DNA from: a virus
Lineage: Duplodnaviria > Caudoviricetes
Virus record (IMG/VR): IMGVR_UViG_3300010354_000091
Coordinates: 1-62,062 of that record
Reading direction: 5' to 3' (one strand)
DNA length: 62,062 bases
The notes beneath the pieces were generated by a model. That model did not search any database, was not told the origin of the DNA, and was given only the letters and a program-made list of their open reading frames with translations. Positions 1 to 62,062 of this stretch are shown piece after piece; the first letter of the stretch is position 1, and every line of letters begins with the position of its first letter. The position numbers and the translations under genes were made by a program.

Positions 1-621
1 CTGGTTGAATTCACTACCGCTACCATCTCCGAGTGCTTCTGCCTCGTCGGTACGCATACCCTGACCAACGTTATACGCATTTTGAGTTGCGTTTGTTGAT
101 GGGTTCAGAGCACCTGGGTTGGTTCCTGCTTGTGCAGTAGTACCCATACCAACAACACCAGTTGGATCAGTCCAACCATTGGTATTGTTGAAGTCGTCGT
201 CTTGACCAGAGAATGCGGAATCTACTTCGTTGTAGAAGGTTTCTGGACCGCCTTGAGTTCTGTACTTAGAACGCATTGCGAAAATCAGTCCAGTAGGACC
301 ACTCATTGGTTGAACACCAGCCAGGTCATAAGCAACCAGGTTAGGCATTGAACGACGAATCAGTGAAATCAGAACAGGATCGAAACCTGCGACTGTCTGA
401 CCACCACCACTTTGATAACCAGTAGCACCAACAGCATTGGTTGGAGCTTCTGTAAGGAATGAACCAGACTGCTCAAATGCAGACTGTTCACGGAGGAATT
501 TTTCTTGGTTTTCTAACAGGACTGCGGTTACTGCTCTTCTGTGCGAATCTTTGATTGGATCAAGACCCTCATAGTTGAGGAGAGGTGCCCACTTTTCCTG
601 CAGATGCTCGGAATGGAACAT
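1..621 (-). CDS. g23: Major capsid protein, 5' part (runs off window edge)
   Basis: Manual translation from ATG at 621: MFHSEHLQEKWAPLLNYEGLDPIKDSHRRAVTAVLLENQE...FLTEAPTN...GFDPVLISLIRRSMPNLVAYDLAGVQPMSGPTGLIFAMRS, typical gp23; follows g22. Missing from the ORF track because it is truncated. Confidence 0.97.
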   Translation of the reverse strand, partial: MFHSEHLQEKWAPLLNYEGLDPIKDSHRRAVTAVLLENQEKFLREQSAFEQSGSFLTEAPTNAVGATGYQSGGGQTVAGFDPVLISLIRRSMPNLVAYDLAGVQPMSGPTGLIFAMRSKYRTQGGPETFYNEVDSAFSGQDDDFNNTNGWTDPTGVVGMGTTAQAGTNPGALNPSTNATQNAYNVGQGMRTDEAEALGDGSGSEFNQ

Positions 622-677
622 TTGCGTTTACCTTTTACTAAGTGTTTGTTTTTGGGTTTGAATTATGTTAAATTCAA

Positions 678-1853
678 TTATTTGCTAATAGCAGACATCA
701 TTTTCAGATATGCGCTCATAGTTCCAGAGATTTGCTCTGGTGAACTATCAACTTGCTCGGATAATGATTCTGGTTTAGCTTTTGGAGCAACAGCTCTTGA
801 AGGAAAATATGCTTCCTTCAAAGTCTCCAGTTTTTCACGATATTCTTCGTCACTTTCAAACTCAACACTTTCGGCAAGTGAAGCGAGCTTCTCTTTCTGA
901 GTAGCAGCAAGGCCCTCAGAAACTTGTTCAAAGATTCCGTCAGCAACCGCCTCTGCGAGACGCTTGTTTAAGGAAACATTCTTTTCGATCTGCTCGTTGA
1001 GTTTTGTCTCCATGTCATCAAGTTTTTCTACCATGCTCTCAAGCACATCATATTTATCTTCAGGGATTGAAACATAATGATCTTCAAAAAGTCCTTTCAG
1101 ACCGGTCATAAAGGATTCGGTTAACTCTTCCTTCAGACCTTTCTGAATGGAGAGTTGATTTTCGTTAAACCACTCTTCTGATACATATTCAAGATATGCA
1201 TCAACTCTATCACAAAGTTCAGACTTGATTTCTGAAACTTCTTCAGCAAGTCTTTCTACATACTGCTCTTCAAGTGCTTCCTTAATATCGGAAACTTTTG
1301 AACGAAGAGCAGCTTCAAAAATGGTGCGTGCTCTCTCTTGGAATTCCTCAGAGAGTTCTTCACCAGCAAGAAGAGCATTGACATCTTCTTCGATGTCATA
1401 TTCCTCTTCCATTTTCTTTTTACCTTTTTTACCACCCTCTTCTTCTTCCCCTTCTTCCTCTTCTTCTTCCTCTTCTTCTTCGTGCTCCTTAGCAGCTTCG
1501 GAAACTACTTCCTCTTCTTCTTCGAGTTCTTCATCTTCATCAATGAGATCCTCATCGTCCAGATCCTCTTCTTCCTTCATGGACTTCATTGCATCAGCAG
1601 GATTAGCGTGCTTTGTTACAGCATCCTTAACTTGCTTAAGAGTTGTACCAGGTGTCTTCAGCTTTGCTGAATCATCGTCTGGTCTGTAATTTGAGGGATC
1701 AGGTCCACCAAGATCTTCCCATCCTGCAGTTTGTCCTGGGGGAATATTCCCAGACAATTTTGGCATTGCATCCGCTGTCTTGGCATGAGCATTAACAGCG
1801 GTTTTGGATTGCTTTGTGCCTACTTCCATTTCTTGTAAATCTCCACGAGACAT
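678..1853 (-). CDS. g22: Prohead core scaffold protein
   Basis: Very acidic; LSEEFQERARTIFEAA and VDAYLEYVSEEW motifs; lies between g21 and g23. Confidence 0.93.
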   Translation of the reverse strand: MSRGDLQEMEVGTKQSKTAVNAHAKTADAMPKLSGNIPPGQTAGWEDLGGPDPSNYRPDDDSAKLKTPGTTLKQVKDAVTKHANPADAMKSMKEEEDLDDEDLIDEDEELEEEEEVVSEAAKEHEEEEEEEEEEGEEEEGGKKGKKKMEEEYDIEEDVNALLAGEELSEEFQERARTIFEAALRSKVSDIKEALEEQYVERLAEEVSEIKSELCDRVDAYLEYVSEEWFNENQLSIQKGLKEELTESFMTGLKGLFEDHYVSIPEDKYDVLESMVEKLDDMETKLNEQIEKNVSLNKRLAEAVADGIFEQVSEGLAATQKEKLASLAESVEFESDEEYREKLETLKEAYFPSRAVAPKAKPESLSEQVDSSPEQISGTMSAYLKMMSAISK

Positions 1854-1892
1854 TTGAACTCTCCGATTAACCTTAGTAATTTAATCTATATT

Positions 1893-1900
1893 TATTTATA
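1893..1900 (-). promoter_or_regulatory. T4-type late promoter TATAAATA
   Basis: Exact TATAAATA on the minus strand in the g21-g22 gap. Confidence 0.75.
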
Positions 1901-1902
1901 AT

Positions 1903-2556
1903 TTATAAATTTGTAAGAAATTCGTTGAAAAGACTGAGTTTATACTCTTCAAGTACTTTTTGATCTACAAGAGTGTTAATTCTCTTGTAGGTTTTCTCTG
2001 CTTCCTTTTCTCTTAAGATTCCACCATCCCATACCCACTCTTTTCCTTCCATAATTCCCTGAACAAATGCATCAGGTGCAGATGGATCGGCAACAATATC
2101 AGCAGCAGTTGCAAGCATAAAGTCTTCACCAACTTCTGTGTATCCTTCTTTTGTTTGGCACACTGAACCAATACCACGAGAAGAAACGCCGAGTGTTACT
2201 CCTTCTTTGAGAAGTGACTCGGCAATTTTGCCCATAGGAGTTGAAAGAATTTGTGCCTTACCAATAAAATTATTACCTTCTCTTTTGAGAGAAACAATTT
2301 TATGGGAAACTCGGTCCAGATTTACCGTAGGTCCATCTGGGTGTCCAAGTTCACCAAGAGCACGACCCTTATTCACATATTGTTCGGTGTATCTTCTCAC
2401 CTCTCTTTCCATAACAGGTAGACGATACATTCTACCGTTACGATTTACAACCTCAGTTTGAAGGAATGGTCCTTGAATGTAAAGAGTTTTCTTACCGTTT
2501 ACACTTTCGGTAATAACTTCTACTGCTTCAATTTCTTCGGTGATTAGTTTCATCAT
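1903..2556 (-). CDS. g21: Prohead protease
   Basis: MKLITE start; NRNGRMY, ALGELGHP, GVSSRGIGS and DIVADPSAPDAFV motifs. Confidence 0.96.
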   Translation of the reverse strand: MMKLITEEIEAVEVITESVNGKKTLYIQGPFLQTEVVNRNGRMYRLPVMEREVRRYTEQYVNKGRALGELGHPDGPTVNLDRVSHKIVSLKREGNNFIGKAQILSTPMGKIAESLLKEGVTLGVSSRGIGSVCQTKEGYTEVGEDFMLATAADIVADPSAPDAFVQGIMEGKEWVWDGGILREKEAEKTYKRINTLVDQKVLEEYKLSLFNEFLTNL

Positions 2557-3107
2557 GCCTGTCCTGAAATTTGTACTTGTTGTAAATGTAAAACAGCACT
2601 TCCTGTATCTGTTCTTGCTGCAACCTTAAGTGAATTTTTTAAACTTGCATCTGTTCCAGAGAAAGCAGTTGCAATACCACTGGTATCTGTTCCAATTGAA
2701 CATCTTGTTTGATAAGCACCACCAACACCAGAAGAGGTGTCAACAGAGACAACTGGTTGATGTGTAATCAAAGCATTATAGTAACTTTGTGCTCCTGATA
2801 GAGTTACATAGTCACCAACTCCGAAAGGACATTGTGTTCCTTCCGGAAAAGTGATGACTGTTGTAGTTCCAGTGGTAATTCCAACGACTCTATTTGATGC
2901 TTTTGTTAAAGCAAGAGTTGCTGCTTGTCCACTTGGAATATAATAATCAGCAGTCGTTGCAGTTGGATTGGTTCCAATTGCAACATGAGCACCAGCACCT
3001 ACAGAGACAAGTCTCAGAACATTTGATTGAACTGAAAATGCAGAGGATTGTGCAGAAGTTGTAGTTATTGCGACTGAGGACCCTGCCCCAACTGGTCTAT
3101 GAGCCAT
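2553..3107 (-). CDS. Conserved hypothetical, probable virion protein upstream of g21
   Basis: 184-aa S/T/G/A-rich ORF overlapping the g21 start; late-promoter motif TAATAAATA about 25 nt upstream. Confidence 0.75.
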   Translation of the reverse strand: MAHRPVGAGSSVAITTTSAQSSAFSVQSNVLRLVSVGAGAHVAIGTNPTATTADYYIPSGQAATLALTKASNRVVGITTGTTTVITFPEGTQCPFGVGDYVTLSGAQSYYNALITHQPVVSVDTSSGVGGAYQTRCSIGTDTSGIATAFSGTDASLKNSLKVAARTDTGSAVLHLQQVQISGQA

Positions 3108-3141
3108 TATTTTATTAAATACACTTTTAGTTATTTATTAA

Positions 3142-4398
3142 TTAATAAATCTCTCTCCATCTCATGGAAACTCCAACGTTTGTTGGATCTGCACCTATAT
3201 TGGTTACCCTTACAGAAAAAACTTCAGAATCTGTTGAATCAAAGTTTTGAGATAAAAAGTTTTTCTTTGAAGTTGGTCCGGATTGTGTTTGTGCTGTGGT
3301 TGCTGATGGTTTAATAATATTTTGACTATCTCCAGCAGCATAACCACCCATAAAATCTTCAAAATAAGCAGTGCTTATTCCAGTAGCAGTTTGATTGTAT
3401 TCCACTACAGATTCATCATTTTCAGAAACCCAAGTGCCAAGTGTTGAAAATCCTGCGGTAGTTCTTAATTTTACGACTTCGTATTTTACATTTGCGCCAC
3501 TACTGAATACTGTAATATCTTCTAATTTTACAGTTGCTCTATTTGGATAACCTTTAAAGGAGTTTTTTAATCTAATAGCCATTATTGGAACTGTAGAACC
3601 AATACCAACTGGTCTGAGTGGAGATGTGTGAGAAAATTCTCTACCTGCTTCTGTATATCCACCTTCACTCATTACACTAGAACAAATCTGAACAAATGAT
3701 CCACCAACTCCAATTTGGGTTCCACTGTTTCTAACCTCACATCTCACTGGGAGATTTGGATTAGACATATAAACCGTAGGAATAGTATTTGAATTATAAA
3801 ATTCGTGTGCTATGATGTTTTTTCCATCCATACTAAATCCACAACGAACCCTACCAACTCCCAACCACTCAAAATCGGTGAAGAAAAGTTGAGTTTTTGT
3901 GATATCTAGATTATATCCAGAAACTCCAGTTCCATCTAGTCTGTCCTTATTCCACTCCGATTGAGGAATTCTTCTTTCGGAATTCCCAACACCAGCAGTT
4001 ACATACGATCTTATTACAAAACTTAAAGTGCCATTTGGTGCTTGTTCAAAATAAATTCCATCTCTATCATCAAAATATCCAGTTCTTTTAGTTACATTTT
4101 GTTGTGCAGAACCAAAATTAAAAGTTGAATAAATCAACTGTGACTTTCCAGGCATATAATGATGATATCTTTTTGTTTGATGTATACAGTATCCATTAGT
4201 GCTAACACCAGATTGGAGAATTGCTGCTGCTTGATTGACATCAAAAATTATCGTAGAACCTGCACCAGATTTTACATCAATAAAATCGGGGTCAATAGAA
4301 TATAGATGTTTATAATCACCGAGAGTGAATGGATCCGATGTTCTTAATCTACCAAAAGCATCTGATTCCGGTTTAAATGGATCATATAAATGTGACAT
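3142..4398 (-). CDS. Hypothetical beta-rich protein, possibly virion-associated (DAFGRLR...WLGVG.VR type)
   Basis: Start reassigned to ATG 4398 (MSHLYDP), which overlaps the upstream stop as TAATG; 418 aa. Confidence 0.7.
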   Translation of the reverse strand: MSHLYDPFKPESDAFGRLRTSDPFTLGDYKHLYSIDPDFIDVKSGAGSTIIFDVNQAAAILQSGVSTNGYCIHQTKRYHHYMPGKSQLIYSTFNFGSAQQNVTKRTGYFDDRDGIYFEQAPNGTLSFVIRSYVTAGVGNSERRIPQSEWNKDRLDGTGVSGYNLDITKTQLFFTDFEWLGVGRVRCGFSMDGKNIIAHEFYNSNTIPTVYMSNPNLPVRCEVRNSGTQIGVGGSFVQICSSVMSEGGYTEAGREFSHTSPLRPVGIGSTVPIMAIRLKNSFKGYPNRATVKLEDITVFSSGANVKYEVVKLRTTAGFSTLGTWVSENDESVVEYNQTATGISTAYFEDFMGGYAAGDSQNIIKPSATTAQTQSGPTSKKNFLSQNFDSTDSEVFSVRVTNIGADPTNVGVSMRWREIY

Positions 4399-5192
4399 TA
4401 TACTACCCTCCAACCATTCCTATAAACAAAAGTAAGTGATCCAAAATCATAAGCCAAAATTGCGTAGTCCTCTTCGTCTATTAAATCTGTTCCTGATGGA
4501 TAAATGTATATATGACGATTACTTCCTTTAGAAGCTTCTCCCCTTTCATCTTTTATGATGTAAACTTTTCCATTTTTTCTTGGAGTTGGCAAAGTAATAT
4601 TCACTCTTCCCGCAAAATTTACTCCAATGTAATAATCTTGTGGTGTAACTGTATATGATGATGTTGTTATATACTTGAGTGGCATATCCATATATGCCAA
4701 ATTTGATTCACCACCACCACCTAATGTAGAAAGTTGTTGTTGAATGCGACTTAAGAAAAGATTATAATGTTTTTGTAAATCCTCAAAAGTAGCAAATTTT
4801 TGATCAGTTGGAGTTAGTGGATCATTCTGTTGTTTAGCATTTGAAGGTTCTGCAAGAAGTCCTAATGACTTTTCTATAAGTTCTTCTTTTGGTTCTTCTT
4901 TTAATTCTTCAACAACTATTTCCGTATTTTCTGAAACAATTTCTTCAGTTTTTGGATTTGATATCTTCTTTTTCTTTTTGGGTTTTTCCGTTTTTTCAGA
5001 AAAAAGAAAACTTTCAAATGCTTCTAAAGTTTTTTCTTGTTTTTCTTTTTTTTCTTTGTTTATTTTTTTAAGAGTGCCAACTTCTTCAAAGAGGGAATCT
5101 AATTTCAAATCTCCAACTAAAGAATTAAATTCCTCTTTTTTATGTTTCTTTTCTTCTACTATTAACTGAAAAAAATCTGAAAGGTCTGACAT
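4398..5192 (-). CDS. Hypothetical protein: K/E-rich N-terminus, GGGGE linker, fibre/baseplate-like C-terminal domain
   Basis: 264-aa ORF; C-terminal NITLP...GKVYIIKDE...GW pattern resembles phage fibre modules. Confidence 0.65.
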   Translation of the reverse strand: MSDLSDFFQLIVEEKKHKKEEFNSLVGDLKLDSLFEEVGTLKKINKEKKEKQEKTLEAFESFLFSEKTEKPKKKKKISNPKTEEIVSENTEIVVEELKEEPKEELIEKSLGLLAEPSNAKQQNDPLTPTDQKFATFEDLQKHYNLFLSRIQQQLSTLGGGGESNLAYMDMPLKYITTSSYTVTPQDYYIGVNFAGRVNITLPTPRKNGKVYIIKDERGEASKGSNRHIYIYPSGTDLIDEEDYAILAYDFGSLTFVYRNGWRVV

Positions 5193-5198
5193 TATTCA

Positions 5199-5372
5199 TT
5201 ATTCTTCAGATTGATCTTCTTCTCCCTCACCATCTCCAAATAATGCATTTGCAACTTCTGGTCTAAAATTGTCAATCTTTTCAGATGACTTTGCAAAAAG
5301 TAGTTCTTTAATTTTGTCACTGATTTGTGATGGAGATTCATCAGTGATAATCATATCTAAAAGATCATCCAT
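5199..5372 (-). CDS. Small acidic protein after the portal gene (position of T4 gp67 prohead core protein)
   Basis: Manual ORF, 57 aa: MDDLLDMIITDESPSQISDKIKELLFAKSSEKIDNFRPEVANALFG...; TATAAATA at 5398-5405 upstream. Confidence 0.8.
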   Translation of the reverse strand: MDDLLDMIITDESPSQISDKIKELLFAKSSEKIDNFRPEVANALFGDGEGEEDQSEE

Positions 5373-5400
5373 GTTTTTTAATTAAGTAGTTTCTTTTTAT

Positions 5401-7086
5401 TTATATTATGCCACCTTTGGGCATTTCTGCTGTTTTTCCTGAAACTTCAGTTGCAGCACCTTGAGATTCTAGATCAGGTTCCATTACTGGTTTTCCGAGA
5501 TCCATTGATGCTTGACCTGCTTCCAAAGGCATACCAGTTGTAGGATCAATAGGAGTATTTGGATCTGGGATAATACCATCTTTAATTTCTTTTTCAATCA
5601 ATGCATTTTGTTCTAAGATTTCCATATCTGTTTGTCTTAGAATTCTACGTCTTACATAGTCTTGAGAGAAATATCTCCCAACGTATGGTTCTGCAGATGC
5701 AACCATAGCAAGTCTTTCATTTAAAAGTTCAGCATCTTTAAGTTCTGAGAAGTGATTATCATAAAGGAAGTCAAATTGAATATGCTCACTCATCATTTCC
5801 CAATCTTCTGGGGTAACGATATTTTTCAATATCAATTGAGTTCTAAGCATATCATTAAACATATTTGAAAATCTCTTTCTCAATCTTCCAACAAATTTTG
5901 TGAACTTAAGTTCATCTCTCAAAATTTCTGAAGATCTTCCAAGATTAAATCCACCTTCACCGTCCATTCTGGATGGTGGAACATTTAATGAACGATAGAG
6001 TTTCTTTTTAAAATATTCAATATCAGTAAGTTCTCCTAAATTTTGTCCACCAGGAAGGGTAGAAATCTCAGTTCCTCTACCACCTTCACGTCTTGGAAGC
6101 CAAAAGTCTTCTAGAAGTGACATATACTTTTTATCATCACGAATTTCACCAGTACTAGCATCGTAAACAAGTTTGTTACGATATCTTTGCATCACATCTC
6201 TAAGATATTGTTCTGCCTTTACTTTAGGAAGATTTCCAACATCAATGTAGAAAATTCTTCTTTCTGGAGCACGAGACAAACGATAGATGACCAAAGAATC
6301 TTCAATCATTCTAAGTTGATTGAGAGATTTGATTGCTTTGTGTAGATATGAAAGAGTTGATCCTTTATTTCTATCTACAAGACCTGATGTGCAATATGTA
6401 ATTGAGTCCTTTGTAAATTTGACTCCCTGAGTAGTTCCTGCAGCATTAATTGTTCCTGTTGGGAAAGAACTCTTAGGATTGTAAATAAAATACTCTTCTA
6501 ATTCCGGAAACTTATAATCCATTGGATCAACGTTTTCCGAAAACTGAGGATTTGGATTTCTGTGATTGTCTTGCTTTTTAAGTTGTCTGACATAACGCAT
6601 TTTCATTGCGTCAATATATCTCAAATCCTGAATTCCCAATTCTGGATTTTTTAAATCAATTACTTTATGATAATAAAGTCTTCCATCAACATACCAATTT
6701 CTGTATATTTCATGTGCTTTTTTGTTAAAATCCAATAAACTTAAAATATATTTAAACTCTTGACGAATTTTATTTTTTATTCCATCACTAGCATTCAAGT
6801 TATCCAAATCAATTTGCACTGGACTATCGTTCGTATCAGAAACAATAGCTTCATTAACAATATCTTCAATGGCACTATCAACCTCTGGGTGAAGTGCCAT
6901 TTGACGATATTTTGTAATTAAATCATACTCAGTTCTATAAATACCCTCAATATCTACATATTGACCATAAAAACCACTACTTACAGTAAAATCAGACCCG
7001 TCTTCATCATTAGGAACGACGGGTGATACTGCAGTCTTTGATAACTTATTTTCATCTTCAATAGAAAATCCAAAAAGATTTGCCAT
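5401..7086 (-). CDS. g20: Portal vertex protein
   Basis: YRLSRAPERRIFYIDVGNLPKVKAEQY and EDFWLPRREGGRGTEI motifs. Confidence 0.98.
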   Translation of the reverse strand: MANLFGFSIEDENKLSKTAVSPVVPNDEDGSDFTVSSGFYGQYVDIEGIYRTEYDLITKYRQMALHPEVDSAIEDIVNEAIVSDTNDSPVQIDLDNLNASDGIKNKIRQEFKYILSLLDFNKKAHEIYRNWYVDGRLYYHKVIDLKNPELGIQDLRYIDAMKMRYVRQLKKQDNHRNPNPQFSENVDPMDYKFPELEEYFIYNPKSSFPTGTINAAGTTQGVKFTKDSITYCTSGLVDRNKGSTLSYLHKAIKSLNQLRMIEDSLVIYRLSRAPERRIFYIDVGNLPKVKAEQYLRDVMQRYRNKLVYDASTGEIRDDKKYMSLLEDFWLPRREGGRGTEISTLPGGQNLGELTDIEYFKKKLYRSLNVPPSRMDGEGGFNLGRSSEILRDELKFTKFVGRLRKRFSNMFNDMLRTQLILKNIVTPEDWEMMSEHIQFDFLYDNHFSELKDAELLNERLAMVASAEPYVGRYFSQDYVRRRILRQTDMEILEQNALIEKEIKDGIIPDPNTPIDPTTGMPLEAGQASMDLGKPVMEPDLESQGAATEVSGKTAEMPKGGII

Positions 7087-7121
7087 GTTGTAGTTTTAAA
7101 CTTCTTCCAGTATTTATCAGA

Positions 7122-7712
7122 TCAGGAAACGGTGCCAGGACCATCATTGAGTTCAAAATACTGAACTTGAAGTTCTACATCAAATTCACTGATTGTATCT
7201 GTTGATTCGTATGAAAGATCAAGTGCAGTCACATTAGTTGGGAAAACTCCATAAAGTGTAGCACTTCTTAGAGTGGTGGAATTTCCAGTAGATGCACTTT
7301 TCTTAGTTCCATCAACATCTCTGCCTAGTTGATAAACCTTCATATCTACTTGATAAGAAGCTGGATCAATATATCCAGTGTTGTTATCAAGTTTGCTGAG
7401 TAGGTTCATCCATGCTTCAAATGAATGACGAAGTTTAAAGTCAGTATCATTAATTATTGTAATTGTCCATGGATCAAAGGTTCTGTCTCCAGCAACTTTT
7501 AAAACTCTTCCTCTAAATGGAACATCAATTGATGCAACATTAGAAGCTGGTAGATTTGCTGCTTTACATAGATATCTTCCCTTTACGAGAGTATCATTTT
7601 CAACTCCAACATCTGTAGGGAATGCCATCTCAACCTCAAAAAGGTTAGGTCTTGATCCACCACCAGTTAGTTGACCTTTGAAATCTGTAATTTTTCTAAT
7701 GGGAATTGCCAT
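7122..7712 (-). CDS. g19: Tail tube protein
   Basis: GGSRPNLFEV and VPFRGRVLKVAGDRTFDPWTITIINDTDF motifs. Confidence 0.95.
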   Translation of the reverse strand: MAIPIRKITDFKGQLTGGGSRPNLFEVEMAFPTDVGVENDTLVKGRYLCKAANLPASNVASIDVPFRGRVLKVAGDRTFDPWTITIINDTDFKLRHSFEAWMNLLSKLDNNTGYIDPASYQVDMKVYQLGRDVDGTKKSASTGNSTTLRSATLYGVFPTNVTALDLSYESTDTISEFDVELQVQYFELNDGPGTVS

Positions 7713-7749
7713 TGTTTTAACCTCCGTTTTTAATTAATTAATGTTAAAC

Positions 7750-9969
7750 TTAAACTCTACCAGCTACTTCACTAAAGCTCACTCCCGTGCGGGTAGCAAC
7801 GAAGGTTAGGCTAATAAAGTTGATAGATTTCGCAGGTTTGATGTAGATGTCTGCTCTAAACTCATTGTTATCAATAACGTCTGGTGTGTTGTTTGTGCTA
7901 TCACAAATAACGAGGAAATCATAAAGACCTCTCTTTGCTTGAACATCACGAAGGAATGGTTCAACGATATTTACAAAGTTTGCTCTTGTAACTTCATCGT
8001 TAAATTCAAAGAGTTGTGCTTTTGCTGCATTTTCCAGAGATTTTTCAATCGTTAAGAACAGTCTTCTAACGTTAATTCTATCAAAGGCAGATTGATATCC
8101 AAGTGCAGTCTTATCACCAAAGAGTAGAACTCCTACTCCTGGTTGAAGAACCACTGGGTTCACTCTAGCAATGTAAAGAGCATCTCTTTGTGCTTTAGTT
8201 GGATTGTATGCAAGTTTGATGGCATTATTAAATACACCTCTCTGTGATCCTGCGGGTGAGAACCATGGATACTGATTTAGGTCAGTTCTTGCCATGATTC
8301 CTGCAACATCTGCATTGCATGGAACATATCTGAACACATTATTAAATCTATCATACATGTACTTATATCCACTATCAAAAACTGCATACGATGAGGATTG
8401 AATGGAATCAAAAAACTGAATGATATTTGTTGTTTGTGTAGCGCCAGATGTGTTGTTTAAGTTTGATCCAACAACAGCAGCTCTATATGGAGAGATTACT
8501 GCAATTGCATCTTGTCTTTGCTCAGCAATATCAATTAAATAGTTTGCCTTTGCTTGAGAATCTTCTTTAGATTCAAGTCCAGGTCCATTGATTAAAATAT
8601 CAACATCAATTTGCTCTTTGTTTCTGAAAAGATCGTATGATGCAATTAAATCAGATAGTGCTGCCTTAAATCCACCGCCAGCAACTCCCGTTGCGGAATT
8701 ATAATCTTTACCACCAGCTAAAGTATAGGTTTTGTTGCCTAAAGCATTGAATGTAATGCCTTGGGAATTTTGTCCCCAAACACCATCAGATAGTTCAAAT
8801 GACTCATATGTACCATTAACTTCAAATCCAACTGAAACAGGGAAGTGAGACTGAACAGCATCATTCTCATCACCAGCAGATTTTCCTGCAAAAAGATATG
8901 CAGATTCTGTTGCCAGATAATCTTTATAGTATATCTTTTGTGGAGCATTAGCAGATGAAACTGCATCCTTTGCCTTAGACAAATTGGTATGTCTTTCTAG
9001 AATATTTCCTTTTACTCCAGTGATAGCACCAGTGTCATCTACAACTACAATGTGCAGTGAATCACCTTTTCCACTTCTGTCAGAAACGTATTGGTTTGTT
9101 GTTGGCTTATCAGCAATTGATTTCCAGTAGATTGTGCTATTGGTCAGACCAAGTGTTTGTGCGTTGTACCAATCCTCTGCAGAAGATATCGTTTTGTTAG
9201 ATGTGGTAACAATACCAGTATTTTGTTGTACAAAGTTTACTGGATTGGTAGTCTTAAATTCGTAGTTGCTTCCTTCCTTGTAGGAAACACTTACTTCTGT
9301 TCCACCAGCAGAAACTCTTGATACAATTTTAACTGTGAAGGAACTATTTCCGTTTGTGCTATCAGTTGTAACTCCTGTAATGATACCTTTCAGATATCCA
9401 TTGAACAGTGAAGTGGTTCCAGTTCCTGGAAGAACAACATTTGTTAGGTTTGATGTTACACCGTTACCAACAATAACTCCCAAATTTGCTGGATTTGTTG
9501 TGGTAATTCCTATTGTTTGATCAGCAGCATCGTCAATGTAGCAAACTTTTAGTCCATTTCCCCATGTTCCTGGGTCTTTTGCTGCATAGTACCATTTTGA
9601 TGTGCTTTCCCAATTCTGAGAGTAGTCATCAAAATTCTTAACCTTTGCGTCTGTTGTGCTTGCTGCTCCAACACCAGCATTTGCATTATTTAGATCGGCT
9701 CCACTTGTTCTTACAACTTGTAGAATTCCACTATATGAAAGGAATGAAGATGCTGACATCCAGTACTCATACTGGTTATCAGTTGAAATTGGTTTACCGA
9801 AAACTGAGAGCAGATCCTGCTCATTTGTAATCGTTACTGGGAAGTCAACAGGTCCTTTTTGGAATGGTCCAGCAATTGCGCCAGCACTCACTCCTAAATT
9901 ATCTGCTCTACCTACGGTCAGATCAACCTCTCTGACCAATACTCCAGGTGAAACAAGAGCTACTGCCAT
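7750..9969 (-). CDS. g18: Tail sheath protein
   Basis: SPGVLVREVDLT start; PWFSPAG, FDRINVRRLF and KPAKSINFISLTFVATRTG motifs. Confidence 0.97.
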   Translation of the reverse strand: MAVALVSPGVLVREVDLTVGRADNLGVSAGAIAGPFQKGPVDFPVTITNEQDLLSVFGKPISTDNQYEYWMSASSFLSYSGILQVVRTSGADLNNANAGVGAASTTDAKVKNFDDYSQNWESTSKWYYAAKDPGTWGNGLKVCYIDDAADQTIGITTTNPANLGVIVGNGVTSNLTNVVLPGTGTTSLFNGYLKGIITGVTTDSTNGNSSFTVKIVSRVSAGGTEVSVSYKEGSNYEFKTTNPVNFVQQNTGIVTTSNKTISSAEDWYNAQTLGLTNSTIYWKSIADKPTTNQYVSDRSGKGDSLHIVVVDDTGAITGVKGNILERHTNLSKAKDAVSSANAPQKIYYKDYLATESAYLFAGKSAGDENDAVQSHFPVSVGFEVNGTYESFELSDGVWGQNSQGITFNALGNKTYTLAGGKDYNSATGVAGGGFKAALSDLIASYDLFRNKEQIDVDILINGPGLESKEDSQAKANYLIDIAEQRQDAIAVISPYRAAVVGSNLNNTSGATQTTNIIQFFDSIQSSSYAVFDSGYKYMYDRFNNVFRYVPCNADVAGIMARTDLNQYPWFSPAGSQRGVFNNAIKLAYNPTKAQRDALYIARVNPVVLQPGVGVLLFGDKTALGYQSAFDRINVRRLFLTIEKSLENAAKAQLFEFNDEVTRANFVNIVEPFLRDVQAKRGLYDFLVICDSTNNTPDVIDNNEFRADIYIKPAKSINFISLTFVATRTGVSFSEVAGRV

Positions 9970-10005
9970 TTTTTTCTCCGAAGAAGTCTCAAATTCTCTA
10001 AAAAT

Positions 10006-10013
10006 TATTTATA
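10006..10013 (-). promoter_or_regulatory. Late promoter TATAAATA upstream of g18
   Basis: Exact motif 36 nt before the g18 start. Confidence 0.75.
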
Positions 10014-10053
10014 AAAAGGTTTTCTTTCAATAGCCGAAACAATGCACGAACAT

Positions 10054-10281
10054 TTACCAGTCAGGATATGACCACTCAGAGCTTGTTTTTAATTTTTTTC
10101 TTCCGGCAGATACTCTTTTTATAGTACATTCTTTACACTCATAAGAATATGAAGATTGTTGATATTTATTTTTCCTTGATTGATAGAAACCATCAATCAA
10201 ATCTTTCTTTTGACCACAAATCTTGCATGTTCTTTCTGTCAAATATAAGTGTTCTAATCCAAAGTGGTCATCAACATTCAT
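10054..10281 (-). CDS. Small zinc-ribbon protein (CKIC...CKEC)
   Basis: 75 aa from ATG 10281 (TAATG overlap with the g17 stop); two CxxC pairs. Confidence 0.75.
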   Translation of the reverse strand: MNVDDHFGLEHLYLTERTCKICGQKKDLIDGFYQSRKNKYQQSSYSYECKECTIKRVSAGRKKLKTSSEWSYPDW

Positions 10282-11930
10282 TATACATAATCCCACATAT
10301 AAGCTCTATCACCATATTCATCAGCAAACCATCTATCACCATCCTTATCAACAAACTCCGATTCATCGTCAACACCATTTAATATAAATCCAAAAGGTGC
10401 CATATCTTGTTCTATTTGATTTTTTTGTTCTTCATAAATTCTTTTGCGGACATCATTGTCCGTCATTTCTTTAAAATAATCTTGTGCAACTAACCAAGCA
10501 AAGATAACCAAACACATTGCTAAGTCATCATTACATCCCTCTTCTGCCTCAAAGGATTGGTTTTTTTGAGTAAAAGTTGTTAATTCACTAATAACATCAT
10601 AGTCACAAGTAAGAAGTTTATCGTCTTCAATTAATAGTTTAAGATTAGAACATCCAAGTTTTTTTACAGATTTTGTCATTCTGACACCAAGTTGAGATCT
10701 CTTTCCAGAAAATCCAGATCCAACAATTTGACCAGCACGACCTCTCATAGAGCACATGAGAACATTTTCATATTCTAAATCATAATGCATGATTGATGCT
10801 ACTTGATCTCCAATATCATTAACTTCTACAAGAATATATGCTTTATTGTATGATTTTGCCATTTCCCAAATAATATTTGGAAATAGCATCGGTTTTATTT
10901 CATTATTTCTATAAACTGCTACAACTTTATATGGTATTGTTGTTATATCATAAACAACAAATGCTGAGTAGTCGTTTCCAATTCCACGAGCCACATCAAC
11001 AGTCATCAAATAGTTATTATCTTCTTTTGGTTCTTCATAAATTGCTAAACCTTTATTCTTTTTGATCGGTTCATTATAAACTAAATTTCTGAGTTTTGTA
11101 ACACTAATAAGCGTGTCAACAGATCCAAGGAACTCACATTCAAACTCAACTTTAAATTGTTGTTCTGATGTGTTTGCGATTGTTTGTTCTTTCCATTTGG
11201 CATCTCGTCCAGGAACTTCAGACCAATGAACATCAGTTGTAACAAATTCACTTCTACCTTTTTCGGCATCATGCCACATTCTGTAGAAATGATTCATACC
11301 TTTTGGGGTAGAAACAATAATTACCTTTGTCGATTTACCTGATGAAATTGTTGGATATACTGAACTAAAGAATTCATCTGCAATGTGATTTGGAACGAAC
11401 GCAAATTCGTCCAAAAAGATAATGTTGAATGACATTCCTCGGACAGCAGATGCTGAGGTAGAAGCAGCCAGAATTTTACTTCCATTTTCAAGTTCTAATG
11501 AACCTTTATTCCAGGCAATAATACCTTGTTGCATCCACTTTGGAAGATTTTCATATGCAGTTTGCAATCGGTCTAAGAGTTCTCTTGCAGTTGCTGCTTT
11601 GTTTGCGAGAATACCAATATTTACATTGTCATTAAAAACTGCATAATGTAACAGAAAAGATACAACAGTGGTAGACTTACCAGTCTGTCGTGGCATCTTA
11701 CAGATATTAAATCTGTGATTATGAAAGTTTTTAATCAGTTTTTCTTGGAATGGATATGGATGAAACTGAACCAATCCTTCATCAAGAGAAACGATCTTTA
11801 CATAATTATTAGCAAAATATACGGGATCGTCTTTACACTTAACAAATTCAAGAATTTGATCTTGAGTAAATTCAATCGGGGTATTTGCTTTTTTTAAATT
11901 CGGATTGCCAAGATAAACATTATCAGTCAT
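10281..11930 (-). CDS. g17: Terminase large subunit
   Basis: YLGNPNLK start; Walker A PRQTGKST; Walker B IFLDEFAF; nuclease motifs VDVARG and DDLAM. Confidence 0.98.
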   Translation of the reverse strand: MTDNVYLGNPNLKKANTPIEFTQDQILEFVKCKDDPVYFANNYVKIVSLDEGLVQFHPYPFQEKLIKNFHNHRFNICKMPRQTGKSTTVVSFLLHYAVFNDNVNIGILANKAATARELLDRLQTAYENLPKWMQQGIIAWNKGSLELENGSKILAASTSASAVRGMSFNIIFLDEFAFVPNHIADEFFSSVYPTISSGKSTKVIIVSTPKGMNHFYRMWHDAEKGRSEFVTTDVHWSEVPGRDAKWKEQTIANTSEQQFKVEFECEFLGSVDTLISVTKLRNLVYNEPIKKNKGLAIYEEPKEDNNYLMTVDVARGIGNDYSAFVVYDITTIPYKVVAVYRNNEIKPMLFPNIIWEMAKSYNKAYILVEVNDIGDQVASIMHYDLEYENVLMCSMRGRAGQIVGSGFSGKRSQLGVRMTKSVKKLGCSNLKLLIEDDKLLTCDYDVISELTTFTQKNQSFEAEEGCNDDLAMCLVIFAWLVAQDYFKEMTDNDVRKRIYEEQKNQIEQDMAPFGFILNGVDDESEFVDKDGDRWFADEYGDRAYMWDYV

Positions 11931-11939
11931 AAATTAAAG

Positions 11940-14159
11940 TTAGTTACAATTCCAACGACGAAGTGCTTTATTAATGTTGCTATCTGGATCTCTTGCAGTT
12001 TTTGCTGAAGTGAGTTTTGACTTCATACCTTTCATTCTGCGGCAAAATGACTTACGACGTTCTGCTCTTTTTCCAGAGGGATTTTTTTCAGTTACTGCAG
12101 TTTGAAGTTTTGAACCCGGATTTTCTCTACGATAAGCAGCAACAGCAGCACGGCTTAATCCAGCAGTTTTATCTTTACGATTGACTGATTGCCAATCTTC
12201 TTCAATCTCTTCATATTCAACTTGTTCACCATAAGGTTTTACATATTTTTTTGAAGGACCTGGACTTGCAAAACTTCCACCTTGAGGTCCAATTGGTTGA
12301 ACTAATGGTTGTCCAGGTTGAATTTCTGAAACAACATGATGAACTACAGAAGAACCAGGGTAAACTTTTTGTAGTTCATCATTAATATCTTTACGAGTTG
12401 GAAGTTTTACCTGTGGGAAGAACATCTTCATTGCATAATATTTTCCTCTCCATGAAATAGTAACCATTACTACATTTCCAGTTTGTGGTTGGAGACGAGT
12501 TGCTTCTTCAATTTGAGATTTAAATCCTTTGATTGGTTCTGGTTTGATTACGTCAACAACCTCCGCAAAAGTTTTACCATCTGCATCTTGAATAGTTACA
12601 TCTTCTGCTTTAACGCAATTTGGATATCTTTTACCAAACATTGTCTTCATACCTTTCTTTTTATAACCAGGCCAGCATTTCTCATTGATGACTTCATCAA
12701 CAATTTTGTTTACAAGATTTTCAGTAACTTCACTCTCTCCACTCTCAAGATAATCTGCTGCAGTATCAATATAATCTGCTGCCTTAGTAATCTTTGACTG
12801 AACCCAAGCTTCTAGATCACCTTCTCCTTTAGAAACCTTTGCTTGCAATCTTTTTACTGCATTTGAAATGGTTTCAAGTTCTCCACGAGCCATTGAATAC
12901 TCTTCATCTTTTACAGAAACTTTATCCCATGCCTTTTCTCCGTAAGAACACTGAGATCTCGTTTCCCTTTTATCGCACAGAGGACAATATCTTTCTTCTT
13001 CGTTCATAGTTTCCTCCGATTTGGTTCCCCAGTTATCTGCACCAACCTTACGGCATTTAACAAGTGCTCCAGATGCATATGCACTTGGCCAAACCTTATA
13101 TCTGGATTTTACTTTATGATAACAAGCATCTTTAGTGCCACTACCTTTACCTGGTTTATCTTTTGCTTCCTGAACATCCATTTCTTCTTTCATTTTCTTC
13201 TTTGGTTTATCTGTGGAAACATAAGTTGGTTTTGCAGCACCAGTTTTTTGTTGTTGCCTAGGGTCTGCTGCTTTTTTTCTTCTTGCTGCTGAACGTCTTT
13301 CTGCTGGCGTCATACTTGCTCTTTTAGCAGAAGAGACACACTTAGGAACTCCTTCACCAGGTTCATCACTTGCACAAGTTCCACCAGTTACAACATTAAC
13401 CCAACCCGATTTTCCTTCTTTTGATTTTGATTTGCCAAACCAGTCACGGAGTCCTTCCTCACTCATTTCTTTTGTTTTTTCTTTCATTGAGTTGATGAAC
13501 TCTCTATAAATTGCTGCCTCTGATGTTTTTCCAGCTACTCTTGCTCTCTGTTCCATTGCAATAGCTGCTTGGATTTTGTGAGCATGAGATCTGTCAGAAT
13601 TTTTTATTTTTGAAACACTTTTTCTAGCAGTTTCAACATCTTTAAATCCTAACCCATGAATTGTTCCTTTTGGGTCTTCATCGGTATAGAGGTCAGAATG
13701 GTTGTCAGATTTTGCTGGTTGTCCTGGTTTTCTTGGAATACGTGCAGATTCATCTACAGAAGCTCCATTTTCTTTGTGGAGCATTCCCTCTGGATCTACC
13801 ATAAATCCAGCAGGAATTGGTTTGCACTTTTTATCTGTATAACAATAATATTTTCCTGGTTCACATTTACCATTTTTTTTCTCTTCATAAGCCATACCAA
13901 CTTTAGTATGCTTAATTTCACCTTTTTGTTTTGCGATTAATTTTTTAGAATATGTTTGTGCTTTTGAAGCACTAGAAACATTTTCATCTGGTATCCCTTT
14001 TTTAGGATTATCATAAATGTCAACATCTCCATCAGCATCACGGTCAACATATTGCACTGTTGCGTGATGAACTAGTTGTTTCAGATCAAGGTTGGGGTCC
14101 AACTGATGTTGTTTTCCCTTTAGATGTGGTGTTTTGTGAGAAAATTTTGGAGATTTCAT
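11940..14159 (-). CDS. Multi-module basic protein, probable internal head protein
   Basis: 739 aa; chain of short K/R/C-rich modules separated by acidic xxE(E) linkers. Confidence 0.7.
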   Translation of the reverse strand: MKSPKFSHKTPHLKGKQHQLDPNLDLKQLVHHATVQYVDRDADGDVDIYDNPKKGIPDENVSSASKAQTYSKKLIAKQKGEIKHTKVGMAYEEKKNGKCEPGKYYCYTDKKCKPIPAGFMVDPEGMLHKENGASVDESARIPRKPGQPAKSDNHSDLYTDEDPKGTIHGLGFKDVETARKSVSKIKNSDRSHAHKIQAAIAMEQRARVAGKTSEAAIYREFINSMKEKTKEMSEEGLRDWFGKSKSKEGKSGWVNVVTGGTCASDEPGEGVPKCVSSAKRASMTPAERRSAARRKKAADPRQQQKTGAAKPTYVSTDKPKKKMKEEMDVQEAKDKPGKGSGTKDACYHKVKSRYKVWPSAYASGALVKCRKVGADNWGTKSEETMNEEERYCPLCDKRETRSQCSYGEKAWDKVSVKDEEYSMARGELETISNAVKRLQAKVSKGEGDLEAWVQSKITKAADYIDTAADYLESGESEVTENLVNKIVDEVINEKCWPGYKKKGMKTMFGKRYPNCVKAEDVTIQDADGKTFAEVVDVIKPEPIKGFKSQIEEATRLQPQTGNVVMVTISWRGKYYAMKMFFPQVKLPTRKDINDELQKVYPGSSVVHHVVSEIQPGQPLVQPIGPQGGSFASPGPSKKYVKPYGEQVEYEEIEEDWQSVNRKDKTAGLSRAAVAAYRRENPGSKLQTAVTEKNPSGKRAERRKSFCRRMKGMKSKLTSAKTARDPDSNINKALRRWNCN

Positions 14160-14311
14160 TCCACTGGTTTTGATTTAGTTGCTTCACCTCTTGCTCTTTT
14201 TCTTCTCGCAGCACAATGAGCACGTTGAGAAAATCCTTTTGGATTGGAGCAGTCAATACTCTTTTTATATTTATTCGTCCACTCTTCTTGAAACTGTTTG
14301 AAGGTTTTCAT
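14156..14311 (-). CDS. Small basic protein with a capsid-targeting-like N-terminus
   Basis: Manual ORF, 51 aa: MKTFKQFQEEWTNKYKKSIDCSNPKGFSQRAHCAARRKRARGEATKSKPVE; ATGA overlap with the next gene; N-terminus resembles T4 IPIII MKTYQEFIAE. Confidence 0.8.
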   Translation of the reverse strand: MKTFKQFQEEWTNKYKKSIDCSNPKGFSQRAHCAARRKRARGEATKSKPVE

Positions 14312-14416
14312 TTTATTTTTTTTTTTTTTAGATTTTCTATTTTTGCTAGTGACAAGTTTTCCGAGTGATAAAAATGTCGAAAAGTTGGTAGGTATTTTAT
14401 TATATTTTAAAGGTAT

Positions 14417-15136
14417 TTATCTTGACATATCATTAGCACAGTGTGATCTTTGACCATCAGCAAGAACATAGTGAAAAAAGATTTGGTGATAATAAAGCCC
14501 TTCTTTTTCTACTCTCTTACCATACCAAGTTCTCTTATATTCGGTTGGCATTGGATCTCTCCAATGAGGTCTTTCACACCCTTTATAGATCATTCCATCA
14601 CCAGCAGATAATATCACAGAACGATTTTCACCTTTTTGAGTGATAATTGTTTTATTTTTATCAGCATATGTATCTGGGGTCTTAATCCAGATAGGCCAAG
14701 ATTCTTTTAAATTTGTGCTGATATGAGTTGTTACTGAAATCTCACAAGCATCACGATCTGCATGACGTGTTAGTGCTTGCCCAGGAAAATAAAAACGATC
14801 ATAATAATAAGTATTATAAAGTTTTCTTTTGATTATTTTTTCTAATTTTGAACGAATTTGTGAATGAATTGAACGATATTGTGGATGCCAATAACAAGCA
14901 AGTGATCCTTCTACTTGATTTTCTAATTCATAATATGTAAATTGATCTAACTTTTTCCCCCAATAATTAATTTGCCCTCGTTGTTCTGGAACAGGACGAT
15001 AAAGTTCTTTTGGATCCCATAAGTTTTTTACAACCAGATATCCATCCTTTTCAAATTGTTCATTGCGAGTCCAAGAAGTTCCTGTATTTTGTCGTTCTTG
15101 AAAAAACAACTGCTCTTCTGTCATTTGCTCTGTCAT
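14417..15136 (-). CDS. 2OG-Fe(II) oxygenase superfamily protein
   Basis: HxD (RHADRDACEISVT) and distal His (GCERPHWR); start set to ATG 15136, just after the upstream stop. Confidence 0.8.
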   Translation of the reverse strand: MTEQMTEEQLFFQERQNTGTSWTRNEQFEKDGYLVVKNLWDPKELYRPVPEQRGQINYWGKKLDQFTYYELENQVEGSLACYWHPQYRSIHSQIRSKLEKIIKRKLYNTYYYDRFYFPGQALTRHADRDACEISVTTHISTNLKESWPIWIKTPDTYADKNKTIITQKGENRSVILSAGDGMIYKGCERPHWRDPMPTEYKRTWYGKRVEKEGLYYHQIFFHYVLADGQRSHCANDMSR

Positions 15137-15137
15137 A

Positions 15138-15758
15138 TTATTTCCACCTTGGACCAACTACCCAACCAACCAAACTCTTACGAGTTCCCTTAGTTACTTT
15201 TAAAACACGATGTTGAGTTCGTGAATCAAATACAATTACAGTCCCTCTTTTTCTTGGAGCAAAATAAGACTTACCATTTTCCGCAAGAAGTTGAAGATTT
15301 CCACCTTCGTAATCATCAGGATCGGAAAGTTGAACAACAAATGAAAGTTTTCTTACAAGTTCAAGATTTTCATTTAGATAATCTTGTGCTCTTCCGTCAT
15401 GGTGATTGCCTACAGACACTGGTTTATAGTGACAAGAAATTCCAGCATCGTTGTGCCATCCATAAAATTCACCAACTCCATATTGAGTAAACTGCATATT
15501 TTCGCCATCAATGTTTCTTATATCGTAAAGAAAATTCTCACGATTTGCTCTTTCAATATAATGCCATACAAAACCTGCGGTCCAATGGTGAGTTGGAACC
15601 CAGGCATTTTTAGAATTTCTTTTATCACGATTGAGAGCATCTCCCATAAGTCTGGAGTCTCCCATTTGTTGTTGAAAATTATCTGTTAAATCTTCTTCAA
15701 TTGTTTCTACAATTTTTTCTGGAACATCAGAAAAATACCATATTGATTGAAATGCCAA
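15138..15758 (-). CDS. 2OG-Fe(II) oxygenase (PKHD/prolyl-hydroxylase-like)
   Basis: YGWHND, RKLSFVVQLSDPDDYEGG and HRVLKVTKGTRKSLVGW motifs; TTG start with AAGGAGA Shine-Dalgarno. Confidence 0.88.
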   Translation of the reverse strand: MAFQSIWYFSDVPEKIVETIEEDLTDNFQQQMGDSRLMGDALNRDKRNSKNAWVPTHHWTAGFVWHYIERANRENFLYDIRNIDGENMQFTQYGVGEFYGWHNDAGISCHYKPVSVGNHHDGRAQDYLNENLELVRKLSFVVQLSDPDDYEGGNLQLLAENGKSYFAPRKRGTVIVFDSRTQHRVLKVTKGTRKSLVGWVVGPRWK

Positions 15759-15813
15759 AAGTCAATCTCCTTATAATCTATTCATCACCATTATATATGA
15801 AATTTATAAGACC

Positions 15814-16206
15814 TCAAGTTGAAGTTTTCAATTTCCACTCTTGAGTTTCTTCGTTCCACTCGTAGTAATTTCCAGACTCTTTTTGTTCTTCAGTAAGTTC
15901 TGGTTCTGGTATTGGAGGATCCCATTCATAAGTTTCAGTATTTAAGATCCAAGATGAATAGGGTTGAGGATGTAAAAACACATCGTGTTGATTATCATAA
16001 ACCATTCCAATACCAGCATAACGATGTCTGAAGTTATTATTATAAGAGGTTTGTACCCATCGGGTTGCCTCGCCAAAAATAGACTTTAAAAATTTTATTC
16101 CAATCTCTTCACTTTCATTTCCACGTTCGTCAAGCATATCTTCATTTCTTACGACAGAAACGTGAAGAACTTTATTCTCATAATCAATCTGTGCAAAGTG
16201 TGCCAT
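15814..16206 (-). CDS. Small fibre-associated protein (MAHFA...WVQTSYN...W.PP type)
   Basis: 130 aa; GGAGG Shine-Dalgarno; this protein type typically follows Gly-rich fibre genes. Confidence 0.75.
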   Translation of the reverse strand: MAHFAQIDYENKVLHVSVVRNEDMLDERGNESEEIGIKFLKSIFGEATRWVQTSYNNNFRHRYAGIGMVYDNQHDVFLHPQPYSSWILNTETYEWDPPIPEPELTEEQKESGNYYEWNEETQEWKLKTST

Positions 16207-16220
16207 ATGACTTTACCTCC

Positions 16221-18056
16221 TTATTCTGGATATTGAATAATAACGATACCAGGACCACCTGTTCCAGCAGCACTTCCAGCACCTCCACCACCACCACCAG
16301 TATTAGTGGTTCCAGGAGTTCCTGCTGAGGTTCCAGGAGAACTTGGAGGAGCACCACCAGCACCACCGCCGCCGACACCTCCTGTTCCACCTGGTGCTAT
16401 TGCCGATGGAGTTCCAACAACAAAACTTCCACCTGCACCACCACCGCCAGCAAAGTAACGATAACCTGCAACAGGACCAGGAGTTCCATATGCGGATGGT
16501 GATAATACAGAATACCAACCAGCACCTCCAAATCCACCAGGATACGGTGCCACTGGTGGTGTTAATCCAGCACCTCCAACAGCACCAGCACCTCCACCAC
16601 CACCAGAATTTCTAACAACAGGACTCGCTAAAGTTGCATTACTTGAATTACCTTGAATACCTGGTGATGGAGAAGCAGCAACTCCGGGTCTAGCTTGTGG
16701 ATTAGTGGAAGCATTTCCACCAGAAGATCCACCAGCAGTTCCAGCACCAGGCATTTGTGCTCCACCACCACCACCATAAGCAATAATTTGAGTTGCTCCT
16801 GGAGATCCTATTGTAGTATTAGATCCAGAAGTAGATGCATTTCCTCCCGTTCCAATACCAATAGGATAAGTTCCAGCACCAACTGGATATTGTTCTCCAA
16901 CTCTTACCGAATATCCTGGATTCCAAGGATATGCCTCTGGAATACTAGTCGGAGTAGTCGTAGATGTTTCTATAGAGGTTACAAAACCTCCTGCTCCTCC
17001 TCCACCACCGCCACCAGCAAGAGCTGGGTTAATATCTCCACCTCCACCACCGCCACCAACAGCAAGGTAATCAATGAATTGAAGTGATGGATCGGTAACT
17101 GTAAAAGTTCCTGGAGATGTAAAGATATGTCTCCATACCCCAGGATGTTCTGGGTGTGTATTTGGCTCTATTGTTCCACCAGTTGCTCTTGAATATGCTG
17201 CTGTTTTTTTGTATCTTACGCACACTATTCCAGAAAAACCACCACCATATCCACTATTTACTGTACCTATACCTGCAGAATGGGGAGCTCCTTTACAAAA
17301 ACCGTTGGGTCCCAATGCTGAAATCCAATTCGCACTATTTTCTTGTGGAATAGCTTTACCTACTATAGATGCAGGAAATTCTGGAATAATTTTTCCGGGT
17401 CCTGGTAAGTTGGGAAATCCTCCAGGTCCACCAGCGCCGCCGCCACCACCAACAGTAAAAGTAGAACCAGATGAACCACCAGGATATCCTTGTCTTGGTA
17501 TGGTTGCCGGTGTATTTCCTGCCCCTCCACTAGCAGATATACCTGGAGGTCCCGTAAATCCACCTCCTCCAGATCCACCCGCACCACCTGCTGCAGGTCC
17601 AGGAGAAGTAGGTGGTGCTCCTCTTCCTCCACCTGCGGCAGTTATACCAAAAGCACTTGATGGACTACCATTAGTAGCAACCCCGCCACCACCACCAATA
17701 GAAACTGGGTAAGAACCAGGAGCGTTTGATACTCCCATATTACCAACTAGTAATCCTCCCGCACCTCCACCTGCGAGGGGTCCACTACCACCACCACCAC
17801 CAACAATCAAATAATCAACACTATCAATTGCTGCTGGTGGACGATTGACTGTAAAAGTTCCATTACCAGTAAAGATATGATAAATGTATCCATCACCACC
17901 ATCAATAATGGTTCCACCAGTTGCATAATTTCCTATGCCAGGAGCATTTTCAAAAGTATAAAAGTCATGGTTTTTGCCACTTACATTATATCTTGTTGAT
18001 GGAGAACCTGGAGACCAATTTTTTGCACCAAGTGAATTTGCACTTTTTCCTGCCAT
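16221..18056 (-). CDS. Glycine/proline-rich fibre or receptor-binding protein
   Basis: 611 aa; two ATGGTI...HIFT..GTFTV...DYL.VGGGGG units; ends GGPGIVIIQYP. Confidence 0.8.
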   Translation of the reverse strand: MAGKSANSLGAKNWSPGSPSTRYNVSGKNHDFYTFENAPGIGNYATGGTIIDGGDGYIYHIFTGNGTFTVNRPPAAIDSVDYLIVGGGGGSGPLAGGGAGGLLVGNMGVSNAPGSYPVSIGGGGGVATNGSPSSAFGITAAGGGRGAPPTSPGPAAGGAGGSGGGGFTGPPGISASGGAGNTPATIPRQGYPGGSSGSTFTVGGGGGAGGPGGFPNLPGPGKIIPEFPASIVGKAIPQENSANWISALGPNGFCKGAPHSAGIGTVNSGYGGGFSGIVCVRYKKTAAYSRATGGTIEPNTHPEHPGVWRHIFTSPGTFTVTDPSLQFIDYLAVGGGGGGGDINPALAGGGGGGGAGGFVTSIETSTTTPTSIPEAYPWNPGYSVRVGEQYPVGAGTYPIGIGTGGNASTSGSNTTIGSPGATQIIAYGGGGGAQMPGAGTAGGSSGGNASTNPQARPGVAASPSPGIQGNSSNATLASPVVRNSGGGGGAGAVGGAGLTPPVAPYPGGFGGAGWYSVLSPSAYGTPGPVAGYRYFAGGGGAGGSFVVGTPSAIAPGGTGGVGGGGAGGAPPSSPGTSAGTPGTTNTGGGGGGAGSAAGTGGPGIVIIQYPE

Positions 18057-18059
18057 ATA

Positions 18060-18419
18060 TTATGCCTCTTTGTCTCCAAGTATTAAAACATTAACTGCAT
18101 CTGTTGTACTGGAGTTATAAACCTGAATGGTATCGTTAGTATTCGCCAATGTAATTGGATATGCAAGTTCAAAGAAATAAGTATCTACTGGTTGAATTGA
18201 AAGTTGTGCAAGTTGATTGATAGAACTTGCAGTTCCAGTAGATCCACCAGAATTCGGGACAATATGAATTCTTACGGTGCTTGAGTTAATTGTATCAATG
18301 TTATGAACGATTACTGAACGAATATAAGCAGTTTTTGCAGAACCAACAGTATAAACAGTTCCTGTAGATCCAAGTGCAACTCTTGTGACCGTTCCTAATC
18401 CTACCTTTGCTAAAGCCAT
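18060..18419 (-). CDS. Small beta-rich virion/fibre adaptor protein
   Basis: 119 aa; similar layout to 19201-19542. Confidence 0.7.
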   Translation of the reverse strand: MALAKVGLGTVTRVALGSTGTVYTVGSAKTAYIRSVIVHNIDTINSSTVRIHIVPNSGGSTGTASSINQLAQLSIQPVDTYFFELAYPITLANTNDTIQVYNSSTTDAVNVLILGDKEA

Positions 18420-18443
18420 TATATCTTTATATTTTTTGAGTAT

Positions 18444-19199
18444 TTATGCAAATAACATTACTTCTAAAATATCCAATGCTGCAGTGGAACCTCCGCCACC
18501 TCCCCCTGAAGCATTAATTGTAACTTGCCCAGTACCACCAACAGGACTAATTGTAATGTTAGTCCCAGCAACAATAGAAGTTACTATGCCCGTTAAGTTT
18601 GTTCCGGAACCACTAAATGAAGCAGCAGTAACAACCCCAGTAAAGTTTCCATCACCAGAAACTGTTAGTTTTGATGTTGGGTTTATGGTTCCGATTCCTA
18701 CATTAGATAATCTGTAAATATTTGAATTGGAACCTTCATTCCAAAAACTATTGCTTGAATTTCCAAAAGTAATAATAGAAACAATATCACCAGAACTTGC
18801 AGCTTCATTTAAAACTACGGAGGTTTGATTGGTTGCAGTATACTCATCTCCAGATAGTAAAATACCATTTACAAATACATCTATATAACCAACAGTATAG
18901 CTAACATTAAAAGTGGTTTGTCCATTTGTTGCGACGAATTCAGTTAATGTCCTAGAAAATGCTCCAGCAGTTGCACTAATTGTAACTTGACCGGTTGCAT
19001 TAGAAATACTTATATTAGATCCAGCAACAATAGAAGTTACTATGCCCGTTAAGTTTGTTCCGGAACCACTAAATGAAGATGCTGTTACAATTCCGGTAAA
19101 AGTTGCATTACCAGTAGCAACAAGTACATTATTATTTTCAGTATAAGAAGATACTCCTATGTTTAAATTTTTTAATCTACCACTTATAAGTTTAGCCAT
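18444..19199 (-). CDS. Fibre-like structural protein
   Basis: GIVTA.SFSGSG, ATNGQTTF...VFVNG and NVGIGT.NP motifs; internal duplication. Confidence 0.75.
   Translation of the reverse strand: MAKLISGRLKNLNIGVSSYTENNNVLVATGNATFTGIVTASSFSGSGTNLTGIVTSIVAGSNISISNATGQVTISATAGAFSRTLTEFVATNGQTTFNVSYTVGYIDVFVNGILLSGDEYTATNQTSVVLNEAASSGDIVSIITFGNSSNSFWNEGSNSNIYRLSNVGIGTINPTSKLTVSGDGNFTGVVTAASFSGSGTNLTGIVTSIVAGTNITISPVGGTGQVTINASGGGGGGSTAALDILEVMLFA
18565..18622. repeat. 58-bp exact direct repeat, copy 1
   Basis: ccagcaacaatagaagttactatgcccgttaagtttgttccggaaccactaaatgaag, identical to 19021-19078. Confidence 0.95.
19021..19078. repeat. 58-bp exact direct repeat, copy 2
   Basis: Identical to 18565-18622. 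Confidence 0.95.
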
Positions 19200-19200
19200 A

Positions 19201-19542
19201 TTACTTTAACGTCTCCAAAATACTTCCAATAAATTTTAAATTGGTCGCATTATTAGCGGATAGAACTAAAACATCATTTGACTCCATTATTAATCTTCCG
19301 TCCAAAACACTTACAGAATCATTTGCTGGAACTACATAGTCTTTAACTATTTCTGTCGTTACAGCAGTTCCAGCAACAGATCTTTGGTGAGAAACTGTCA
19401 CCGTATATGATTGTGATCCTATGTTTGCAACTTGAGCCAAAAGAACAACCCCAGCATATCCAACAGGAGCAGTGTAAATTCCAACTGGACTCGTTGAAGC
19501 TACTGAAGTAATTGTTTTATATACATTAAGTGCTAGTGCCAT
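19201..19542 (-). CDS. Small beta-rich virion/fibre adaptor protein
   Basis: 113 aa: MALALN...IYTAP...LAQVANI. Confidence 0.7.
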   Translation of the reverse strand: MALALNVYKTITSVASTSPVGIYTAPVGYAGVVLLAQVANIGSQSYTVTVSHQRSVAGTAVTTEIVKDYVVPANDSVSVLDGRLIMESNDVLVLSANNATNLKFIGSILETLK

Positions 19543-19547
19543 TTATA

Positions 19548-21125
19548 TTAACCTCCTAATGCGAGAATGAATGGTGTGACATTTGCAAATAAACTCTTGG
19601 AATAGAAATTTCCAGAGATTGTTCCTGTTTGTTGATTAATCACAACACCGTCACCAATTCTAAAGTTTCCTGATTGATCGGTGCTTGTATAAACAATCAA
19701 TCCACCATTACGAGCATCAGTTTCATTTTCTTGAATCGGAACTCCACCAGTTTGTGGTAGAGCAGTGGCAATATTTGTTCCAGATCCGATGTATTCAAAA
19801 GAATGTCCTGAAGCAAGAATTCTGCTTTGTCTAAAGATAGGAACTGTTGTCCCTACTCCAACAGCATATGGAAGTTGCTCATTAATTGTTATTGTTGAAA
19901 TTCCAGATGAAGGTGCAGTTGCACTTTCAATGGAATAATATTTTGGTTTTATTGTAACTGCTGCAGTTGCCGTGTTGATACCAACATCTGGAGCAGCAAT
20001 TGTTATAGTTGGTGCCGAAGTATATCCTCTTCCATTAGAAACAATGGTTAGTTCTGTAACAGAACCATTTTCTACCGTTGCAACCACTTGGGCTGGTATA
20101 CCCCAAGAAGTTGGTGGACCACTGACTGTAACTGTTGGTTGGTTTGTATATCCAGTTCCACCTGCACTTACGGTCACAGAATCTATTTCATAATAAAGTT
20201 GATCAAAATAAACTACCTGACCGTCATATGGTCTATTTGTCCCAACACCAGAAATTGTAAAAATTGTTGATCCAGCTTCAGCTGCTGAAGTAATAATTCC
20301 AGTATACTTGACTTGACTTACACCATCAGAAACTAATCCATAATCACCAAAAGAAGAATTGCTGTTGGTTAAATCACATGCTCCTCCAGAACCACAATAA
20401 ACTGCTGTATCGCAACAAATAGTAAATAAAGAAACTAACTGTGCGTATCCTTCATTTGTAATTGAAACTCCAATTCCATTTGGATTGTATTGTGTATAAG
20501 AATCTAAAACCATACTTTTTGTATCACCAGAAGCATGGTTTCCATCTACCTTCATTCCTATACTATCTGGAATAAAATTGGTACAATTTTGGATGTATGG
20601 TGATTGATTAATTACTCCTGCTCCAGATGGATTGAATGCAAATATTGCCCCTCCAGTATTAGCCACTCCAGTAAATGACATTTCTGCTACATAGTTTCCA
20701 TTGCTGACATAAAAAAGATCACCAGGATTTTGGCACTGAACAGAAACTTCTCTTAGACTATTGCCAATAATTGATACTTGTTCTGGTATTGATAATGGAT
20801 TATTTTCTACATAAGTCCCAGCACTAACTTTAATAACAGTTCCTGCTGTTGCTGTTGTGAGTGCTGCTCCGATTGTTCTTTTTGCGTCTCCAAGTTTTTT
20901 TCCTGTATTTGTATCGCTTCCGTCTGGTGTGACATAAAGAACATTAGTAACTGTTGCTCCAGCACCGAGTCTTACAATATCAGTGCCAATACCTGTTCTA
21001 TCTCTACGAGCAAATAACTCTGCATCATATGTATTGAGTCCAAGTTCCCCCAACAATAAGTCATTTAATGTTGGTACTTTTCCAGGAACCGCCGACCGTT
21101 TAATTCTAATATTTGGATCTGCCAT
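19548..21125 (-). CDS. Fibre/spike-like structural protein with a probable beta-helix region
   Basis: IRIKRS...GELGLN N-terminus; LYV..DGSD.N.G, SPYIQNCT and STDQSGNFRIG motifs. Confidence 0.75.
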   Translation of the reverse strand: MADPNIRIKRSAVPGKVPTLNDLLLGELGLNTYDAELFARRDRTGIGTDIVRLGAGATVTNVLYVTPDGSDTNTGKKLGDAKRTIGAALTTATAGTVIKVSAGTYVENNPLSIPEQVSIIGNSLREVSVQCQNPGDLFYVSNGNYVAEMSFTGVANTGGAIFAFNPSGAGVINQSPYIQNCTNFIPDSIGMKVDGNHASGDTKSMVLDSYTQYNPNGIGVSITNEGYAQLVSLFTICCDTAVYCGSGGACDLTNSNSSFGDYGLVSDGVSQVKYTGIITSAAEAGSTIFTISGVGTNRPYDGQVVYFDQLYYEIDSVTVSAGGTGYTNQPTVTVSGPPTSWGIPAQVVATVENGSVTELTIVSNGRGYTSAPTITIAAPDVGINTATAAVTIKPKYYSIESATAPSSGISTITINEQLPYAVGVGTTVPIFRQSRILASGHSFEYIGSGTNIATALPQTGGVPIQENETDARNGGLIVYTSTDQSGNFRIGDGVVINQQTGTISGNFYSKSLFANVTPFILALGG

Positions 21126-21187
21126 TCAATCCTCTCATTTTTGGTATATACCATAAGAACCGAATATATATTCGGTGTTTTTATTAT

Positions 21188-21376
21188 TTATGAAAAGTTT
21201 TCTTCAGTCTTTAAATTTTTCTTTGATCTTTTTAACTTTTCAATTTCTTGGTTTAAAATTTCAACAACACTGTTTAATTTTTCAACTTGAGTCTCCAAAA
21301 CAATATTTTGATTATATAACTCAAATGCTTTTTGTTGATATTTTGAAAGAATAGATTTTAAATCGTCTTCATTCAT
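21188..21376 (-). CDS. Small coiled-coil protein
   Basis: 62 aa with a heptad pattern. Confidence 0.7.
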   Translation of the reverse strand: MNEDDLKSILSKYQQKAFELYNQNIVLETQVEKLNSVVEILNQEIEKLKRSKKNLKTEENFS

Positions 21377-21402
21377 AAAAAAGGGGGAGATAAACTCCCC
21401 CT
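21377..21402 (-). terminator. Intrinsic terminator-like hairpin
   Basis: AGGGGGAG-TTTAT-CTCCCCCT followed by TTTTT. Confidence 0.7.
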
Positions 21403-21425
21403 ATTTAGATATTAATTTTTTAACC

Positions 21426-24047
21426 TCAAAAAGTTCCACCATCAATGGTTATATTTTCTAATTTTCTTGTAGATCCACTGCAAGAAATAACTTGCGATTG
21501 TCCAGCACAGTCATTTACCCATAGACTTCCAATTTCAATTGGTGCATAATTTGAAACGGTAATTTGTGGACTGTCATTATCAGTTCCACCACCATCAGTT
21601 ACTTGAGAACCAAACTTAAATCTACCATCAGCATGTTCCCAAATGACACCAGACTTTTTCGCACCTGATGAATTGTAATTGAAGAGAACTCCCAAATCCC
21701 AAGTGGTTGCAGATGAAGGAGCAGCACCATCAACTTGTCCAAGTTCAATTGTTCTGTCCTCTACAGTTATAGAGGAAGTATTGACTTGAGTTGTTGAACC
21801 ATTAACATAAAGATTTCCACTAACAGTAAGATTCTGTGCTGCTGTAATATTTCCAGAAGCATCAATTGTAGCTGCATTTGTGCTATTAGAATGCTGAATA
21901 GTAGCAGTTCTAATTGTTGGTACACTCAGTGCAGTTCCAACAATGACTGTATTTGGAAGTCCAACGGTGATTGTTTGACCAGACGCAGAAGTCTCAATTT
22001 CACCAGCAGTACCAGCAACCGTCAGTGTTTGTGAAGTTGAAACAGTACCAGTTCCAGTATCACCAGCAACTCCTATATCAGCAGCATCAATATAAGCCTT
22101 AACTGCTGCTTGAGTTGGTAAGTAATTATTGCTATTTTCGGCAAGGGATGTACTTGATGAAATAGCGGTAATTGCAATTCCAGGTGTTCCGTTAAGTTTT
22201 AGAGTGCCGGTAGTTGTAATTCCAGTAACTCTAACATCTCTTGCAAAGGTCGCATCAAGGTCGTCAAGAGTAATCAGTGTAGTAGCATTATTTGAACTTC
22301 TAATTTGATTTACAACTGCCTTTGCTTGGAACGATACATCACCATTGCTGTAAAGATATAATGCATTAGAACCTCCACCTGCTCTGATAAAAGCATTAAC
22401 TTGGTTTATATCACCAACACTTAAAATACTACTGACGCCAACATTACCATTAGCAGGATTAACCGATAGTCCAATACCAACTCTAAGTGTTTCTCCAGTT
22501 TGACCAGCAATTGTATCAACAAATGGAACGAAGTAATTTTGATTTGTTGATGTTGCTGTAGTATCAACTGTTGTTGCTCTTGTTGCAGTTGATGCAGTTC
22601 CGGTTAGAGTTCCGTTAATTGTTACATTACCAGTAAAAGATGCATTTTGTGTGGTGAATGTATTGGTTCCTGGGTTATAGTAAATACCATCATCAGTGTA
22701 GACTGTTTCGTTAGTTGCGGAACCGTTATTTGCGTCAACAAAGGTTAAATGATAAGTTGCATTAGCATCTGATGCTGTTACTGTCTTAACTTGATCTGAT
22801 GATGATGCATTGCCAATTAAAGATCCGACAAAACTTGTAGCAGTGATGCTATTATCGGTTGCTGTGATACCAGTTCCAACAGCAAAACGAACACCGTTTG
22901 CCATTGTTGTGGTTCCAATGGCCACACCATAGTTAAACGCAAATGCATCTGTGCTAAATCCAAGAGTTCCACTCTTGAACCACATCATTTGTTTGTATGT
23001 ATTTGGAAGTGTATTAATTCCAGATACATTAAAGTTTATTAATGGTGATCCAACTGTAGATGCAATTGCAACACCAGCGTGATTAGCTGTATCATCATTT
23101 GAAATATCTGTATTTGTAACACTTGTAGTATAACCAAGAACAATATCTTTGTTCTTGATGAACACTTCTTCACCTGTTAAAAGTAAAGTTGTACCACCAA
23201 TCGTAACATTGCCGGTAACATTTAGGTTATTTTGAATATTAACTGCATCATCAATAATTGTATTTCCACCCGCAGAATTGAGGGTTAAGTTTCCAGAAAC
23301 AGTATCAATAACATTTGATCCATTAATACCAATTTGAACTCCATCAATTACTGCACCAGTTGAAGCAGTTACAATTCCAGAAAACTGAGCATTTCTCCAT
23401 CCTTTTCCACTAATGCCCAAATCATAAGTATTATCAGCATTTGGCACTAGATTGGAAACAAATTCACCAGCAACATTAATATCATCTGTATTGCCATCAC
23501 CTAAATTAATTGTTCCACCTTTAAATGTAACTACACCAACAAATTCAGAAAATCCTTGAACATTAAGATTACCACCAACAGTTACATTTTTATTAACACC
23601 AAGTCCACCATCAATTTGAACTGCACCAGTATTTGCATCACCAAAAGTATTATCAGTAGTATCTATAAAAGTTACAATACCAGCAAAACTACTTTGACTT
23701 ACTGCTGCCCAAGATAAAGTTCCGTCTGCCCCTGTTTTTAAATAGTAATCAGCAGTAGGAGTTGCTGGAAATGTATATGTTGTAATTCCAGAAAGATTAT
23801 CTGGTGCTTTTAATGTAATATAATCAGAACCAGTACTAGTTCCCTCAACTAAGTTTACACCACTACCTTTCGTTGATGTTTCTTTTGACCAATATCTATG
23901 AGAACCAAAAAATTTATTTGTTGAAGTTTCTGAAGTTAAACCAATATAAAAGTCATAACTATCAGTTGTAAATCCGGGTTCACCAGCCTGAAGACCAGGT
24001 AAATTTGCAAGAAGGCCCCTCTTGAACTGAATTACTGGTGAAGCCAT
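21426..24047 (-). CDS. Long tail-fibre-like protein
   Basis: 873 aa; IQFKRG...LQAGEPGF N-terminus; T/G/N-rich; ends IDGGTF. Confidence 0.8.
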   Translation of the reverse strand: MASPVIQFKRGLLANLPGLQAGEPGFTTDSYDFYIGLTSETSTNKFFGSHRYWSKETSTKGSGVNLVEGTSTGSDYITLKAPDNLSGITTYTFPATPTADYYLKTGADGTLSWAAVSQSSFAGIVTFIDTTDNTFGDANTGAVQIDGGLGVNKNVTVGGNLNVQGFSEFVGVVTFKGGTINLGDGNTDDINVAGEFVSNLVPNADNTYDLGISGKGWRNAQFSGIVTASTGAVIDGVQIGINGSNVIDTVSGNLTLNSAGGNTIIDDAVNIQNNLNVTGNVTIGGTTLLLTGEEVFIKNKDIVLGYTTSVTNTDISNDDTANHAGVAIASTVGSPLINFNVSGINTLPNTYKQMMWFKSGTLGFSTDAFAFNYGVAIGTTTMANGVRFAVGTGITATDNSITATSFVGSLIGNASSSDQVKTVTASDANATYHLTFVDANNGSATNETVYTDDGIYYNPGTNTFTTQNASFTGNVTINGTLTGTASTATRATTVDTTATSTNQNYFVPFVDTIAGQTGETLRVGIGLSVNPANGNVGVSSILSVGDINQVNAFIRAGGGSNALYLYSNGDVSFQAKAVVNQIRSSNNATTLITLDDLDATFARDVRVTGITTTGTLKLNGTPGIAITAISSSTSLAENSNNYLPTQAAVKAYIDAADIGVAGDTGTGTVSTSQTLTVAGTAGEIETSASGQTITVGLPNTVIVGTALSVPTIRTATIQHSNSTNAATIDASGNITAAQNLTVSGNLYVNGSTTQVNTSSITVEDRTIELGQVDGAAPSSATTWDLGVLFNYNSSGAKKSGVIWEHADGRFKFGSQVTDGGGTDNDSPQITVSNYAPIEIGSLWVNDCAGQSQVISCSGSTRKLENITIDGGTF

Positions 24048-24087
24048 TTTCTTATACTATTAGTAATATTCTTACTAATATTTAGTT

Positions 24088-24321
24088 CTAAAAACTTCCA
24101 CCATCAACACTTTTAAGTAAAATATTATTTGGATCTACTTCTTCTGCCACTAGATCAACAAAAGAATTTGGGGTATTTGTCGAAAATCCTAAAAGAACAT
24201 CAATATTAATAGATTCAAATTTGTTTGTTGTTGAATTGTATCTGATTAAATTTTTGTTTTTAGAATTATCTAAAGTTCCCAAATTTACATCTTTTAAATC
24301 CCTTATTCTAGATGCCATCAA
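24088..24321 (-). CDS. Small structural protein ending DGGSF
   Basis: 77 aa; paralogue of 24318-24638. Confidence 0.7.
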   Translation of the reverse strand: MMASRIRDLKDVNLGTLDNSKNKNLIRYNSTTNKFESINIDVLLGFSTNTPNSFVDLVAEEVDPNNILLKSVDGGSF

Positions 24322-24638
24322 AAAGATCCTCCATCTACTGAGTCTAATTGAACTGCTCCTAAATCAAGTTCATTTTCTAAGACATCAATAAAGTCGTTTG
24401 GAAGATCATTATCTTCTGCAGAAACTGATAACAATTGATCTGCAGAGATCAAAACAAATTCATCCGTAGCAGAATCATAAGAGACTATCAATCCATCTTT
24501 TGATGAGTTGAGTGTTCCAAAATTAGTATCACTAAGTTCTGACAAAAGATTTGCTTGACGAAGAGATTGAACTTCTTTCTTAGTTTCTTGCTTTTTTTTA
24601 ATTGTAGTTCTTGATGATGCTTTTCTGACTACAGACAT
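24318..24638 (-). CDS. Small structural protein ending DGGSF
   Basis: 106 aa; shares D.N.GTL..SK...Y.S.T..F...PN.F.D...SVDGGSF with the neighbouring gene. Confidence 0.7.
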   Translation of the reverse strand: MSVVRKASSRTTIKKKQETKKEVQSLRQANLLSELSDTNFGTLNSSKDGLIVSYDSATDEFVLISADQLLSVSAEDNDLPNDFIDVLENELDLGAVQLDSVDGGSF

Positions 24639-24642
24639 TGTT

Positions 24643-24978
24643 TTAAGTGGTAATTCCTGCAGTTACAATTGCCATTCCTTCAACCAATCTTGATACTGCA
24701 CCAGAAGGAGATGTTAATCTAACATCATAATAATATCTACCTGGATTTAATCCAACTGTTACTCCCGATGTCATTGCAATACCAACTTCACCAATTCCAC
24801 TTGTGATCGTCACAGTGAAAGAAGTTGAATTAGTTGCTCCAGGATGTTTTTTTAATTTTGCTAATCCAGTATACCCAGTTAAATTTGAAAGAGATCCATC
24901 AGATTCTGTAGAAACAAAAGTTTCGGAGAAATCGGAACCTTGAGGTATGGTAATGTTTAAAACTGGATTTGCTGCCAT
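24643..24978 (-). CDS. Small Ig-like virion protein
   Basis: NITIPQGSDF...LTGYT...GRYYYDV...RLVEG pattern. Confidence 0.75.
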   Translation of the reverse strand: MAANPVLNITIPQGSDFSETFVSTESDGSLSNLTGYTGLAKLKKHPGATNSTSFTVTITSGIGEVGIAMTSGVTVGLNPGRYYYDVRLTSPSGAVSRLVEGMAIVTAGITT

Positions 24979-24997
24979 CTTTTTTTAACTATTTATT

Positions 24998-25432
24998 TTA
25001 TGAGGTTTTATGATTTTTAAGTAGTTTTGCCAATTCTGCTGTAGATCCAACAAATAAAGCATTAGTTACATTTGTTGGACCTTTTGATGACTTACTTTCA
25101 TCAATATCTTTTAATTTTTTCTGAAGATCTAATAGTTTATCTGTTGCATCAGCAACATTCTTTATCAATTGACCTGCTACTTCATAAGCTCTTGGTTGAT
25201 CTGTTTCTTGAGCTAACTCTAAAATAGAATTTATAGCCTCTTGTCCCTTTTCTATTAAAGAATATAAATTTCCTCTAGTATATTCATAATCTTTAGATAT
25301 ATCATCAGTAGATTTTTTTATTTCTAAATTAGTTGGCGAAACTTCAGTTATTTCACTAACCTCATTTTCAACATCAGACCTTTCAATATCAAATGTCTCA
25401 TCTAAACTTTTAAATTTATCTTTCATAATCAT
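24998..25432 (-). CDS. g16: Terminase small subunit
   Basis: DYEYTRGNLY, PRAYEVAGQLIK and NALFVGSTAEL motifs; follows g15. Confidence 0.92.
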   Translation of the reverse strand: MIMKDKFKSLDETFDIERSDVENEVSEITEVSPTNLEIKKSTDDISKDYEYTRGNLYSLIEKGQEAINSILELAQETDQPRAYEVAGQLIKNVADATDKLLDLQKKLKDIDESKSSKGPTNVTNALFVGSTAELAKLLKNHKTS

Positions 25433-26454
25433 AAATCAGTATTTTGTGAAGGACTATATTCTTTAAAATCTTGGAAGAATGTATATTCATCATTGAAACC
25501 AAAATCATCACCAAAATCAATCAGAGAATCGTCAGAAGCAGTAACTAAATTGACAGGAGTTCCAGCAACATGACCTTCAATTCCAGTGTTTTCATATCCC
25601 CTTTCAACAACTAATTTATTTCCATCTTTAGATTCTACATACATTAATTCACTATCTAAGTATATTCTAGATCCTGAAGAAATTGTTGTTGCGTCACCCA
25701 CAGTAATGTACTTTGTAGTTTGATCAATATCGTCGGCAAGAGAAGTTGTCCTGTCATTATTATAATCTTTAATTGCTTGTGGAGTGACGGTGTAACGCAT
25801 CTCTCTTTTTCTGGTTTCAACACCAGACATATAATCCAACGTAACTTTTTTGATAATTCCGGAAGAAGATGATGGAACAGGACCAAACAAATATGTTTTT
25901 GCAGTAAATCTAAGGGTATAAATTAAGGATCTTCTTTTTGTATAATCACCCTCATAATCATCAGTAAAAGAAATATTATCCAAAATTATTGGAATATCTT
26001 TTTTTTCATTTATTGGTTCAACCAAATTAACTGTTAAATTATAGTTTGGTTGAAAATATGGTAAAATTTGCTCAACAATTTGTAACGCATCATCATTAAG
26101 TTTTGTAAGTATGTTGAGTTCAAATTGCATGTTGTATGGAACTGGCATATAAACTTTTTTACCAGTATTCGTAACAAAAGTTTGAGTTGTTGAAACTTTT
26201 CTAGAAGCATCATAACTTAACCCAATGAACTCAAATGACATTCTTGGTAAAGTTATTTTTACCGGTTTCAGAGCAGTTGGGTCTTGTTCAATTCTTGCTA
26301 AAAACTTTTGAATTGGACCATAAGCTAAAGGAACTTTAATAATACTGACAGTCTCATCAGAATTATTTGTATGATGTATTTCAATATTATTAAAAATATT
26401 ACCAAATGCTATAATTGTTTTTCTTAAAATTTCGTGATAAAAATAACCAAACAT
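25429..26454 (-). CDS. g15: Tail terminator / sheath stabiliser
   Basis: YFYHEILRK, VPLAYGP, LPRMSFE and EQILPYFQP motifs. Confidence 0.93.
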   Translation of the reverse strand: MFGYFYHEILRKTIIAFGNIFNNIEIHHTNNSDETVSIIKVPLAYGPIQKFLARIEQDPTALKPVKITLPRMSFEFIGLSYDASRKVSTTQTFVTNTGKKVYMPVPYNMQFELNILTKLNDDALQIVEQILPYFQPNYNLTVNLVEPINEKKDIPIILDNISFTDDYEGDYTKRRSLIYTLRFTAKTYLFGPVPSSSSGIIKKVTLDYMSGVETRKREMRYTVTPQAIKDYNNDRTTSLADDIDQTTKYITVGDATTISSGSRIYLDSELMYVESKDGNKLVVERGYENTGIEGHVAGTPVNLVTASDDSLIDFGDDFGFNDEYTFFQDFKEYSPSQNTDL

Positions 26455-26486
26455 TTTTGTATAACCCTTTACTTATATTTAACTAA

Positions 26487-27866
26487 TTAAACTTCTCCGA
26501 AAGGATTTCTTTCACTGAAGTCGGTTATTGCATCTCCTTCTGTTTCCAAAATATCATTCTGAGCATATGGATCAATTAAATTATCTGTAGTAATTGATCT
26601 AATAGTATAAACTGCAGAGGAAGCTAGTCCAGTTATAGATTCACCAATTGCAAATGATCCGTCTATTATTGCAACTTCAAGTTTTTTAGTAGATGCTGTC
26701 CAATTTCTGACTTGTGCTGTGGTTGAAGTTGCGGATCCAATAACAGTTTCGTTATATTTATATGCTCCAGATCCAATTAAAGGTGGACTTGAAATTGTTA
26801 TTATTGGAGTATTTGTGTATCCAATTCCGGAATTTGTAATTCTTATTTCAGAAATAGTTCCAGCAGCAGAGACCACAGCAATTCCTGTTGCTGTAACTGC
26901 ATATGAAACATTTGATGGTGTTGAGAACGTAACAGATGGTGACGATGTGTAACTGCTTCCACCATTTGTTATAGTTATTATCCCAACAGAAGCAGCAGAT
27001 GTTGCTATTCCAACAATTGCTTCTGCTCCATTTCCTCCACCACCAATAAAGTAAATCTGAGGTGATTCTGTATACCCATAACCGGGATTCGTTATCAGAA
27101 CTCTATCTATTGAATATGCAGTAGTTAATCCTGATCTTGATGTCATGATTGCAACTGCAGTTGCTGTCACACCAACTCCAGGTGAGGATATGGAGACTCT
27201 TGGTGCTGAAGTGTAACCCTGTCCATCATTTATTAAGGTAATTTTTTGAACTCCACCAGTGACTTGTGAAGTTATTGCAGATGCCGTAGATCCAATTCCA
27301 GATAAAACAAGTGTTGCAATATAACCTTGATCTTTGATAATTTCATCAACTTCTGATATACCAGTGTCAATATCTTCATCCTCATATTCAAATAGTTCAC
27401 ATCTCAATTCATAAACATAATTTTTACCCAATTGGTAGAAAGGTTTTTCCCTTTCCACAAATTTCACTTCAAATAATTTATCACCCAGTGGAAAAAATAT
27501 TAAATCACCCTCATTAGGTCTTAAAGAAGACTTGATATTATTTTGATCCTTTATTAAATCTCTAATGTATAAGTCAAATCTTTCTGCAGATACTATCAAA
27601 GTAAGTTCATCAGAAACTGTAACTCCAAATTTTGTTAGTATATCTGTGTTTTCTGCATATCCTTCATAATTAGCAACATATGCTTCTAAAGGATATGCAT
27701 TATCAAAGTTTGATTGTATAACTTCTTTGATAATTGTTTTTTCTGTAATATATTTTCTTGGCAGGTAATATATTTCAACACCGAACATTCTCAAATGTTC
27801 ATTGATTAAATCTTGTATTAATCCTTGCTCTCCTTGAGAACCTTGTAGAAAAAATGGATTTAGCAT
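26487..27866 (-). CDS. g14: Neck protein with extra repeat insertion
   Basis: MLNPFF...RPNEGDLIF...PFYQLGK...FSERNPFG. Confidence 0.92.
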   Translation of the reverse strand: MLNPFFLQGSQGEQGLIQDLINEHLRMFGVEIYYLPRKYITEKTIIKEVIQSNFDNAYPLEAYVANYEGYAENTDILTKFGVTVSDELTLIVSAERFDLYIRDLIKDQNNIKSSLRPNEGDLIFFPLGDKLFEVKFVEREKPFYQLGKNYVYELRCELFEYEDEDIDTGISEVDEIIKDQGYIATLVLSGIGSTASAITSQVTGGVQKITLINDGQGYTSAPRVSISSPGVGVTATAVAIMTSRSGLTTAYSIDRVLITNPGYGYTESPQIYFIGGGGNGAEAIVGIATSAASVGIITITNGGSSYTSSPSVTFSTPSNVSYAVTATGIAVVSAAGTISEIRITNSGIGYTNTPIITISSPPLIGSGAYKYNETVIGSATSTTAQVRNWTASTKKLEVAIIDGSFAIGESITGLASSAVYTIRSITTDNLIDPYAQNDILETEGDAITDFSERNPFGEV

Positions 27867-28708
27867 TATCCAATCATATCAAGTGGAGGTAGTTCAAATT
27901 CTGTCATCATGCGTTTTTTAATATCTTCTAATTCATTTACAGCATCTTCATATATTTCTCTACCGTTAAGCTCAACTCCTCCCGGCAACTTAACACCTCT
28001 AAATTTGATTAAATTTTGACCCCATTGCTTTTTAATTAATGAAGTTAGGTATGGTTTCAAGAATGAATCATTCCAAACTCTAGGTGCATCTGCAGGATCC
28101 AATACCCTATAACAATCAATAATTAAATATTGTCCAGCATTAATTGAAGACCAATCCATATCAATATAAAGTCTATCCTGTCTCTTATTAAATCTTATCA
28201 TTTTTTCTGGATTTAAAAGCCAACTAATATCTTCAAGATATCTCTTAACCATCGTATATGACAAGAGTTCAATAGTGTTGAAATAATAAACATCATTCAA
28301 CATTAATTGATACTGGATATTAAACATCCCCTGAGAAATAGTATTATTTCCATCAACTTTGAAAATTTTATTTACACCGATAACTGTTGGTGGAATTTGA
28401 ATATAATTTGAATTTTCTTCAAAAGAAAATGTTGTAGCTGCTCCAACAATTGTTGATTGTGCTGATGTTGTTGTAATACCGGACGAAGTTTTTGCTTTTG
28501 CTCTTCCTCTATCAATATCCTCTTGAGTTACTTTGTATTTTAAATACATGTGCATTACACCATCAAAATGCCTTTCTTGAAAGTATTGAACGGCGTCATC
28601 AACTAAATCTTCTATTTGCTCATCTGCAACATTAATTTCTAAAACTGGATATCCCAGTTTTCTTTTGCAATAATCTATCAGTTCTTGCCTGGTTGCTGGT
28701 TGAGCCAT
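27866..28708 (-). CDS. g13: Neck protein
   Basis: DYCKRKLGYPVLEINV and KQWGQNLIKFRGVKLPGGVELNG motifs. Confidence 0.94.
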   Translation of the reverse strand: MAQPATRQELIDYCKRKLGYPVLEINVADEQIEDLVDDAVQYFQERHFDGVMHMYLKYKVTQEDIDRGRAKAKTSSGITTTSAQSTIVGAATTFSFEENSNYIQIPPTVIGVNKIFKVDGNNTISQGMFNIQYQLMLNDVYYFNTIELLSYTMVKRYLEDISWLLNPEKMIRFNKRQDRLYIDMDWSSINAGQYLIIDCYRVLDPADAPRVWNDSFLKPYLTSLIKKQWGQNLIKFRGVKLPGGVELNGREIYEDAVNELEDIKKRMMTEFELPPLDMIG

Positions 28709-28735
28709 TATGATACTAAACCCTTATATTCATAT

Positions 28736-28960
28736 TTATAATTTATTTGATAATCCAATAATAAGATCTTTCAATTCACTGATATCATTTTTTAGAGAAA
28801 TGATATCATTTTCCATAGAAGTCATTTTGTTTTTTTGTTCTTCTTTTTCTTTCAGTGATTGCATATACTGCCGATACCCATTTGTATCTTTGTTTATAAT
28901 CGCATTTGAATTCACATCCCTATAAAGGTTTGCTTTTCCTTCTACTGGTAAAAAAGTCAT
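28736..28960 (-). CDS. Small conserved protein upstream of g13
   Basis: 74 aa: VEG..NLYRD..SNAIIN followed by a coiled coil. Confidence 0.75.
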   Translation of the reverse strand: MTFLPVEGKANLYRDVNSNAIINKDTNGYRQYMQSLKEKEEQKNKMTSMENDIISLKNDISELKDLIIGLSNKL

Positions 28961-28961
28961 A

Positions 28962-31900
28962 TTATGCTAATGCCACTACTCTTAGTTCTTTAATTAGGGG
29001 AACATTTGCTTGATCTGTTCCTGTCATAATAATTTTAATATCAAAGTCAGTAAATTCTGGAAGATTATTTGCACTATATTCATATTCAAAAAATTCATTA
29101 GCACCTGAACTTGGTGGAACAAAAACATCAGAACTTCCAGTATTTGCTGCTGGATTTATTACATTTCCAAGATTATCTAAGTTTTCATATCCAGGGAAAA
29201 GTTCATAAGATGGCAATGCTTCTGCAGAATCCTTTCTATAAATTCTATACAGAACTTTAATGTCAGCAGTGCTTGGTCTATTGGCACCAAACAATACTTT
29301 GATTGAAGTAGCTGGATTTGTTAATGATATTTTCTTAGAAACATAAGTTGCTGCGTGCTCATCATATATTTGTTTCGTTAACGATAACTCTGGTGATGGA
29401 GTTGTCCAGTCAGTAACTATTTGATTTATTCTATTTGAAGTAAGTATGGCACTTACTCTTTCCAAATCAATTACTGGTGAAACATTAGGATCACCTGTAG
29501 CAATATCAATTGCCATAGTAAATGATTTATTTGCTGGCAAATCTGTCATTTTACTATCTTCATTAACTTTAGAAGCAATCATTCTAACTGAAGATAGGTT
29601 ATTTATTTCATTTAGTTCAACTTGCTCAAAACCTAAATCTTGGAATGGTGTTTCTGTTCCATCAACACTTCTTGCACTTGTAGTTCTAATTCTTGCTCCA
29701 TATCCAGTTGCTGGTGGAGTAAAGATATTGACATTTGGAGTTATTGTTGAGAAAATAATATTTTTTGAAGATTCTATTGATTCACCAACTGCATAATCAA
29801 ATGTGTTGGAATCCTTGGTTTCATTGAAGAACAGATTGGGGAAATCTGAGTTTCCACTTCTATCAACTCCATATGTAGTATCATTCATATTTAATTTGAT
29901 ATGATAACTATCAATTTCTATTGGACTTGGAACAGTTGGTGGAGTTGTAGACATATTATGAACTCGGTTAATTCTACGTAGTGAAACGTAATTTAACTCA
30001 TATTTCATAACAGAAGATCCACTGTTGTGTTGTGTTGCGGAGGAGTTGCCTGCTATTCCCACATCAACTCCACGAGTGATGCCAGTTAGTGTATTGTTGT
30101 TGGAATCAACTCCAGTGTACGAAATTAGTTCTTTTCCAATCTTCACATATCCTGGATTTGTAGTGGAAACTCCAACATTTTCAAAAGTTGAGAATATTGA
30201 AATGGAATCTACTGGAATTGGTCCAGTTGAAGTCTGGTCATAAGATACGGATAATTTTGCTGGTTTTACATCACTCTTAATACCTTTAATGGAAACTAAA
30301 TTATTCGTTGAATACATTCCATGATTTACATCAAAAACTCTAAAATGTAATCCATCATTTTGAGCATTTTGGTTCAAATATGAAACTGTTGCAACTCCAA
30401 CATAACTTGTTATTCCTGTAGAAGTTTCATAGGTTAGTCGTTTTCCAATAACCGAAGAACTATCATAAGTTCCTTGAACATTATCTAGAATTACTGTATT
30501 AAATTGTCCAATAGTTACTACAGAAAGGGTAGCTCCACTACCAAAGGCAACTGTACTTGGGATTTTTACAACGTCTCCAGATCTATATCCATATCCACCA
30601 CTGACAACAGTTACTATTCCAGCACCAGAGTCTGTTAAATCTAATTTGTTATTTTGGAAAGTTACGTCAACTTTCAATCCAGTTCCTTCTCCAGTAATCG
30701 TTTCCAACTCAAGACCTTGATATACAGTATTGGTATATCCAGATCCAACGTTTAATGATGTTAAACCATAACCAAGTTTAACAGAACCTGCAACCCCAAC
30801 AAGATTTCCAATCATTGTTGTGTCTGTTATTCCAATGCTAACACCTTGAGAAATTTGTGGAAGTGAAATTGAGGTTGATAATCCAATTAGAACTTTATTT
30901 GATAGAGTTCTAACAGAATCTGGACTCAAATGTGACAATGTTGTATAATCACCACCTTCAATTGGATTGAAGAATAGCACTGTTGCAGGATCAGTAGTAA
31001 ATTGTGCATTATATAAAGTAAACTTCAGATCTTCATAACTACTTGGTTCCCATGTGCTTCCATTTTGAGATTTGAATAGTGATCCCAAGAATGGTTGTTG
31101 AGAAACTATCTTTTTAGCTGACTCTGGAAGATTTTTGGTGGTGATGTCCTCTTCTCCCATTCTAGAAATCCAAACTTGATAATCTGTAGAATCGGAAAGT
31201 AAGACAATTGCATATTCTTTGAATGCCTCTAAGAAAATTGGGGCAGGGAAGGTGACCGTTGTTGCAACTGTTCCATCTTCAGACAAATTAATGTCATCAA
31301 GTTTTAGTTCAACTTCAGAATCTGCAATAACTTTTGTGGATGGGACTCCTTGCTCAACTGGTCTTAACTGAACAATTACAGGATCTTTTGCTCCATTGGT
31401 AGGTTTGTTGTAGAAATATAAATCTAACTTGGTAACAAATATTCCATAATTGTTCTCAACTACAAATGATTGTGCCAAAGGATCTTTATAAACTTTTAGT
31501 GTCTTTGTAGTCTTTTCTACATTAGTTTGTTTGTTAAAGAAAACTTGATCTGTAGATACCGAAGCTTTTTTCTTTTCAGAAAATACTGATTCGGTGGAAG
31601 GTTGAAGATTTTCTTTGTTGACAGATGCATTTTTTATATTTAACTGCGTATCTTGAGCAGTAGTCAATAATCCCTGAGCATAAAAATCATTTTGGGCAAA
31701 AGATGATTGAGTTCCTGGAGTTGGATCAAATGATTCAGTGTTTATTAGTCTGAAATTCTTAACTCCAGTTTCAAATTGAATAGGCTCTTCAGGAACAAAG
31801 AAAGATCCTATTAAAGTTCCAACATCATCACTAACTAATCTAACTGAAGATACTATAGCTCTTGCCCCACTAGTTTGTCCAATAAGTTCAAATCCTTCTC

Positions 31901-34900
31901 TACATACACCAAAGAAGTTTCCTATTGCAGCTTCTTGAAGAGAAGAAGTGTCAACATTCAATATAGTGCTTGTTGATGTGTATATGCTGGGAAGTGTAAC
32001 ATCTGTCTCAGAATATGGATTTATTGCAAATACATCTGTTGGTGAATTATATGGACCATATTTATGATTTGCATTAGCTACTCTAAATGTGCAAGTAGTA
32101 ATATCTGGATTATTAATATCATTGCATTCTACAGTTTCCCCAACTTGGAAAATTCCATTGGTCATTTGAACCTGTAAAAGTTTTGGAAAACAGTTGTTGG
32201 AAACATTTACTGAGTCAAAGAATGGATAGAATAAAGTTTTTGGTTTTAATTTTTTGGCAACAAATTCAATGTTTCTTGATCTCATATATTTGATGAGTTC
32301 ACTTGAAACCAATTTTTGTCCGAGATTGACGGAATCTATTTTTTCAGATACATTAAATTTAACACCCGTTTTTGTCTGCTTTAACTCTGCAGATGATGTT
32401 GTTGCTGTTTGTACCTGAAGTTTATCTTTAGATGTTGTTTTTGTGGTAGTTTCTTGAACTAACTTTGTGCAACCATCACAATCCTTACCGGTTTTATATT
32501 TCTTCTGTTTAATATCAGGATCAGATATGACTTTATCAATATCTAAAGAAACTTTAGTGTGAGCATCAATACCAATCCAATCTGTTTTCCAAGATGACCA
32601 TTCAAAACCATTAAATCCTTGAGATAATGCCTGATATGATCCTTCTACGTTAACTGTATTTGTTTCTATAGTTCCTGCATCCAACCAGGTATCTGAAGAT
32701 GGGTTCAATTCAAGAATTCCAGTATATGAAGTAACTAAAAATGGAGTTACATTTTCAACTCTTGTTGCAAAAACATTTTGTGCATAAACTTGCTCAGAAT
32801 AATCTAAGGTTATAATTTTCTTATTTTTCTTTACATTTTCATCTAAATCATATTCTTCAAAAGAATAGTCTGCATTTGGATCTGGATTTGCACCAAGACC
32901 TATTGTTTTTGATGCTAAAATAAGATCTATTGCAGTGGTATAATTTAATGGTCTTAGATAACCTTGATCTTTGTCTATAGATGCTTTGAATTCTACACTT
33001 GATATATCATGTGAAGTGTGTGATTTGAAATTATCAACAAAGAATCCAGATTTAAACCTATCCAACCCATTTACTTTTACAGACAACGATTCTGCAGAAA
33101 GTTCTAGCAATGATAATTGAGTATAATATTCTACATTCTGAATTCTAGATTCCAATCTAGCAATGTCTTGCATTCTATATCTCTTATGAGATGAATAAGA
33201 GACCGCAGCATCTTTAACTGTTCTTAAATATGGTGGTAAAATAATTGTAGCTACGTTTAAACTACCGTCAATTATCTGTGGTGGTGATGGGTTGTCATCT
33301 GGGACCCCAACAGACAATTGGAAAGTTCCCTCTTTTGATAATGACAATCTATCAATTCTTGGGAGATAATAATCAAATCCTACTAAAAATGTTTCATTCG
33401 GCGCAATGTAATAATTTCCCTCTGATGCAAAATTTCTAGAAGAAAATTCAAATGGAGAATATGTTGATGTAGTATCATATGGCAATACCCTTGGTCTTAT
33501 ATCTACGACATCTGATAAGGGTCTGTCGTTAATAAAATACAAATCTTTATATTTTTCTTCTGGATAACTGTTGACAGTTACAACATCTCCTATATCACCA
33601 GACTCTATAAAATAATTTTGGAAAACTACTTTTATTTTTCTAGTTGGGGTATAATTGCTATCTTTTCTATTAATTTTTGAGAAATCATAATAGTTTATTC
33701 TTTGCCCATTGTCTAAAACATATTTGTCAGTGATATTTTTATCCCCATTATCAATATTGCTTACAATACCGGTTATTCCACTTTCTTTAAAGGAAACTAT
33801 TTCTCCAGGAATGAATGTGGAAAATGTACTAACATATACAAACTCAATTTGACTTATATTTTTGGATATCACTATCGCAACGGAATTGCTATTTGCTCCT
33901 ATTATAGTGTCTCCAACTACAAGATCAGATGAATTGCCATTTGGTCCAGTTAAAGATCCAGCAACGAAAGTCATTGTTGGGAGATCTGGATCTGACAAGT
34001 CATTAGATTCAAAAATTCCAAGAACAGTGTTTACATCTGGAACATTTAGAGAAATTTCAGGATCCTGAACCCTAGTTCCATAAACATTACTATATATCAA
34101 TCCATCATTTAGTGTTGTTGCACCAACACCAGATGCCGCAAATGAGGACCTATTAATTACTATAGAATTTACTTTGTTATTCTTTTTGGTTTTTGATTTT
34201 ACTTTAGATTTTTTAACAGTTACAGTTAAAGTTGCATTTGATCCACTGGCAACACTTAAGTTATTGATTGTTAAATCTTTAAATCCATTTGTGAATGTAA
34301 ATTTATCGGAAGATAAATTTTCAACTTTGCCATTACTATATGTTAAGGTATATCTTTGTTCGGAAAATGGTTGATATATATAATCGGTTTCTAAAGTTGG
34401 ACCTGTAATTGAGTTTGAAGAGAAAGAAGCAATATTATACTGCCTCTTCAGAATAATATCAGTTTCTTCTGTATTTACCCTTGCTATATTTGTTTTTGTT
34501 AATTTTGAAACGTATGAATTATTACTTGCAGTTTCAAATGTTGGGAAAATTGTTGTAAGATTTGATACTGTGATTTCTTGAGCTGATGTATTTCCATCAC
34601 AAACTCCATTTACACTAGTGACAGAAGTAACTCCAAGTGTTGTTCCATCAGAAGATATTGAATTTATTTTATTAAAAGTAATTGTTGAAAATCCAGGTAT
34701 AGAGTAAGAAATAATATTTCCTACCGTAGCAAATCCAATAAAATTGGTTGATGGTGAAGTAATAGTACTTATTCCAGTATCTGAATCTTTACCTGTTATT
34801 TTAAATGATGGTGAAGGTAAAGAAACTCCAGGTATGTTGGATATTGAATTTGGTTGGACTGATTTATTTAAAATTAAATCACCATTAAATCCAGCATCAT

Positions 34901-36554
34901 TAGTTGCACCGGATTTATATGAGTAAATGGATTTTACATCTGAAATTCCATAATCTCTGGTTGATTTGATAGTATGACCAAATGTTCCTATTCCACTTAC
35001 AATAATTCCTTCATCTATTAAAAATTTTCCATTTACATCATAAAGAGTTACGGTAGAAGAATTGGTAACGACATTTTTTACATATCCTTTTGATCCACTA
35101 GAGGTTCCTTGAATCAATACCGATTTTGATAAATCTATATTTTGATTTAACTCTAGAGTGGTATAAGTTTGTAAATCAAAAATTCTTAACTTATATTCTG
35201 TAGTTATTCCAGTAGAATAAACATATTCATAATCATATACTCTTGCAACTCCAATTTCATTTCCTGCTGGAGTCGTTTTGTTTGATCCAATTCTAGAATC
35301 TCTTAAGCTTAAATAAGAAGTTGTTCCCAAACCAACTGTTGGTTGACCAAGGACATTATTTACGAATAAAGAAGGTCCTGCATCAAATGCTATTCCTTCC
35401 GAATTTATAGTTTTTGTTGATCTTGGTTTTGGTGCATCTATTAAAGTAGTGTTTCCTTTTGAAACTTCATAACCTCTAATATAAGCTTTTCCAGGAGAAA
35501 TTTTATAAACAAGAGAATCTTCCGATGGAACATTATTATTAGATGTTAGATCATTTTCGGTATAAAGACCATTATTTCCAAGTCTGTCATTCAAACTTTC
35601 TCTAACAACCATTGAGAAAGGTGTGATATAGTAATCCCCAGACTCATCATAAGTTCTTCTAGCAAACTCTTCTGCAAGAATATTATACTCAGTCTTATCT
35701 ACTAAATTTTCAACAAAACCATTTTTAAATCTTATTAATTCTACAAAATTTTGATCATTAAAATCATCTAGAGATTTTTTAATCAACCTAGTTGAAATTT
35801 TTAATCTATCTGCTCCTGGTGCAGTATAATTTGAAAACCCTTTGGAGTTATCATATAAACTTTCATCTTGATCTGCATTTATTATTTCTTCTTCGATAAA
35901 CAAACCAACTCTATATGAAGGAGTAACTCCAAAGTTATCTAAAACTAAAGTATCACTTTCAACTCTTACAAAATAACCTCTAATAAAATAAACACCTTCA
36001 GATATAAAAACTGCAGACCCTAAGCTAGTTGAATTTGTGTTTATAGTTCTTGCAAATTCTTCATTAGTAGCAATTACATTTGAATTGCCAAAAGTAATAT
36101 CTGATAATGTAATTAAATTTTCACCGTCAATAAAAGTTGAATTTGAAAAATTATTTCCTGTCTTTTCATATGAAATAAAGAGGATGATATTTCCAGTATC
36201 CTCATTCAAAGATACATTCTTAACAGTTGCTGTTACACCACTCGAAGATCCTGAAATTCTCTTATTGAGTAATTGATCTTGATATAATGAGAGTGGTAAA
36301 CCTAAAAATTCAGACTCAACTTGAACACTTGCATATTCTAACGTATAAGTTACTGCCCCAGGAATTACTCTGGCACCTTCTTTAAAGAAGTGTGTTCCAA
36401 ATGACTCAATTTGATTTTGTAATATTGACTGTAGAGTTGTTAATTCTCTAGCTTGTACGGAATATCCAGGTTTAAAAAGAACTTTATGAAAATCCTTATT
36501 TTTATCAAAGTCGTCAAAGTAAGGAGTTCTATTTAAATTAGTTTCCTGTGGCAT
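28962..36554 (-). CDS. Very large VrlC-like virion structural protein
   Basis: 2530 aa; PYFDDFD...VLFKPG.SVQARELT, APGADRLKI, RFKSGFFVDNF, DPLAQSF and GSLFKSQN motifs; lies between g8 and g13. Confidence 0.85.
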   Translation of the reverse strand: MPQETNLNRTPYFDDFDKNKDFHKVLFKPGYSVQARELTTLQSILQNQIESFGTHFFKEGARVIPGAVTYTLEYASVQVESEFLGLPLSLYQDQLLNKRISGSSSGVTATVKNVSLNEDTGNIILFISYEKTGNNFSNSTFIDGENLITLSDITFGNSNVIATNEEFARTINTNSTSLGSAVFISEGVYFIRGYFVRVESDTLVLDNFGVTPSYRVGLFIEEEIINADQDESLYDNSKGFSNYTAPGADRLKISTRLIKKSLDDFNDQNFVELIRFKNGFVENLVDKTEYNILAEEFARRTYDESGDYYITPFSMVVRESLNDRLGNNGLYTENDLTSNNNVPSEDSLVYKISPGKAYIRGYEVSKGNTTLIDAPKPRSTKTINSEGIAFDAGPSLFVNNVLGQPTVGLGTTSYLSLRDSRIGSNKTTPAGNEIGVARVYDYEYVYSTGITTEYKLRIFDLQTYTTLELNQNIDLSKSVLIQGTSSGSKGYVKNVVTNSSTVTLYDVNGKFLIDEGIIVSGIGTFGHTIKSTRDYGISDVKSIYSYKSGATNDAGFNGDLILNKSVQPNSISNIPGVSLPSPSFKITGKDSDTGISTITSPSTNFIGFATVGNIISYSIPGFSTITFNKINSISSDGTTLGVTSVTSVNGVCDGNTSAQEITVSNLTTIFPTFETASNNSYVSKLTKTNIARVNTEETDIILKRQYNIASFSSNSITGPTLETDYIYQPFSEQRYTLTYSNGKVENLSSDKFTFTNGFKDLTINNLSVASGSNATLTVTVKKSKVKSKTKKNNKVNSIVINRSSFAASGVGATTLNDGLIYSNVYGTRVQDPEISLNVPDVNTVLGIFESNDLSDPDLPTMTFVAGSLTGPNGNSSDLVVGDTIIGANSNSVAIVISKNISQIEFVYVSTFSTFIPGEIVSFKESGITGIVSNIDNGDKNITDKYVLDNGQRINYYDFSKINRKDSNYTPTRKIKVVFQNYFIESGDIGDVVTVNSYPEEKYKDLYFINDRPLSDVVDIRPRVLPYDTTSTYSPFEFSSRNFASEGNYYIAPNETFLVGFDYYLPRIDRLSLSKEGTFQLSVGVPDDNPSPPQIIDGSLNVATIILPPYLRTVKDAAVSYSSHKRYRMQDIARLESRIQNVEYYTQLSLLELSAESLSVKVNGLDRFKSGFFVDNFKSHTSHDISSVEFKASIDKDQGYLRPLNYTTAIDLILASKTIGLGANPDPNADYSFEEYDLDENVKKNKKIITLDYSEQVYAQNVFATRVENVTPFLVTSYTGILELNPSSDTWLDAGTIETNTVNVEGSYQALSQGFNGFEWSSWKTDWIGIDAHTKVSLDIDKVISDPDIKQKKYKTGKDCDGCTKLVQETTTKTTSKDKLQVQTATTSSAELKQTKTGVKFNVSEKIDSVNLGQKLVSSELIKYMRSRNIEFVAKKLKPKTLFYPFFDSVNVSNNCFPKLLQVQMTNGIFQVGETVECNDINNPDITTCTFRVANANHKYGPYNSPTDVFAINPYSETDVTLPSIYTSTSTILNVDTSSLQEAAIGNFFGVCREGFELIGQTSGARAIVSSVRLVSDDVGTLIGSFFVPEEPIQFETGVKNFRLINTESFDPTPGTQSSFAQNDFYAQGLLTTAQDTQLNIKNASVNKENLQPSTESVFSEKKKASVSTDQVFFNKQTNVEKTTKTLKVYKDPLAQSFVVENNYGIFVTKLDLYFYNKPTNGAKDPVIVQLRPVEQGVPSTKVIADSEVELKLDDINLSEDGTVATTVTFPAPIFLEAFKEYAIVLLSDSTDYQVWISRMGEEDITTKNLPESAKKIVSQQPFLGSLFKSQNGSTWEPSSYEDLKFTLYNAQFTTDPATVLFFNPIEGGDYTTLSHLSPDSVRTLSNKVLIGLSTSISLPQISQGVSIGITDTTMIGNLVGVAGSVKLGYGLTSLNVGSGYTNTVYQGLELETITGEGTGLKVDVTFQNNKLDLTDSGAGIVTVVSGGYGYRSGDVVKIPSTVAFGSGATLSVVTIGQFNTVILDNVQGTYDSSSVIGKRLTYETSTGITSYVGVATVSYLNQNAQNDGLHFRVFDVNHGMYSTNNLVSIKGIKSDVKPAKLSVSYDQTSTGPIPVDSISIFSTFENVGVSTTNPGYVKIGKELISYTGVDSNNNTLTGITRGVDVGIAGNSSATQHNSGSSVMKYELNYVSLRRINRVHNMSTTPPTVPSPIEIDSYHIKLNMNDTTYGVDRSGNSDFPNLFFNETKDSNTFDYAVGESIESSKNIIFSTITPNVNIFTPPATGYGARIRTTSARSVDGTETPFQDLGFEQVELNEINNLSSVRMIASKVNEDSKMTDLPANKSFTMAIDIATGDPNVSPVIDLERVSAILTSNRINQIVTDWTTPSPELSLTKQIYDEHAATYVSKKISLTNPATSIKVLFGANRPSTADIKVLYRIYRKDSAEALPSYELFPGYENLDNLGNVINPAANTGSSDVFVPPSSGANEFFEYEYSANNLPEFTDFDIKIIMTGTDQANVPLIKELRVVALA

Positions 36555-36559
36555 GGTAG

Positions 36560-38137
36560 TTAGAATTGCAATATAATTTTAATATCTTCTTTTTGATTAG
36601 AAGATCTAGTTACTGATGGCCTATTGTCCACATAAAGAATATCCCCAGAATATTTTTGTACTTCTGGAGAAGCTACACCTTGAACAAAGCTCTGTCCCAG
36701 ATAATAGGTAAAGTTATTTATCTCCGTTGATACACCTGGATTAGAAGATGATCCAAAAGTTGTTTGGATTGCTAAATTATTTGATCCACCAAAAATAGTT
36801 AATGATCCACCAGTTTCTGGAGAAGACGTGAACTGATACTGTTTATACCCATATTTTGGTGAAATTGGATTATCATACGCATCTCTTTGAGTTGATATGA
36901 ATAATTTTCTTTCTTGCCAATATTTAACAACTCCAGTGTTATTATTCCAAGATAAAACTTTTCCAACTGCTGTTGATGCTACGCCAACTGTTTGTGTTAT
37001 TTCCGAATCAACTGTAAAAGTGGTAGAAGTTGTTAAACCGGTTAATTTCAAAGCATATGCAGCACTTGCTTTTTGCTTTGTTAAAAGTGATGATGAATTG
37101 TAGAATGTTGGATTTTTTATAATCCCAACTCTAGAGAATTGATTTCCAGTTATAAAATCGGGATCAACATCATCATTTTCTAGTCTAGAATATATTAAAG
37201 TTTTGGTTGCCCCAAGTTCTCTGTATACATCATAACCGTGGCCACCTGGTGGTGGAATTATCACAGTAAATTCAGCATCTTTATCTGACACCGAATTTGT
37301 TACATTTGCAGCCTCCAAGTCTACAGTTCCATAAGTATATCCAGATCCACCATTGGTCACTGTAATTGATGCTATTTTTTGATCTGCACCAACTACTACA
37401 GAGCAAGTTGCTCCTGTTCCATCACCCTTAATTGGAATATTGTTGTATGTATTTTCGGTATAACCCTCTCCTCTGTCTTCTATCAGAATAGTCTTAATTT
37501 GTTGACTTACCTGAGTATGATCCCTAACAGAAGCAACAGAAGTATTAGTTGACCAATTTGAAGGAACGGGAATATAATTTGTCGATTCAAATTTTATGAG
37601 ATCATTTGGTTTTATTGTATATAAGTATTTCCACAGATATCCATCACCACTAAGACCAGCTGCCCTTGGTTCTAAATCAACAAAAGTTGGTTCATCTAAT
37701 GAAGGTTTTCCAGAAGTGAAATCTACACCATCGTATCCATTATTGATACAAACGTATACTCTATAATCACTGTTTACAACATAAAAATTTGCATCATATA
37801 AATGTGTTGCTCCACTATTTGGTGCAGGATTATTCACTGAATAATCATGTCTGTACATATCATAGGTTGTACCAGATGTCCAGACTGATTTTCTGATAAC
37901 TTTTGAGATATCAGACTGATTTATTTTTTTTAAAGCAATGATGCTATCCCAAATTTCATTATATTGGTCAAAATTGTCAATCGGACTTGGTGTGGCAACA
38001 TCCCAATTAGAATCTATTTCATTGGAATTTGGCAAACCAATAAACATATAATAATTGTTTGACTCAGTTGATGCAATTCCGGCAACAAGGTTGCCGGAAT
38101 TCAATATTCTAAATTGATTTGTAATTATAGCAGCCAT
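36560..38137 (-). CDS. g8: Baseplate wedge subunit
   Basis: W.SGTTYDMYRHDY, VYVCINN, DGYLWKYLY and SGDILYVDNR motifs. Confidence 0.9.
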   Translation of the reverse strand: MAAIITNQFRILNSGNLVAGIASTESNNYYMFIGLPNSNEIDSNWDVATPSPIDNFDQYNEIWDSIIALKKINQSDISKVIRKSVWTSGTTYDMYRHDYSVNNPAPNSGATHLYDANFYVVNSDYRVYVCINNGYDGVDFTSGKPSLDEPTFVDLEPRAAGLSGDGYLWKYLYTIKPNDLIKFESTNYIPVPSNWSTNTSVASVRDHTQVSQQIKTILIEDRGEGYTENTYNNIPIKGDGTGATCSVVVGADQKIASITVTNGGSGYTYGTVDLEAANVTNSVSDKDAEFTVIIPPPGGHGYDVYRELGATKTLIYSRLENDDVDPDFITGNQFSRVGIIKNPTFYNSSSLLTKQKASAAYALKLTGLTTSTTFTVDSEITQTVGVASTAVGKVLSWNNNTGVVKYWQERKLFISTQRDAYDNPISPKYGYKQYQFTSSPETGGSLTIFGGSNNLAIQTTFGSSSNPGVSTEINNFTYYLGQSFVQGVASPEVQKYSGDILYVDNRPSVTRSSNQKEDIKIILQF

Positions 38138-38155
38138 TTAGAGTTTTTTATTTAT

Positions 38156-41100
38156 TTATGATGTATACAATGATCTTATTGGTGTTGTTCTAACGATTAG
38201 AGCTGATGTTGTAATTCCACTCAGACCATTTGACAAATCAACCCCATACTCATTATCGGATGAAGCACGATTGAAATTATATATTCTTCCCCAACTAAAC
38301 ATTCCTATAAATTGACTTCCAATTCCAGATATGTTGTTGTAAGAAGTAACACTTGTAGTAACTCTTACTATATCTGTTGTTGATCCATAACCAAGAGCAT
38401 TAGATTGAACATTTTTTACATCAAAAGATTGATAAACATTATCTATAAAAGTTGTCCCTATGCCAAGAATATTTCCATTACTATTCAGTGATGTTAAACC
38501 ATTACCAACTGTTGACTCATAAACTACAAAGTAATATCCAGTCTGTATTCCAGAAATAGATGAAGATGATCCAACTAAAGATGCATTTCTAAATATAGAA
38601 TTTTTTGGGAAATAGAAATCAAAATATATTCCTGTAGACACTCCAGATATGGAAGTAGTTCCAATGCCAGTTATTATTCCATGATCTCCTTCATAGTTTA
38701 CATCTGTTAAAATATCAAACTTAACTGGTTCTTGTTCTATTAAAATTTGAGGGGGATTTGTTGAGGTATATCCAAGTCCACCATTAGATACAATCACAGA
38801 AGAAACTGTTCCAAATCCAATTGAACATGTAGCAACAGCAGTAGTTCCAATAGATGGAGATGAAATTGAAACTATTGGTGCAGTAGAAAATCCTAATCCA
38901 CCATTCAAAATGTTAATTTGACTGATAGATCCTGCAACTGAAACTACTGCAGTCGCAATTGCACCTAACTTTTGTTCTTGAGATATTATTTTCACACTTT
39001 GTTTACCTTGAGGTAAAATTTCTGGATAATAATTAAACAAAGGTCTTACATTTTGAACAAAAATTGAAGTGCTTGCAACACCAACGGGACTTATTATAGT
39101 TGTGTTGGGGAAAATATTAGAATTTAAATCTTTTCTACTCTTTGAAATTAAAATTTCATCCAAATAGAGATCTTCTCTTTGTTTGCACCATTCAACCGTT
39201 CTTACAATTGAAGATTCTGAAGTTATTCCTGGTCCAAAATATGAACTTGTAAACACAGAGTCTACAGAATTAATTTCTGATACGACTCTCGTTTTCTCAG
39301 AATAACGTCCTTTTCTAAATCTATCAGTTATTGTTAACCTATCACCTTCTTTTACAGTTGGTGAGATTTCTACAGATTTTACATCTGCATCTGATCCCTT
39401 GAAGAATAATACTTTTACATTATCACCTTGTTTTGGTGCTTCCAAGAATTCAATCTTTGTTCCACCATTAAAAATATAAGACTCATTTGGTATTTGTAGT
39501 ATGTCATTAATGAATACTAATAGATTTTGTTCCAATTCTAATGGAGATCCCTCTCCTGTCACAAAACTAGAAATAACTCCATTTTCTTTCAAAGTGAATA
39601 ACTTTTTAGATCCATCAAATTCACCGTTGAAATCATCTAGAACAACAAATTGACCTGGATACCAAGAATTAAATTTATCATTAAATACTTCAGAAACTGT
39701 TAATTCAAAAGGTCTGAAAGAAATTGAAGGATCTGTTGGAATGCCTGCATTTCCTCCAATATTAAATGTAATTTTATCACCTACAGAATATCCATATCCA
39801 CTATTTGACAGGTTAAATTCTATAACACTGTTGCCATATCCAACTTGTATATCAATAGTAGCTTCGGTTCCAACTCCAACATTAGATGGTGAATAGATTA
39901 GAGGTATATTTTCATAATTTAAAGGAGAATCTATAATTATGGTGGGTGGATTTGTTGTTGTATAACCAGATCCAACGTTAGTAACTGATATTGAGACAAT
40001 ATGACCATTAACAGCAGAAGCTGTTCCTATTGCAATTTTACCTGTAGAAGTAGCTACCGAAACAGTAATTGACGTTTGAATACCTGGTCTATATCCAGAT
40101 CCACTATTTCCTATTGAAACTGATTGAATTGTTCCCGCAATAGAAACGTTTGCAGTTCCTCCAGCAGCAACAAGTGGTTGGAATCCATATCCCTGTGTTG
40201 ATCCAACAGAAACTATAATTCCACCTCTTGGTATTCCTGCACTATTAATATCATATTTCATTGGTCCAATAATTCCATTAGTTGTTAAACCAACGGGGTT
40301 TCCACTGAAAATAACACTAGAAATGCCAGAATTTTCAACAACTTCATAGGTATAAGTCTGTGCTATTCCTGTTGCGGGATATTTTGGTTTTTGGAATATA
40401 TTATTGATTAAAAGAATTCCTGCTGAAACTGAATTTGTACTAACAATTCCAGTAACATTTTGACCATTTGATTTTAGTGTAAATGTACTATCAGTACCGT
40501 TAAATTGGTTTGAGATGTCATCAAATATTTGATTTTCATAATAAGCAGTATTTGACGATCCTACAGGAGCGGATCTCAAGAAAACTCTACCTTGGAATGA
40601 TGATCTAGATTCGGAATTTAATTCTTCACCGTGAGGTGACTCTACAAAATAAATTGTATCATTTAGAATATTATAGTTTCCTTCATACCTAGTAATAACT
40701 GCTCCAGATAAATGTGGTGTAGATAGTGTTCCAAGCTGCTCTCTCCTACAATAAACTTTATTTGTTCCACCCAATCCAACATCAGTTATAATTAAGAATT
40801 CATCATTTATTTTAATTAAGTCTTTAGCATAAAAACCATCTGTGTTTTCAAATGTCAATAGTGAGAATGAATTTATTGCTTCTATATCCTGTAACAATGA
40901 AGTTGTTCTTGCAGTAGAAACCACAGGATTTTGAATTACATTATCGATAGAGATTATTGCCTTTGAATTTGATTTATAGTTGGAAGAAAATATGTGAGAT
41001 TGTCCGACACCAACTGTTTGAATATCAAAAACAACAGGATTAGATGCTAAGGCTTTTTCTGCAGTCTCTGCAAATTTAACCAAATTATCATCAATTTTTA

Positions 41101-44100
41101 CTGCATATAATGTTGATGGTAGAAGATCAGTTGTTCCTATTCCAGTTACTGATGTTGTTGCTATTCCTATCTTTGTTCCGGTTGTAGAATAATCAATTTT
41201 TTCTCCAGAAACAAAGAAATGATTTGGTATACTTATAGTATCTTTTTCAACATCTATGACATCAGTTGATGAACCATCAATTATTTTTCTAAAAATAGAA
41301 GAATCTTTATGTTTCAAATTAAAATCTTTTTTAGTTGATATCTGAGTTCCCTCAAAAGATAAACGAACTATATCCGATCTAATTCTAGCACTTTGAAGAT
41401 TTACTTCTATTGGATCTACTATTGGGGATATTTGAAGTGTTTTCTGGAATGTTCTAACCTCAACATCAATATTTGCATTTGGAGTAAATGTTAGTTGAGT
41501 TTCTCCAGAAGTACTAGCAGCTCCAATAGAACCAAGTTCACCCGACGATCCAATAATAGAATATTGTGCTACTTGTGGTGTATAATCTGATTGGTTAGAT
41601 AAGATAACTTCAGAAAACTGAATTTCACCATTGGTAGTATCAGTAACTTGTACGTAGTAATGAGCTCCATCTGGTGGATTTATTGAAGAAGTGCTAAATC
41701 CAGATATTTTGGTTTCTGTAGGAGAAGTAGAAGATGCAATTGAAACATAATTTGATGAAATTGTTGACTTATATAAATTATAAGTTGCAACACCAGTAAA
41801 TGAAGTATTTCCCATCAATATTGATAATGCCCTAACATGAACATCAATATTTGGATTTGGCGTAAAGGTCACTAAAACATTTCCAGTTGATGTAGAAACA
41901 CCTATTTGTCCAGCTATGCCAGATTCAAATGATGGACCTCTATCTCCAGAATCTATCTCTCCAAAAATTTCATAAAATACCTCGGAACCATTGTTAGCTA
42001 AACTAATTTCACCAAATTGAGATTGGCTATTAGTAGAATCAAAAACTGATAAGAGAATTTTTCCAGAAGAGTAACGATTCGTAGAAATAGAAATAATTGT
42101 ATTTTCTGTTGGTGATGCTGATGAAGATATTTGAACAGCAGTGCTTGCAAAACTAACAACATCACCAAGAGAAGAAGTTCCTATTCCAGTTATAGAATTG
42201 TTAGCAATTTCTGTAACAACGTTGGAAATATTATAACTATTGTATTCATATTTTCTTGGATAGAAAAGAACTTCACCATTGTTTCCAGATCTTCTAAACG
42301 AAAAACGTCCAAGATCATCGACGGTTTCATTTCTTCCATAGGCAGTTAGATATCCATTAGATCCATCATAAGTTACATTTACAATTATTATTTCTTTTTC
42401 ACCAAAATATCTTGTGTCTTTTATTAGAATGCAGAATTGTGCAGAATTATACTTAGTAACATCAAAAGTTCCTACTACACAGTAATTAAAGATACTGGGA
42501 GTATCATCAAACTCTGGTGAAATGTCATCAATTTCCAAAACTCTATTGGAAATAAACTCAGTATAATCCAATAATTTTACATTTGAAAATATAATTTGAT
42601 CCGATGTTAATTTGCCACCGAAAGATTTTACATTTTCCTTGACAAAATCAAAATCTTCATAACAATCAAAGTCTTTTTCATCTATTAAATCAACTAATAC
42701 ATCTACAGTTTCTTCAAGAGCACTTATTTCTAAATTTGATTGAGATTCAACCTGTAAATCTGAGAACTTTTTAAATCCTGCAGTGTGTGTTAGAGAATCT
42801 ACCTTATCACCCCATTTTTCAATAGGAACTTTTGATTTAATTGAATATGAGAAGTTTTGATAATAATCACCGTCTTGAAGAACTTGTAAAAATGTTCCTA
42901 TTTTTCCGGTTTCTTTAGAATAATCTTTTAATTTGTCGGTGGTAGAAGAAACGTTGAAAGATGACTCTGATTCAACTTTAGAAATTACAATACAACTTGT
43001 ATTAGATGCATCACCTTTCAAAATTGCACCGTCAGGAATATTTTCTAAAACTTCATTGATTTTTAGAATCTTAGATGATGGAATCCACTCAACTACTTTT
43101 GCAATATTTTTATTATTATATTTTACGTTTTCTCCAACACCATAAGTTATCTCTCCTGGGAAAAGAGTTGGTTCAAATTTTGGAAGATAACTTTCTGGGA
43201 CAATTCTTCCAAAAGAATTTGATGAGTTTTGAATTGAATTGTCACGAGAGAATTGTCCAGCAAAATCTGTTTCTGATAAAGTATAATTTAGAATCGGAGT
43301 ATTTCCTCCAATTGCGCTTGTTACTCCAGTTAAAGTGAATAATTTATATCCATAATTTTCAGAGTTAAATCCATCACCAATTGTAGATATTCCAATTCCC
43401 TCAACATATATTTTAGATCCAACAGAGAATGGGAAACTACTTGCTGTACTAAATCCTGTTGCCAAATTAACTGTAACTTGTTTTGTAGTTGGGTTGAATT
43501 GAATATTGGTTACTCCAATTCCATTTGTATTGTTTATAGAAACTATTTTAGGAGTAACTCCGTATAATGAATTTGTATTTTTTAGAATAGAAACCTTAGA
43601 TACTCTATTATTTTCTATTTCAGATTCTAATACAACCTCTGATTTAAGTTCATTTGTTGCTCCATCAAGAACTACAAAATTTGGTGGAGACGAATAATTT
43701 TTTCCTCCATATATGAGACCAATATCTTTTATGGAGAATAATTCTTCAACAAATAATCTTGTTGGAAATTCTGAAATTGGTTTTAACGTTGGATCAGTGT
43801 GATATTCAAATCCACCAATTTCAATTGGAGATTTAAGAATTTTTCCAATTGTTTTACTATTTGGTTGTATTACCGCACCACTTCCAGTGTTTGATCTCAC
43901 TGAAGTAATTCCAGGAATAACAGAATATTTGCCACCAAATATTGTTTTTATCCTAGAAATTGATCCTGTTGCAGATGATGAATTTGTGAAGTATTTCAAT
44001 TGAGACTCTGCTTTAGTATATGAATACTTTTCTGGTTCCTCTTTTAAACTGAAAGAAAATGTTGTGCTTCCAATACCAGAAATTACATGAGATGTGTTAT

Positions 44101-47100
44101 ACTTACTTGGATTTATTATAATTGAATTTGCTTCATAAACATCACTATCAACAATTATTTCTTCTTTCTCTTTTGAAAGATATGGTTTTCCAATGAGTGG
44201 TGTTAATTTATAATATAATTTATTAGGAACATTGTTATTGAGAGTAATTGATACACTAGCATCATTTGTTACTCCTATTACACCAGTCTTTTTAACTTCA
44301 AAATCTTGAGTTTTTAAAGTTGTTAAGAATTTTGTTGCAAAAGTAGAGTCTGTATAAAAATCAAAATCAAATGCTTTAACTAGAGATCCACCATCAATGT
44401 CTGCTAAAGAGGAATCTGACAAATCAAAATTAATTACATTTCCCCTAGTTGCTTTAATTTGAGGATTTACTTTTGAAAACTCATGGAAAACACCTGTGGA
44501 TGCTATACTTACATATGTGGGTTTATCAATTTGAGTTTGATAATATGAATTGGTCAACTTAAACTTATCATCATTTACTTTTACAATATAATAAATTTTT
44601 TCTGGTGTTAGTCCAAAAGCTGGATTGGATGAAGAGTATATAACTTTATCTCCCGTCTTTAATCCATGTGACTCTAAAGTTATTGTACTTGTAACTGTGT
44701 TAATTCCAATAGAAGAAACTCCCACAGGATCAATTACCAATCTTCTATTATATGGGTTATATTTAACAGTAACTGTTGTGCTAATTCCAGGAGAAATTTC
44801 TAACCTTATGGTATCATTTTCTTCTAGATTATGATTTTGGTCACAATTTACAGTGGTAGTTATTTTTTTAACTTGGGCAGTTAATTCTACCTCTTGAGTT
44901 TTAAAACTATGAATAGATCCTGATCCGATGGAAGAGAAATACAATAGATTTGCAGTTTCCCCTATTCCAACAAAACCGCCAGTAGACCCAAGACCAACCT
45001 TTGTTGTTGATATTCCAATTAAATCTTTGGTGAACTTTGCGACATATACTGAAGAACCATTTTCTAAAGTGGTGCTTCCTGCTCCAGTAGAAACTGAAAT
45101 TGATGTTCCTCCTCCATTACTATAAATTAATCTCTGTCCAGTTAAAAGATTATGATTTGGAAGATAAATTGATTGAAGTGGAATATATTGATTAATGAAA
45201 GTTGACCCATAAGAAATAGAAATCGTAGTTCCAAGACCAACAGTAACTACAGCAGGAACTCCTATAGCGACAGACTCTTTAGGGTTAAAATATAATGTTT
45301 TTTGAATATTAGTAAAGGAGTCTGTAGAGAAACCGGAGTTATACGTAAATCTTCTTGGATTTTCTACTACAACTGTTCCTACAGAATATGCATATCCGAC
45401 AGTTCCATCATGTCCTCTCTTAACATTTACTCTACCAAAAATGGGATCTACGCCAGTTACTAAGAGTTTTTCTGTTCCAACTCCAGTTTTTGTGATGCTT
45501 AAAACATCATTTGGTTGAAGTGTAGACGGATCTGTAAATTTGTAGAATTGTAAGAATGTAGAAATTCCAGTGGATCCAATTGTCCCTAATCCAACAGACA
45601 AGACAAAATTATTGCCTTTAACATTAATTTCATTAAATCCACCCAACTTAGAAAACTGTTCTGAAGATATTCCAATTATATTAACAAAGTCAAGGTTCTT
45701 TAATCCATGAGGAACAGTAGAAACACCTTGTATTAATCCAGAAGTTGTTAATATCTCAAGAGAAACATTGTTTAAAAGTGTCTTTTGTGAATCAATACTT
45801 GATATTCTAGATTCAAATATTTCTGATACCTGTGCGCTGGCATCATTTTCATCTGGATTAATAGAACTGAAAATAATAGAATCTCCAATTTTATAATTTA
45901 ATCCAGGAAAATCTATTGAAAAACCATCTACAGATCCTCTTTGTATAGAAGAAATTCTAGAAGATCTGTTTACAGTTTTATTTGGTTGAGTAATTCCCCT
46001 ATAGTCACTGTTTGAGAGATTAAGTTTGTATGGATACGTATTTCTTATATAATTGTCTTGTGTAAAATCAACATCGTTTTGATTTGAAGATGGTAATGAA
46101 TTATAATTAAGTAATTTTGATTTGAACTTATTTCCTATTAAGTATGGGAATTTGGGTCTTCTATAATTTAAATAAGAAGAATCATATCCATTTTCTGAGG
46201 TTTCTATGGAAGCAAAATATGCATAAGTTCCATTTGGAAATTCTGGTGTTTTGCAGAATCTTCCATTATGCTCATCCAAATCACCATTATTTGTAAACTT
46301 ATAATCTTCTACAAAAAATCCAGATTCAAATCCTGGTGGACGATCACTTTCTAAAACTTGCTCATAACCAGATCTCTGTGGTCTTATTGTGCCCCCAACT
46401 TCTCTTTCATATCCATATGGTCCATAAATGGGATTTCCATCATATGCCCATCCAATTATGGGAGAATGGTTTGTTGAAATTTTTTCATTTGTATCATAAA
46501 TCAAATCATAATCATTATAGTTATTTGTTCCATCGGTATTTTTTGATGGCAAATTCAACCTCAAATTTCTTGGTGCAAATAAACAAGTATATTGCAAATT
46601 ACTTGAAATTCCGGAAGTTATAAATCCATCATCATTTTTTGAGAACGTATTCTTATATTTTTCTGCAATATTTACTGTCCACTTTTTAATATTGGACTTG
46701 AATTTTGCATCAGAACCACTGGATTTTACTTCTATTTCACTTTTACCTGTAGTGAACCCAACTCCACCATTTTCAATTTTAAATGACTTAATAACACCAT
46801 TTTCGATAATTGGTGCGGCTTTTAAATAAGATCCATCTCCAACTATTTCTAAGTTTGGTGAAGAGTTATAACCACTTCCACCACTAATCACCAGAATACT
46901 AGAAACGGATGATCCTTTTATGATTGGTTTTACAATAGCGCCACTTCCAGATTTTAGTTCTATATTTGGTTGTCTATCAAATCCAATAATGTCAGTAGAT
47001 CCATAACCACTTCCATTTGACGTTAATTGTATTGAAGTGATTTCACCTCTAAAAACTGGATTTACTATTGCATTATAATTTTGAGATAAAGTAAATCCTA

Positions 47101-50100
47101 CCCCAATATTTCCTACGACAGAGACTGTTATCTGTGGATAGTTGAATATATGGTTTCCAAAACCTTTGGATGTAAAAACAGCATATTGATTGGTTTCATA
47201 GTTTGTTGTTGATGGATATGTTCCTATTCCAGCAGACGCCAATCTAAAATTGTTGTCATCTATTTTAATTACATAATATTTTTCTGATGTGCTTAGTCCA
47301 GAAATAGTTGTTCCATCGCAAGAATAAGTTATTAACTCACCAGAATTATAACCGTGATTTGGAATATTGATATAACTACTTGAAGTAATAATTCCGGAAG
47401 TATTTGCTATTTTCTTTTTATTTTCATATCCACTTCCTTCAGAAATCACATTAATGTGTGATATTATATTTTTCTTCTTGGTAGCTCTAAATCTTTGAGT
47501 TCCACTTCCACCTTCAATCAGATTAATTGGATTTAGTGAGTTTAAAGAATCTTTTTCATTATTGTGAATTTTAATTCTCTTTTGATCAACAACAGATACA
47601 AAATAAGAAGAGTTATCTTGCAAATATGTTTTTGTAGTAGTATCACCAGACGTTGATCCTATACCAATTTTTTGACCGTTGAATGAATCATATACAATTT
47701 CTTCCCCATTATTAAATTTGTGGTCAGTGTTAAAACCAATAATGTTATCAGTAAAGTTGAGGTATAGTCCCCCACCAGTGGATATTCCAGCAGCGTTAAA
47801 ATATAATTCATGATCAACTTCACGAAGTTTTGCAACTGCAGATGCACCTGATCCATTTCCACCACTAATTACTATTTTTGGAACATCAACATATCCAAAT
47901 CCAGAATCTAATATCTCTATTCTTTTTAGAGATCCAGAAACTGAACAATTTCCAGTAGCTCCTATTCCAAAGGAATCTGTTATTTCTAAGACAGGTGGAT
48001 TTATAACATCATAATCAGTTCCACCATTAAGAACATCTATAGAATTGATTGGTCCATAATGGACAACTTCATTTGATTTATAGTTGAGAATTTCAACTCC
48101 ATTTGCCAGAATTCCTATTCTCTTTCCAGGAGGAGTTTCCGTTGAAGTTTCTAAAGTGCTTCTAGAAACTTCTATCTTTCTTACTAGTTTTTGAGAATCT
48201 AAAATCTTACCATAATTTTCTGAAGGAACTAAAGTAAAGGATTGTGAATTGGAATCGGAATTATAAAAACTATAGAATATATCATTAGTAATATTTGATG
48301 CACTCAATGCCAATTTGATTGTATCATTGTCAATTCTTTTAACTACGAAATATTTTTTATTTTCTTTTGAAAATGCTTCGGAGTTTGAAATAAAAACTAC
48401 CTTGTCTCCACTATAAAAGTTATGATTTTGAATTGTTATTTCAGTTATAGCAGTGAGACCAGAAACTGAGACTGATTTGGATCTATTATCCGATTGTATT
48501 TCATATGATGGGATTGATGGAGAAGTAACAACTAGTGACCCATTTAAATCATAAACGTCCTGAACATTTGTCGTATAAGTTCTTTCTGAATTATTAAAGG
48601 TGTTAATAATTCTTCTTATTGCATATTCATTTGAAAATTCACTTAGATTATTTTGATCTATGTTTGCAGAAACTCTTATTTTTTTATCTGTTAATATTTT
48701 TTCTACTTTTCCTAATATTGTTGAATTGTCATTCTTATTGACAAATTCTATCTGATCATTTTTGTTTAGTTGATGATCGTCATAGGTTGAAATTTCAAAA
48801 TAAGGATTTGTATATCTTATGTTTTCAATATTAAATGATGTTGAAGTATTAAAAATCCAACTATTAAACAATGCATCACTTTTTTCTTTTATAAGTCCAA
48901 TACTCTTTACGTTTACTGGATCACCAACACTATAGTAATAATTATTTTCATGTTCTAAATTGAGATTCTCAATAACTCCTGTCACACGAACATTTATTTT
49001 TTGATTATTTTCATCAAATCCATATGTTTCATAATTAGATGCTACAACATCATCACCAATTGATTCGGTAGTGATCCCAATACAATCTAAAAATTGGTTA
49101 TTAGTTTTGCTACCATAGGATATGGTATTCCCATTAATTAATAGAGATCCTTTTTCTTCAAATCCTATTGTAGAATCTACAATGAGTGAATTTTGTAACT
49201 TTGAAACGATTTTAGTTTTTGGATGCGATTTAATATTGCCAAAAATTGTTCCAAAAACTTTAATATCTCTATCATATCCAAAATCTACATCAAGTGAGTA
49301 GTATGGTTCATTTTCATAATAGATAAGTTCTACGTCAGAAATTGATCCATATGAAGTTATAGTTTCAGACTCTGTTTTTATCTCTTGAAAAAGAGTTCCA
49401 CCAGATAATTTTAAAGGATCTCCACTTATTGGTTTTACGATAATTGTTTTTACAGGTCTATAGTCATTATCAGAGGGTTTAAACAAATAATCTTGTGGTT
49501 TTATTGTTTCACTGTTTTCATTGAGTAGACTCTTAAATAAAATCTTATTTGATGTAGGAGTTCCCTTAGAAGAATAAAAATCTTTTGATTGGATTAAGAA
49601 GTTTTGGGAATTTATATTTGAGTATAAATCAAAATCTTCAAATCCTGGAAGATATTGTGCCTTTAGTTTTTTGAAAAACTCTTTTAAGAATAAAGTACTT
49701 AAATTTTCTACCGTTGATCCAGAGGAATGTATATCAATTTCTGAAGATTCGTAACTAACCTGTTTACCAGCAATATTATAAGTTGTAATTCCACTAAACC
49801 CTCTTATGCACCCATTAAAACTTGTACTCCCCAAGGAAGTATAAGTAATAATTTCATCATTTATTTTTAGGAGACCATATCTATCTGGCCATCCATTAGT
49901 ACTATTAACATAAATTGTAGAATCACCATAATCTACATCTTGAGAAACTCTAGTATTGCTTTCTCCAATAATTTCCGATGTATATGTTCCTACTTTCAAT
50001 AATTGATCAATATTTTGAACTATACTCAGTGGTGCTGAGAAATGTTCTTGAGATTCGTAGTATTGTTTTAAAAATGGTCCAAAAAGTGGATACTCTTCTT

Positions 50101-50161
50101 GGAAGTAAAGGGGAACTTGACCTTCTACAAGGTTTTTGGCAGAAATTCTAGTTTCAATCAT
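38156..50161 (-). CDS. g7: Giant baseplate wedge initiator
   Basis: 4001 aa between g6 and g8; FLKQYY, KDFYSSKGT, DGDYYQNFSYSIKS and HTAGFK motifs; HSPIIGWAYDGNPIYGPYG...LDEHNGRF (YHYH-like) module; many GSGY repeats. Confidence 0.85.
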   Translation of the reverse strand: MIETRISAKNLVEGQVPLYFQEEYPLFGPFLKQYYESQEHFSAPLSIVQNIDQLLKVGTYTSEIIGESNTRVSQDVDYGDSTIYVNSTNGWPDRYGLLKINDEIITYTSLGSTSFNGCIRGFSGITTYNIAGKQVSYESSEIDIHSSGSTVENLSTLFLKEFFKKLKAQYLPGFEDFDLYSNINSQNFLIQSKDFYSSKGTPTSNKILFKSLLNENSETIKPQDYLFKPSDNDYRPVKTIIVKPISGDPLKLSGGTLFQEIKTESETITSYGSISDVELIYYENEPYYSLDVDFGYDRDIKVFGTIFGNIKSHPKTKIVSKLQNSLIVDSTIGFEEKGSLLINGNTISYGSKTNNQFLDCIGITTESIGDDVVASNYETYGFDENNQKINVRVTGVIENLNLEHENNYYYSVGDPVNVKSIGLIKEKSDALFNSWIFNTSTSFNIENIRYTNPYFEISTYDDHQLNKNDQIEFVNKNDNSTILGKVEKILTDKKIRVSANIDQNNLSEFSNEYAIRRIINTFNNSERTYTTNVQDVYDLNGSLVVTSPSIPSYEIQSDNRSKSVSVSGLTAITEITIQNHNFYSGDKVVFISNSEAFSKENKKYFVVKRIDNDTIKLALSASNITNDIFYSFYNSDSNSQSFTLVPSENYGKILDSQKLVRKIEVSRSTLETSTETPPGKRIGILANGVEILNYKSNEVVHYGPINSIDVLNGGTDYDVINPPVLEITDSFGIGATGNCSVSGSLKRIEILDSGFGYVDVPKIVISGGNGSGASAVAKLREVDHELYFNAAGISTGGGLYLNFTDNIIGFNTDHKFNNGEEIVYDSFNGQKIGIGSTSGDTTTKTYLQDNSSYFVSVVDQKRIKIHNNEKDSLNSLNPINLIEGGSGTQRFRATKKKNIISHINVISEGSGYENKKKIANTSGIITSSSYINIPNHGYNSGELITYSCDGTTISGLSTSEKYYVIKIDDNNFRLASAGIGTYPSTTNYETNQYAVFTSKGFGNHIFNYPQITVSVVGNIGVGFTLSQNYNAIVNPVFRGEITSIQLTSNGSGYGSTDIIGFDRQPNIELKSGSGAIVKPIIKGSSVSSILVISGGSGYNSSPNLEIVGDGSYLKAAPIIENGVIKSFKIENGGVGFTTGKSEIEVKSSGSDAKFKSNIKKWTVNIAEKYKNTFSKNDDGFITSGISSNLQYTCLFAPRNLRLNLPSKNTDGTNNYNDYDLIYDTNEKISTNHSPIIGWAYDGNPIYGPYGYEREVGGTIRPQRSGYEQVLESDRPPGFESGFFVEDYKFTNNGDLDEHNGRFCKTPEFPNGTYAYFASIETSENGYDSSYLNYRRPKFPYLIGNKFKSKLLNYNSLPSSNQNDVDFTQDNYIRNTYPYKLNLSNSDYRGITQPNKTVNRSSRISSIQRGSVDGFSIDFPGLNYKIGDSIIFSSINPDENDASAQVSEIFESRISSIDSQKTLLNNVSLEILTTSGLIQGVSTVPHGLKNLDFVNIIGISSEQFSKLGGFNEINVKGNNFVLSVGLGTIGSTGISTFLQFYKFTDPSTLQPNDVLSITKTGVGTEKLLVTGVDPIFGRVNVKRGHDGTVGYAYSVGTVVVENPRRFTYNSGFSTDSFTNIQKTLYFNPKESVAIGVPAVVTVGLGTTISISYGSTFINQYIPLQSIYLPNHNLLTGQRLIYSNGGGTSISVSTGAGSTTLENGSSVYVAKFTKDLIGISTTKVGLGSTGGFVGIGETANLLYFSSIGSGSIHSFKTQEVELTAQVKKITTTVNCDQNHNLEENDTIRLEISPGISTTVTVKYNPYNRRLVIDPVGVSSIGINTVTSTITLESHGLKTGDKVIYSSSNPAFGLTPEKIYYIVKVNDDKFKLTNSYYQTQIDKPTYVSIASTGVFHEFSKVNPQIKATRGNVINFDLSDSSLADIDGGSLVKAFDFDFYTDSTFATKFLTTLKTQDFEVKKTGVIGVTNDASVSITLNNNVPNKLYYKLTPLIGKPYLSKEKEEIIVDSDVYEANSIIINPSKYNTSHVISGIGSTTFSFSLKEEPEKYSYTKAESQLKYFTNSSSATGSISRIKTIFGGKYSVIPGITSVRSNTGSGAVIQPNSKTIGKILKSPIEIGGFEYHTDPTLKPISEFPTRLFVEELFSIKDIGLIYGGKNYSSPPNFVVLDGATNELKSEVVLESEIENNRVSKVSILKNTNSLYGVTPKIVSINNTNGIGVTNIQFNPTTKQVTVNLATGFSTASSFPFSVGSKIYVEGIGISTIGDGFNSENYGYKLFTLTGVTSAIGGNTPILNYTLSETDFAGQFSRDNSIQNSSNSFGRIVPESYLPKFEPTLFPGEITYGVGENVKYNNKNIAKVVEWIPSSKILKINEVLENIPDGAILKGDASNTSCIVISKVESESSFNVSSTTDKLKDYSKETGKIGTFLQVLQDGDYYQNFSYSIKSKVPIEKWGDKVDSLTHTAGFKKFSDLQVESQSNLEISALEETVDVLVDLIDEKDFDCYEDFDFVKENVKSFGGKLTSDQIIFSNVKLLDYTEFISNRVLEIDDISPEFDDTPSIFNYCVVGTFDVTKYNSAQFCILIKDTRYFGEKEIIIVNVTYDGSNGYLTAYGRNETVDDLGRFSFRRSGNNGEVLFYPRKYEYNSYNISNVVTEIANNSITGIGTSSLGDVVSFASTAVQISSSASPTENTIISISTNRYSSGKILLSVFDSTNSQSQFGEISLANNGSEVFYEIFGEIDSGDRGPSFESGIAGQIGVSTSTGNVLVTFTPNPNIDVHVRALSILMGNTSFTGVATYNLYKSTISSNYVSIASSTSPTETKISGFSTSSINPPDGAHYYVQVTDTTNGEIQFSEVILSNQSDYTPQVAQYSIIGSSGELGSIGAASTSGETQLTFTPNANIDVEVRTFQKTLQISPIVDPIEVNLQSARIRSDIVRLSFEGTQISTKKDFNLKHKDSSIFRKIIDGSSTDVIDVEKDTISIPNHFFVSGEKIDYSTTGTKIGIATTSVTGIGTTDLLPSTLYAVKIDDNLVKFAETAEKALASNPVVFDIQTVGVGQSHIFSSNYKSNSKAIISIDNVIQNPVVSTARTTSLLQDIEAINSFSLLTFENTDGFYAKDLIKINDEFLIITDVGLGGTNKVYCRREQLGTLSTPHLSGAVITRYEGNYNILNDTIYFVESPHGEELNSESRSSFQGRVFLRSAPVGSSNTAYYENQIFDDISNQFNGTDSTFTLKSNGQNVTGIVSTNSVSAGILLINNIFQKPKYPATGIAQTYTYEVVENSGISSVIFSGNPVGLTTNGIIGPMKYDINSAGIPRGGIIVSVGSTQGYGFQPLVAAGGTANVSIAGTIQSVSIGNSGSGYRPGIQTSITVSVATSTGKIAIGTASAVNGHIVSISVTNVGSGYTTTNPPTIIIDSPLNYENIPLIYSPSNVGVGTEATIDIQVGYGNSVIEFNLSNSGYGYSVGDKITFNIGGNAGIPTDPSISFRPFELTVSEVFNDKFNSWYPGQFVVLDDFNGEFDGSKKLFTLKENGVISSFVTGEGSPLELEQNLLVFINDILQIPNESYIFNGGTKIEFLEAPKQGDNVKVLFFKGSDADVKSVEISPTVKEGDRLTITDRFRKGRYSEKTRVVSEINSVDSVFTSSYFGPGITSESSIVRTVEWCKQREDLYLDEILISKSRKDLNSNIFPNTTIISPVGVASTSIFVQNVRPLFNYYPEILPQGKQSVKIISQEQKLGAIATAVVSVAGSISQINILNGGLGFSTAPIVSISSPSIGTTAVATCSIGFGTVSSVIVSNGGLGYTSTNPPQILIEQEPVKFDILTDVNYEGDHGIITGIGTTSISGVSTGIYFDFYFPKNSIFRNASLVGSSSSISGIQTGYYFVVYESTVGNGLTSLNSNGNILGIGTTFIDNVYQSFDVKNVQSNALGYGSTTDIVRVTTSVTSYNNISGIGSQFIGMFSWGRIYNFNRASSDNEYGVDLSNGLSGITTSALIVRTTPIRSLYTS

Positions 50162-50162
50162 A

Positions 50163-52079
50163 TTATCTACTTATTGAACCGTTTGAAAAACTTGAAGTTT
50201 TTATATAGGAATATCCAGAGGTGTCTGAACCAGATGAAATTGTATCTGGTATCATTTGAACGTTAATATAGTTTTGATCTATTTGTAAAAATAGATCTTG
50301 CAATCCGATCACATCATTTGACTCCGGAATTGCTTCAATTTGTATAATATTTTCTGGAGATTTTATGTCAGTATCTACTATATTTAATACATTTAAAATT
50401 ATCTCTCCTTTCTGATAATCGACTACACCTGCATTATTTTTGACGATTTGATAATCATTGTCTGAGGTCTTTCTGAAAATGAATATTGTTCCTTTATCTC
50501 CAGAAGTTGATGGAAAATCAGAAAGATAAACTGTTCCAGAAATTCCACTCACTTTAAATCCAGAAGACTTAATATTAAATGGTGTTAAATTACCAGTCTT
50601 ATCATACTTTAGATGGAATTGATTTCCAAAACATATTTCATAGTCCGCAAATGCATTAAGAGATGCTCTAAGATCTCTTCTCATTTTAATACTTGTTATA
50701 TTTGATGTAATACCATTATCAACATCATCAATAACCTTTAATAGTTTACTATATCTAAACTTACTTCCAAATCTATTAAGATCCGACGATCTGGATAATG
50801 AGTTTATAGTAGAGATAATTTTTGTTTTTAAATCACTTGGTGACTTCACCGTATTTGGATTATAATAAACTGAACTGTTTATTTCAATGAACAAATATTT
50901 TATATCCACAACTTCTGCAGAGATGCCAGCTACGGAGTATTTCTTTAGATCATTAACTATTTTTCTTTTTGTTATATCGGAAATATAATTATAGTTTCTT
51001 GGTTTTATACTAATAAAGACTTTTCCATATTGTGGTGGATTTAGATCTTCACCACCAAATGCAGTTACTGCTTCTGCTTCAGGAAATACTTGAGGAACTA
51101 TTGCTTCATAATCACCTGAAGTCACTGCTCTGTTTTGTGAAGCAAACAACCTAGGTGCATAGTTGCGAATTGAAGAGGCACTTTCAATATCATCACCACC
51201 CTCTGATATGGATACCGTTGATAAATTGGATATACCTAAAGAAACTGTTACTCCATTATTATCTACAATTTTTCCTGAGAAAGAAAACTGACTAATACCA
51301 TTAGCAACCTTTCCACTTGTAACGATATATGAAACTGTAACTATATTTCCATTTTCTAATTTTTTACCGAAAATTCCATCACCAAACAAAAGTTCATATC
51401 TTTGATCTTCTATTTCTTGTATTAGGAATACTTTACTATCTTTGTCTATATTTGCAATATTATCAATTAAACTATAATTTACTGGATTCTGATCTGAAAT
51501 TCCAGTAGATACTGAAACTCTAATTGTTGAGGTGTCAATATTTGAATTATTCAGAATAAATCTTTGATTATATTGTGATGTATTAACATTAAATGTTTGA
51601 GTGATTAAAGATCCCTCATACATCACAACTCCATCAAAAGATGCAAGATTGTTTGTAACTGGAACAATAACATCTTCTGGAATACAAAAAGAATAACTTT
51701 CTCCACCAAAAGAATTTGATACTGCACATACTCCTCTTTTTAAGGTTAATGTCAAAGGTGGAATACTTTGAGGAGTAGTATCAACAAGGAAAGAAACAGA
51801 TGCTCTAGAAGATCTTATTGACCTGGGAACGTAACCAATATTTCTTGCTAACGAAACAATATTTTCTCTTAGAGTAGCACTATCAATAAAAACTTCATTT
51901 GCAATCATATTTGCATTGAATGAAGTTAGGTATCCATTATAAGCTAGGATATCAATCAGGGTTGATAAGTTAGATCCTTCAAAATCAAAATCAGTAAAAT
52001 TTGAGTTTGCCCTCAAATAATTTTTAATGGTTGCTTTAATCTGATCAAAATCTAGACTAGAAAAATTAATTTGAGGCAT
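50163..52079 (-). CDS. g6: Baseplate wedge subunit
   Basis: LDFDQIK, FTDFDFEGS, LFGDGIFG, QNRAVT and YGKVFISIKP motifs. Confidence 0.95.
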   Translation of the reverse strand: MPQINFSSLDFDQIKATIKNYLRANSNFTDFDFEGSNLSTLIDILAYNGYLTSFNANMIANEVFIDSATLRENIVSLARNIGYVPRSIRSSRASVSFLVDTTPQSIPPLTLTLKRGVCAVSNSFGGESYSFCIPEDVIVPVTNNLASFDGVVMYEGSLITQTFNVNTSQYNQRFILNNSNIDTSTIRVSVSTGISDQNPVNYSLIDNIANIDKDSKVFLIQEIEDQRYELLFGDGIFGKKLENGNIVTVSYIVTSGKVANGISQFSFSGKIVDNNGVTVSLGISNLSTVSISEGGDDIESASSIRNYAPRLFASQNRAVTSGDYEAIVPQVFPEAEAVTAFGGEDLNPPQYGKVFISIKPRNYNYISDITKRKIVNDLKKYSVAGISAEVVDIKYLFIEINSSVYYNPNTVKSPSDLKTKIISTINSLSRSSDLNRFGSKFRYSKLLKVIDDVDNGITSNITSIKMRRDLRASLNAFADYEICFGNQFHLKYDKTGNLTPFNIKSSGFKVSGISGTVYLSDFPSTSGDKGTIFIFRKTSDNDYQIVKNNAGVVDYQKGEIILNVLNIVDTDIKSPENIIQIEAIPESNDVIGLQDLFLQIDQNYINVQMIPDTISSGSDTSGYSYIKTSSFSNGSISR

Positions 52080-52480
52080 TATCGTACTGTCTGGAGAATG
52101 AAATTAACTTGCTGAGGTGGAAGATCTGAACCAAGTATCGTATAGTCTATTAGGACATGATATCCATTTTGGTCAAAGTCTGGTGTTACATTAACTGAAG
52201 ATAAAGAGACTCTGGGTTCAAAGTTTGTTATTACATTTCTAATTTGATCTTCAATTTGAGTTGTAAGACGCACATCAAGTGATTCAAATAAGCTTACATT
52301 GACACTTGATCCCAAAAGTGAATTAAATGGTCTTTCTCCATTGATCGTTAGGATTAAATTTCTCAACGAACGGTTTATAGATGTCACTCCCTTTAGAGCA
52401 ATCAAGTCTGATGTTATTGGATGAGCTCTAAATGAGAGGCTAATATCCGTAAAATCATTATTAATAGTCTCTAATGGCAC
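52079..52480 (-). CDS. g25: Baseplate wedge subunit
   Basis: GTG start; NLILT..GERPF...GS and FEPRV motifs; TATAAATA at 52502-52509 upstream. Confidence 0.93.
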   Translation of the reverse strand: MPLETINNDFTDISLSFRAHPITSDLIALKGVTSINRSLRNLILTINGERPFNSLLGSSVNVSLFESLDVRLTTQIEDQIRNVITNFEPRVSLSSVNVTPDFDQNGYHVLIDYTILGSDLPPQQVNFILQTVR

Positions 52481-52511
52481 TGATTTACTCTAATACTGAC
52501 TTATTTATACT

Positions 52512-52534
52512 AAAAAGGGGGAATTTGATCCCCC
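52512..52534 (-). terminator. Intrinsic terminator
   Basis: GGGGGA-6 nt-TCCCCC plus TTTTT, immediately before the g25 late promoter. Confidence 0.7.
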
Positions 52535-52540
52535 ATTTAA

Positions 52541-52792
52541 CTAGATTTTTGTTTCAAATATTGGTTCAGTGCCATAACTCCAATCATCATAGTCATCATC
52601 ATTACGAATTTTTGCATGAATTTCATTTTGATGGAAAAAATCATGTTTTTTGTGAGTTAATTCATCGTTTGCTATCTCACGAAGCATCTTTTGCTTCTGA
52701 ATTTGACTCTCCCAACCATATTCACTTGACAAATATTGAGTTCCCCACTCATTTTTCATGAAATTTTGGTCTTTATCGACTTTTTTGGTCAT
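52541..52792 (-). CDS. Conserved hypothetical protein
   Basis: 83 aa with AGGAG Shine-Dalgarno. Confidence 0.75.
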   Translation of the reverse strand: MTKKVDKDQNFMKNEWGTQYLSSEYGWESQIQKQKMLREIANDELTHKKHDFFHQNEIHAKIRNDDDYDDWSYGTEPIFETKI

Positions 52793-53468
52793 TTTTTTGC
52801 TCCTGATTTGTTAAATCAGAACTTTTTACGGGGTTGCTATCCCGAATATTAGTGATTTCGTACATAAAATCGTCTGATGTCTCTATTTTACGACGATTTT
52901 CTACGGAATATTCGGTTAAATCTATTTCGTAACCTGGATTTTTGGTAATTCTGTTACGAGTCCATGCATCATCGTACCATAAAATCTTATTGTTTGGGTA
53001 TGCATAGAAATTTCCGTTGTCCATCTTAAAAAAATGAGCACATTTATGTTCTGGAGTCTCACTAAAGTTAGTATTTAAAGTGGATTTTGATTCCCAAGAC
53101 CAATCAAGAGTGAACATATAAGTTCCTTCGTTCTTTTCACCCTTATAGTTAATCAGTTCAGCACGTAAGTTAGCCAATCTCGAACGAACTTGAACATCAA
53201 TATAAGGAGAAAAACAATCCCACCACATACAATCTTCTAGATCTGGTGTTGGTGCATCAGGTTTCCAACAGAATGCATGTATTGGTCTTCGTGTCCAATT
53301 AACACCATTCTCCAGAAATGCCTCAAAGAGGGGTACATGCTTCTCTAAGGACGATACAGAGTGTACATCGCATAAAGTTACCTCACCATGTCCTTTCTTA
53401 TGGTTATAAAGAAACTCATTACGAATGTAACAAGTAATTGTAGGAAGATTGTGATTAAGGTATGCCAT
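52773..53468 (-). CDS. Conserved hypothetical phage protein (MAYLN.NLP...W.CFS...PNN)
   Basis: 231-aa ORF. Confidence 0.75.
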   Translation of the reverse strand: MAYLNHNLPTITCYIRNEFLYNHKKGHGEVTLCDVHSVSSLEKHVPLFEAFLENGVNWTRRPIHAFCWKPDAPTPDLEDCMWWDCFSPYIDVQVRSRLANLRAELINYKGEKNEGTYMFTLDWSWESKSTLNTNFSETPEHKCAHFFKMDNGNFYAYPNNKILWYDDAWTRNRITKNPGYEIDLTEYSVENRRKIETSDDFMYEITNIRDSNPVKSSDLTNQEQKNDQKSR

Positions 53469-53479
53469 AAAATTTTAAT

Positions 53480-53503
53480 AAAAAAAGCAGGGTTTCCCCT
53501 GCT
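53480..53503 (-). terminator. Intrinsic terminator
   Basis: AGCAGGG-GAAA-CCCTGCT plus a T-run. Confidence 0.75.
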
Positions 53504-53515
53504 CTATCTATAATA

Positions 53516-53659
53516 TTAACCTCTACCTTGTCCCCTATACCTTTTCTTTCGTCCATTACGAGAAGTTGCCGAAAGTAACGTGCGAGCTGAACGACCTTGA
53601 CGAGTCTTTTTAGGTGCTCCTGGTTCAAAAATAGTTTTGTTACTACCACCCTTAGCCAT
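53516..53659 (-). CDS. Small very basic protein
   Basis: Manual ORF, 47 aa: MAKGGSNKTIFEPGAPKKTRQGRSARTLLSATSRNGRKKRYRGQGRG; GGAGG Shine-Dalgarno. Confidence 0.8.
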   Translation of the reverse strand: MAKGGSNKTIFEPGAPKKTRQGRSARTLLSATSRNGRKKRYRGQGRG

Positions 53660-53673
53660 AAATTACCTCCTTA

Positions 53674-54420
53674 TCAAATAATACGAGTTTTTTCATGACC
53701 CACACGAATCAGTGGATCACACCAGATCTCATAGCCTTTATCCTTAGCATCGAGACAGAACGATACGTCTTCACCACACATATCCTGGACTTCTCCAGAA
53801 TTAAACTTCTGCATCTTTGGAGCAAACCAAGGATACTCAAGATTCTCAAAGACACCTTTCTTAATCAGAACCCAACCGAATCCAGTGTAATCAACTGTAA
53901 AGGGTTTCTTACGTTTCTGAATGGTCTCAAGAGTTTCATGATTCATCACACCACCATTGTTCTTGAAGTCATCTTCTTCAAGCCAGTGTGCAACGGAAGT
54001 GGTATTACCATCTTCTGTGCAATACCATCCAGACATAATATCTTTGTCATGATGAACGAGTCGATAAAACTTTTCAGTGTCAAAGACAATATCTGAGTCA
54101 ATCCAGAGTTGGTAATCGTATTCCAGTTTACCATCCCATGGTTTTTGATTTGGACCACGAAGAACATTTGCTCCTAGACATTTGCAACGAGCAAAGTTCA
54201 CCATGGAAGAATAATCCTGAGAAATTTGAATGCTTGCACCTGCTTGAACAAGATCAAAACAAAGTTGCACAAAATTCTTCAGGAAAATATATGAACATCC
54301 TCTACCAGGTAGGCAAAAGACAATGCTTTTACCTTTTACCATTTCCTTTGCAGCATCGATGTCAAAGACATCAGGATTTTTCGGAGGAGTATTTGCAATA
54401 ACAGTAAATCCTTTAGCCAT
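53674..54420 (-). CDS. Glycosyltransferase-like protein (GT-A fold)
   Basis: LWIDSD (DxD), TGFGWVLIK, GEDVSFC and VGHEK motifs. Confidence 0.8.
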   Translation of the reverse strand: MAKGFTVIANTPPKNPDVFDIDAAKEMVKGKSIVFCLPGRGCSYIFLKNFVQLCFDLVQAGASIQISQDYSSMVNFARCKCLGANVLRGPNQKPWDGKLEYDYQLWIDSDIVFDTEKFYRLVHHDKDIMSGWYCTEDGNTTSVAHWLEEDDFKNNGGVMNHETLETIQKRKKPFTVDYTGFGWVLIKKGVFENLEYPWFAPKMQKFNSGEVQDMCGEDVSFCLDAKDKGYEIWCDPLIRVGHEKTRII

Positions 54421-54443
54421 ACAATAAAAAATACTTCAGAACA

Positions 54444-54473
54444 ATTTTAACAGTCTATATAGGCACTTGTCAA
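54444..54473 (-). promoter_or_regulatory. Sigma70-type promoter
   Basis: TTGACA-18 nt-TAAAAT with extended TG, upstream of the GT gene. Confidence 0.7.
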
Positions 54474-54637
54474 TACGATGCCTCAGTATATCTTGGTGGT
54501 GATAGTTTAATAATCTCAACCTCCTCCAAGTCTACTTCATCTTTTCTAATTTTGTCACAGAGTTCATCAAATGTTAAACTGTGAGCTACTACATTATCTT
54601 TTTTGTAGATGTGATACATTGTTTCTCTTTCAGACAT
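54470..54637 (-). CDS. Hypothetical protein, 55 aa
   Basis: Manual ORF: MSERETMYHIYKKDNVVAHSLTFDEL...TEASY. Confidence 0.7.
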   Translation of the reverse strand: MSERETMYHIYKKDNVVAHSLTFDELCDKIRKDEVDLEEVEIIKLSPPRYTEASY

Positions 54638-54658
54638 GGAAATATCTCCGGAAAATTT

Positions 54659-54817
54659 TTACAGAGAAATATTTTCGATAATCAATTTGTTATTCTCAAC
54701 TTTATAATCGAGTACCGCACCTTCTTCCCATTCAAGTGTATCTTTCAGTTCGGAAGGAATGTGAATGTAAAACTCTTCTTTTTCGTCGTTGTAAATTAGA
54801 TCTGCTGTGTAATCCAT
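54659..54817 (-). CDS. AbrB/MazE/SpoVT-like small DNA-binding protein
   Basis: Manual ORF, 52 aa: ...FYIHIPSELKDTLEWEEGAVLDYKVENNKLII, matching the swapped-hairpin pattern. Confidence 0.7.
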   Translation of the reverse strand: MDYTADLIYNDEKEEFYIHIPSELKDTLEWEEGAVLDYKVENNKLIIENISL

Positions 54818-54846
54818 ATATGTTTTTCTTTTTTCAATTTATATAT

Positions 54847-54975
54847 TCACCTTGAGAATTTTACAATAATAATTCCAAGTATAACCAAAAAGATATGCCA
54901 AAATGTCTTTGGATATCTGATTAACCACCCAGCAAAAACAACCTTCCAAAAATTCCAATAGGGGGATTTTCTCAT
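54847..54975 (-). CDS. Small membrane protein, 42 aa
   Basis: Manual ORF: MRKSPYWNFWKVVFAGWLIRYPKTFWHIFLVILGIIIVKFSR. Confidence 0.65.
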   Translation of the reverse strand: MRKSPYWNFWKVVFAGWLIRYPKTFWHIFLVILGIIIVKFSR

Positions 54976-55171
54976 TTCTTCTTTCTTTTTGGTGCCATTT
55001 TTATTCCGGAAAATTTTTTTTGAGAGAAGGATATTGAGCTCGGGTTTTCAAAGTTTTATAGATTAAAGGGACCCAAAAGATTATATATCGCATCGCCCGC
55101 AGGACGGCATAACAAACCACCGTAAATCACTGCTGATCACGGATACTCAAAAAACGCATAAGACTGCCCCC

Positions 55172-55197
55172 AGTATAAACCAGGGGCAGCACAGTTA
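55172..55197 (+). repeat. 26-bp inverted repeat arm 1, flanking the 52-aa ORF
   Basis: AGTATAAACCAGG-GGCAG-CACAGTTA; 21/26 identical to the reverse complement of 55385-55410. Confidence 0.7.
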
Positions 55198-55204
55198 GTT
55201 AGAC

Positions 55205-55363
55205 TCAGAACTCCAATTCATAAGCACTGGGTTCACCTCCACCGAAACTTTGAGCACTGCCATTATCACTTACTGTATCAGCACTAAGTGACTCCAGGAT
55301 GGACAGAATTTCATTGCCAGTGTTACCTTGACGGAGCATGGAGATGAGAACTTGCTTGGACAT
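55205..55363 (-). CDS. Hypothetical protein, 52 aa
   Basis: Manual ORF: MSKQVLISMLRQGNTGNEILSILESL...YELEF. Confidence 0.7.
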   Translation of the reverse strand: MSKQVLISMLRQGNTGNEILSILESLSADTVSDNGSAQSFGGGEPSAYELEF

Positions 55364-55384
55364 AATAACGAAGAAAAGTGTTGT

Positions 55385-55410
55385 TAACTGTGTGGTGCCT
55401 AGTTTATACT
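55385..55410 (-). repeat. 26-bp inverted repeat arm 2
   Basis: AGTATAAACTAGG-CACCA-CACAGTTA on the minus strand. Confidence 0.7.
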
Positions 55411-55437
55411 CATGCGACAGGAGTGAGTGTTACTGAC

Positions 55438-55695
55438 TCAGAGATCTGCGATGACTTCGTTGAGTTCAATACGGTTCAACTTAGAGTCTTTCCACTTAAC
55501 ACCATCGGGAGTAGATTTGCAGTTAAAAGAACATGCTTCCAGTGCATCTACGAAGTCTTGGTAATCATCACACTGCTGAGCAATGCTATAGAAACCGTAG
55601 TCATTTTGAATCCAGAGTGCAACATTCCAGGTCTCATAATTCGTCCAACCGTTATACTCAGTATCGGTCAGATTTGCTTGGTAGGTGACTGTCAT
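55438..55695 (-). CDS. Hypothetical phage protein (YNGWTNYETWNVALW type)
   Basis: 85 aa; recognisable widespread phage motif. Confidence 0.8.
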   Translation of the reverse strand: MTVTYQANLTDTEYNGWTNYETWNVALWIQNDYGFYSIAQQCDDYQDFVDALEACSFNCKSTPDGVKWKDSKLNRIELNEVIADL

Positions 55696-55711
55696 GTTCG
55701 GTGGTTGTCCT

Positions 55712-55748
55712 TATACAATAGGGACAATTTAAAGGCCCCCCATGTTAG
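55712..55748 (-). repeat. Gene-junction palindromic repeat, copy A
   Basis: CTAACATGGGGGGCCTTTAAATTGTCCCTATTGTATA. Confidence 0.92.
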
Positions 55749-55916
55749 TTACTCTACCTGCTGCAACCTATCAACAAACTCATCCAAATATTCAGTAGGA
55801 TCATGACCTAACTGTGCGACCCTTTCTAACTCATTGAAGATCGTTGTTAAGTGTTTATAAAAGGGCACACGCATTCTGTCAGTTTTGCCCAGATATTTGT
55901 AGTTTGGAGGTCTCAT
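55749..55916 (-). CDS. Small putative DNA-binding protein (ribbon-helix-helix-like), 55 aa
   Basis: Manual ORF: MRPPNYKYLGKTDRMRVPFYKHLTTIFNELERVAQLG...; the RHH call is inference. Confidence 0.65.
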   Translation of the reverse strand: MRPPNYKYLGKTDRMRVPFYKHLTTIFNELERVAQLGHDPTEYLDEFVDRLQQVE

Positions 55917-55966
55917 AGTTTTGTCCCAAAATACCCCTGATATTTATACCTTTTTGGGACAAAACT
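55917..55966 (-). promoter_or_regulatory. Late promoter TATAAATA (55941-55948) inside a perfect 15-bp inverted repeat
   Basis: AGTTTTGTCCCAAAA-20 nt-TTTTGGGACAAAACT; one arm abuts the ATG at 55916. Confidence 0.8.
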
Positions 55967-55980
55967 CAAAACCCTTGGTA

Positions 55981-56196
55981 TCACTCAAAAACGTCACAGT
56001 AGATGTCATAAAGTTCTCGAAGTTTGTCCTCTGAATAGATTACCAACTGTGCGAGTTCTTCAGATGTAATGGTGACAGGATCTTCACCCGCCCACTGAAT
56101 CAAATCACGCAGACAGATTGATTCAGCAACTGTGTCTCCATTAAAGATCTCTTCTAGGAGAAACTGTGATTCTTCAGTAATGCTCTGAGTGACCAT
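55981..56196 (-). CDS. Hypothetical acidic protein, 71 aa
   Basis: ORF track; AAGG Shine-Dalgarno and a sigma70 promoter upstream. Confidence 0.7.
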   Translation of the reverse strand: MVTQSITEESQFLLEEIFNGDTVAESICLRDLIQWAGEDPVTITSEELAQLVIYSEDKLRELYDIYCDVFE

Positions 56197-56220
56197 TGAT
56201 TAACCTTTGAGTGCTTTGTT

Positions 56221-56250
56221 AGTATATATCGGGAGGGTTGTATTTGTCAA
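56221..56250 (-). promoter_or_regulatory. Sigma70-type promoter (leftward)
   Basis: TTGACA-18 nt-TATACT. Confidence 0.7.
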
Positions 56251-56298
56251 GGGGTTTATGAGGTCTTCTGTGCGGTCCTGGGAGTGTCTCTGAGGGGG

Positions 56299-56327
56299 TT
56301 GCATTTCTCTGAGGTTTGTGTTATAAT
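56299..56327 (+). promoter_or_regulatory. Sigma70-type promoter (rightward)
   Basis: TTGCAT-17 nt-TATAAT with extended TGn. Confidence 0.75.
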
Positions 56328-56406
56328 GCGCGCACTTTAATCACCACCAAACTACACAAAATTAACCTTTTCAAAATAAATATCACAAAGAAGCACTTTC
56401 ATCATT

Positions 56407-57171
56407 TTGGCATACATTTACTCCATAACAAACAATATAAATCAAAAGCAATACATTGGTTTAACACGCCAGGCAAATCCTTATGATAGATGGAAACAAC
56501 ATTTAGAAGATAGTAAGTATAACTCACAAAGTCCTATTCATCGTGCCATTCGTAAATACGGAACGCAGAACTTTAAGTTTAGAGTTCTTGAAGAATGTGC
56601 AGACAATAAGGTAGAAGAAAGAGAGATACATTACATTGCAAAGTGTAATTCATTTTATGAAGGATACAATGCTACTTTAGGTGGAAACATTCGTTATGAT
56701 ACAGATGCAAAACCCATAACACAATATACTAAAAAAGGAGAAAAGATAAGAGACTTTGCATCACTTAGAGATGCAGCAGAGTTTATAGACAAAGAACAAA
56801 GTGCAATCAGTAGATGTGCCAATGGTGAAAGATTTTCTGCTTATGGGTATAGATGGAGTTGGAAAGGTGACAAATTACCTTTACTTCAAAAGAGCAAGTA
56901 TTGTTGTCCTTATTATGGTTACAATAATAAAGGTGAGTATAAGGAATGGGCCTCAAGTGTGGAAGCTGCAAAAGAAATTAAGTGTGACAGAAGAAGTATA
57001 ACATCATCTGCAAATAGTAAGAAAGAAAATAAACTTCAATGTCGTGGGTGGTATGTATTCAAAATGAGTGATGGTAAGATAGATTTTGATGAAATTACTT
57101 TTGCAAAAAAGTATAGACCAACAAGTGAAAAGGCACGAGAAATGGTAAAAATTAGATGCCAAAAAACATAA
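56407..57171 (+). CDS. GIY-YIG homing endonuclease with NUMOD1-like repeats
   Basis: YIYSITN...YIGLT...RW..H, E.HYI...GYN.T.GG, and QYT..GE.IR.F.S..AA motifs; TTG start. Confidence 0.9.
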   Translation: MAYIYSITNNINQKQYIGLTRQANPYDRWKQHLEDSKYNSQSPIHRAIRKYGTQNFKFRVLEECADNKVEEREIHYIAKCNSFYEGYNATLGGNIRYDTDAKPITQYTKKGEKIRDFASLRDAAEFIDKEQSAISRCANGERFSAYGYRWSWKGDKLPLLQKSKYCCPYYGYNNKGEYKEWASSVEAAKEIKCDRRSITSSANSKKENKLQCRGWYVFKMSDGKIDFDEITFAKKYRPTSEKAREMVKIRCQKT

Positions 57172-57196
57172 AAAAAAGAGGGACACCACTCCCTCT
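57170..57196 (-). terminator. Intrinsic terminator between convergent units
   Basis: AGAGGGA-6 nt-TCCCTCT with a long T-run on the minus strand. Confidence 0.75.
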
Positions 57197-57289
57197 CTTA
57201 TACCCAACCACTTTGACTTTTAGAAGAATTATCTACACTTACAAAGTCACTTTCTTTTTGTAGATGAGGCTAACTTCTTCCTCATTAAA

Positions 57290-57418
57290 TTACACTAATT
57301 CAGCAGGACTTCCACAAGAACGATAAAACTCAATCATCCGTTTTGCTTCATCTAATGTAGAGAAACTTTGCGTTCTCCATTGTTGCTGATAAGGTGTAAA
57401 GTATCGGATGGTGAACAT
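57290..57418 (-). CDS. Hypothetical protein, 42 aa
   Basis: Manual ORF: MFTIRYFTPYQQQWRTQSFSTLDEAKRMIEFYRSCGSPAELV. Confidence 0.7.
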   Translation of the reverse strand: MFTIRYFTPYQQQWRTQSFSTLDEAKRMIEFYRSCGSPAELV

Positions 57419-57430
57419 TTTAGTTTTGAT

Positions 57431-57622
57431 TCAATTAGAGTGAAGAATGTCTAGCATTTGTTGGTGATAGTGGTCTGCCTCACGAACTACATTTGCTGCC
57501 TCTGATACATCTTCAATCTCATACTTTGTCATCTCCAGAGAGTGAATCACATTAGAGAGAAGTTCAGTCAGAGCATCAATCTTGTCTGTATCAGTCATCT
57601 TGTGAGTTGTGGTTGTGCTCAT
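57431..57622 (-). CDS. Hypothetical protein, 63 aa
   Basis: First ATG is the last 3 nt of repeat copy B; alternative ATG 8 codons downstream. Confidence 0.75.
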   Translation of the reverse strand: MSTTTTHKMTDTDKIDALTELLSNVIHSLEMTKYEIEDVSEAANVVREADHYHQQMLDILHSN

Positions 57623-57650
57623 ACTACAGGGACAATTTGAAGGCCCCCAC
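57620..57650 (-). repeat. Gene-junction palindromic repeat, copy B
   Basis: GTGGGGGCCTTCAAATTGTCCCTGTAGTATG. Confidence 0.92.
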
Positions 57651-57669
57651 CCTTGTTTGCTTTCTAAAA

Positions 57670-57690
57670 TGTAGTATAATAAATACTACA
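57670..57690 (+). promoter_or_regulatory. Late promoter (TAATAAATA) embedded in an 8-bp palindrome, upstream of the HNH gene
   Basis: TGTAGTAT-AATAA-ATACTACA. Confidence 0.7.
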
Positions 57691-57704
57691 AAGTTAGGTA
57701 CTTA

Positions 57705-58202
57705 ATGATGAAAGAACATCCAATCTACAATAACATTTTAGTCGATGAAGATGGAAGCATTTATAGTACAGGAAAGAACTACAAATCACCTCGCAAACTG
57801 AAAGAAAGTTTAGATGAAAGAGGTTATGCAAGAGTGAGAGTACAAGTTGGATTGTATAATCAAAAGTTGAGAGCAGTACATAGATTAGTAGCAGAAACTT
57901 ACTTGCCCAATCCAAACAATCTAAGTGATGTTCATCATAAGGATGACAACCCAAGAAATAACAATTTGGATAATTTAGAGTGGGTCAGTCATAAACAAAA
58001 TTGTGAACTTTCAAGAGATAACATAGGAAGGAACAAAGCAGCAGAATGGAAGATCTTGCATATAGAAAGTAAAGAAACCTTTGTGATAAAGAACCTCGCT
58101 AAATGGTGTGAAGAAAATAATCTTAATAGATCAAATCTTCATAAGACATTAACAAAGGTAAATCACCACAAAGGTTATAAGATCTTAGAGAAACTCAATT
58201 AA
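57705..58202 (+). CDS. HNH homing endonuclease (I-HmuI/NUMOD4-like)
   Basis: VHRLVAETYLPNPNNLSDVHHKDDNPRNNNLDNLEWVSHKQN. Confidence 0.92.
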   Translation: MMKEHPIYNNILVDEDGSIYSTGKNYKSPRKLKESLDERGYARVRVQVGLYNQKLRAVHRLVAETYLPNPNNLSDVHHKDDNPRNNNLDNLEWVSHKQNCELSRDNIGRNKAAEWKILHIESKETFVIKNLAKWCEENNLNRSNLHKTLTKVNHHKGYKILEKLN

Positions 58203-58509
58203 GTCTCATACCACTGAAGAAGGGGATTGTCTGTCCATTATAAACAATGAACCACTCAAAGTTCTTGGAGAAAATCCTTTCACCTTCCATACCAAATGCT
58301 TGAAGAAGTGAGTTAATTCTGCTTTTAGTTGTAGCAGAACGCCAACCACCATCGAACAATTCCATCCAGGTTTCGCCAATGCGAGCAATCAGATTTCCGT
58401 GCAAATAAACATCAGAAACGTTACTGCAAGAGATAACTTCAGAGTTTGCAATCTTCAGATCTTTGTTGTCTTTGATTGCTTCGATGATTTGCTTTTCAAT
58501 CTTACGCAT
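58195..58509 (-). CDS. Hypothetical phage protein (MRKIE...VYLHGNLIA...TTKSRIN)
   Basis: 104 aa; downstream of repeat copy C. Confidence 0.8.
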   Translation of the reverse strand: MRKIEKQIIEAIKDNKDLKIANSEVISCSNVSDVYLHGNLIARIGETWMELFDGGWRSATTKSRINSLLQAFGMEGERIFSKNFEWFIVYNGQTIPFFSGMRLN

Positions 58510-58528
58510 TGTGGTTTGGGGTTGTGGT

Positions 58529-58563
58529 TACACTATAGGGGCAATTTGAAGGCCCCCATGTTT
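58529..58563 (-). repeat. Gene-junction palindromic repeat, copy C
   Basis: AAACATGGGGGCCTTCAAATTGCCCCTATAGTGTA. Confidence 0.92.
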
Positions 58564-58566
58564 GTG

Positions 58567-58704
58567 TTAGCAATAGATGTCAGGTCCAGTTACATCGCAA
58601 AACTCAAGCAGAAAGTAATCAATACTTACACCAACTTCTTGTGCTTCAGTATAAAACTCTTGGTATTGTTCACCGTTGAGAATAAAGAAATCAGTTTCAA
58701 TCAT
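58567..58704 (-). CDS. Hypothetical acidic protein, 45 aa
   Basis: Manual ORF: MIETDFFILNGEQYQEFYTEAQEVGVSIDYFLLEFCDVTGPDIYC. Confidence 0.7.
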   Translation of the reverse strand: MIETDFFILNGEQYQEFYTEAQEVGVSIDYFLLEFCDVTGPDIYC

Positions 58705-58825
58705 GAGGGGCAATGATGTCTGCTATGGTGTGTAATGTTTGGGAAGTAGTGTTACGAACTCCTGGTGAGAGAGTTAATGCAACGACAAAGATTAACAGAA
58801 TTGTTTTCACTTTCTGTCGTCTCAT
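58697..58825 (-). CDS. Small membrane or signal-peptide protein, 42 aa
   Basis: Manual ORF: MRRQKVKTILLIFVVALTLSPGVRNTTSQTLHTIADIIAPHD. Confidence 0.65.
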   Translation of the reverse strand: MRRQKVKTILLIFVVALTLSPGVRNTTSQTLHTIADIIAPHD

Positions 58826-59056
58826 TCAATCGAATCGAGAGGATACATCAGGACCAGGATTCTCAAGGTGTGCAACACTATCTGCTACACCTTCAGCAGT
58901 TAGTGCAAACTGTACTTTCTGACCGTTGTAGTAAATGTCAAAGACAGATTGAACATAAGGTGTCAGATTGCCTTCAGAATCCCATGCATTTCGTGTATGG
59001 GAAGTCTCAACGATTTCGTAGACTTTAGAGGTGAGAGGTGAAGTGTAGGTCATCAT
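58826..59056 (-). CDS. Hypothetical protein, 76 aa
   Basis: ATG is the end of repeat copy D. Confidence 0.75.
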   Translation of the reverse strand: MMTYTSPLTSKVYEIVETSHTRNAWDSEGNLTPYVQSVFDIYYNGQKVQFALTAEGVADSVAHLENPGPDVSSRFD

Positions 59057-59089
59057 ACTATAGGTGCAATTTCAAGGCCCCCATGTTAG
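59054..59089 (-). repeat. Gene-junction palindromic repeat, copy D
   Basis: CTAACATGGGGGCCTTGAAATTGCACCTATAGTATG. Confidence 0.93.
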
Positions 59090-59095
59090 CAACTC

Positions 59096-59275
59096 TTACA
59101 GTCCGTTGAAGTATTCGTGAAGTTCTGAAAAGTATTGCTCTTTAGTCTCAAAATGACGCCCATAAATGTCACAAGGGAACGTGTGCTTTTGAAACATCGT
59201 AGATGCAACTTTTATATCTTGTTCATCATAACCCATCTCAATCAGTGTTTGAACGTAAGGATTAGTGTGTGTCAT
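59096..59275 (-). CDS. Hypothetical protein, 59 aa
   Basis: Start reassigned to ATG 59275 (MTHTNPYVQTLIEMGY), right after the upstream stop. Confidence 0.75.
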   Translation of the reverse strand: MTHTNPYVQTLIEMGYDEQDIKVASTMFQKHTFPCDIYGRHFETKEQYFSELHEYFNGL

Positions 59276-59276
59276 T

Positions 59277-59459
59277 TCAGTTACCGAAGAAAGCATCAAA
59301 CTCATCTGCGATCTGATCAATCAGTTCATCAGTTGCATCAAGGTCAAATACATCACAAACCCAATCTACAGCATCATTTAGGTCTGTGTGATTGTTGCAC
59401 ATAAACTCACGAAGTGCAGGTGCAATTTGATCTTGGAAGTCGATTTGAGTGGTATTCAT
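59277..59459 (-). CDS. Hypothetical acidic protein, 60 aa
   Basis: ATG is the end of repeat copy E. Confidence 0.75.
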   Translation of the reverse strand: MNTTQIDFQDQIAPALREFMCNNHTDLNDAVDWVCDVFDLDATDELIDQIADEFDAFFGN

Positions 59460-59491
59460 ACTATAGGGGCAATTTCAAGGCCCCCATGTTT
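59457..59491 (-). repeat. Gene-junction palindromic repeat, copy E
   Basis: AAACATGGGGGCCTTGAAATTGCCCCTATAGTATG; overlaps the upstream TAA and ends in the downstream ATG. Confidence 0.94.
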
Positions 59492-59756
59492 AATTCACTG
59501 TGAAATAGGTTCCGTTTGCCTTATTCAGTGTGATAAGTTTCTCTTGAATGTCATTGAGTCCATCTTCATCTTGTTCATCAACTGCTTCACATTCAGTCCA
59601 ATCATCTAACCGAATCGCACCCGATTCACTGATGGGAGTATAATACAGTGTGCCTTCATCATCAATCGAATAGGCACAACCATGACCTTCACAAGTGTAG
59701 ATAATCATTTCGGTGGTTTGAGTCATTTTTGCAGTAGGATTAGGAAGGGAAATCAT
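59490..59756 (-). CDS. Hypothetical protein, up to 88 aa
   Basis: ORF track. Confidence 0.7.
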   Translation of the reverse strand: MISLPNPTAKMTQTTEMIIYTCEGHGCAYSIDDEGTLYYTPISESGAIRLDDWTECEAVDEQDEDGLNDIQEKLITLNKANGTYFTVN

Positions 59757-59759
59757 TTC

Positions 59760-59930
59760 TCAGTCAACAACAGAGTAACAAGCAACAGAGGAAGGAATCC
59801 CACTTAGTGATAACGAACCATTGCGGGCATCGCAATAGTCTTGTGCCTCATCTTCAGAGTAGAAAGGTCCAATATACTCAGGAGAATTGAGTGCATTAGA
59901 ATCGAATCGGACGGTGAAGGTGTTTGTCAT
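59760..59930 (-). CDS. Hypothetical protein, 56 aa
   Basis: Manual ORF: MTNTFTVRFDSNALNSPEYIGPFYSEDEAQDYCD...; its only ATG is the end of repeat copy F. Confidence 0.75.
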   Translation of the reverse strand: MTNTFTVRFDSNALNSPEYIGPFYSEDEAQDYCDARNGSLSLSGIPSSVACYSVVD

Positions 59931-59962
59931 ACTATAGGTGCAATTTCAAGGCCCCCATGTTT
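59928..59962 (-). repeat. Gene-junction palindromic repeat, copy F
   Basis: AAACATGGGGGCCTTGAAATTGCACCTATAGTATG. Confidence 0.94.
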
Positions 59963-59965
59963 CAA

Positions 59966-60130
59966 TCACCCAGGAAGATCAAACTTCATTCTTATCATGT
60001 CTTTCTGACATCTTTCAATCTTTTCATATACATCCACAAACAATTCGCAGAGGTTGTGTAGATCTACATTCTGTCCATCAGGTGCTAGAAACTCACGAAT
60101 GGTATTGTATTTTTCTTGTGATGCTGTCAT
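59966..60130 (-). CDS. Hypothetical protein, 54 aa
   Basis: Manual ORF: MTASQEKYNTIREFLAPDGQNVDL...; ATGA overlap with the upstream gene. Confidence 0.7.
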   Translation of the reverse strand: MTASQEKYNTIREFLAPDGQNVDLHNLCELFVDVYEKIERCQKDMIRMKFDLPG

Positions 60131-60417
60131 ACAAAACACTGCTCCAAAATTGTCAGTTTAGGTGGTTCCATTCCACTATAAGGAGTGGTGGTATTCTTCA
60201 CGTCTTGAATCTCTTTCCCCATGTCCTTGTAATTTATAGGACGATAGAACTTACCTGTCTTGGTGTTGAAGAATCCCCAGCAACAACGGACAATTTTTCC
60301 ATTGTTGTAATCGAACTTTCTATCGTAAACAACTACAATTCTAACTATGTTGCGTTTATACTCCTCAACTTCATAATGAGTTTGTGTGGGAGGTTGATGT
60401 GGAAAATTGATTTTCAT
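60127..60417 (-). CDS. Hypothetical phage protein (FPH.PP...WGF...TTPYSGM)
   Basis: 96 aa from ATG 60417. Confidence 0.75.
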   Translation of the reverse strand: MKINFPHQPPTQTHYEVEEYKRNIVRIVVVYDRKFDYNNGKIVRCCWGFFNTKTGKFYRPINYKDMGKEIQDVKNTTTPYSGMEPPKLTILEQCFV

Positions 60418-60448
60418 AGTCAAATAATAATACAAAAAGTTTAATTTG

Positions 60449-61048
60449 TCAAGATAAGTGGGACACTATTCTTGCTGTCCATCCTTTATGTTGTCTGTAT
60501 TTTCCAGTAATTACACTATGTAAACATCCAGCATTTAATCCATTGTCTCTACAAAATTGTTTAAGGTTATTTGATTGATATTGTCTTCCATCTGGACTTG
60601 TAAAAATATAATTATATTTACACCTCAACTCAATTTGTTCTTTTGTCAATTTAACTCCTAGTCTTGAAGGTGGTTTAATGTTTTTTCTCTTTAATGTATC
60701 TCTAATTTTATTTTTTATCTCTCCAGTAAATGTGTAATTCTTTCTTCCTTCAAATAAAGCATTTTTATGCTCATCACTCAATGGTCTCCCTGATGTTCCC
60801 TCTCCACCATTAGTTTTGTTTCTTAAAATACCTGTCCCCAAGTCTTTTCTACCTAAGATAGAAATCATATAAACTTCATGCTTAAATGCTTCTTCTTCTA
60901 TTAGGTTATTTTTTAGAATTAAAACTCTTTCTTTTTTAGGAACACCTACAGTGTGATTTTTATCATATAAACGATAATTTTTCCCCTTACCAATATAATA
61001 AGGAGTTCCGTCTTCACGCAAATATGCGTAAGTGTAATAATTAGTCAT
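60449..61048 (-). CDS. GIY-YIG-like homing endonuclease with a NUMOD3-like segment
   Basis: YYTYAYLREDGTPYYIGKG...R, LRNKTNGGEG and C-terminal NLKQFCRDNGL...HKGW motifs. Confidence 0.85.
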   Translation of the reverse strand: MTNYYTYAYLREDGTPYYIGKGKNYRLYDKNHTVGVPKKERVLILKNNLIEEEAFKHEVYMISILGRKDLGTGILRNKTNGGEGTSGRPLSDEHKNALFEGRKNYTFTGEIKNKIRDTLKRKNIKPPSRLGVKLTKEQIELRCKYNYIFTSPDGRQYQSNNLKQFCRDNGLNAGCLHSVITGKYRQHKGWTARIVSHLS

Positions 61049-61145
61049 TGCTTTTAACTAACCGCATTAGTATTTATATTACAAAGGAGGAGATTTCTCT
61101 CCTCCAACCTTACAGATTGCGGTCAGTTAAGGCACCATTATTTAT
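61049..61145 (-). promoter_or_regulatory. Structured control region of the endonuclease gene: two late promoters, terminator hairpin, long-range inverted repeat
   Basis: ATAAATA 61139-61145; arm 61118-61134; GGAGGAGA-GAAA-TCTCCTCC 61086-61105; TATAAATA 61071-61078; complementary arm 61049-61066. Confidence 0.75.
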
Positions 61146-61318
61146 CACTCAACGCGAACTCCAATCACATCACAAGATTGCGAATCGTCAAACCATTCAT
61201 GAAACTCACTCATGATTGCTTCTGCTGTATCATATTCTCCCAATTCTAGGAGATAAGTAACTCTTTTGTCAACCTCACTTTTCACTCTTTCAACTAGATC
61301 ATAATAATGCTTTTTCAT
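61145..61318 (-). CDS. Hypothetical protein, 57 aa
   Basis: From ATG 61318 (MKKHYYDL) with AAGGA Shine-Dalgarno. Confidence 0.7.
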   Translation of the reverse strand: MKKHYYDLVERVKSEVDKRVTYLLELGEYDTAEAIMSEFHEWFDDSQSCDVIGVRVE

Positions 61319-61349
61319 GTGAATCCTTATACTTTGAAAAAAATTGACG

Positions 61350-61455
61350 ATTTTACTGCGAAGAATGACCCATAGCACCCTCACAGTAAAATTGCAGAAA
61401 AATCGGGTTTTTGGTCTAGTGGTGGATAGTGTTCTCAGTGAGACTTAAATGAGAA
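61350..61455 (-). other. Structured intergenic element, possible ncRNA or cis-RNA
   Basis: About 15-17-bp stem at 61350-61392 with G-U pairs on the minus strand; second short hairpin TTCTCA...TGAGAA. Confidence 0.5.
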
Positions 61456-61650
61456 TCACAGAGTTTGCCAACCTTGTGCTTCTTTGACATCAGAATCATA
61501 ATACTTTTGTATGATACTGTCAATCACAGAATACCATTCAGAGTTACCACTAGGATACCCACATTCTCGTGCTCGATTCAGAAACCATAAGATACAAGTT
61601 TCTTCATCCCTAGTGAAATGTACGCGGTTGAGTGTATAACCAGTGTTCAT
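61456..61650 (-). CDS. Hypothetical protein, 64 aa
   Basis: ORF track. Confidence 0.7.
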   Translation of the reverse strand: MNTGYTLNRVHFTRDEETCILWFLNRARECGYPSGNSEWYSVIDSIIQKYYDSDVKEAQGWQTL

Positions 61651-61653
61651 AAT

Positions 61654-61815
61654 TCAAACAGTTGGAGTTACATCAATTTCTTTAATGTTTAGACCACAGA
61701 GTTGTTCATAAACTCGGTTGAGAATAATTTTAGCAGCAGTCTTTGCTTTGGATTTCTCATACCAGATGGTGCAAAGACCATCAAATGTTTCAACATAAAT
61801 GCGATAGTTTTTCAT
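61654..61815 (-). CDS. Hypothetical protein, 53 aa
   Basis: Manual ORF: MKNYRIYVETFDGLCTIWYEKSKAK... Confidence 0.7.
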   Translation of the reverse strand: MKNYRIYVETFDGLCTIWYEKSKAKTAAKIILNRVYEQLCGLNIKEIDVTPTV

Positions 61816-61818
61816 TTC

Positions 61819-62062
61819 TTAAACTCCAAGAAGTTCGCGCTGTTCAGGTGTGAGAGAATTGATGAGTTCTTTACGCTTTTGTGCTTTCTCTTCTTTTTGC
61901 CTTTGCTCTTCTAGTTTCTCATCAAGAATAGTCATCATATTGCTAAACTCATAATCACCTTCTTGCCAAGTAGATTCACTCTCATTTGTGATGAAAAGTT
62001 TATTGGAATACCATTCATTATCATCCCACCAGTTATAACGGATTTCTACAATAAACCCATCA
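61819..62062 (-). CDS. Hypothetical protein, 3' part (start lies outside the window)
   Basis: Open frame ending KRKELINSLTPEQRELLGV*. Confidence 0.7.
   Translation of the reverse strand, partial: DGFIVEIRYNWWDDNEWYSNKLFITNESESTWQEGDYEFSNMMTILDEKLEEQRQKEEKAQKRKELINSLTPEQRELLGV

Follow-up and report, generated by a model that had tools for sequence, protein, structure and literature searches.

Organisation of the locus

The window, i.e. the whole 62-kb stretch of DNA analysed, is a contig from an uncultured freshwater T4-like cyanophage (Kyanoviridae). Within the hyperplastic region of this phage, groups of small genes are headed by copies of a motif of about 35 bases, which are numbered here from -6 to +28, counted from the first G of GGGGCC. 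Six copies (A to F) are present, all on the minus strand, where the initial annotation had placed them (55712, 57620, 58529, 59054, 59457, and 59928), and none occurs elsewhere in the contig. Their cores (GGGGCCTTNAAATTG) lie at 55725-55739, 57633-57647, 58542-58556, 59067-59081, 59470-59484, and 59941-59955 (minus strand). The features are, in the direction of the genes:

60424..60452, minus: canonical sigma70-type promoter (TTGACA, 17 nt, TATTAT; 11/12 matches)
59927..59961, minus: motif copy F; its ATG (59930-59928) starts the 56-aa gene F1
59490..59930, minus: cassette F with genes F1 (59760-59930) and F2 (59490-59756)
59456..59490, minus: motif copy E, exact consensus with full stem; its ATG (59459-59457) starts the 60-aa gene E1
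59096..59459, minus: cassette E with genes E1 (59277-59459) and E2 (ATG at 59275, end 59096)
59053..59087, minus: motif copy D; its ATG starts the 76-aa gene D1
58567..59056, minus: cassette D with genes D1 (58826-59056), D2 (58697-58825), and D3 (58567-58713)
58528..58562, minus: motif copy C (GTAA class), followed by a 22-nt CA-rich leader and the ATG of the Kyano_Gp96 gene
58195-58509, minus: Kyano_Gp96 gene, 104 aa (family match), downstream of motif C
57705..58202, plus: HNH endonuclease gene (Pfam), inserted between the Kyano_Gp96 gene and motif B
57619..57653, minus: motif copy B; its ATG starts the 63-aa gene B1
57174..57199, minus: intrinsic-terminator-like hairpin and T-run after gene B2
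56407..57171, plus: GIY-YIG/NUMOD1 homing-type endonuclease gene (Pfam), on the strand opposite to the motifs
56221..56250, minus: canonical sigma70-type promoter (11/12 matches) ahead of a 71-aa gene, downstream of the GIY-YIG insertion
55711..55745, minus: motif copy A (ATAA class, one extra G), followed by a 19-nt leader and the DUF7249 gene
55438-55695, minus: DUF7249 gene (family match)

The run of motifs F to B starts with the promoter at 60424..60452, which has an ATG 6 nt past its -10 box, and is closed by the terminator-like hairpin. Copy B follows the reverse-oriented HNH gene, which is missing from the corresponding junction in two relatives (L008, L017), and has GTG instead of ATG in its 5' flank. 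Gene B1 contains a second in-frame ATG at codon 9, and E1 has no usable start codon besides the ATG of motif E. Cassette F is preceded in some relatives by an extra motif-bounded cassette and is missing from a metagenome variant. Between 53 and 62 kb, five TTGACA-N17/18-TAnnnT sites match at 11/12, every one on the gene strand, and sigma70-type sites are also strand-biased in relatives (e.g. 11 forward vs 2 reverse in G003). TATAAATA is found eight times on the gene strand and once on the other, and the region also holds T4-late-type boxes. Because canonical sigma70-type and T4-late-type promoters occur alongside the motif, it represents a third class of signal.

Searching the contig with the 30-mer consensus and up to three mismatches retrieved four copies, and none of 100 dinucleotide shuffles gave any. 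The 15-mer with up to two mismatches gave seven sites compared to a shuffle mean of 1.7; six of these are the motif with no mismatch, and the seventh (26783, plus strand, two mismatches) was judged a chance match. With at most one mismatch there are six reverse and no forward matches in the whole contig, and none in the backwards-read control. The initial annotation had thus rightly described six copies in the same orientation, and its spacings (471, 403, 525, 909, and 1908 bp), its gene content of the intervals (two to three small genes in the short ones, endonuclease genes in the long ones), and its placing of the next gene's ATG on the last three bases of copies B, D, E, and F are all correct. 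The distance of 0-6 nt from the preceding stop codon holds for A, C, E, and F (0-4 nt) and is slightly exceeded in D (8 nt). A fuller inverted repeat is indeed found in C and E, the only two of the six that fold better than shuffles (z of -2.3 and -1.6 vs +0.5 to +1.3 for the other four).

Anatomy and distribution of the motif

A scan of the whole contig and of related contigs, as the initial annotation had proposed, gave the six copies here and 127 cores across 15 related uncultured viral contigs, with all 127 on the gene strand and none reversed. The motif recurs every 0.3-2 kb across a region of about 20 kb. The relative G001, which is 82% complete, has four copies, all in its first 4.5 kb, and the 3' part of one more at contig base 2. 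In 50,697 GenBank phage records the motif was not found. The unit of about 35 nt is strictly intergenic and on the gene strand, and starts a few bases past the upstream stop codon. Its invariant core of 15 nt, GGGGCCTT-N-AAA-N-TG, is unchanged across genomes that are just 74-90% identical in their genes. This invariance is partly a product of the search pattern itself, a circularity that is mitigated because, in gene families with an upstream motif in at least two contigs, 103 of 121 occurrences have the core with at most one mismatch. Sixteen of the 18 occurrences without the core match best at 5-7 mismatches in 13, and are read as having no motif.

The core is followed by a pyrimidine 3' arm (positions 15-18 are pyrimidines in 103, 95, 99, and 104 of 105 distinct copies), which in RNA forms a weak 5-bp hairpin with the G-run of the core, for which G.U pairs are needed. 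Then come the -10-like TATAGT (T, A, and T at positions 21, 22, and 24 in 94, 80, and 101 of 105 copies) and a purine at position 25 (105/105); position 28 is A in 92/105. The motif then leads either into a start codon in a set position or into a CA-rich leader of 15-22 nt. The first start of a long open reading frame is an ATG at position 25 in 49 of 117 copies; in 15 more it lies at positions 27-30. All five stem pairs are possible in 86 of the 105 copies if G.U is allowed. The stem of 5 bp is Watson-Crick throughout in only 10/105 and is therefore a poor double-strand palindrome.

Gene gain, loss, and probable exchange between copies

Between relatives there are insertions and deletions bounded by motifs, and one cassette with motifs on its flanks is translocated. 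When the window is compared to L017 and G006, the two homology blocks share exactly the 42-nt motif, and between them the relative has 452-555 additional bases; overlaps of exactly 29-52 nt coincide with the motif. The D1 gene family has two separate genomic locations, each with a motif on both sides, and its location in L017 and G006 is not that of cassette D in the window. The motif-to-motif junctions that the initial annotation had suggested looking for were seen in contigs from the same metagenomes, in which, for runs X1 and X2, motif F is followed directly by an E1-like gene. Of 63 distinct indels, nine have the motif at all three ends and 28 at none. Each genome has its own homogenised form of the motif's 5' edge: positions -3 to -1 have the majority form of the genome in 61 of 74 cells and that of the orthologous site in 40, whereas positions 25-28 show the reverse pattern (site majority 61 vs genome majority 37). 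The window resembles CCT-type genomes (80-82% identity) and ATG-type genomes (78-79%) to the same degree.

The repeated signal ahead of the small-gene groups is most likely a portable regulatory junction, akin to the PeSL cassettes of coliphages, and the reshuffling of genes at the motif most likely proceeds via ordinary phage recombination and not via an integron-like system. Because the copies are near-identical direct repeats, of 35-45 bases, the phage's own homologous recombination can cross over between them, and such crossovers would delete, insert, or move whole units of motif and genes and would homogenise the copies. A dedicated recombinase would be unnecessary; T4-like phages have efficient homologous recombination, for which short homology is sufficient (PMC2839356).

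It is improbable, in our view, that the motif is purely regulatory and no preferred crossover site, with the sameness of the copies being due to co-evolution with one trans-acting factor. Motif-bounded indels could then be explained by selection alone, through the survival of complete expression units, since a gene group that brings its own signal survives transfer. Synteny breaks are indeed not in excess at motif junctions (modal successors at 50/91 vs 165/268 at motif-less junctions, Fisher p = 0.27), the 28 motif-free indels are unrelated to the motif, and the alignment ends in the motif zone (272/1004, 27%), although fivefold over the base-wise expectation, make up no larger a share than the gene junctions bearing a motif (120/365, 33%). 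However, indel junctions fall within motifs more often than this share predicts (30/63 vs 33%, binomial p = 0.011), and the exact overlaps of homology blocks on the motif and the half-motif carried by G006 also speak against a merely regulatory role. In addition, the three-base flank is replaced at no fewer than 10 sites per genome in genomes whose relations are otherwise mosaic, which is hard to achieve without exchange from copy to copy. The 28 motif-free indels, the gene order, which is no less conserved across motif junctions than across motif-less ones, and the short stem with its few fully Watson-Crick copies also speak against acquisition by an integron-like array, with cassettes captured and excised at the motif by a site-specific recombinase dedicated to it. 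This is highly improbable, although the copies recur at the borders of cassettes as direct repeats with a single orientation, each with an imperfect inverted repeat, although motif-bounded gain, loss, and translocation do occur, and although the authors describing PeSLs speculated that a protein may target the stem of G-run and C-run (PMC2839356). The tyrosine or serine recombinase proposed to co-occur with the motif was not found: Phage_integrase and Resolvase, whose positive controls matched in 14/14 and 12/14 genomes, have no match in five records, namely the window, the 82%-complete relative, and three motif-rich contigs. Many cassettes contain two or three genes, and efficient recombination at short homology is already available to T4-like phages. 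The conservation of the motif in sequence over structure and the built-in start codon point to expression.

Promoter or RNA element

For the mode of expression, somewhat less than half of the weight goes to a separate class of internal promoter, as judged from the sequence, consisting of TATAGT and a factor that reads the core. The host RNA polymerase would use the -10-like box, a putative phage or host factor at the core would replace the absent -35 element, and the short hairpin would act as an insulator against the preceding unit. Ahead of the DUF6267 gene, the orthologous junction has a hairpin and T-run that end about 20 nt upstream of the motif, with hairpin sequences that vary by genome (L007 vs G005 and L022), and G004 has a like hairpin and T-run ahead of the motif before a 189-aa gene. 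Copies with a terminator hairpin directly ahead may have to serve as promoters, but only 4/105 are of this kind in all. The place 17 bp ahead of TATAGT also holds no -35 hexamer but a lineage-variable flank and then the G-run, and a sigma70-type start about 7 nt past TATAGT would exclude the ATG at positions 25-27 from the transcript. In the E1 family this ATG is the sole usable start, as coding is conserved from codon 6 and the next ATG is codon 20. Against a sigma70-type start there are also the 49 copies whose first long open reading frame begins with this ATG, 22 of them lacking another ATG in the next 14 codons. Searches for MotA, AsiA, and T7-type RNA polymerase families, all three run without a positive control, found nothing.

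The motif could instead act at the RNA level, as an intercistronic element of a polycistronic early mRNA, which we consider possible but clearly less probable. A phage protein, for instance a translational repressor or activator like RegA, would bind its short hairpin with the invariant loop; alternatively, an endoribonuclease would cut just before position 25. The outcome would be stable upstream fragments and mRNAs whose 5' ends lie at or close to the AUG, or a joint timing of translation for many early genes. The fixed distance of the start codon and the demonstrable use of the position-25 ATG by the E1 family agree with this, as does the location of five of the six window copies within one run from sigma70-type promoter to terminator. 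Of the 49 copies with ATG at position 25, 27 have a second, in-frame ATG no more than 14 codons on, the frame being the same in 8/8 cases inspected by eye, which argues that ribosomes start at position 25. Pairing is confined to the RNA-sense strand, with a mean folding energy of -6.5 kcal/mol compared to -2.9 for the opposite strand, a mean z of -1.35, and a predicted fold that retains the closing pair in 90/105 copies. A RegA homologue (E = 2.7e-47) is encoded by the relative G001, and the SELEX consensus of T4 RegA (PMC3014915) has AAAUUGU and UAUG in common with the motif. However, this heptamer may be shared by chance, and RegA sites are described as unstructured and A+U-rich (PMC3014915). 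The outer stem pairs are not maintained, the change of the flank from ATG to CCT or TCT is uncompensated (59-65 of 105 paired), and at the junction ahead of the MTKTVTKKE-type gene the seven genomes retain the core but have unrelated 3' arms. Little read-through RNA is expected for copies right after a terminator or an antisense gene (copy B), and no Rfam family matches the motif.

Comparison with known systems

PeSL cassettes are known from the T4-type phages RB49/phi1, T4/PST, and KVP40/nt-1 (Arbiol 2010, PMC2839356; Comeau 2014, PMC4122927). Like the motif, they are small composite intergenic units in a single orientation in hyperplastic regions of T4-like genomes, they combine a stem-loop of G-run and C-run ("generally involving GGGG...CCCC", PMC2839356) with a -10 box and a downstream gene start at the 3' end, they adjoin insertions, deletions, and replacements between relatives, and a recombinase is known for neither. 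The motif differs in lacking a -35 hexamer and a Shine-Dalgarno sequence, in a stem-loop that abuts the -10-like box at the place of the -35 instead of lying upstream of the promoter, in the invariance of its 15-nt core over genomes of such divergence, in the separate ordinary sigma70-type promoters of its region, and in its host group, the cyanophages. The one study found that sought PeSLs in a cyanophage reports, in the excerpt used, no dense arrays in S-PM2 (PMC4503421). PmSL units consist of a Mot box and a -10 (PMC2839356, PMC4122927), with stem-loop-associated versions in vibriophage nt-1 (Comeau 2014, PMC4122927). These units and the MotA-dependent middle promoters of T4 resemble the motif in a conserved box that replaces the -35 next to a sigma70-type -10, and in heading single early or middle genes within early transcription units. 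However, the box of the motif is unrelated to the Mot box TGCTT and is merely 4 bp from the -10-like box, and the MotA and AsiA homologues were not detected here in the control-less searches.

Integron attC/attI arrays also have small genes between imperfect inverted repeats in one orientation. In contrast to them, no integrase was found here, the motif is conserved in sequence and not in structure, units hold several genes, the start codon is within the site, and the genome is that of a lytic phage.

A cultured freshwater member of the Kyanoviridae, Synechococcus phage S-SRM01 (Serangoonvirus; GenBank record), has units of a CTGGCACA box, a variable hairpin, TATAAT, a CA-rich leader, and ATG; the strict pattern from box to TATAAT occurs seven times forward and never in reverse. 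To our knowledge, there is no printed description of these composite promoter units. They share with the motif the intergenic order of box, hairpin, -10, CA-rich leader, and ATG, a leader that often begins with GTAA, and the exclusive location on the gene strand. Their box is different, their hairpins vary in sequence, and their perfect TATAAT is 6 nt before GTAA, whereas the TATAGT of the motif abuts it. By analogy, these units of a cultured relative would be in line with a promoter function of the motif. The resemblance to PeSLs and the role as dedicated promoter and/or homologous-crossover site, both suggested in the initial annotation, fit the data. We give about even chances to the motif serving this uncultured freshwater T4-like cyanophage lineage as a portable gene-start (junction) module, comparable to the PeSL/PmSL "mobile regulatory cassette" of T4-type coliphages and vibriophages. 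PeSL-type regulatory junctions themselves are known, and the cyanophage version described here would be a variant of them.

Motif copies and their genomic setting

Direct reading of 55500-60200 revealed six copies of a repeated gene-start motif of about 35 nt on the minus strand (A to F), as described in the initial annotation. Their consensus is AACATGGGGGCCTT-N-AAATTG-YMCC-TRTWGT-RT. A 30-mer consensus with up to three mismatches gave four matches in the window and none in 100 dinucleotide shuffles. A looser 15-mer matched all six copies without mismatches and also one site with two mismatches at 26783, which is regarded as chance. With at most one mismatch, the whole record contains no forward and six reverse matches. 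All six copies are thus on the gene strand, the strand of the downstream genes, and all are located within 55.7-60.0 kb, and no copy was found in the 53-kb structural module of the window. The spacing of the copies, their relation to ATG codons, and the gene content of the intervals had all been described correctly. The proposed start within 6 nt of the preceding stop codon holds for all copies named there except D, which starts 8 nt past the stop. Pfam confirmed the endonuclease genes, both on the opposite strand, as members of the GIY-YIG/NUMOD1 and HNH families; it also identified the gene that follows copy C as Kyano_Gp96 and the one that follows copy A as DUF7249.

Features of the window in addition to the motif copies
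28962-36554, minus strand: very long open frame (2530 aa) in the structural module
38156-50161, minus strand: very long open frame (4001 aa) in the structural module
55941-55948, minus strand: T4-late-type box within the small-gene region
56407-57171, plus strand: free-standing GIY-YIG/NUMOD1 endonuclease gene
57705-58202, plus strand: free-standing HNH endonuclease gene
60415-60452, minus strand: canonical sigma70-type promoter
60449-61048, minus strand: free-standing GIY-YIG or HNH endonuclease gene
61071-61078, minus strand: T4-late-type box within the small-gene region

The window corresponds to one whole IMG/VR contig, about 29% complete. Because it contains T4-type scaffold, portal, sheath, and terminase genes, every one of them on the minus strand, it belongs to a T4-like cyanophage. 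Among GenBank phages, its sole near-match is a 172-bp stretch in S-SRM01, a cultured Synechococcus phage from freshwater. The motif region adjoins the outer side of the structural module, close to the contig end.

The motif is a third class of signal beside sigma70-type promoters and T4-late-type boxes. The same 9 kb as the motifs contain five sites of the form TTGACA-N17/18-TAnnnT, each matching at 11 of 12 positions and all on the gene strand. A similar strand bias of sigma70-type sites is seen in the relatives. None of the six window motifs scored as a sigma70 site in the promoter scan. Terminator-like hairpins are present at 61105, 57199, and 53505, and motifs F to B are enclosed in a single run from a sigma70 promoter to a terminator. 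The promoter at 60415-60452 has an ATG only 6 nt past its -10 box, and the first gene of its run may be expressed from a leaderless or near-leaderless mRNA. In the window, the T4-late-type TATAAATA boxes are distributed eight to one in favour of the gene strand. One of them is located 24 nt 5' of the ATG of the 55-aa gene preceding motif A. Given the boxes in the small-gene region, some of its genes may also be transcribed late. The genes preceded by motifs include a helicase, a DUF6267 gene, and DUF7717, and a 2OG-Fe(II) oxygenase is also part of the motif-rich block. All of these are early- or middle-type functions. The free-standing endonuclease genes are found at differing junctions across the genomes, several just upstream of a motif. 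One family has up to three members on a single contig, and these face both ways. The endonuclease genes may contribute to gene turnover in the region.

Anatomy of the motif

The anatomy was derived from 105 distinct copies, with positions numbered from the first G of GGGGCC. The core is GGGGCC-TT-N-AAA-N-TG, whose invariance is partly built into the search pattern. The three bases 5' of the core are lineage-specific and read ATG, CCT, or TCT. Pyrimidines occupy positions 15-18 in 103, 95, 99, and 104 copies, respectively. All five pairs with the G-run are possible in 86 copies when G.U pairs count, compared with 10 copies when Watson-Crick pairs alone are considered. The inverted repeat of the initial annotation is seen in copies C and E, but its three outer pairs are kept in only 59-65 of the 105 copies, and changes in the flank are not compensated on the other side of the outer stem. 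A long hairpin or cruciform was therefore rejected. The mean folding energy is -6.5 kcal/mol for the sense strand versus -2.9 kcal/mol for the other strand (mean z -1.35), which indicates a hairpin that is weak but real, and specific to the sense strand. The 5-bp stem is not followed by a U-tract. 3' of the stem there is a -10-like TATAGT, followed by T24 (101/105), a purine at position 25 (105/105), T26 (95), and A28 (92). Bases 25-28 read ATGA in 44, GTAA in 34, ATAA in eight, and GTGA in two copies.

Position of the first ATG with an ORF of at least 30 aa (117 distinct copies)
Position 25: 49 copies
Positions 27-30: 15 copies
Positions 40-58, past a CA-rich leader: 48 copies
Position 63, position 83, or none: 5 copies

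A second in-frame ATG follows within 14 codons in 27 of the 49 copies with an ATG at position 25. In the family of E1, the first gene after copy E, the ATG at position 25 must truly be used because there is no alternative start and conservation begins at codon 6. A mini-ORF starting at the ATG just 5' of the G-run was rejected, because this ATG is CCT or TCT in other lineages.

The motif in related phages

Two IMG/VR scans showed that the motif is present in many copies in related contigs. A motif scan of related contigs, as proposed, yielded 127 cores in 15 contigs (GGGGCCTTNAAANTG with at most one mismatch), 127 forward and none reverse, and thus on the gene strand only. The density reaches 17 copies in 32 kb, 16 in 19.6 kb, and 18 in 25 kb in the contigs G003, G005, and G006, respectively. 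The 175-kb contig G001, which is 82% complete, has only four copies, all within its first 4.5 kb, and starts within a fifth copy (C1:1-12). Conserved motif-free gene runs flank the motif-rich block on both sides. Assemblies of this lineage tend to break in the motif region, as seen from the start of G001 inside a copy and from the array of the window near its contig end. These breaks are probably caused by strain-level cassette variation or by the repeat itself. A 41-nt motif sequence queried against 50,697 GenBank phage records gave no match. Rfam 15 gave no match at gathering score over the whole window. At the looser limit of E up to 1, the only match within 55500-60200 is an L20_leader at the terminator (E = 0.55), which is regarded as chance.

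Among gene families that have the motif in at least two contigs, 103 of 121 occurrences have it upstream. For 16 of the 18 motif-less occurrences the best core match has 5-7 mismatches in 13 positions, and the motif is taken to be absent there. Clear remnants among the 18 are only one half-motif and one copy with two mismatches. The half-motif, located in G006 (oriented coordinate ~16,870), has an intact 3' half, AAAGTG through TAGTAGTATGA, while its 5' half is unrelated sequence, as expected after a crossover within the element.

Possible recombination at the motif

The array had been interpreted as a cassette shuffling system with the palindrome as recombination site, promoter, or both. When the window is compared with the related contigs L017 and G006, the alignment of the upstream genes continues across the motif, and that of F1, the first gene after copy F, starts with the motif. 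The aligned blocks thus share the 42 nt of the motif, and the relatives have 452-555 extra bases, one cassette of motif and following small genes, between two copies. Among 63 distinct indels, nine are motif-bounded at all three ends, a further 13 have a motif at the right-side end only, and 28 are without any motif. The indel junction is within a motif in 30 of the 63 cases, compared with 33% of the gene junctions that have a motif (p = 0.011). The family of D1, the first gene after copy D, is found between two motifs at two different genomic places. In contigs from two metagenome runs, an E1-like gene is joined to motif F and cassette F is skipped. Assembled contigs of public runs, the form of read data covered here, thus show motif-to-motif joined variants. 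Two further joints (57649>59463 and 59488>61389, metagenome runs X1 and X3) were discarded, as one side of each comprises only 26 letters and they may represent a relative or the repeat itself. Coverage gaps of metagenome contigs over the window have no evidential value.

The flank triplet has the form of the genome in 61 of 74 cells versus that of the orthologous site in 40, while positions 25-28 have the form of the orthologous site in 61 of 74 versus that of the genome in 37. The window is no closer to ATG-type than to CCT-type genomes. Taken together, this is a pattern of concerted evolution.

Other results speak against a special role of the motif, among them the 28 motif-less indels. Gene order does not break preferentially at the motif: successor genes are conserved in 50 of 91 cases at motifs versus 165 of 268 elsewhere (p = 0.27), in a test that rests on crude ORF calls and gene families. 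Alignment ends are within the motif zone in 272 of 1004 cases, which is above the base-wise expectation of 5.5% but not above the junction-wise expectation of 120/365. A co-occurring tyrosine or serine recombinase was not found either. The integrase family PF00589, for which the control matched 14 of 14 genomes, and the resolvase family PF00239 each had no match in five records, all incomplete and one 82% complete.

Promoter or RNA element

The motif plausibly represents an internal promoter dependent on a factor that reads the core, although we hold this reading only tentatively. At the orthologous site of the DUF6267 gene, an intrinsic terminator that differs in sequence ends about 20 nt 5' of the motif. 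The same arrangement is found in the related contig G004 before a 189-aa gene, and in four of the 105 copies in all. Because the terminator ends so close to the motif, these sites leave no room for another promoter, which counts for the promoter reading, as does copy B, which restarts the gene strand past the antisense HNH gene. S-SRM01 units of like layout with a perfect TATAAT also speak for it. A simple sigma70 promoter fits less well. A -35 element is absent, and its place 17 bp upstream is occupied by the lineage-variable flank and the G-run. The -10-like TATAGT abuts the ATG, and transcripts started about 7 nt past it would therefore lack the ATG needed by the E1 family. Alternatively, the motif could be an RNA processing element or a translation operator, which we consider less likely. 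This role would agree with the start codon at a fixed place in the motif, the second ATGs in frame, and the sense-strand-specific pairing. In addition, G001 encodes a RegA homologue, and the motif partly resembles the T4 RegA SELEX consensus as quoted in PMC3014915. Exact 151-nt pieces from one RNA run (55739-55889 and 56025-56175) are assembled contigs and mark neither the start nor the end of a transcript. Since contigs also break at repeats, the end at 55739 has no meaning.

T4-like cyanophages are not known to encode MotA or AsiA, which leaves their passage from early to middle expression to be accounted for. Matches to PF09114 and PF09010, the families used to search for MotA and AsiA, were absent from the five records, as were matches to the single-subunit (T7-type) RNA polymerase family, both searches being without a positive control. 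The sequence around TATAG resembles, as we take it, a promoter of such a polymerase, but a T7-type promoter is unsupported because no such polymerase family was found in the five records. A sigma54-like GG...GC spacing was set aside, since its C is a T in 83 of the 105 copies and we know of no sigma54 factor in cyanobacteria. The sole Sigma70_r2 match in G001 is a 167-aa frame, presumably the T4-type late factor. Upstream of the array, a search for regulators gave only a weak MazE/AbrB-like match (E = 7e-4), below the Pfam cut-off. It is C-terminal in a conserved protein of 184-206 aa (L007:9118-9738, minus strand, in a related contig, and homologues), whose gene directly precedes the motif-rich block and its first motif. 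From its sequence, this protein is a possible candidate for a DNA-binding regulator.

The motif possibly marks a new cyanophage promoter class. This possibility can be extended to a joint proposal, which we regard as improbable in its entirety. A phage-encoded factor would bind the core, and its sites would form a third, "middle-type" class of promoters among T4-like cyanophages. The factor and its approximately 20 sites would shift specificity together, genome by genome, as reflected in the ATG, CCT, and TCT flanks, and the sites would double as portable linkers that plug new genes into the timing programme of the phage.

Significance

Few viruses of aquatic primary producers are as abundant as T4-like cyanophages, whose unknown genes are mostly located in the hyperplastic regions. 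The motif may bear on two questions, the timing of cyanophage expression without T4 MotA/AsiA and the swapping of small genes. The signal of this lineage is sharply defined and easily searched, with 17-18 copies per about 20 kb. Its copies mark expression units and vary together genome-wide, and part of the gene turnover takes place next to them. The motif could therefore be used as bait for the factor reading it and to delimit cassettes in metagenomes, and it offers an explanation for the assembly breaks in this region of these phages.

Comparison with known systems

A 2016 study of the Syn9 transcriptome by Doron reportedly mapped cyanophage promoters. The literature searched for the motif contained no description of it, with the Syn9 promoter motifs outside this comparison; the sole literal match, in a paper on a Drosophila enhancer, is chance. 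S-SRM01 has its own composite intergenic units (MW015081.1, 71837-80008 and whole record), which consist, in this order, of a CTGGCACA box, a variable hairpin, a perfect TATAAT, a CA-rich leader often beginning with GTAA, and the ATG. Two units have TTGACA in place of the hairpin. The strict unit pattern matches the whole genome seven times in forward and never in reverse orientation.

Integron sites keep their structure and vary in sequence, whereas the motif is invariant in sequence and its stem is weak. The cassettes hold one to five genes instead of the one promoterless gene of an integron cassette, and no IntI-type tyrosine recombinase was found in the five records. The core is also unrelated to the TGCTT-type Mot box, located near -30 in T4 MotA middle promoters. 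The stem-loop cassettes of T4-type phages, PeSL and PmSL, are described in PMC2839356 and PMC4122927, and PMC4503421 reports no dense PeSLs for the cyanophage S-PM2. A PeSL combines a sigma70-like early promoter (-35, about 17 bp, -10) with a neighbouring stem-loop of G-run and C-run that acts as a terminator, and mini-circles arise when adjacent PeSLs recombine. Unlike PeSLs, the motif has neither a -35 hexamer nor a Shine-Dalgarno sequence, and only a -10-like TATAGT. It shares with them the layout, the location, and a stem of G-run and C-run, and an association with indels holds for part of the indels. Like PeSLs, it is an intergenic repeat that is co-oriented with the genes and clusters in the hyperplastic regions of T4-like phages. 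Among known systems, the PeSL/PmSL cassette is the closest, and relative to it the invariant core of the motif is new.

Follow-up and report, generated by a model that had tools for sequence, protein, structure and literature searches.

Small early genes in a group of uncultured T4-like cyanophages are joined by a repeated element of ca. 34 nt, in which a near-invariant box is followed by a hexamer resembling a −10 promoter box and, in about half of the copies, directly by the start codon of the next gene. Six copies lie on the same strand of the window (the whole 62,062-nt stretch of DNA analyzed, from a T4-like cyanomyovirus), at 55.7 to 60.0 kb, and a set of nine related records yielded 105, each on the strand of the genes, of which 104 were analyzable. 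The explanation that we tentatively favor is a lineage-specific junction cassette similar to the PeSL elements of other T4-type phages, which would combine a host-type promoter lacking a −35 box with a recombination seam, and whose embedded ATG would be translated when transcripts begun upstream read through it.

The repeated element and its copies

Both the repeat family and its boundaries are clear. The copies in the window share the pattern AAC(A)TG-GGGGCCTTSAAAKTG-YCCC-TATAGT-RTRA, and a repeat finder returned all six as family D2. With up to three mismatches allowed, the 34-mer had four matches in the window and none in each of 100 shuffles. A 25-nt pattern occurred 4 to 14 times per related virus record, on a single strand every time, and its reversed control had no matches in these records; counted as elements, each related record carries 4 to 18 copies on one strand. 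Across the aligned copies, conservation extends from position −6 (AAC) to ca. +35 and fades beyond. Three parts can be distinguished, i.e., the 15-nt box GGGGCCTTSAAAKTG, with a G-run able to pair with the following pyrimidine-rich YCCC, the −10-like hexamer TATAGT, overlapping TAGTRT, and ca. 12 conserved A/C-rich bases. The box is conserved far better than the hexamer, a difference inflated by the search pattern. We call class 1 the copies in which an ATG abuts the hexamer and class 2 those in which an A/C-rich leader separates the hexamer from the ATG of the gene.

The element gave no blastn match among 50,697 phage records. A metagenome scan yielded at least 136 distinct core matches, only part of which were judged by eye to be true copies, and is used here only qualitatively. 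The pattern CTTNAAATTGNNNNNTATAGT hit at least 118 loci in viral_contigs; all the matches listed were due to chance, and it was useless as an unbiased test of the stem. We found no description of the element in the literature; the cyanophage papers retrieved with the term leaderless use it only in citing a gene-finder paper, and PMC5082946 and PMC5349666 held nothing on cyanophage promoters.

Three minus-strand copies in the window, at 59928 to 59961, 59457 to 59490 and 59054 to 59087, read AACATGGGGGCCTTGAAATTG(CACC/CCCC)TATAGT followed directly by the ATG of the next ORF, and all belong to class 1. The first (copy F, AACATG-GGGGCCTTGAAATTG-CACC-TATAGT-ATG) opens a gene of 56 amino acids (59760 to 59930, minus strand), the second (copy E, with a perfect GGGGC/GCCCC stem) a gene of 60 amino acids (59277 to 59459, minus strand) and the third (copy D) a gene of 76 amino acids (58826 to 59056, minus strand; MMTYTSP...). 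The first-pass annotation had drawn attention to the zero spacing between TATAGT and ATG, with no Shine-Dalgarno motif, and to the single ATG of ORF 59760-59930; the former holds at copies F, E and D, and the element ATG is indeed the sole Met codon of that gene. A fourth gene in this stretch (59096 to 59275, minus strand; 59 amino acids, MTHTNPYVQ...) lacks its own element in the window and begins 1 nt past the stop codon of the preceding gene.

The other copies, also on the minus strand, have the hexamers TATAGT (C), TGTAGT (B) and TATTGT (A), each followed 6 nt on by ACAACC, as the same annotation had described. In copy C (58529 to 58562, class 2), TATAGT-GTAA and a 22-nt A/C-rich leader precede the ATG of a 104-amino-acid gene of the Pfam family Kyano_Gp96 (58195 to 58509, minus strand); among the nine records compared, all seven with an element directly before this gene have a class 2 copy there. 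Copy B (class 1, at about 57620 to 57653) abuts the ATG of a 63-amino-acid gene (57431 to 57622, minus strand), which has a second in-frame ATG 24 nt downstream. It adjoins a divergent HNH endonuclease gene. Copy A (class 2, at about 55712 to 55746) has six Gs and the triplet ATA after the hexamer, and a 19-nt leader separates it from the ATG of an 85-codon ORF at about 55438 to 55695.

The ATG abutting the hexamer

An ATG directly follows the hexamer in 51 of the 104 copies and opens the downstream gene in 50 of these 51, always as an ORF of at least 39 codons; in 24 of the 50 there is no other ATG within 30 nt (sole-ATG copies). Homologues begin at the same residue. For ORF 59760-59930, 91 of the 120 listed homologue clusters are 54 to 58 amino acids long, and 65 of the 120 begin M-x-x-T right before a conserved F-x-V-x-F. 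The element-less gene 59096-59275 uses the same ATG that the element abuts in two other records (G009 and G002), and in a third (G007) the ATG of the element is in frame with it and 15 nt upstream. Judged by these comparisons, the element ATG is evidently the true start codon seen by ribosomes. Some genes have been mis-extended through the element by gene callers, giving N-termini such as ...KCPSSM.

The spacing from hexamer to gene ATG is bimodal, with 0 nt in 51 copies, 2 to 5 nt in 10, 6 to 14 nt in none and at least 15 nt in 41 (n = 104); in class 2 copies the AUG stands 15 to 51 nt away. Where the ATG is missing, the triplet after the hexamer is mostly GTA or ATA (44 copies), and only one of the 51 abutting ATGs is out of frame. 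The sequence after the abutting ATG is A/C rich, and no alignment column of the copies holds a Shine-Dalgarno motif. We also considered a mini-ORF (ATG-GGG-GCC-TTS-AAA-KTG-YCC-CTA-TAG) ending 1 nt before the ATG as a coupling device, but it is confined to the AACATG subfamily and is not a conserved device, since the AACCT and AACTCT subfamilies lack its ATG.

A possible promoter without a −35 box

Variation in the hexamer is like that of a −10 box: 66 copies have TAnnnT in register 0, 79 have it in register +2 and 88 of 104 have it in at least one of the two; 16 copies keep the box with TAnnnT absent from both registers. Within the hexamer, conservation is lowest at position 2, where the A that would be the key −11 base in register 0 is kept in 73 of 103 copies. 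Seven nucleotides past the hexamer, position 31 is A in 84 of 103 copies and preceded by C, and this conserved C-A appears compatible with a sigma70 start at 6 to 8 nt. In 41 of the 104 copies, the gene ATG lies at least 15 nt past the hexamer, which is ordinary promoter-leader geometry. No −35 box is found at 17 nt, where the hexamer is CATGGG or CCTGGG, and the element has no extended −10 TG. The first reading of the window had already recorded TTGAAA 7 nt before TATAGT and the missing −35 consensus (CATGGG stands there), and we agree. Its conclusion that the element cannot be an ordinary sigma70 promoter was, however, overstated in view of the 41 copies with ordinary geometry, the TAnnnT in 88 of 104 and the −10-like boxes of cultured relatives (see below).

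Most likely, the hexamer would act as a −35-less promoter for the host sigma70-type RNA polymerase, perhaps helped by a factor binding the box, which occupies the place expected of a −35 or MotA box. We infer promoter activity from the −10-like behavior of the hexamer and would place the start of transcription ca. 7 nt past it, at the conserved CA. Class 2 copies would then produce an unstructured leader without a Shine-Dalgarno motif. The class 1 ATG would be skipped by the element's own transcript, as had been argued for any sigma70 start 6 to 8 nt past the hexamer, and would instead be translated from transcripts begun at upstream copies or at upstream canonical promoters. Such transcripts would read through the element because it has no U-tract; the hairpin is followed by TATAGT, and a scan of 54400 to 62062 for intrinsic terminators found five sites, none of them at the element.

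Several features could supply this read-through. Nearly all sole-ATG copies (23/24) lie 3 to 17 nt behind a same-strand ORF, and in two records (G010 and G002) units made up of a terminator plus TATTGT are found ca. 240 nt upstream of such copies. Canonical TTGACA-N17/18-TAnnnT promoters occur on the same strand as the element, and the gene strand of the window holds five TTGACA-type promoters matching at 11 of 12 positions. The favored explanation has its own difficulties. With a transcript beginning 7 nt past the hexamer, the promoter could not serve the abutted gene in 24 of the 51 class 1 copies, and a promoter useless to the gene it touches is an odd design. Sole-ATG copies showed at most a nonsignificant trend to avoid terminators or operon starts (upstream gap of >40 nt in 1/24 versus 7/54 of the others). 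Furthermore, the near absence of out-of-frame ATGs suggests that most transcripts contain the ATG, which argues for a start at or before it, or for no promoter at all, at least as well as for the explanation that we favor.

A sigma54-like promoter, defined by GG and GC dinucleotides 10 nt apart (−24/−12), would have its predicted start near the ATG. GG-N10-G is present, but the needed C is found in only 15 of 103 copies, and we rejected this reading because T replaces it in 87 of 103. Cyanobacteria are not known to carry rpoN.

A possible transcription start at the ATG

If transcription began at the ATG or 1 to 5 nt before it, the early mRNAs would be nearly leaderless, as the first-pass annotation had proposed. 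Two routes are conceivable: the conserved loop SAAAKT could be the real −10 box, in which case transcripts would start at the A of TATAGT and have a leader of 5 nt, or a phage factor on the GGGGCC box could reposition the host polymerase. Class 1 genes would then use the leaderless translation pathway and class 2 genes leaders of 17 to 35 nt. The bimodal spacing, with its void at 6 to 14 nt between 0 and at least 15 nt, would be expected if short leaders harm both initiation pathways. An ATG kept only in frame (50/51) and otherwise replaced by GTA or ATA (44 copies) again places it on most transcripts, and the A and T of SAAAKT at −11 and −7 are invariant (103/103), an invariance partly fixed by the search pattern. 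There is also a Y-R step at the predicted start and A/C-rich sequence past the ATG. As a −10 box, however, SAAAKT is poor, lacking a T at −12 as well as a −35 box and TG. TATAGT is the better match and stands where the cultured relatives have their −10-like boxes. Promoters of leaderless mRNAs resemble the element in having a −10-like box very close to a start codon without a Shine-Dalgarno motif, but their box ends 6 to 8 nt before the A of the start codon, while in the element the distance is 0 nt (51 copies) or 2 to 5 nt (10 copies). The usual 6 to 8 nt were seen in 0 of 104 copies, as were gene ATGs anywhere from 6 to 14 nt from the hexamer. We know of no bacterial promoter with a start 0 to 3 nt past its −10 box. 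Altogether, we regard near-leaderless transcription as unlikely. Leaderless geometry does occur once nearby, at another promoter (60452 to 60415 in the window); it is shared only by record G005, adjoins a homing-endonuclease gene and says little about the element.

The element RNA might also be an operator for the phage translational repressor RegA, which could overlay any other reading and would give the phage a means of shutting off all cassettes of the array at once. RegA is encoded in the 175-kb relative G001 (PF01818, E value of 2.7e-47; 50 to 57% identity to coliphage RegA). PMC3014915 gives the T4 sites as overlapping or directly preceding the AUG, with the SELEX consensus aaAAUUGUUAUGUAA, and describes RegA sites as unstructured, with a poly(A) tract. 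The element has AAAUUGU with UAUG 8 nt later, a partial word match to that consensus, and in G001 CTTGAAATTG stands 10 nt ahead of the ATG of regA itself. This resemblance was noticed after the fact, the element is potentially structured, unlike the described sites, and AAAGTG is found in 29 of 103 copies. The lead from the regA leader is weakened further, since the 10-mer there is also the coding end of the upstream gene and varies synonymously among relatives. The exact 10-mer occurs at only ca. 5 of ca. 75 loci and five more times inside G001 genes, and the preset pattern AAA[TG]TGT was unmatched at the G001 regA locus. A RegA operator is thus quite improbable. The combined proposal, in which the GGGGCCTTSAAAKTG box, through a phage or host factor or with the loop as true −10, sets the start at or 1 to 5 nt before the ATG abutting TATAGT while the same RNA word might double as a RegA operator, is doubtful, slightly more so than a near-leaderless start taken by itself.

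A possible RNA element without promoter function

The few canonical promoters could give rise to long transcripts crossing the whole array, with the element acting only between cistrons. Hairpin and UAUAGU might then be a processing or stability determinant, much as in the processing or translation-coupling hairpin that the first-pass annotation had offered as an alternative, or keep the next AUG accessible without a Shine-Dalgarno motif, and the element would also halt incoming ribosomes because it has stop codons in two or three frames. Among 102 copies, each of the five inner positions of the stem forms a G-C or G-U pair in 90 to 100%, and many C-to-T changes in the 3' arm preserve pairing only in the sense-strand RNA. 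The element reaches exactly from stop codon to start codon, 51 copies have the ATG at a constant distance from the hairpin, and the canonical promoters mentioned above lie on the same strand. Against this, there is no covariation, the 5' arm being invariant, and shuffled controls pair equally well; the six copies in the window have folding z-scores between +1.26 and −2.2, and the middle pair is mismatched in 10 of 102 copies. The class 2 AUG at 15 to 51 nt shows that the geometry is not fixed. Rfam held no matching family, the one match (L20_leader, E value of 0.9) being due to chance, and this reading would not account for the −10-like variation of the hexamer or for the homologous −10-like boxes of relatives. 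We give such an RNA element a small chance of being the correct explanation.

Search for a phage polymerase and transcription factors

The first-pass annotation had proposed a phage-specific promoter, and a single-subunit (T7/SP6-type) or hairpin-reading (N4-type) RNA polymerase starting at TATA|G would fit the TATAG with a purine at the presumed +1, seen in 93 of 103 copies, and the conserved upstream 15 nt, which include an A/T-rich stretch. We found no support for such an enzyme. PF00940 was detected in none of four records, including the 82%-complete G001, in a search with no positive control because the control genomes lack the family. The annotation had also suggested a search for an extra sigma factor or an activator. 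The only sigma-like match in G001 was a frame of 167 amino acids, similar in size to the T4-type late factor; neither MotA (PF09114) nor AsiA (PF09010) was detected in any of the four records, again with no positive control. That a T7-type polymerase, AsiA and MotA were not detected in these four incomplete records also speaks against near-leaderless transcription. The genome is that of a T4-like cyanomyovirus, a group not known to us to carry T7/SP6- or N4-type polymerases. N4 promoters have short hairpin loops, unlike the 9-nt loop of the element, and the hexamer tolerates changes that keep TAnnnT. Overall, a promoter for a phage polymerase is extremely improbable. A T7-like word on the plus strand, ACTATAGGGA, antisense to the element, was rejected as a promoter because its upstream part is variable coding sequence.

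Relation to known systems and gene shuffling

PeSL (promoter-early stem-loop) cassettes have been described in the T4-type phages RB49/phi1, T4/PST and KVP40/nt-1 (Arbiol et al. 2010, PMC2839356; Comeau et al. 2014, PMC4122927). Like them, the cyanophage element forms dense same-strand repeats in a hyperplastic region of small ORFs of a T4-like myovirus, can form, shortly before its −10-like box, a stem-loop of a G-run and a C-run that includes G-T pairs, and is associated with small genes that relatives have gained, lost or replaced. There are also differences. PeSLs are ca. 100 nt long, have sigma70-like −35 and −10 boxes ca. 17 nt apart, and end in a Shine-Dalgarno motif and start codon, whereas the element, of ca. 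34 nt, lacks a −35 box, an upstream A/T-rich region and a Shine-Dalgarno motif, and carries the start codon in 51 of 104 copies. The PeSL stem-loop (often GGGG...CCCC) is a terminator or attenuator and its stems vary; in the element the five inner pairs can form in 90 to 100% of copies, no U-tract follows the hairpin and the box is nearly invariant. A start codon touching the −10-like hexamer, as in half of the element copies, is not described for PeSL in the parts of the cited texts available to us. The element is tentatively read as a variant of the PeSL kind, with the abutting start codon among its distinguishing features.

Further parallels come from the cultured freshwater cyanomyoviruses S-SRM01 (MW015081) and DSL-LC02 (OR032571), in which small same-strand genes are likewise preceded by an upstream box private to the lineage, a −10-like hexamer and an A/C-rich leader with no strong Shine-Dalgarno motif, and the sequence past the −10 box resembles class 2 copies (e.g., ...GTAAGCA...). 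The boxes are unlike that of the element. The S-SRM01 unit has the box CTGGCACA, a variable hairpin, TATAAT and an A/C-rich leader of 20 to 25 nt, and the DSL-LC02 unit the box AGACTGTCCACTAAATCCGCCGA, a −10-like hexamer and a leader of ca. 25 nt. In every copy inspected, the ATG is 20 to 25 nt past the −10 box, in contrast to 0 nt in class 1. T4 middle promoters, too, have a phage-specific box replacing the −35 upstream of a sigma70-type −10; however, they rely on a MotA box at −30 and sigma appropriation, their box is unrelated in sequence and differently spaced, and any factor acting on the element is hypothetical.

The presence and class of the element change among orthologues. In clusters 5, 20, 24, 27 and 47 it is present in some records and absent in others, cluster 49 is present or absent beside cluster 5, and in cluster 96 the orthologue switches element class between records. 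Recombination may be the cause of this polymorphism, with the repeated sequence serving as a seam for the gain, loss and re-fusing of small-gene cassettes.

Implications for T4-like cyanophages

The timing of early and middle genes in T4-like cyanophages, which to our knowledge lack the MotA/AsiA system, is poorly understood, and the element bears on it. Were near-leaderless starts combined with RegA control to prove true, the initiation geometry would be one not described for bacterial RNA polymerase, and a single 34-nt cassette would switch a whole array of swappable early genes on and off. The lineage is abundant in uncultured freshwater records, and dozens of its small genes are marked by one compact signal. 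With more than 100 natural variants, the element is a system in which to ask whether the ribosomes of cyanobacteria start at AUGs that lack a Shine-Dalgarno motif and are leaderless or flanked by structure, whether a phage factor takes over the role of −35 recognition and how repeated regulatory cassettes drive gene shuffling.

Genomic context and copies of the element

The 62-kb window is the entire record of this genome. Its minus strand carries a T4-type virion module (portal, sheath, large terminase, prohead protease, scaffold, baseplate wedge and neck proteins). At 58195-58509 lies a member of the Pfam family Kyano_Gp96 (E 1.2e-37); 409 phage records, chiefly of Synechococcus phages and cyanophages, contain homologues of it. 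The closest DNA match is Synechococcus phage S-SRM01 (80% identity, 8% of the query). These genes and this match place the window in an uncultured T4-like cyanomyovirus, of which it is a fragment. Two giant minus-strand ORFs of 4001 aa (38156-50161) and 2530 aa (28962-36554) lie in the baseplate/fibre region, and a 611-aa ORF (16221-18056) has dense Gly-rich 9-nt periodic repeats. The copies of the junction element sit in a small-ORF region (55.6-62 kb) that also contains three homing-endonuclease-like genes inserted in the small-gene array: GIY-YIG (56407-57171, plus strand), HNH (57705-58202, plus strand) and GIY-YIG/HNH (60449-61048, minus strand). Two of the three oppose the strand of the array, and ahead of the one at 60449-61048 lie an intrinsic terminator (61086-61105) and a T4-late-promoter-like TATAAATA motif.

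Within 59054-59962, three minus-strand copies read AACATG-GGGGCCTTGAAATTG-(CACC or CCCC)-TATAGT-ATG, each ATG opening an ORF; three more are found at 58529-58562, about 57620-57653 and about 55712-55746. Allowing up to 3 mismatches, the 34-mer matched 4 times in the window and never in 100 shuffles. The layout described in the first-pass annotation was confirmed in the sequence, i.e., TTGAAA 7 nt before TATAGT, no -35 box 17 nt upstream of the hexamer, ACAACC 6 nt past it in three other window copies, and a single Met in ORF 59760-59930.

A core-pattern scan of IMG/VR gave 49 loci, with ca. 45 genuine copies; L003, L028, L029, L031 and L036 were discarded as unrelated chance matches. The parent records have 4 to 14 matches each, on a single strand within every record, and none to a reversed control pattern. 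In the 175-kb relative G001 (82% complete), the copies are confined to the cut contig start (1165-4508). The family set, from the window and eight related records, all of them uncultured fragments, comprises 105 copies that differ from the 15-nt core at no more than 2 positions; 104 were analysable, and counts over them take in orthologous copies and so are not independent events. Over 103 distinct copies, conservation sets in with the AAC at -6, is almost complete in the core (a figure inflated by the search pattern), is also high at YCCC, the hexamer and RTRA, and fades by about +40 along the A/C-rich stretch past RTRA. Among the matches listed in a metagenome scan, additional lineages show both element classes described below. 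Neither blastn against 50,697 phage records nor Rfam returned a match or family for the element.

The ATG abutting the hexamer

In 51 of the 104 copies the hexamer runs straight into an ATG (class 1); the remaining ones have GTA (36), ATA (8) or another triplet (9) there (class 2, where the gene ATG lies beyond). From the element ATG, the frame stays open for at least 39 codons in 50/51 copies; the sole exception (position 25695 of the related record G005) closes after 21. A second in-frame ATG follows 3 to 27 nt on, most often at 15 nt, in 26 of those 50 and is absent from 24; out-of-frame ATGs within 30 nt are missing from all copies. Among 53 non-ATG copies, the hexamer-to-gene-ATG distance is 2 to 5 nt in 10, 15 to 71 nt in 41 and never 6 to 14 nt (2 were unassignable), with random-looking frames (21, 13 and 17). 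An ATG present only in frame, and otherwise replaced by GTA or ATA, shows that ribosomes see it.

Homologues of ORF 59760-59930 are listed in 120 clusters, 91 of them 54 to 58 aa long and 65 with M-x-x-T, exactly four residues, ahead of a conserved F-x-V-x-F. Many longer homologues start with translated element (...KCPSSM). These upstream starts are probably mis-called, which is possible only with C instead of G in the loop, because C removes an in-frame TGA. Public gene calls (P0005, P0008, P0016, P0017, P0021 and others) often begin upstream and read through the element, giving N-termini of the form ...P(K/L)KCP(S/Y)SM.... The gene at 59096-59275 (MTHTNPYVQ...) has no element in the window and starts 1 nt past the preceding stop codon; the same ATG is abutted by the element in the relatives G009 and G002, and G007 has the element ATG in frame 15 nt further upstream. 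One orthologue differs in class between two relatives, with an untranslated class 2 leader of 18 nt in G006 and a class 1 in-frame extension of 18 nt in G009. The homologue N-termini, the orthologues of 59096-59275 and this class switch show the abutting ATG to be a real start codon.

Promoter signals and polymerases

Of 104 copies, 88 have TAnnnT in at least one of two registers, 66 in register 0 (TATAGT) and 79 in register +2 (TAGTRT), against a background of 2% per position; common descent accounts for much of the excess. When one register is broken, the other is usually kept. A C-preceded A lies 7 nt past the hexamer in 84/103 copies.

The gene strand of the window has five 11/12 matches to TTGACA-N17/18-TAnnnT, so host-type promoters adjoin the element. 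A perfect TTGACA-17-TATTAT promoter (60415-60452, minus strand) stops 6 nt short of the ATG of ORF 60127-60417 (96 aa), a canonical leaderless geometry. It is common only to the window and G005, in both directly after a GIY-YIG-like homing endonuclease gene, and the gene lacks the promoter in four other relatives. Four more minus-strand sigma70 consensus promoters (11/12, perfect TTGACA) lie at 54444-54473, 56221-56250, 61243-61272 and 61495-61523, two of them 23 to 24 nt ahead of gene starts (54420 and 56196) and two within 3' parts of small ORFs.

The suggestion of a phage single-subunit polymerase found no backing: PF00940 (T7-type RNA polymerase) matched none of the four records searched (window, G001, G002 and G005), nor did AsiA or MotA, in searches where no positive control matched and the records are incomplete. 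The only Sigma70_r2 match is a 167-aa frame in G001 that probably encodes a T4-type late factor.

Among cultured relatives, S-SRM01 has an analogous unit before small genes, with a CTGGCACA box, variable-sequence hairpin, TATAAT and an A/C-rich leader of 20-25 nt. It recurs (L050) ahead of the minus-strand gene starts 1080, 3021, 5230, 5827, 7861 and 9831, with a box like CTGGCACA, compensating hairpin arms and a T-rich TATAAT. In DSL-LC02 the private box is another one, again followed by a -10-like hexamer and then ca. 25 nt of leader; the units of this phage (L342) precede gene starts 6452, 7700 and 9001, with the box AGACTGTCCACTAAATCCGCCGA in 2/3 and, after the hexamer, a conserved leader ...AAAGAGTCAAAGAA(A/C)GGAACGCAA before the ATG.

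A possible RNA hairpin

The G-run of the element could form a stem with the 3' YCCC. Across 102 copies, the five inner pairs are G-C or G-U in 90-100%, ten copies have a mismatched middle stem pair, and the three outer pairs form in the AACATG subfamily only. Since pairing is kept, yet the 5' arm is invariant and no pair shows compensatory change beyond shuffles in the 102 copies, folding z-scores are mixed (+1.26 to -2.2 in six window copies), and no U-tract follows the hairpin (a terminator scan returned no element), an RNA hairpin is possible but unproven. Many C-to-T changes in it fit a sense-strand RNA and also plain transition bias; that the element acts purely at the RNA level seems improbable.

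As a weak lead, the RNA could be a putative RegA operator: RegA is encoded in G001, and AAAUUGU is common to the element and the T4 SELEX consensus (PMC3014915). Against this, the word matched in the regA leader lies in coding sequence and is synonymously variable among relatives. The regA leader of the clade (L341 1437-1446 in G001; L356-L435) is strongly conserved (CGACTTGAnAyTGGAGG...ATG) and overlaps the end of the clamp-loader small-subunit gene; the leader of G001 includes a 10-mer that is also the loop of the element.

A proposed junction cassette with its own start codon

The most economical reading is that the element is a junction cassette like the promoter-early stem-loops (PeSLs), intergenic repeats that reach from stop to start codon in the hyperplastic regions of T4-type phages (PMC2839356, PMC4122927). 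As described there, PeSLs resemble the element in location, the type of its possible stem-loop, its -10-like box and behaviour at gene seams (here, orthologue clusters 5, 20, 24, 27 and 47 are found both with and without it), and have a -35 box, a Shine-Dalgarno motif and a terminator U-tract that the element lacks. The near-absolute in-frame rule of the element ATG and the sharp spacing split (0 versus at least 15 nt) sit uneasily with a PeSL-like cassette and keep in play near-leaderless mRNAs from the element, as the first-pass annotation had proposed; on this view, the actual -10 box could be the invariant loop SAAAKT, with a predicted start at the A of TATAGT. We consider such mRNAs unlikely.

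For the PeSL-like cassette with canonical geometry, the element's own transcript would begin ca. 7 nt past the hexamer, so that class 1 genes would be translated from read-through transcripts. Class 1 copies with no second ATG within 30 nt lie 3 to 17 nt behind a same-strand ORF in 23/24 cases; gaps above 40 nt occur in 7/54 class 2 copies, a contrast that is not significant. In G010 and G002, a TATTGT box and a small gene running into the element come immediately after strong terminator-like hairpins ca. 240 nt upstream. With these upstream ORFs and TATTGT-box genes, a source of read-through appears to be present in each case examined. Relative to PeSLs, as those sources portray them, the start codon fused to a -10-like box is new.
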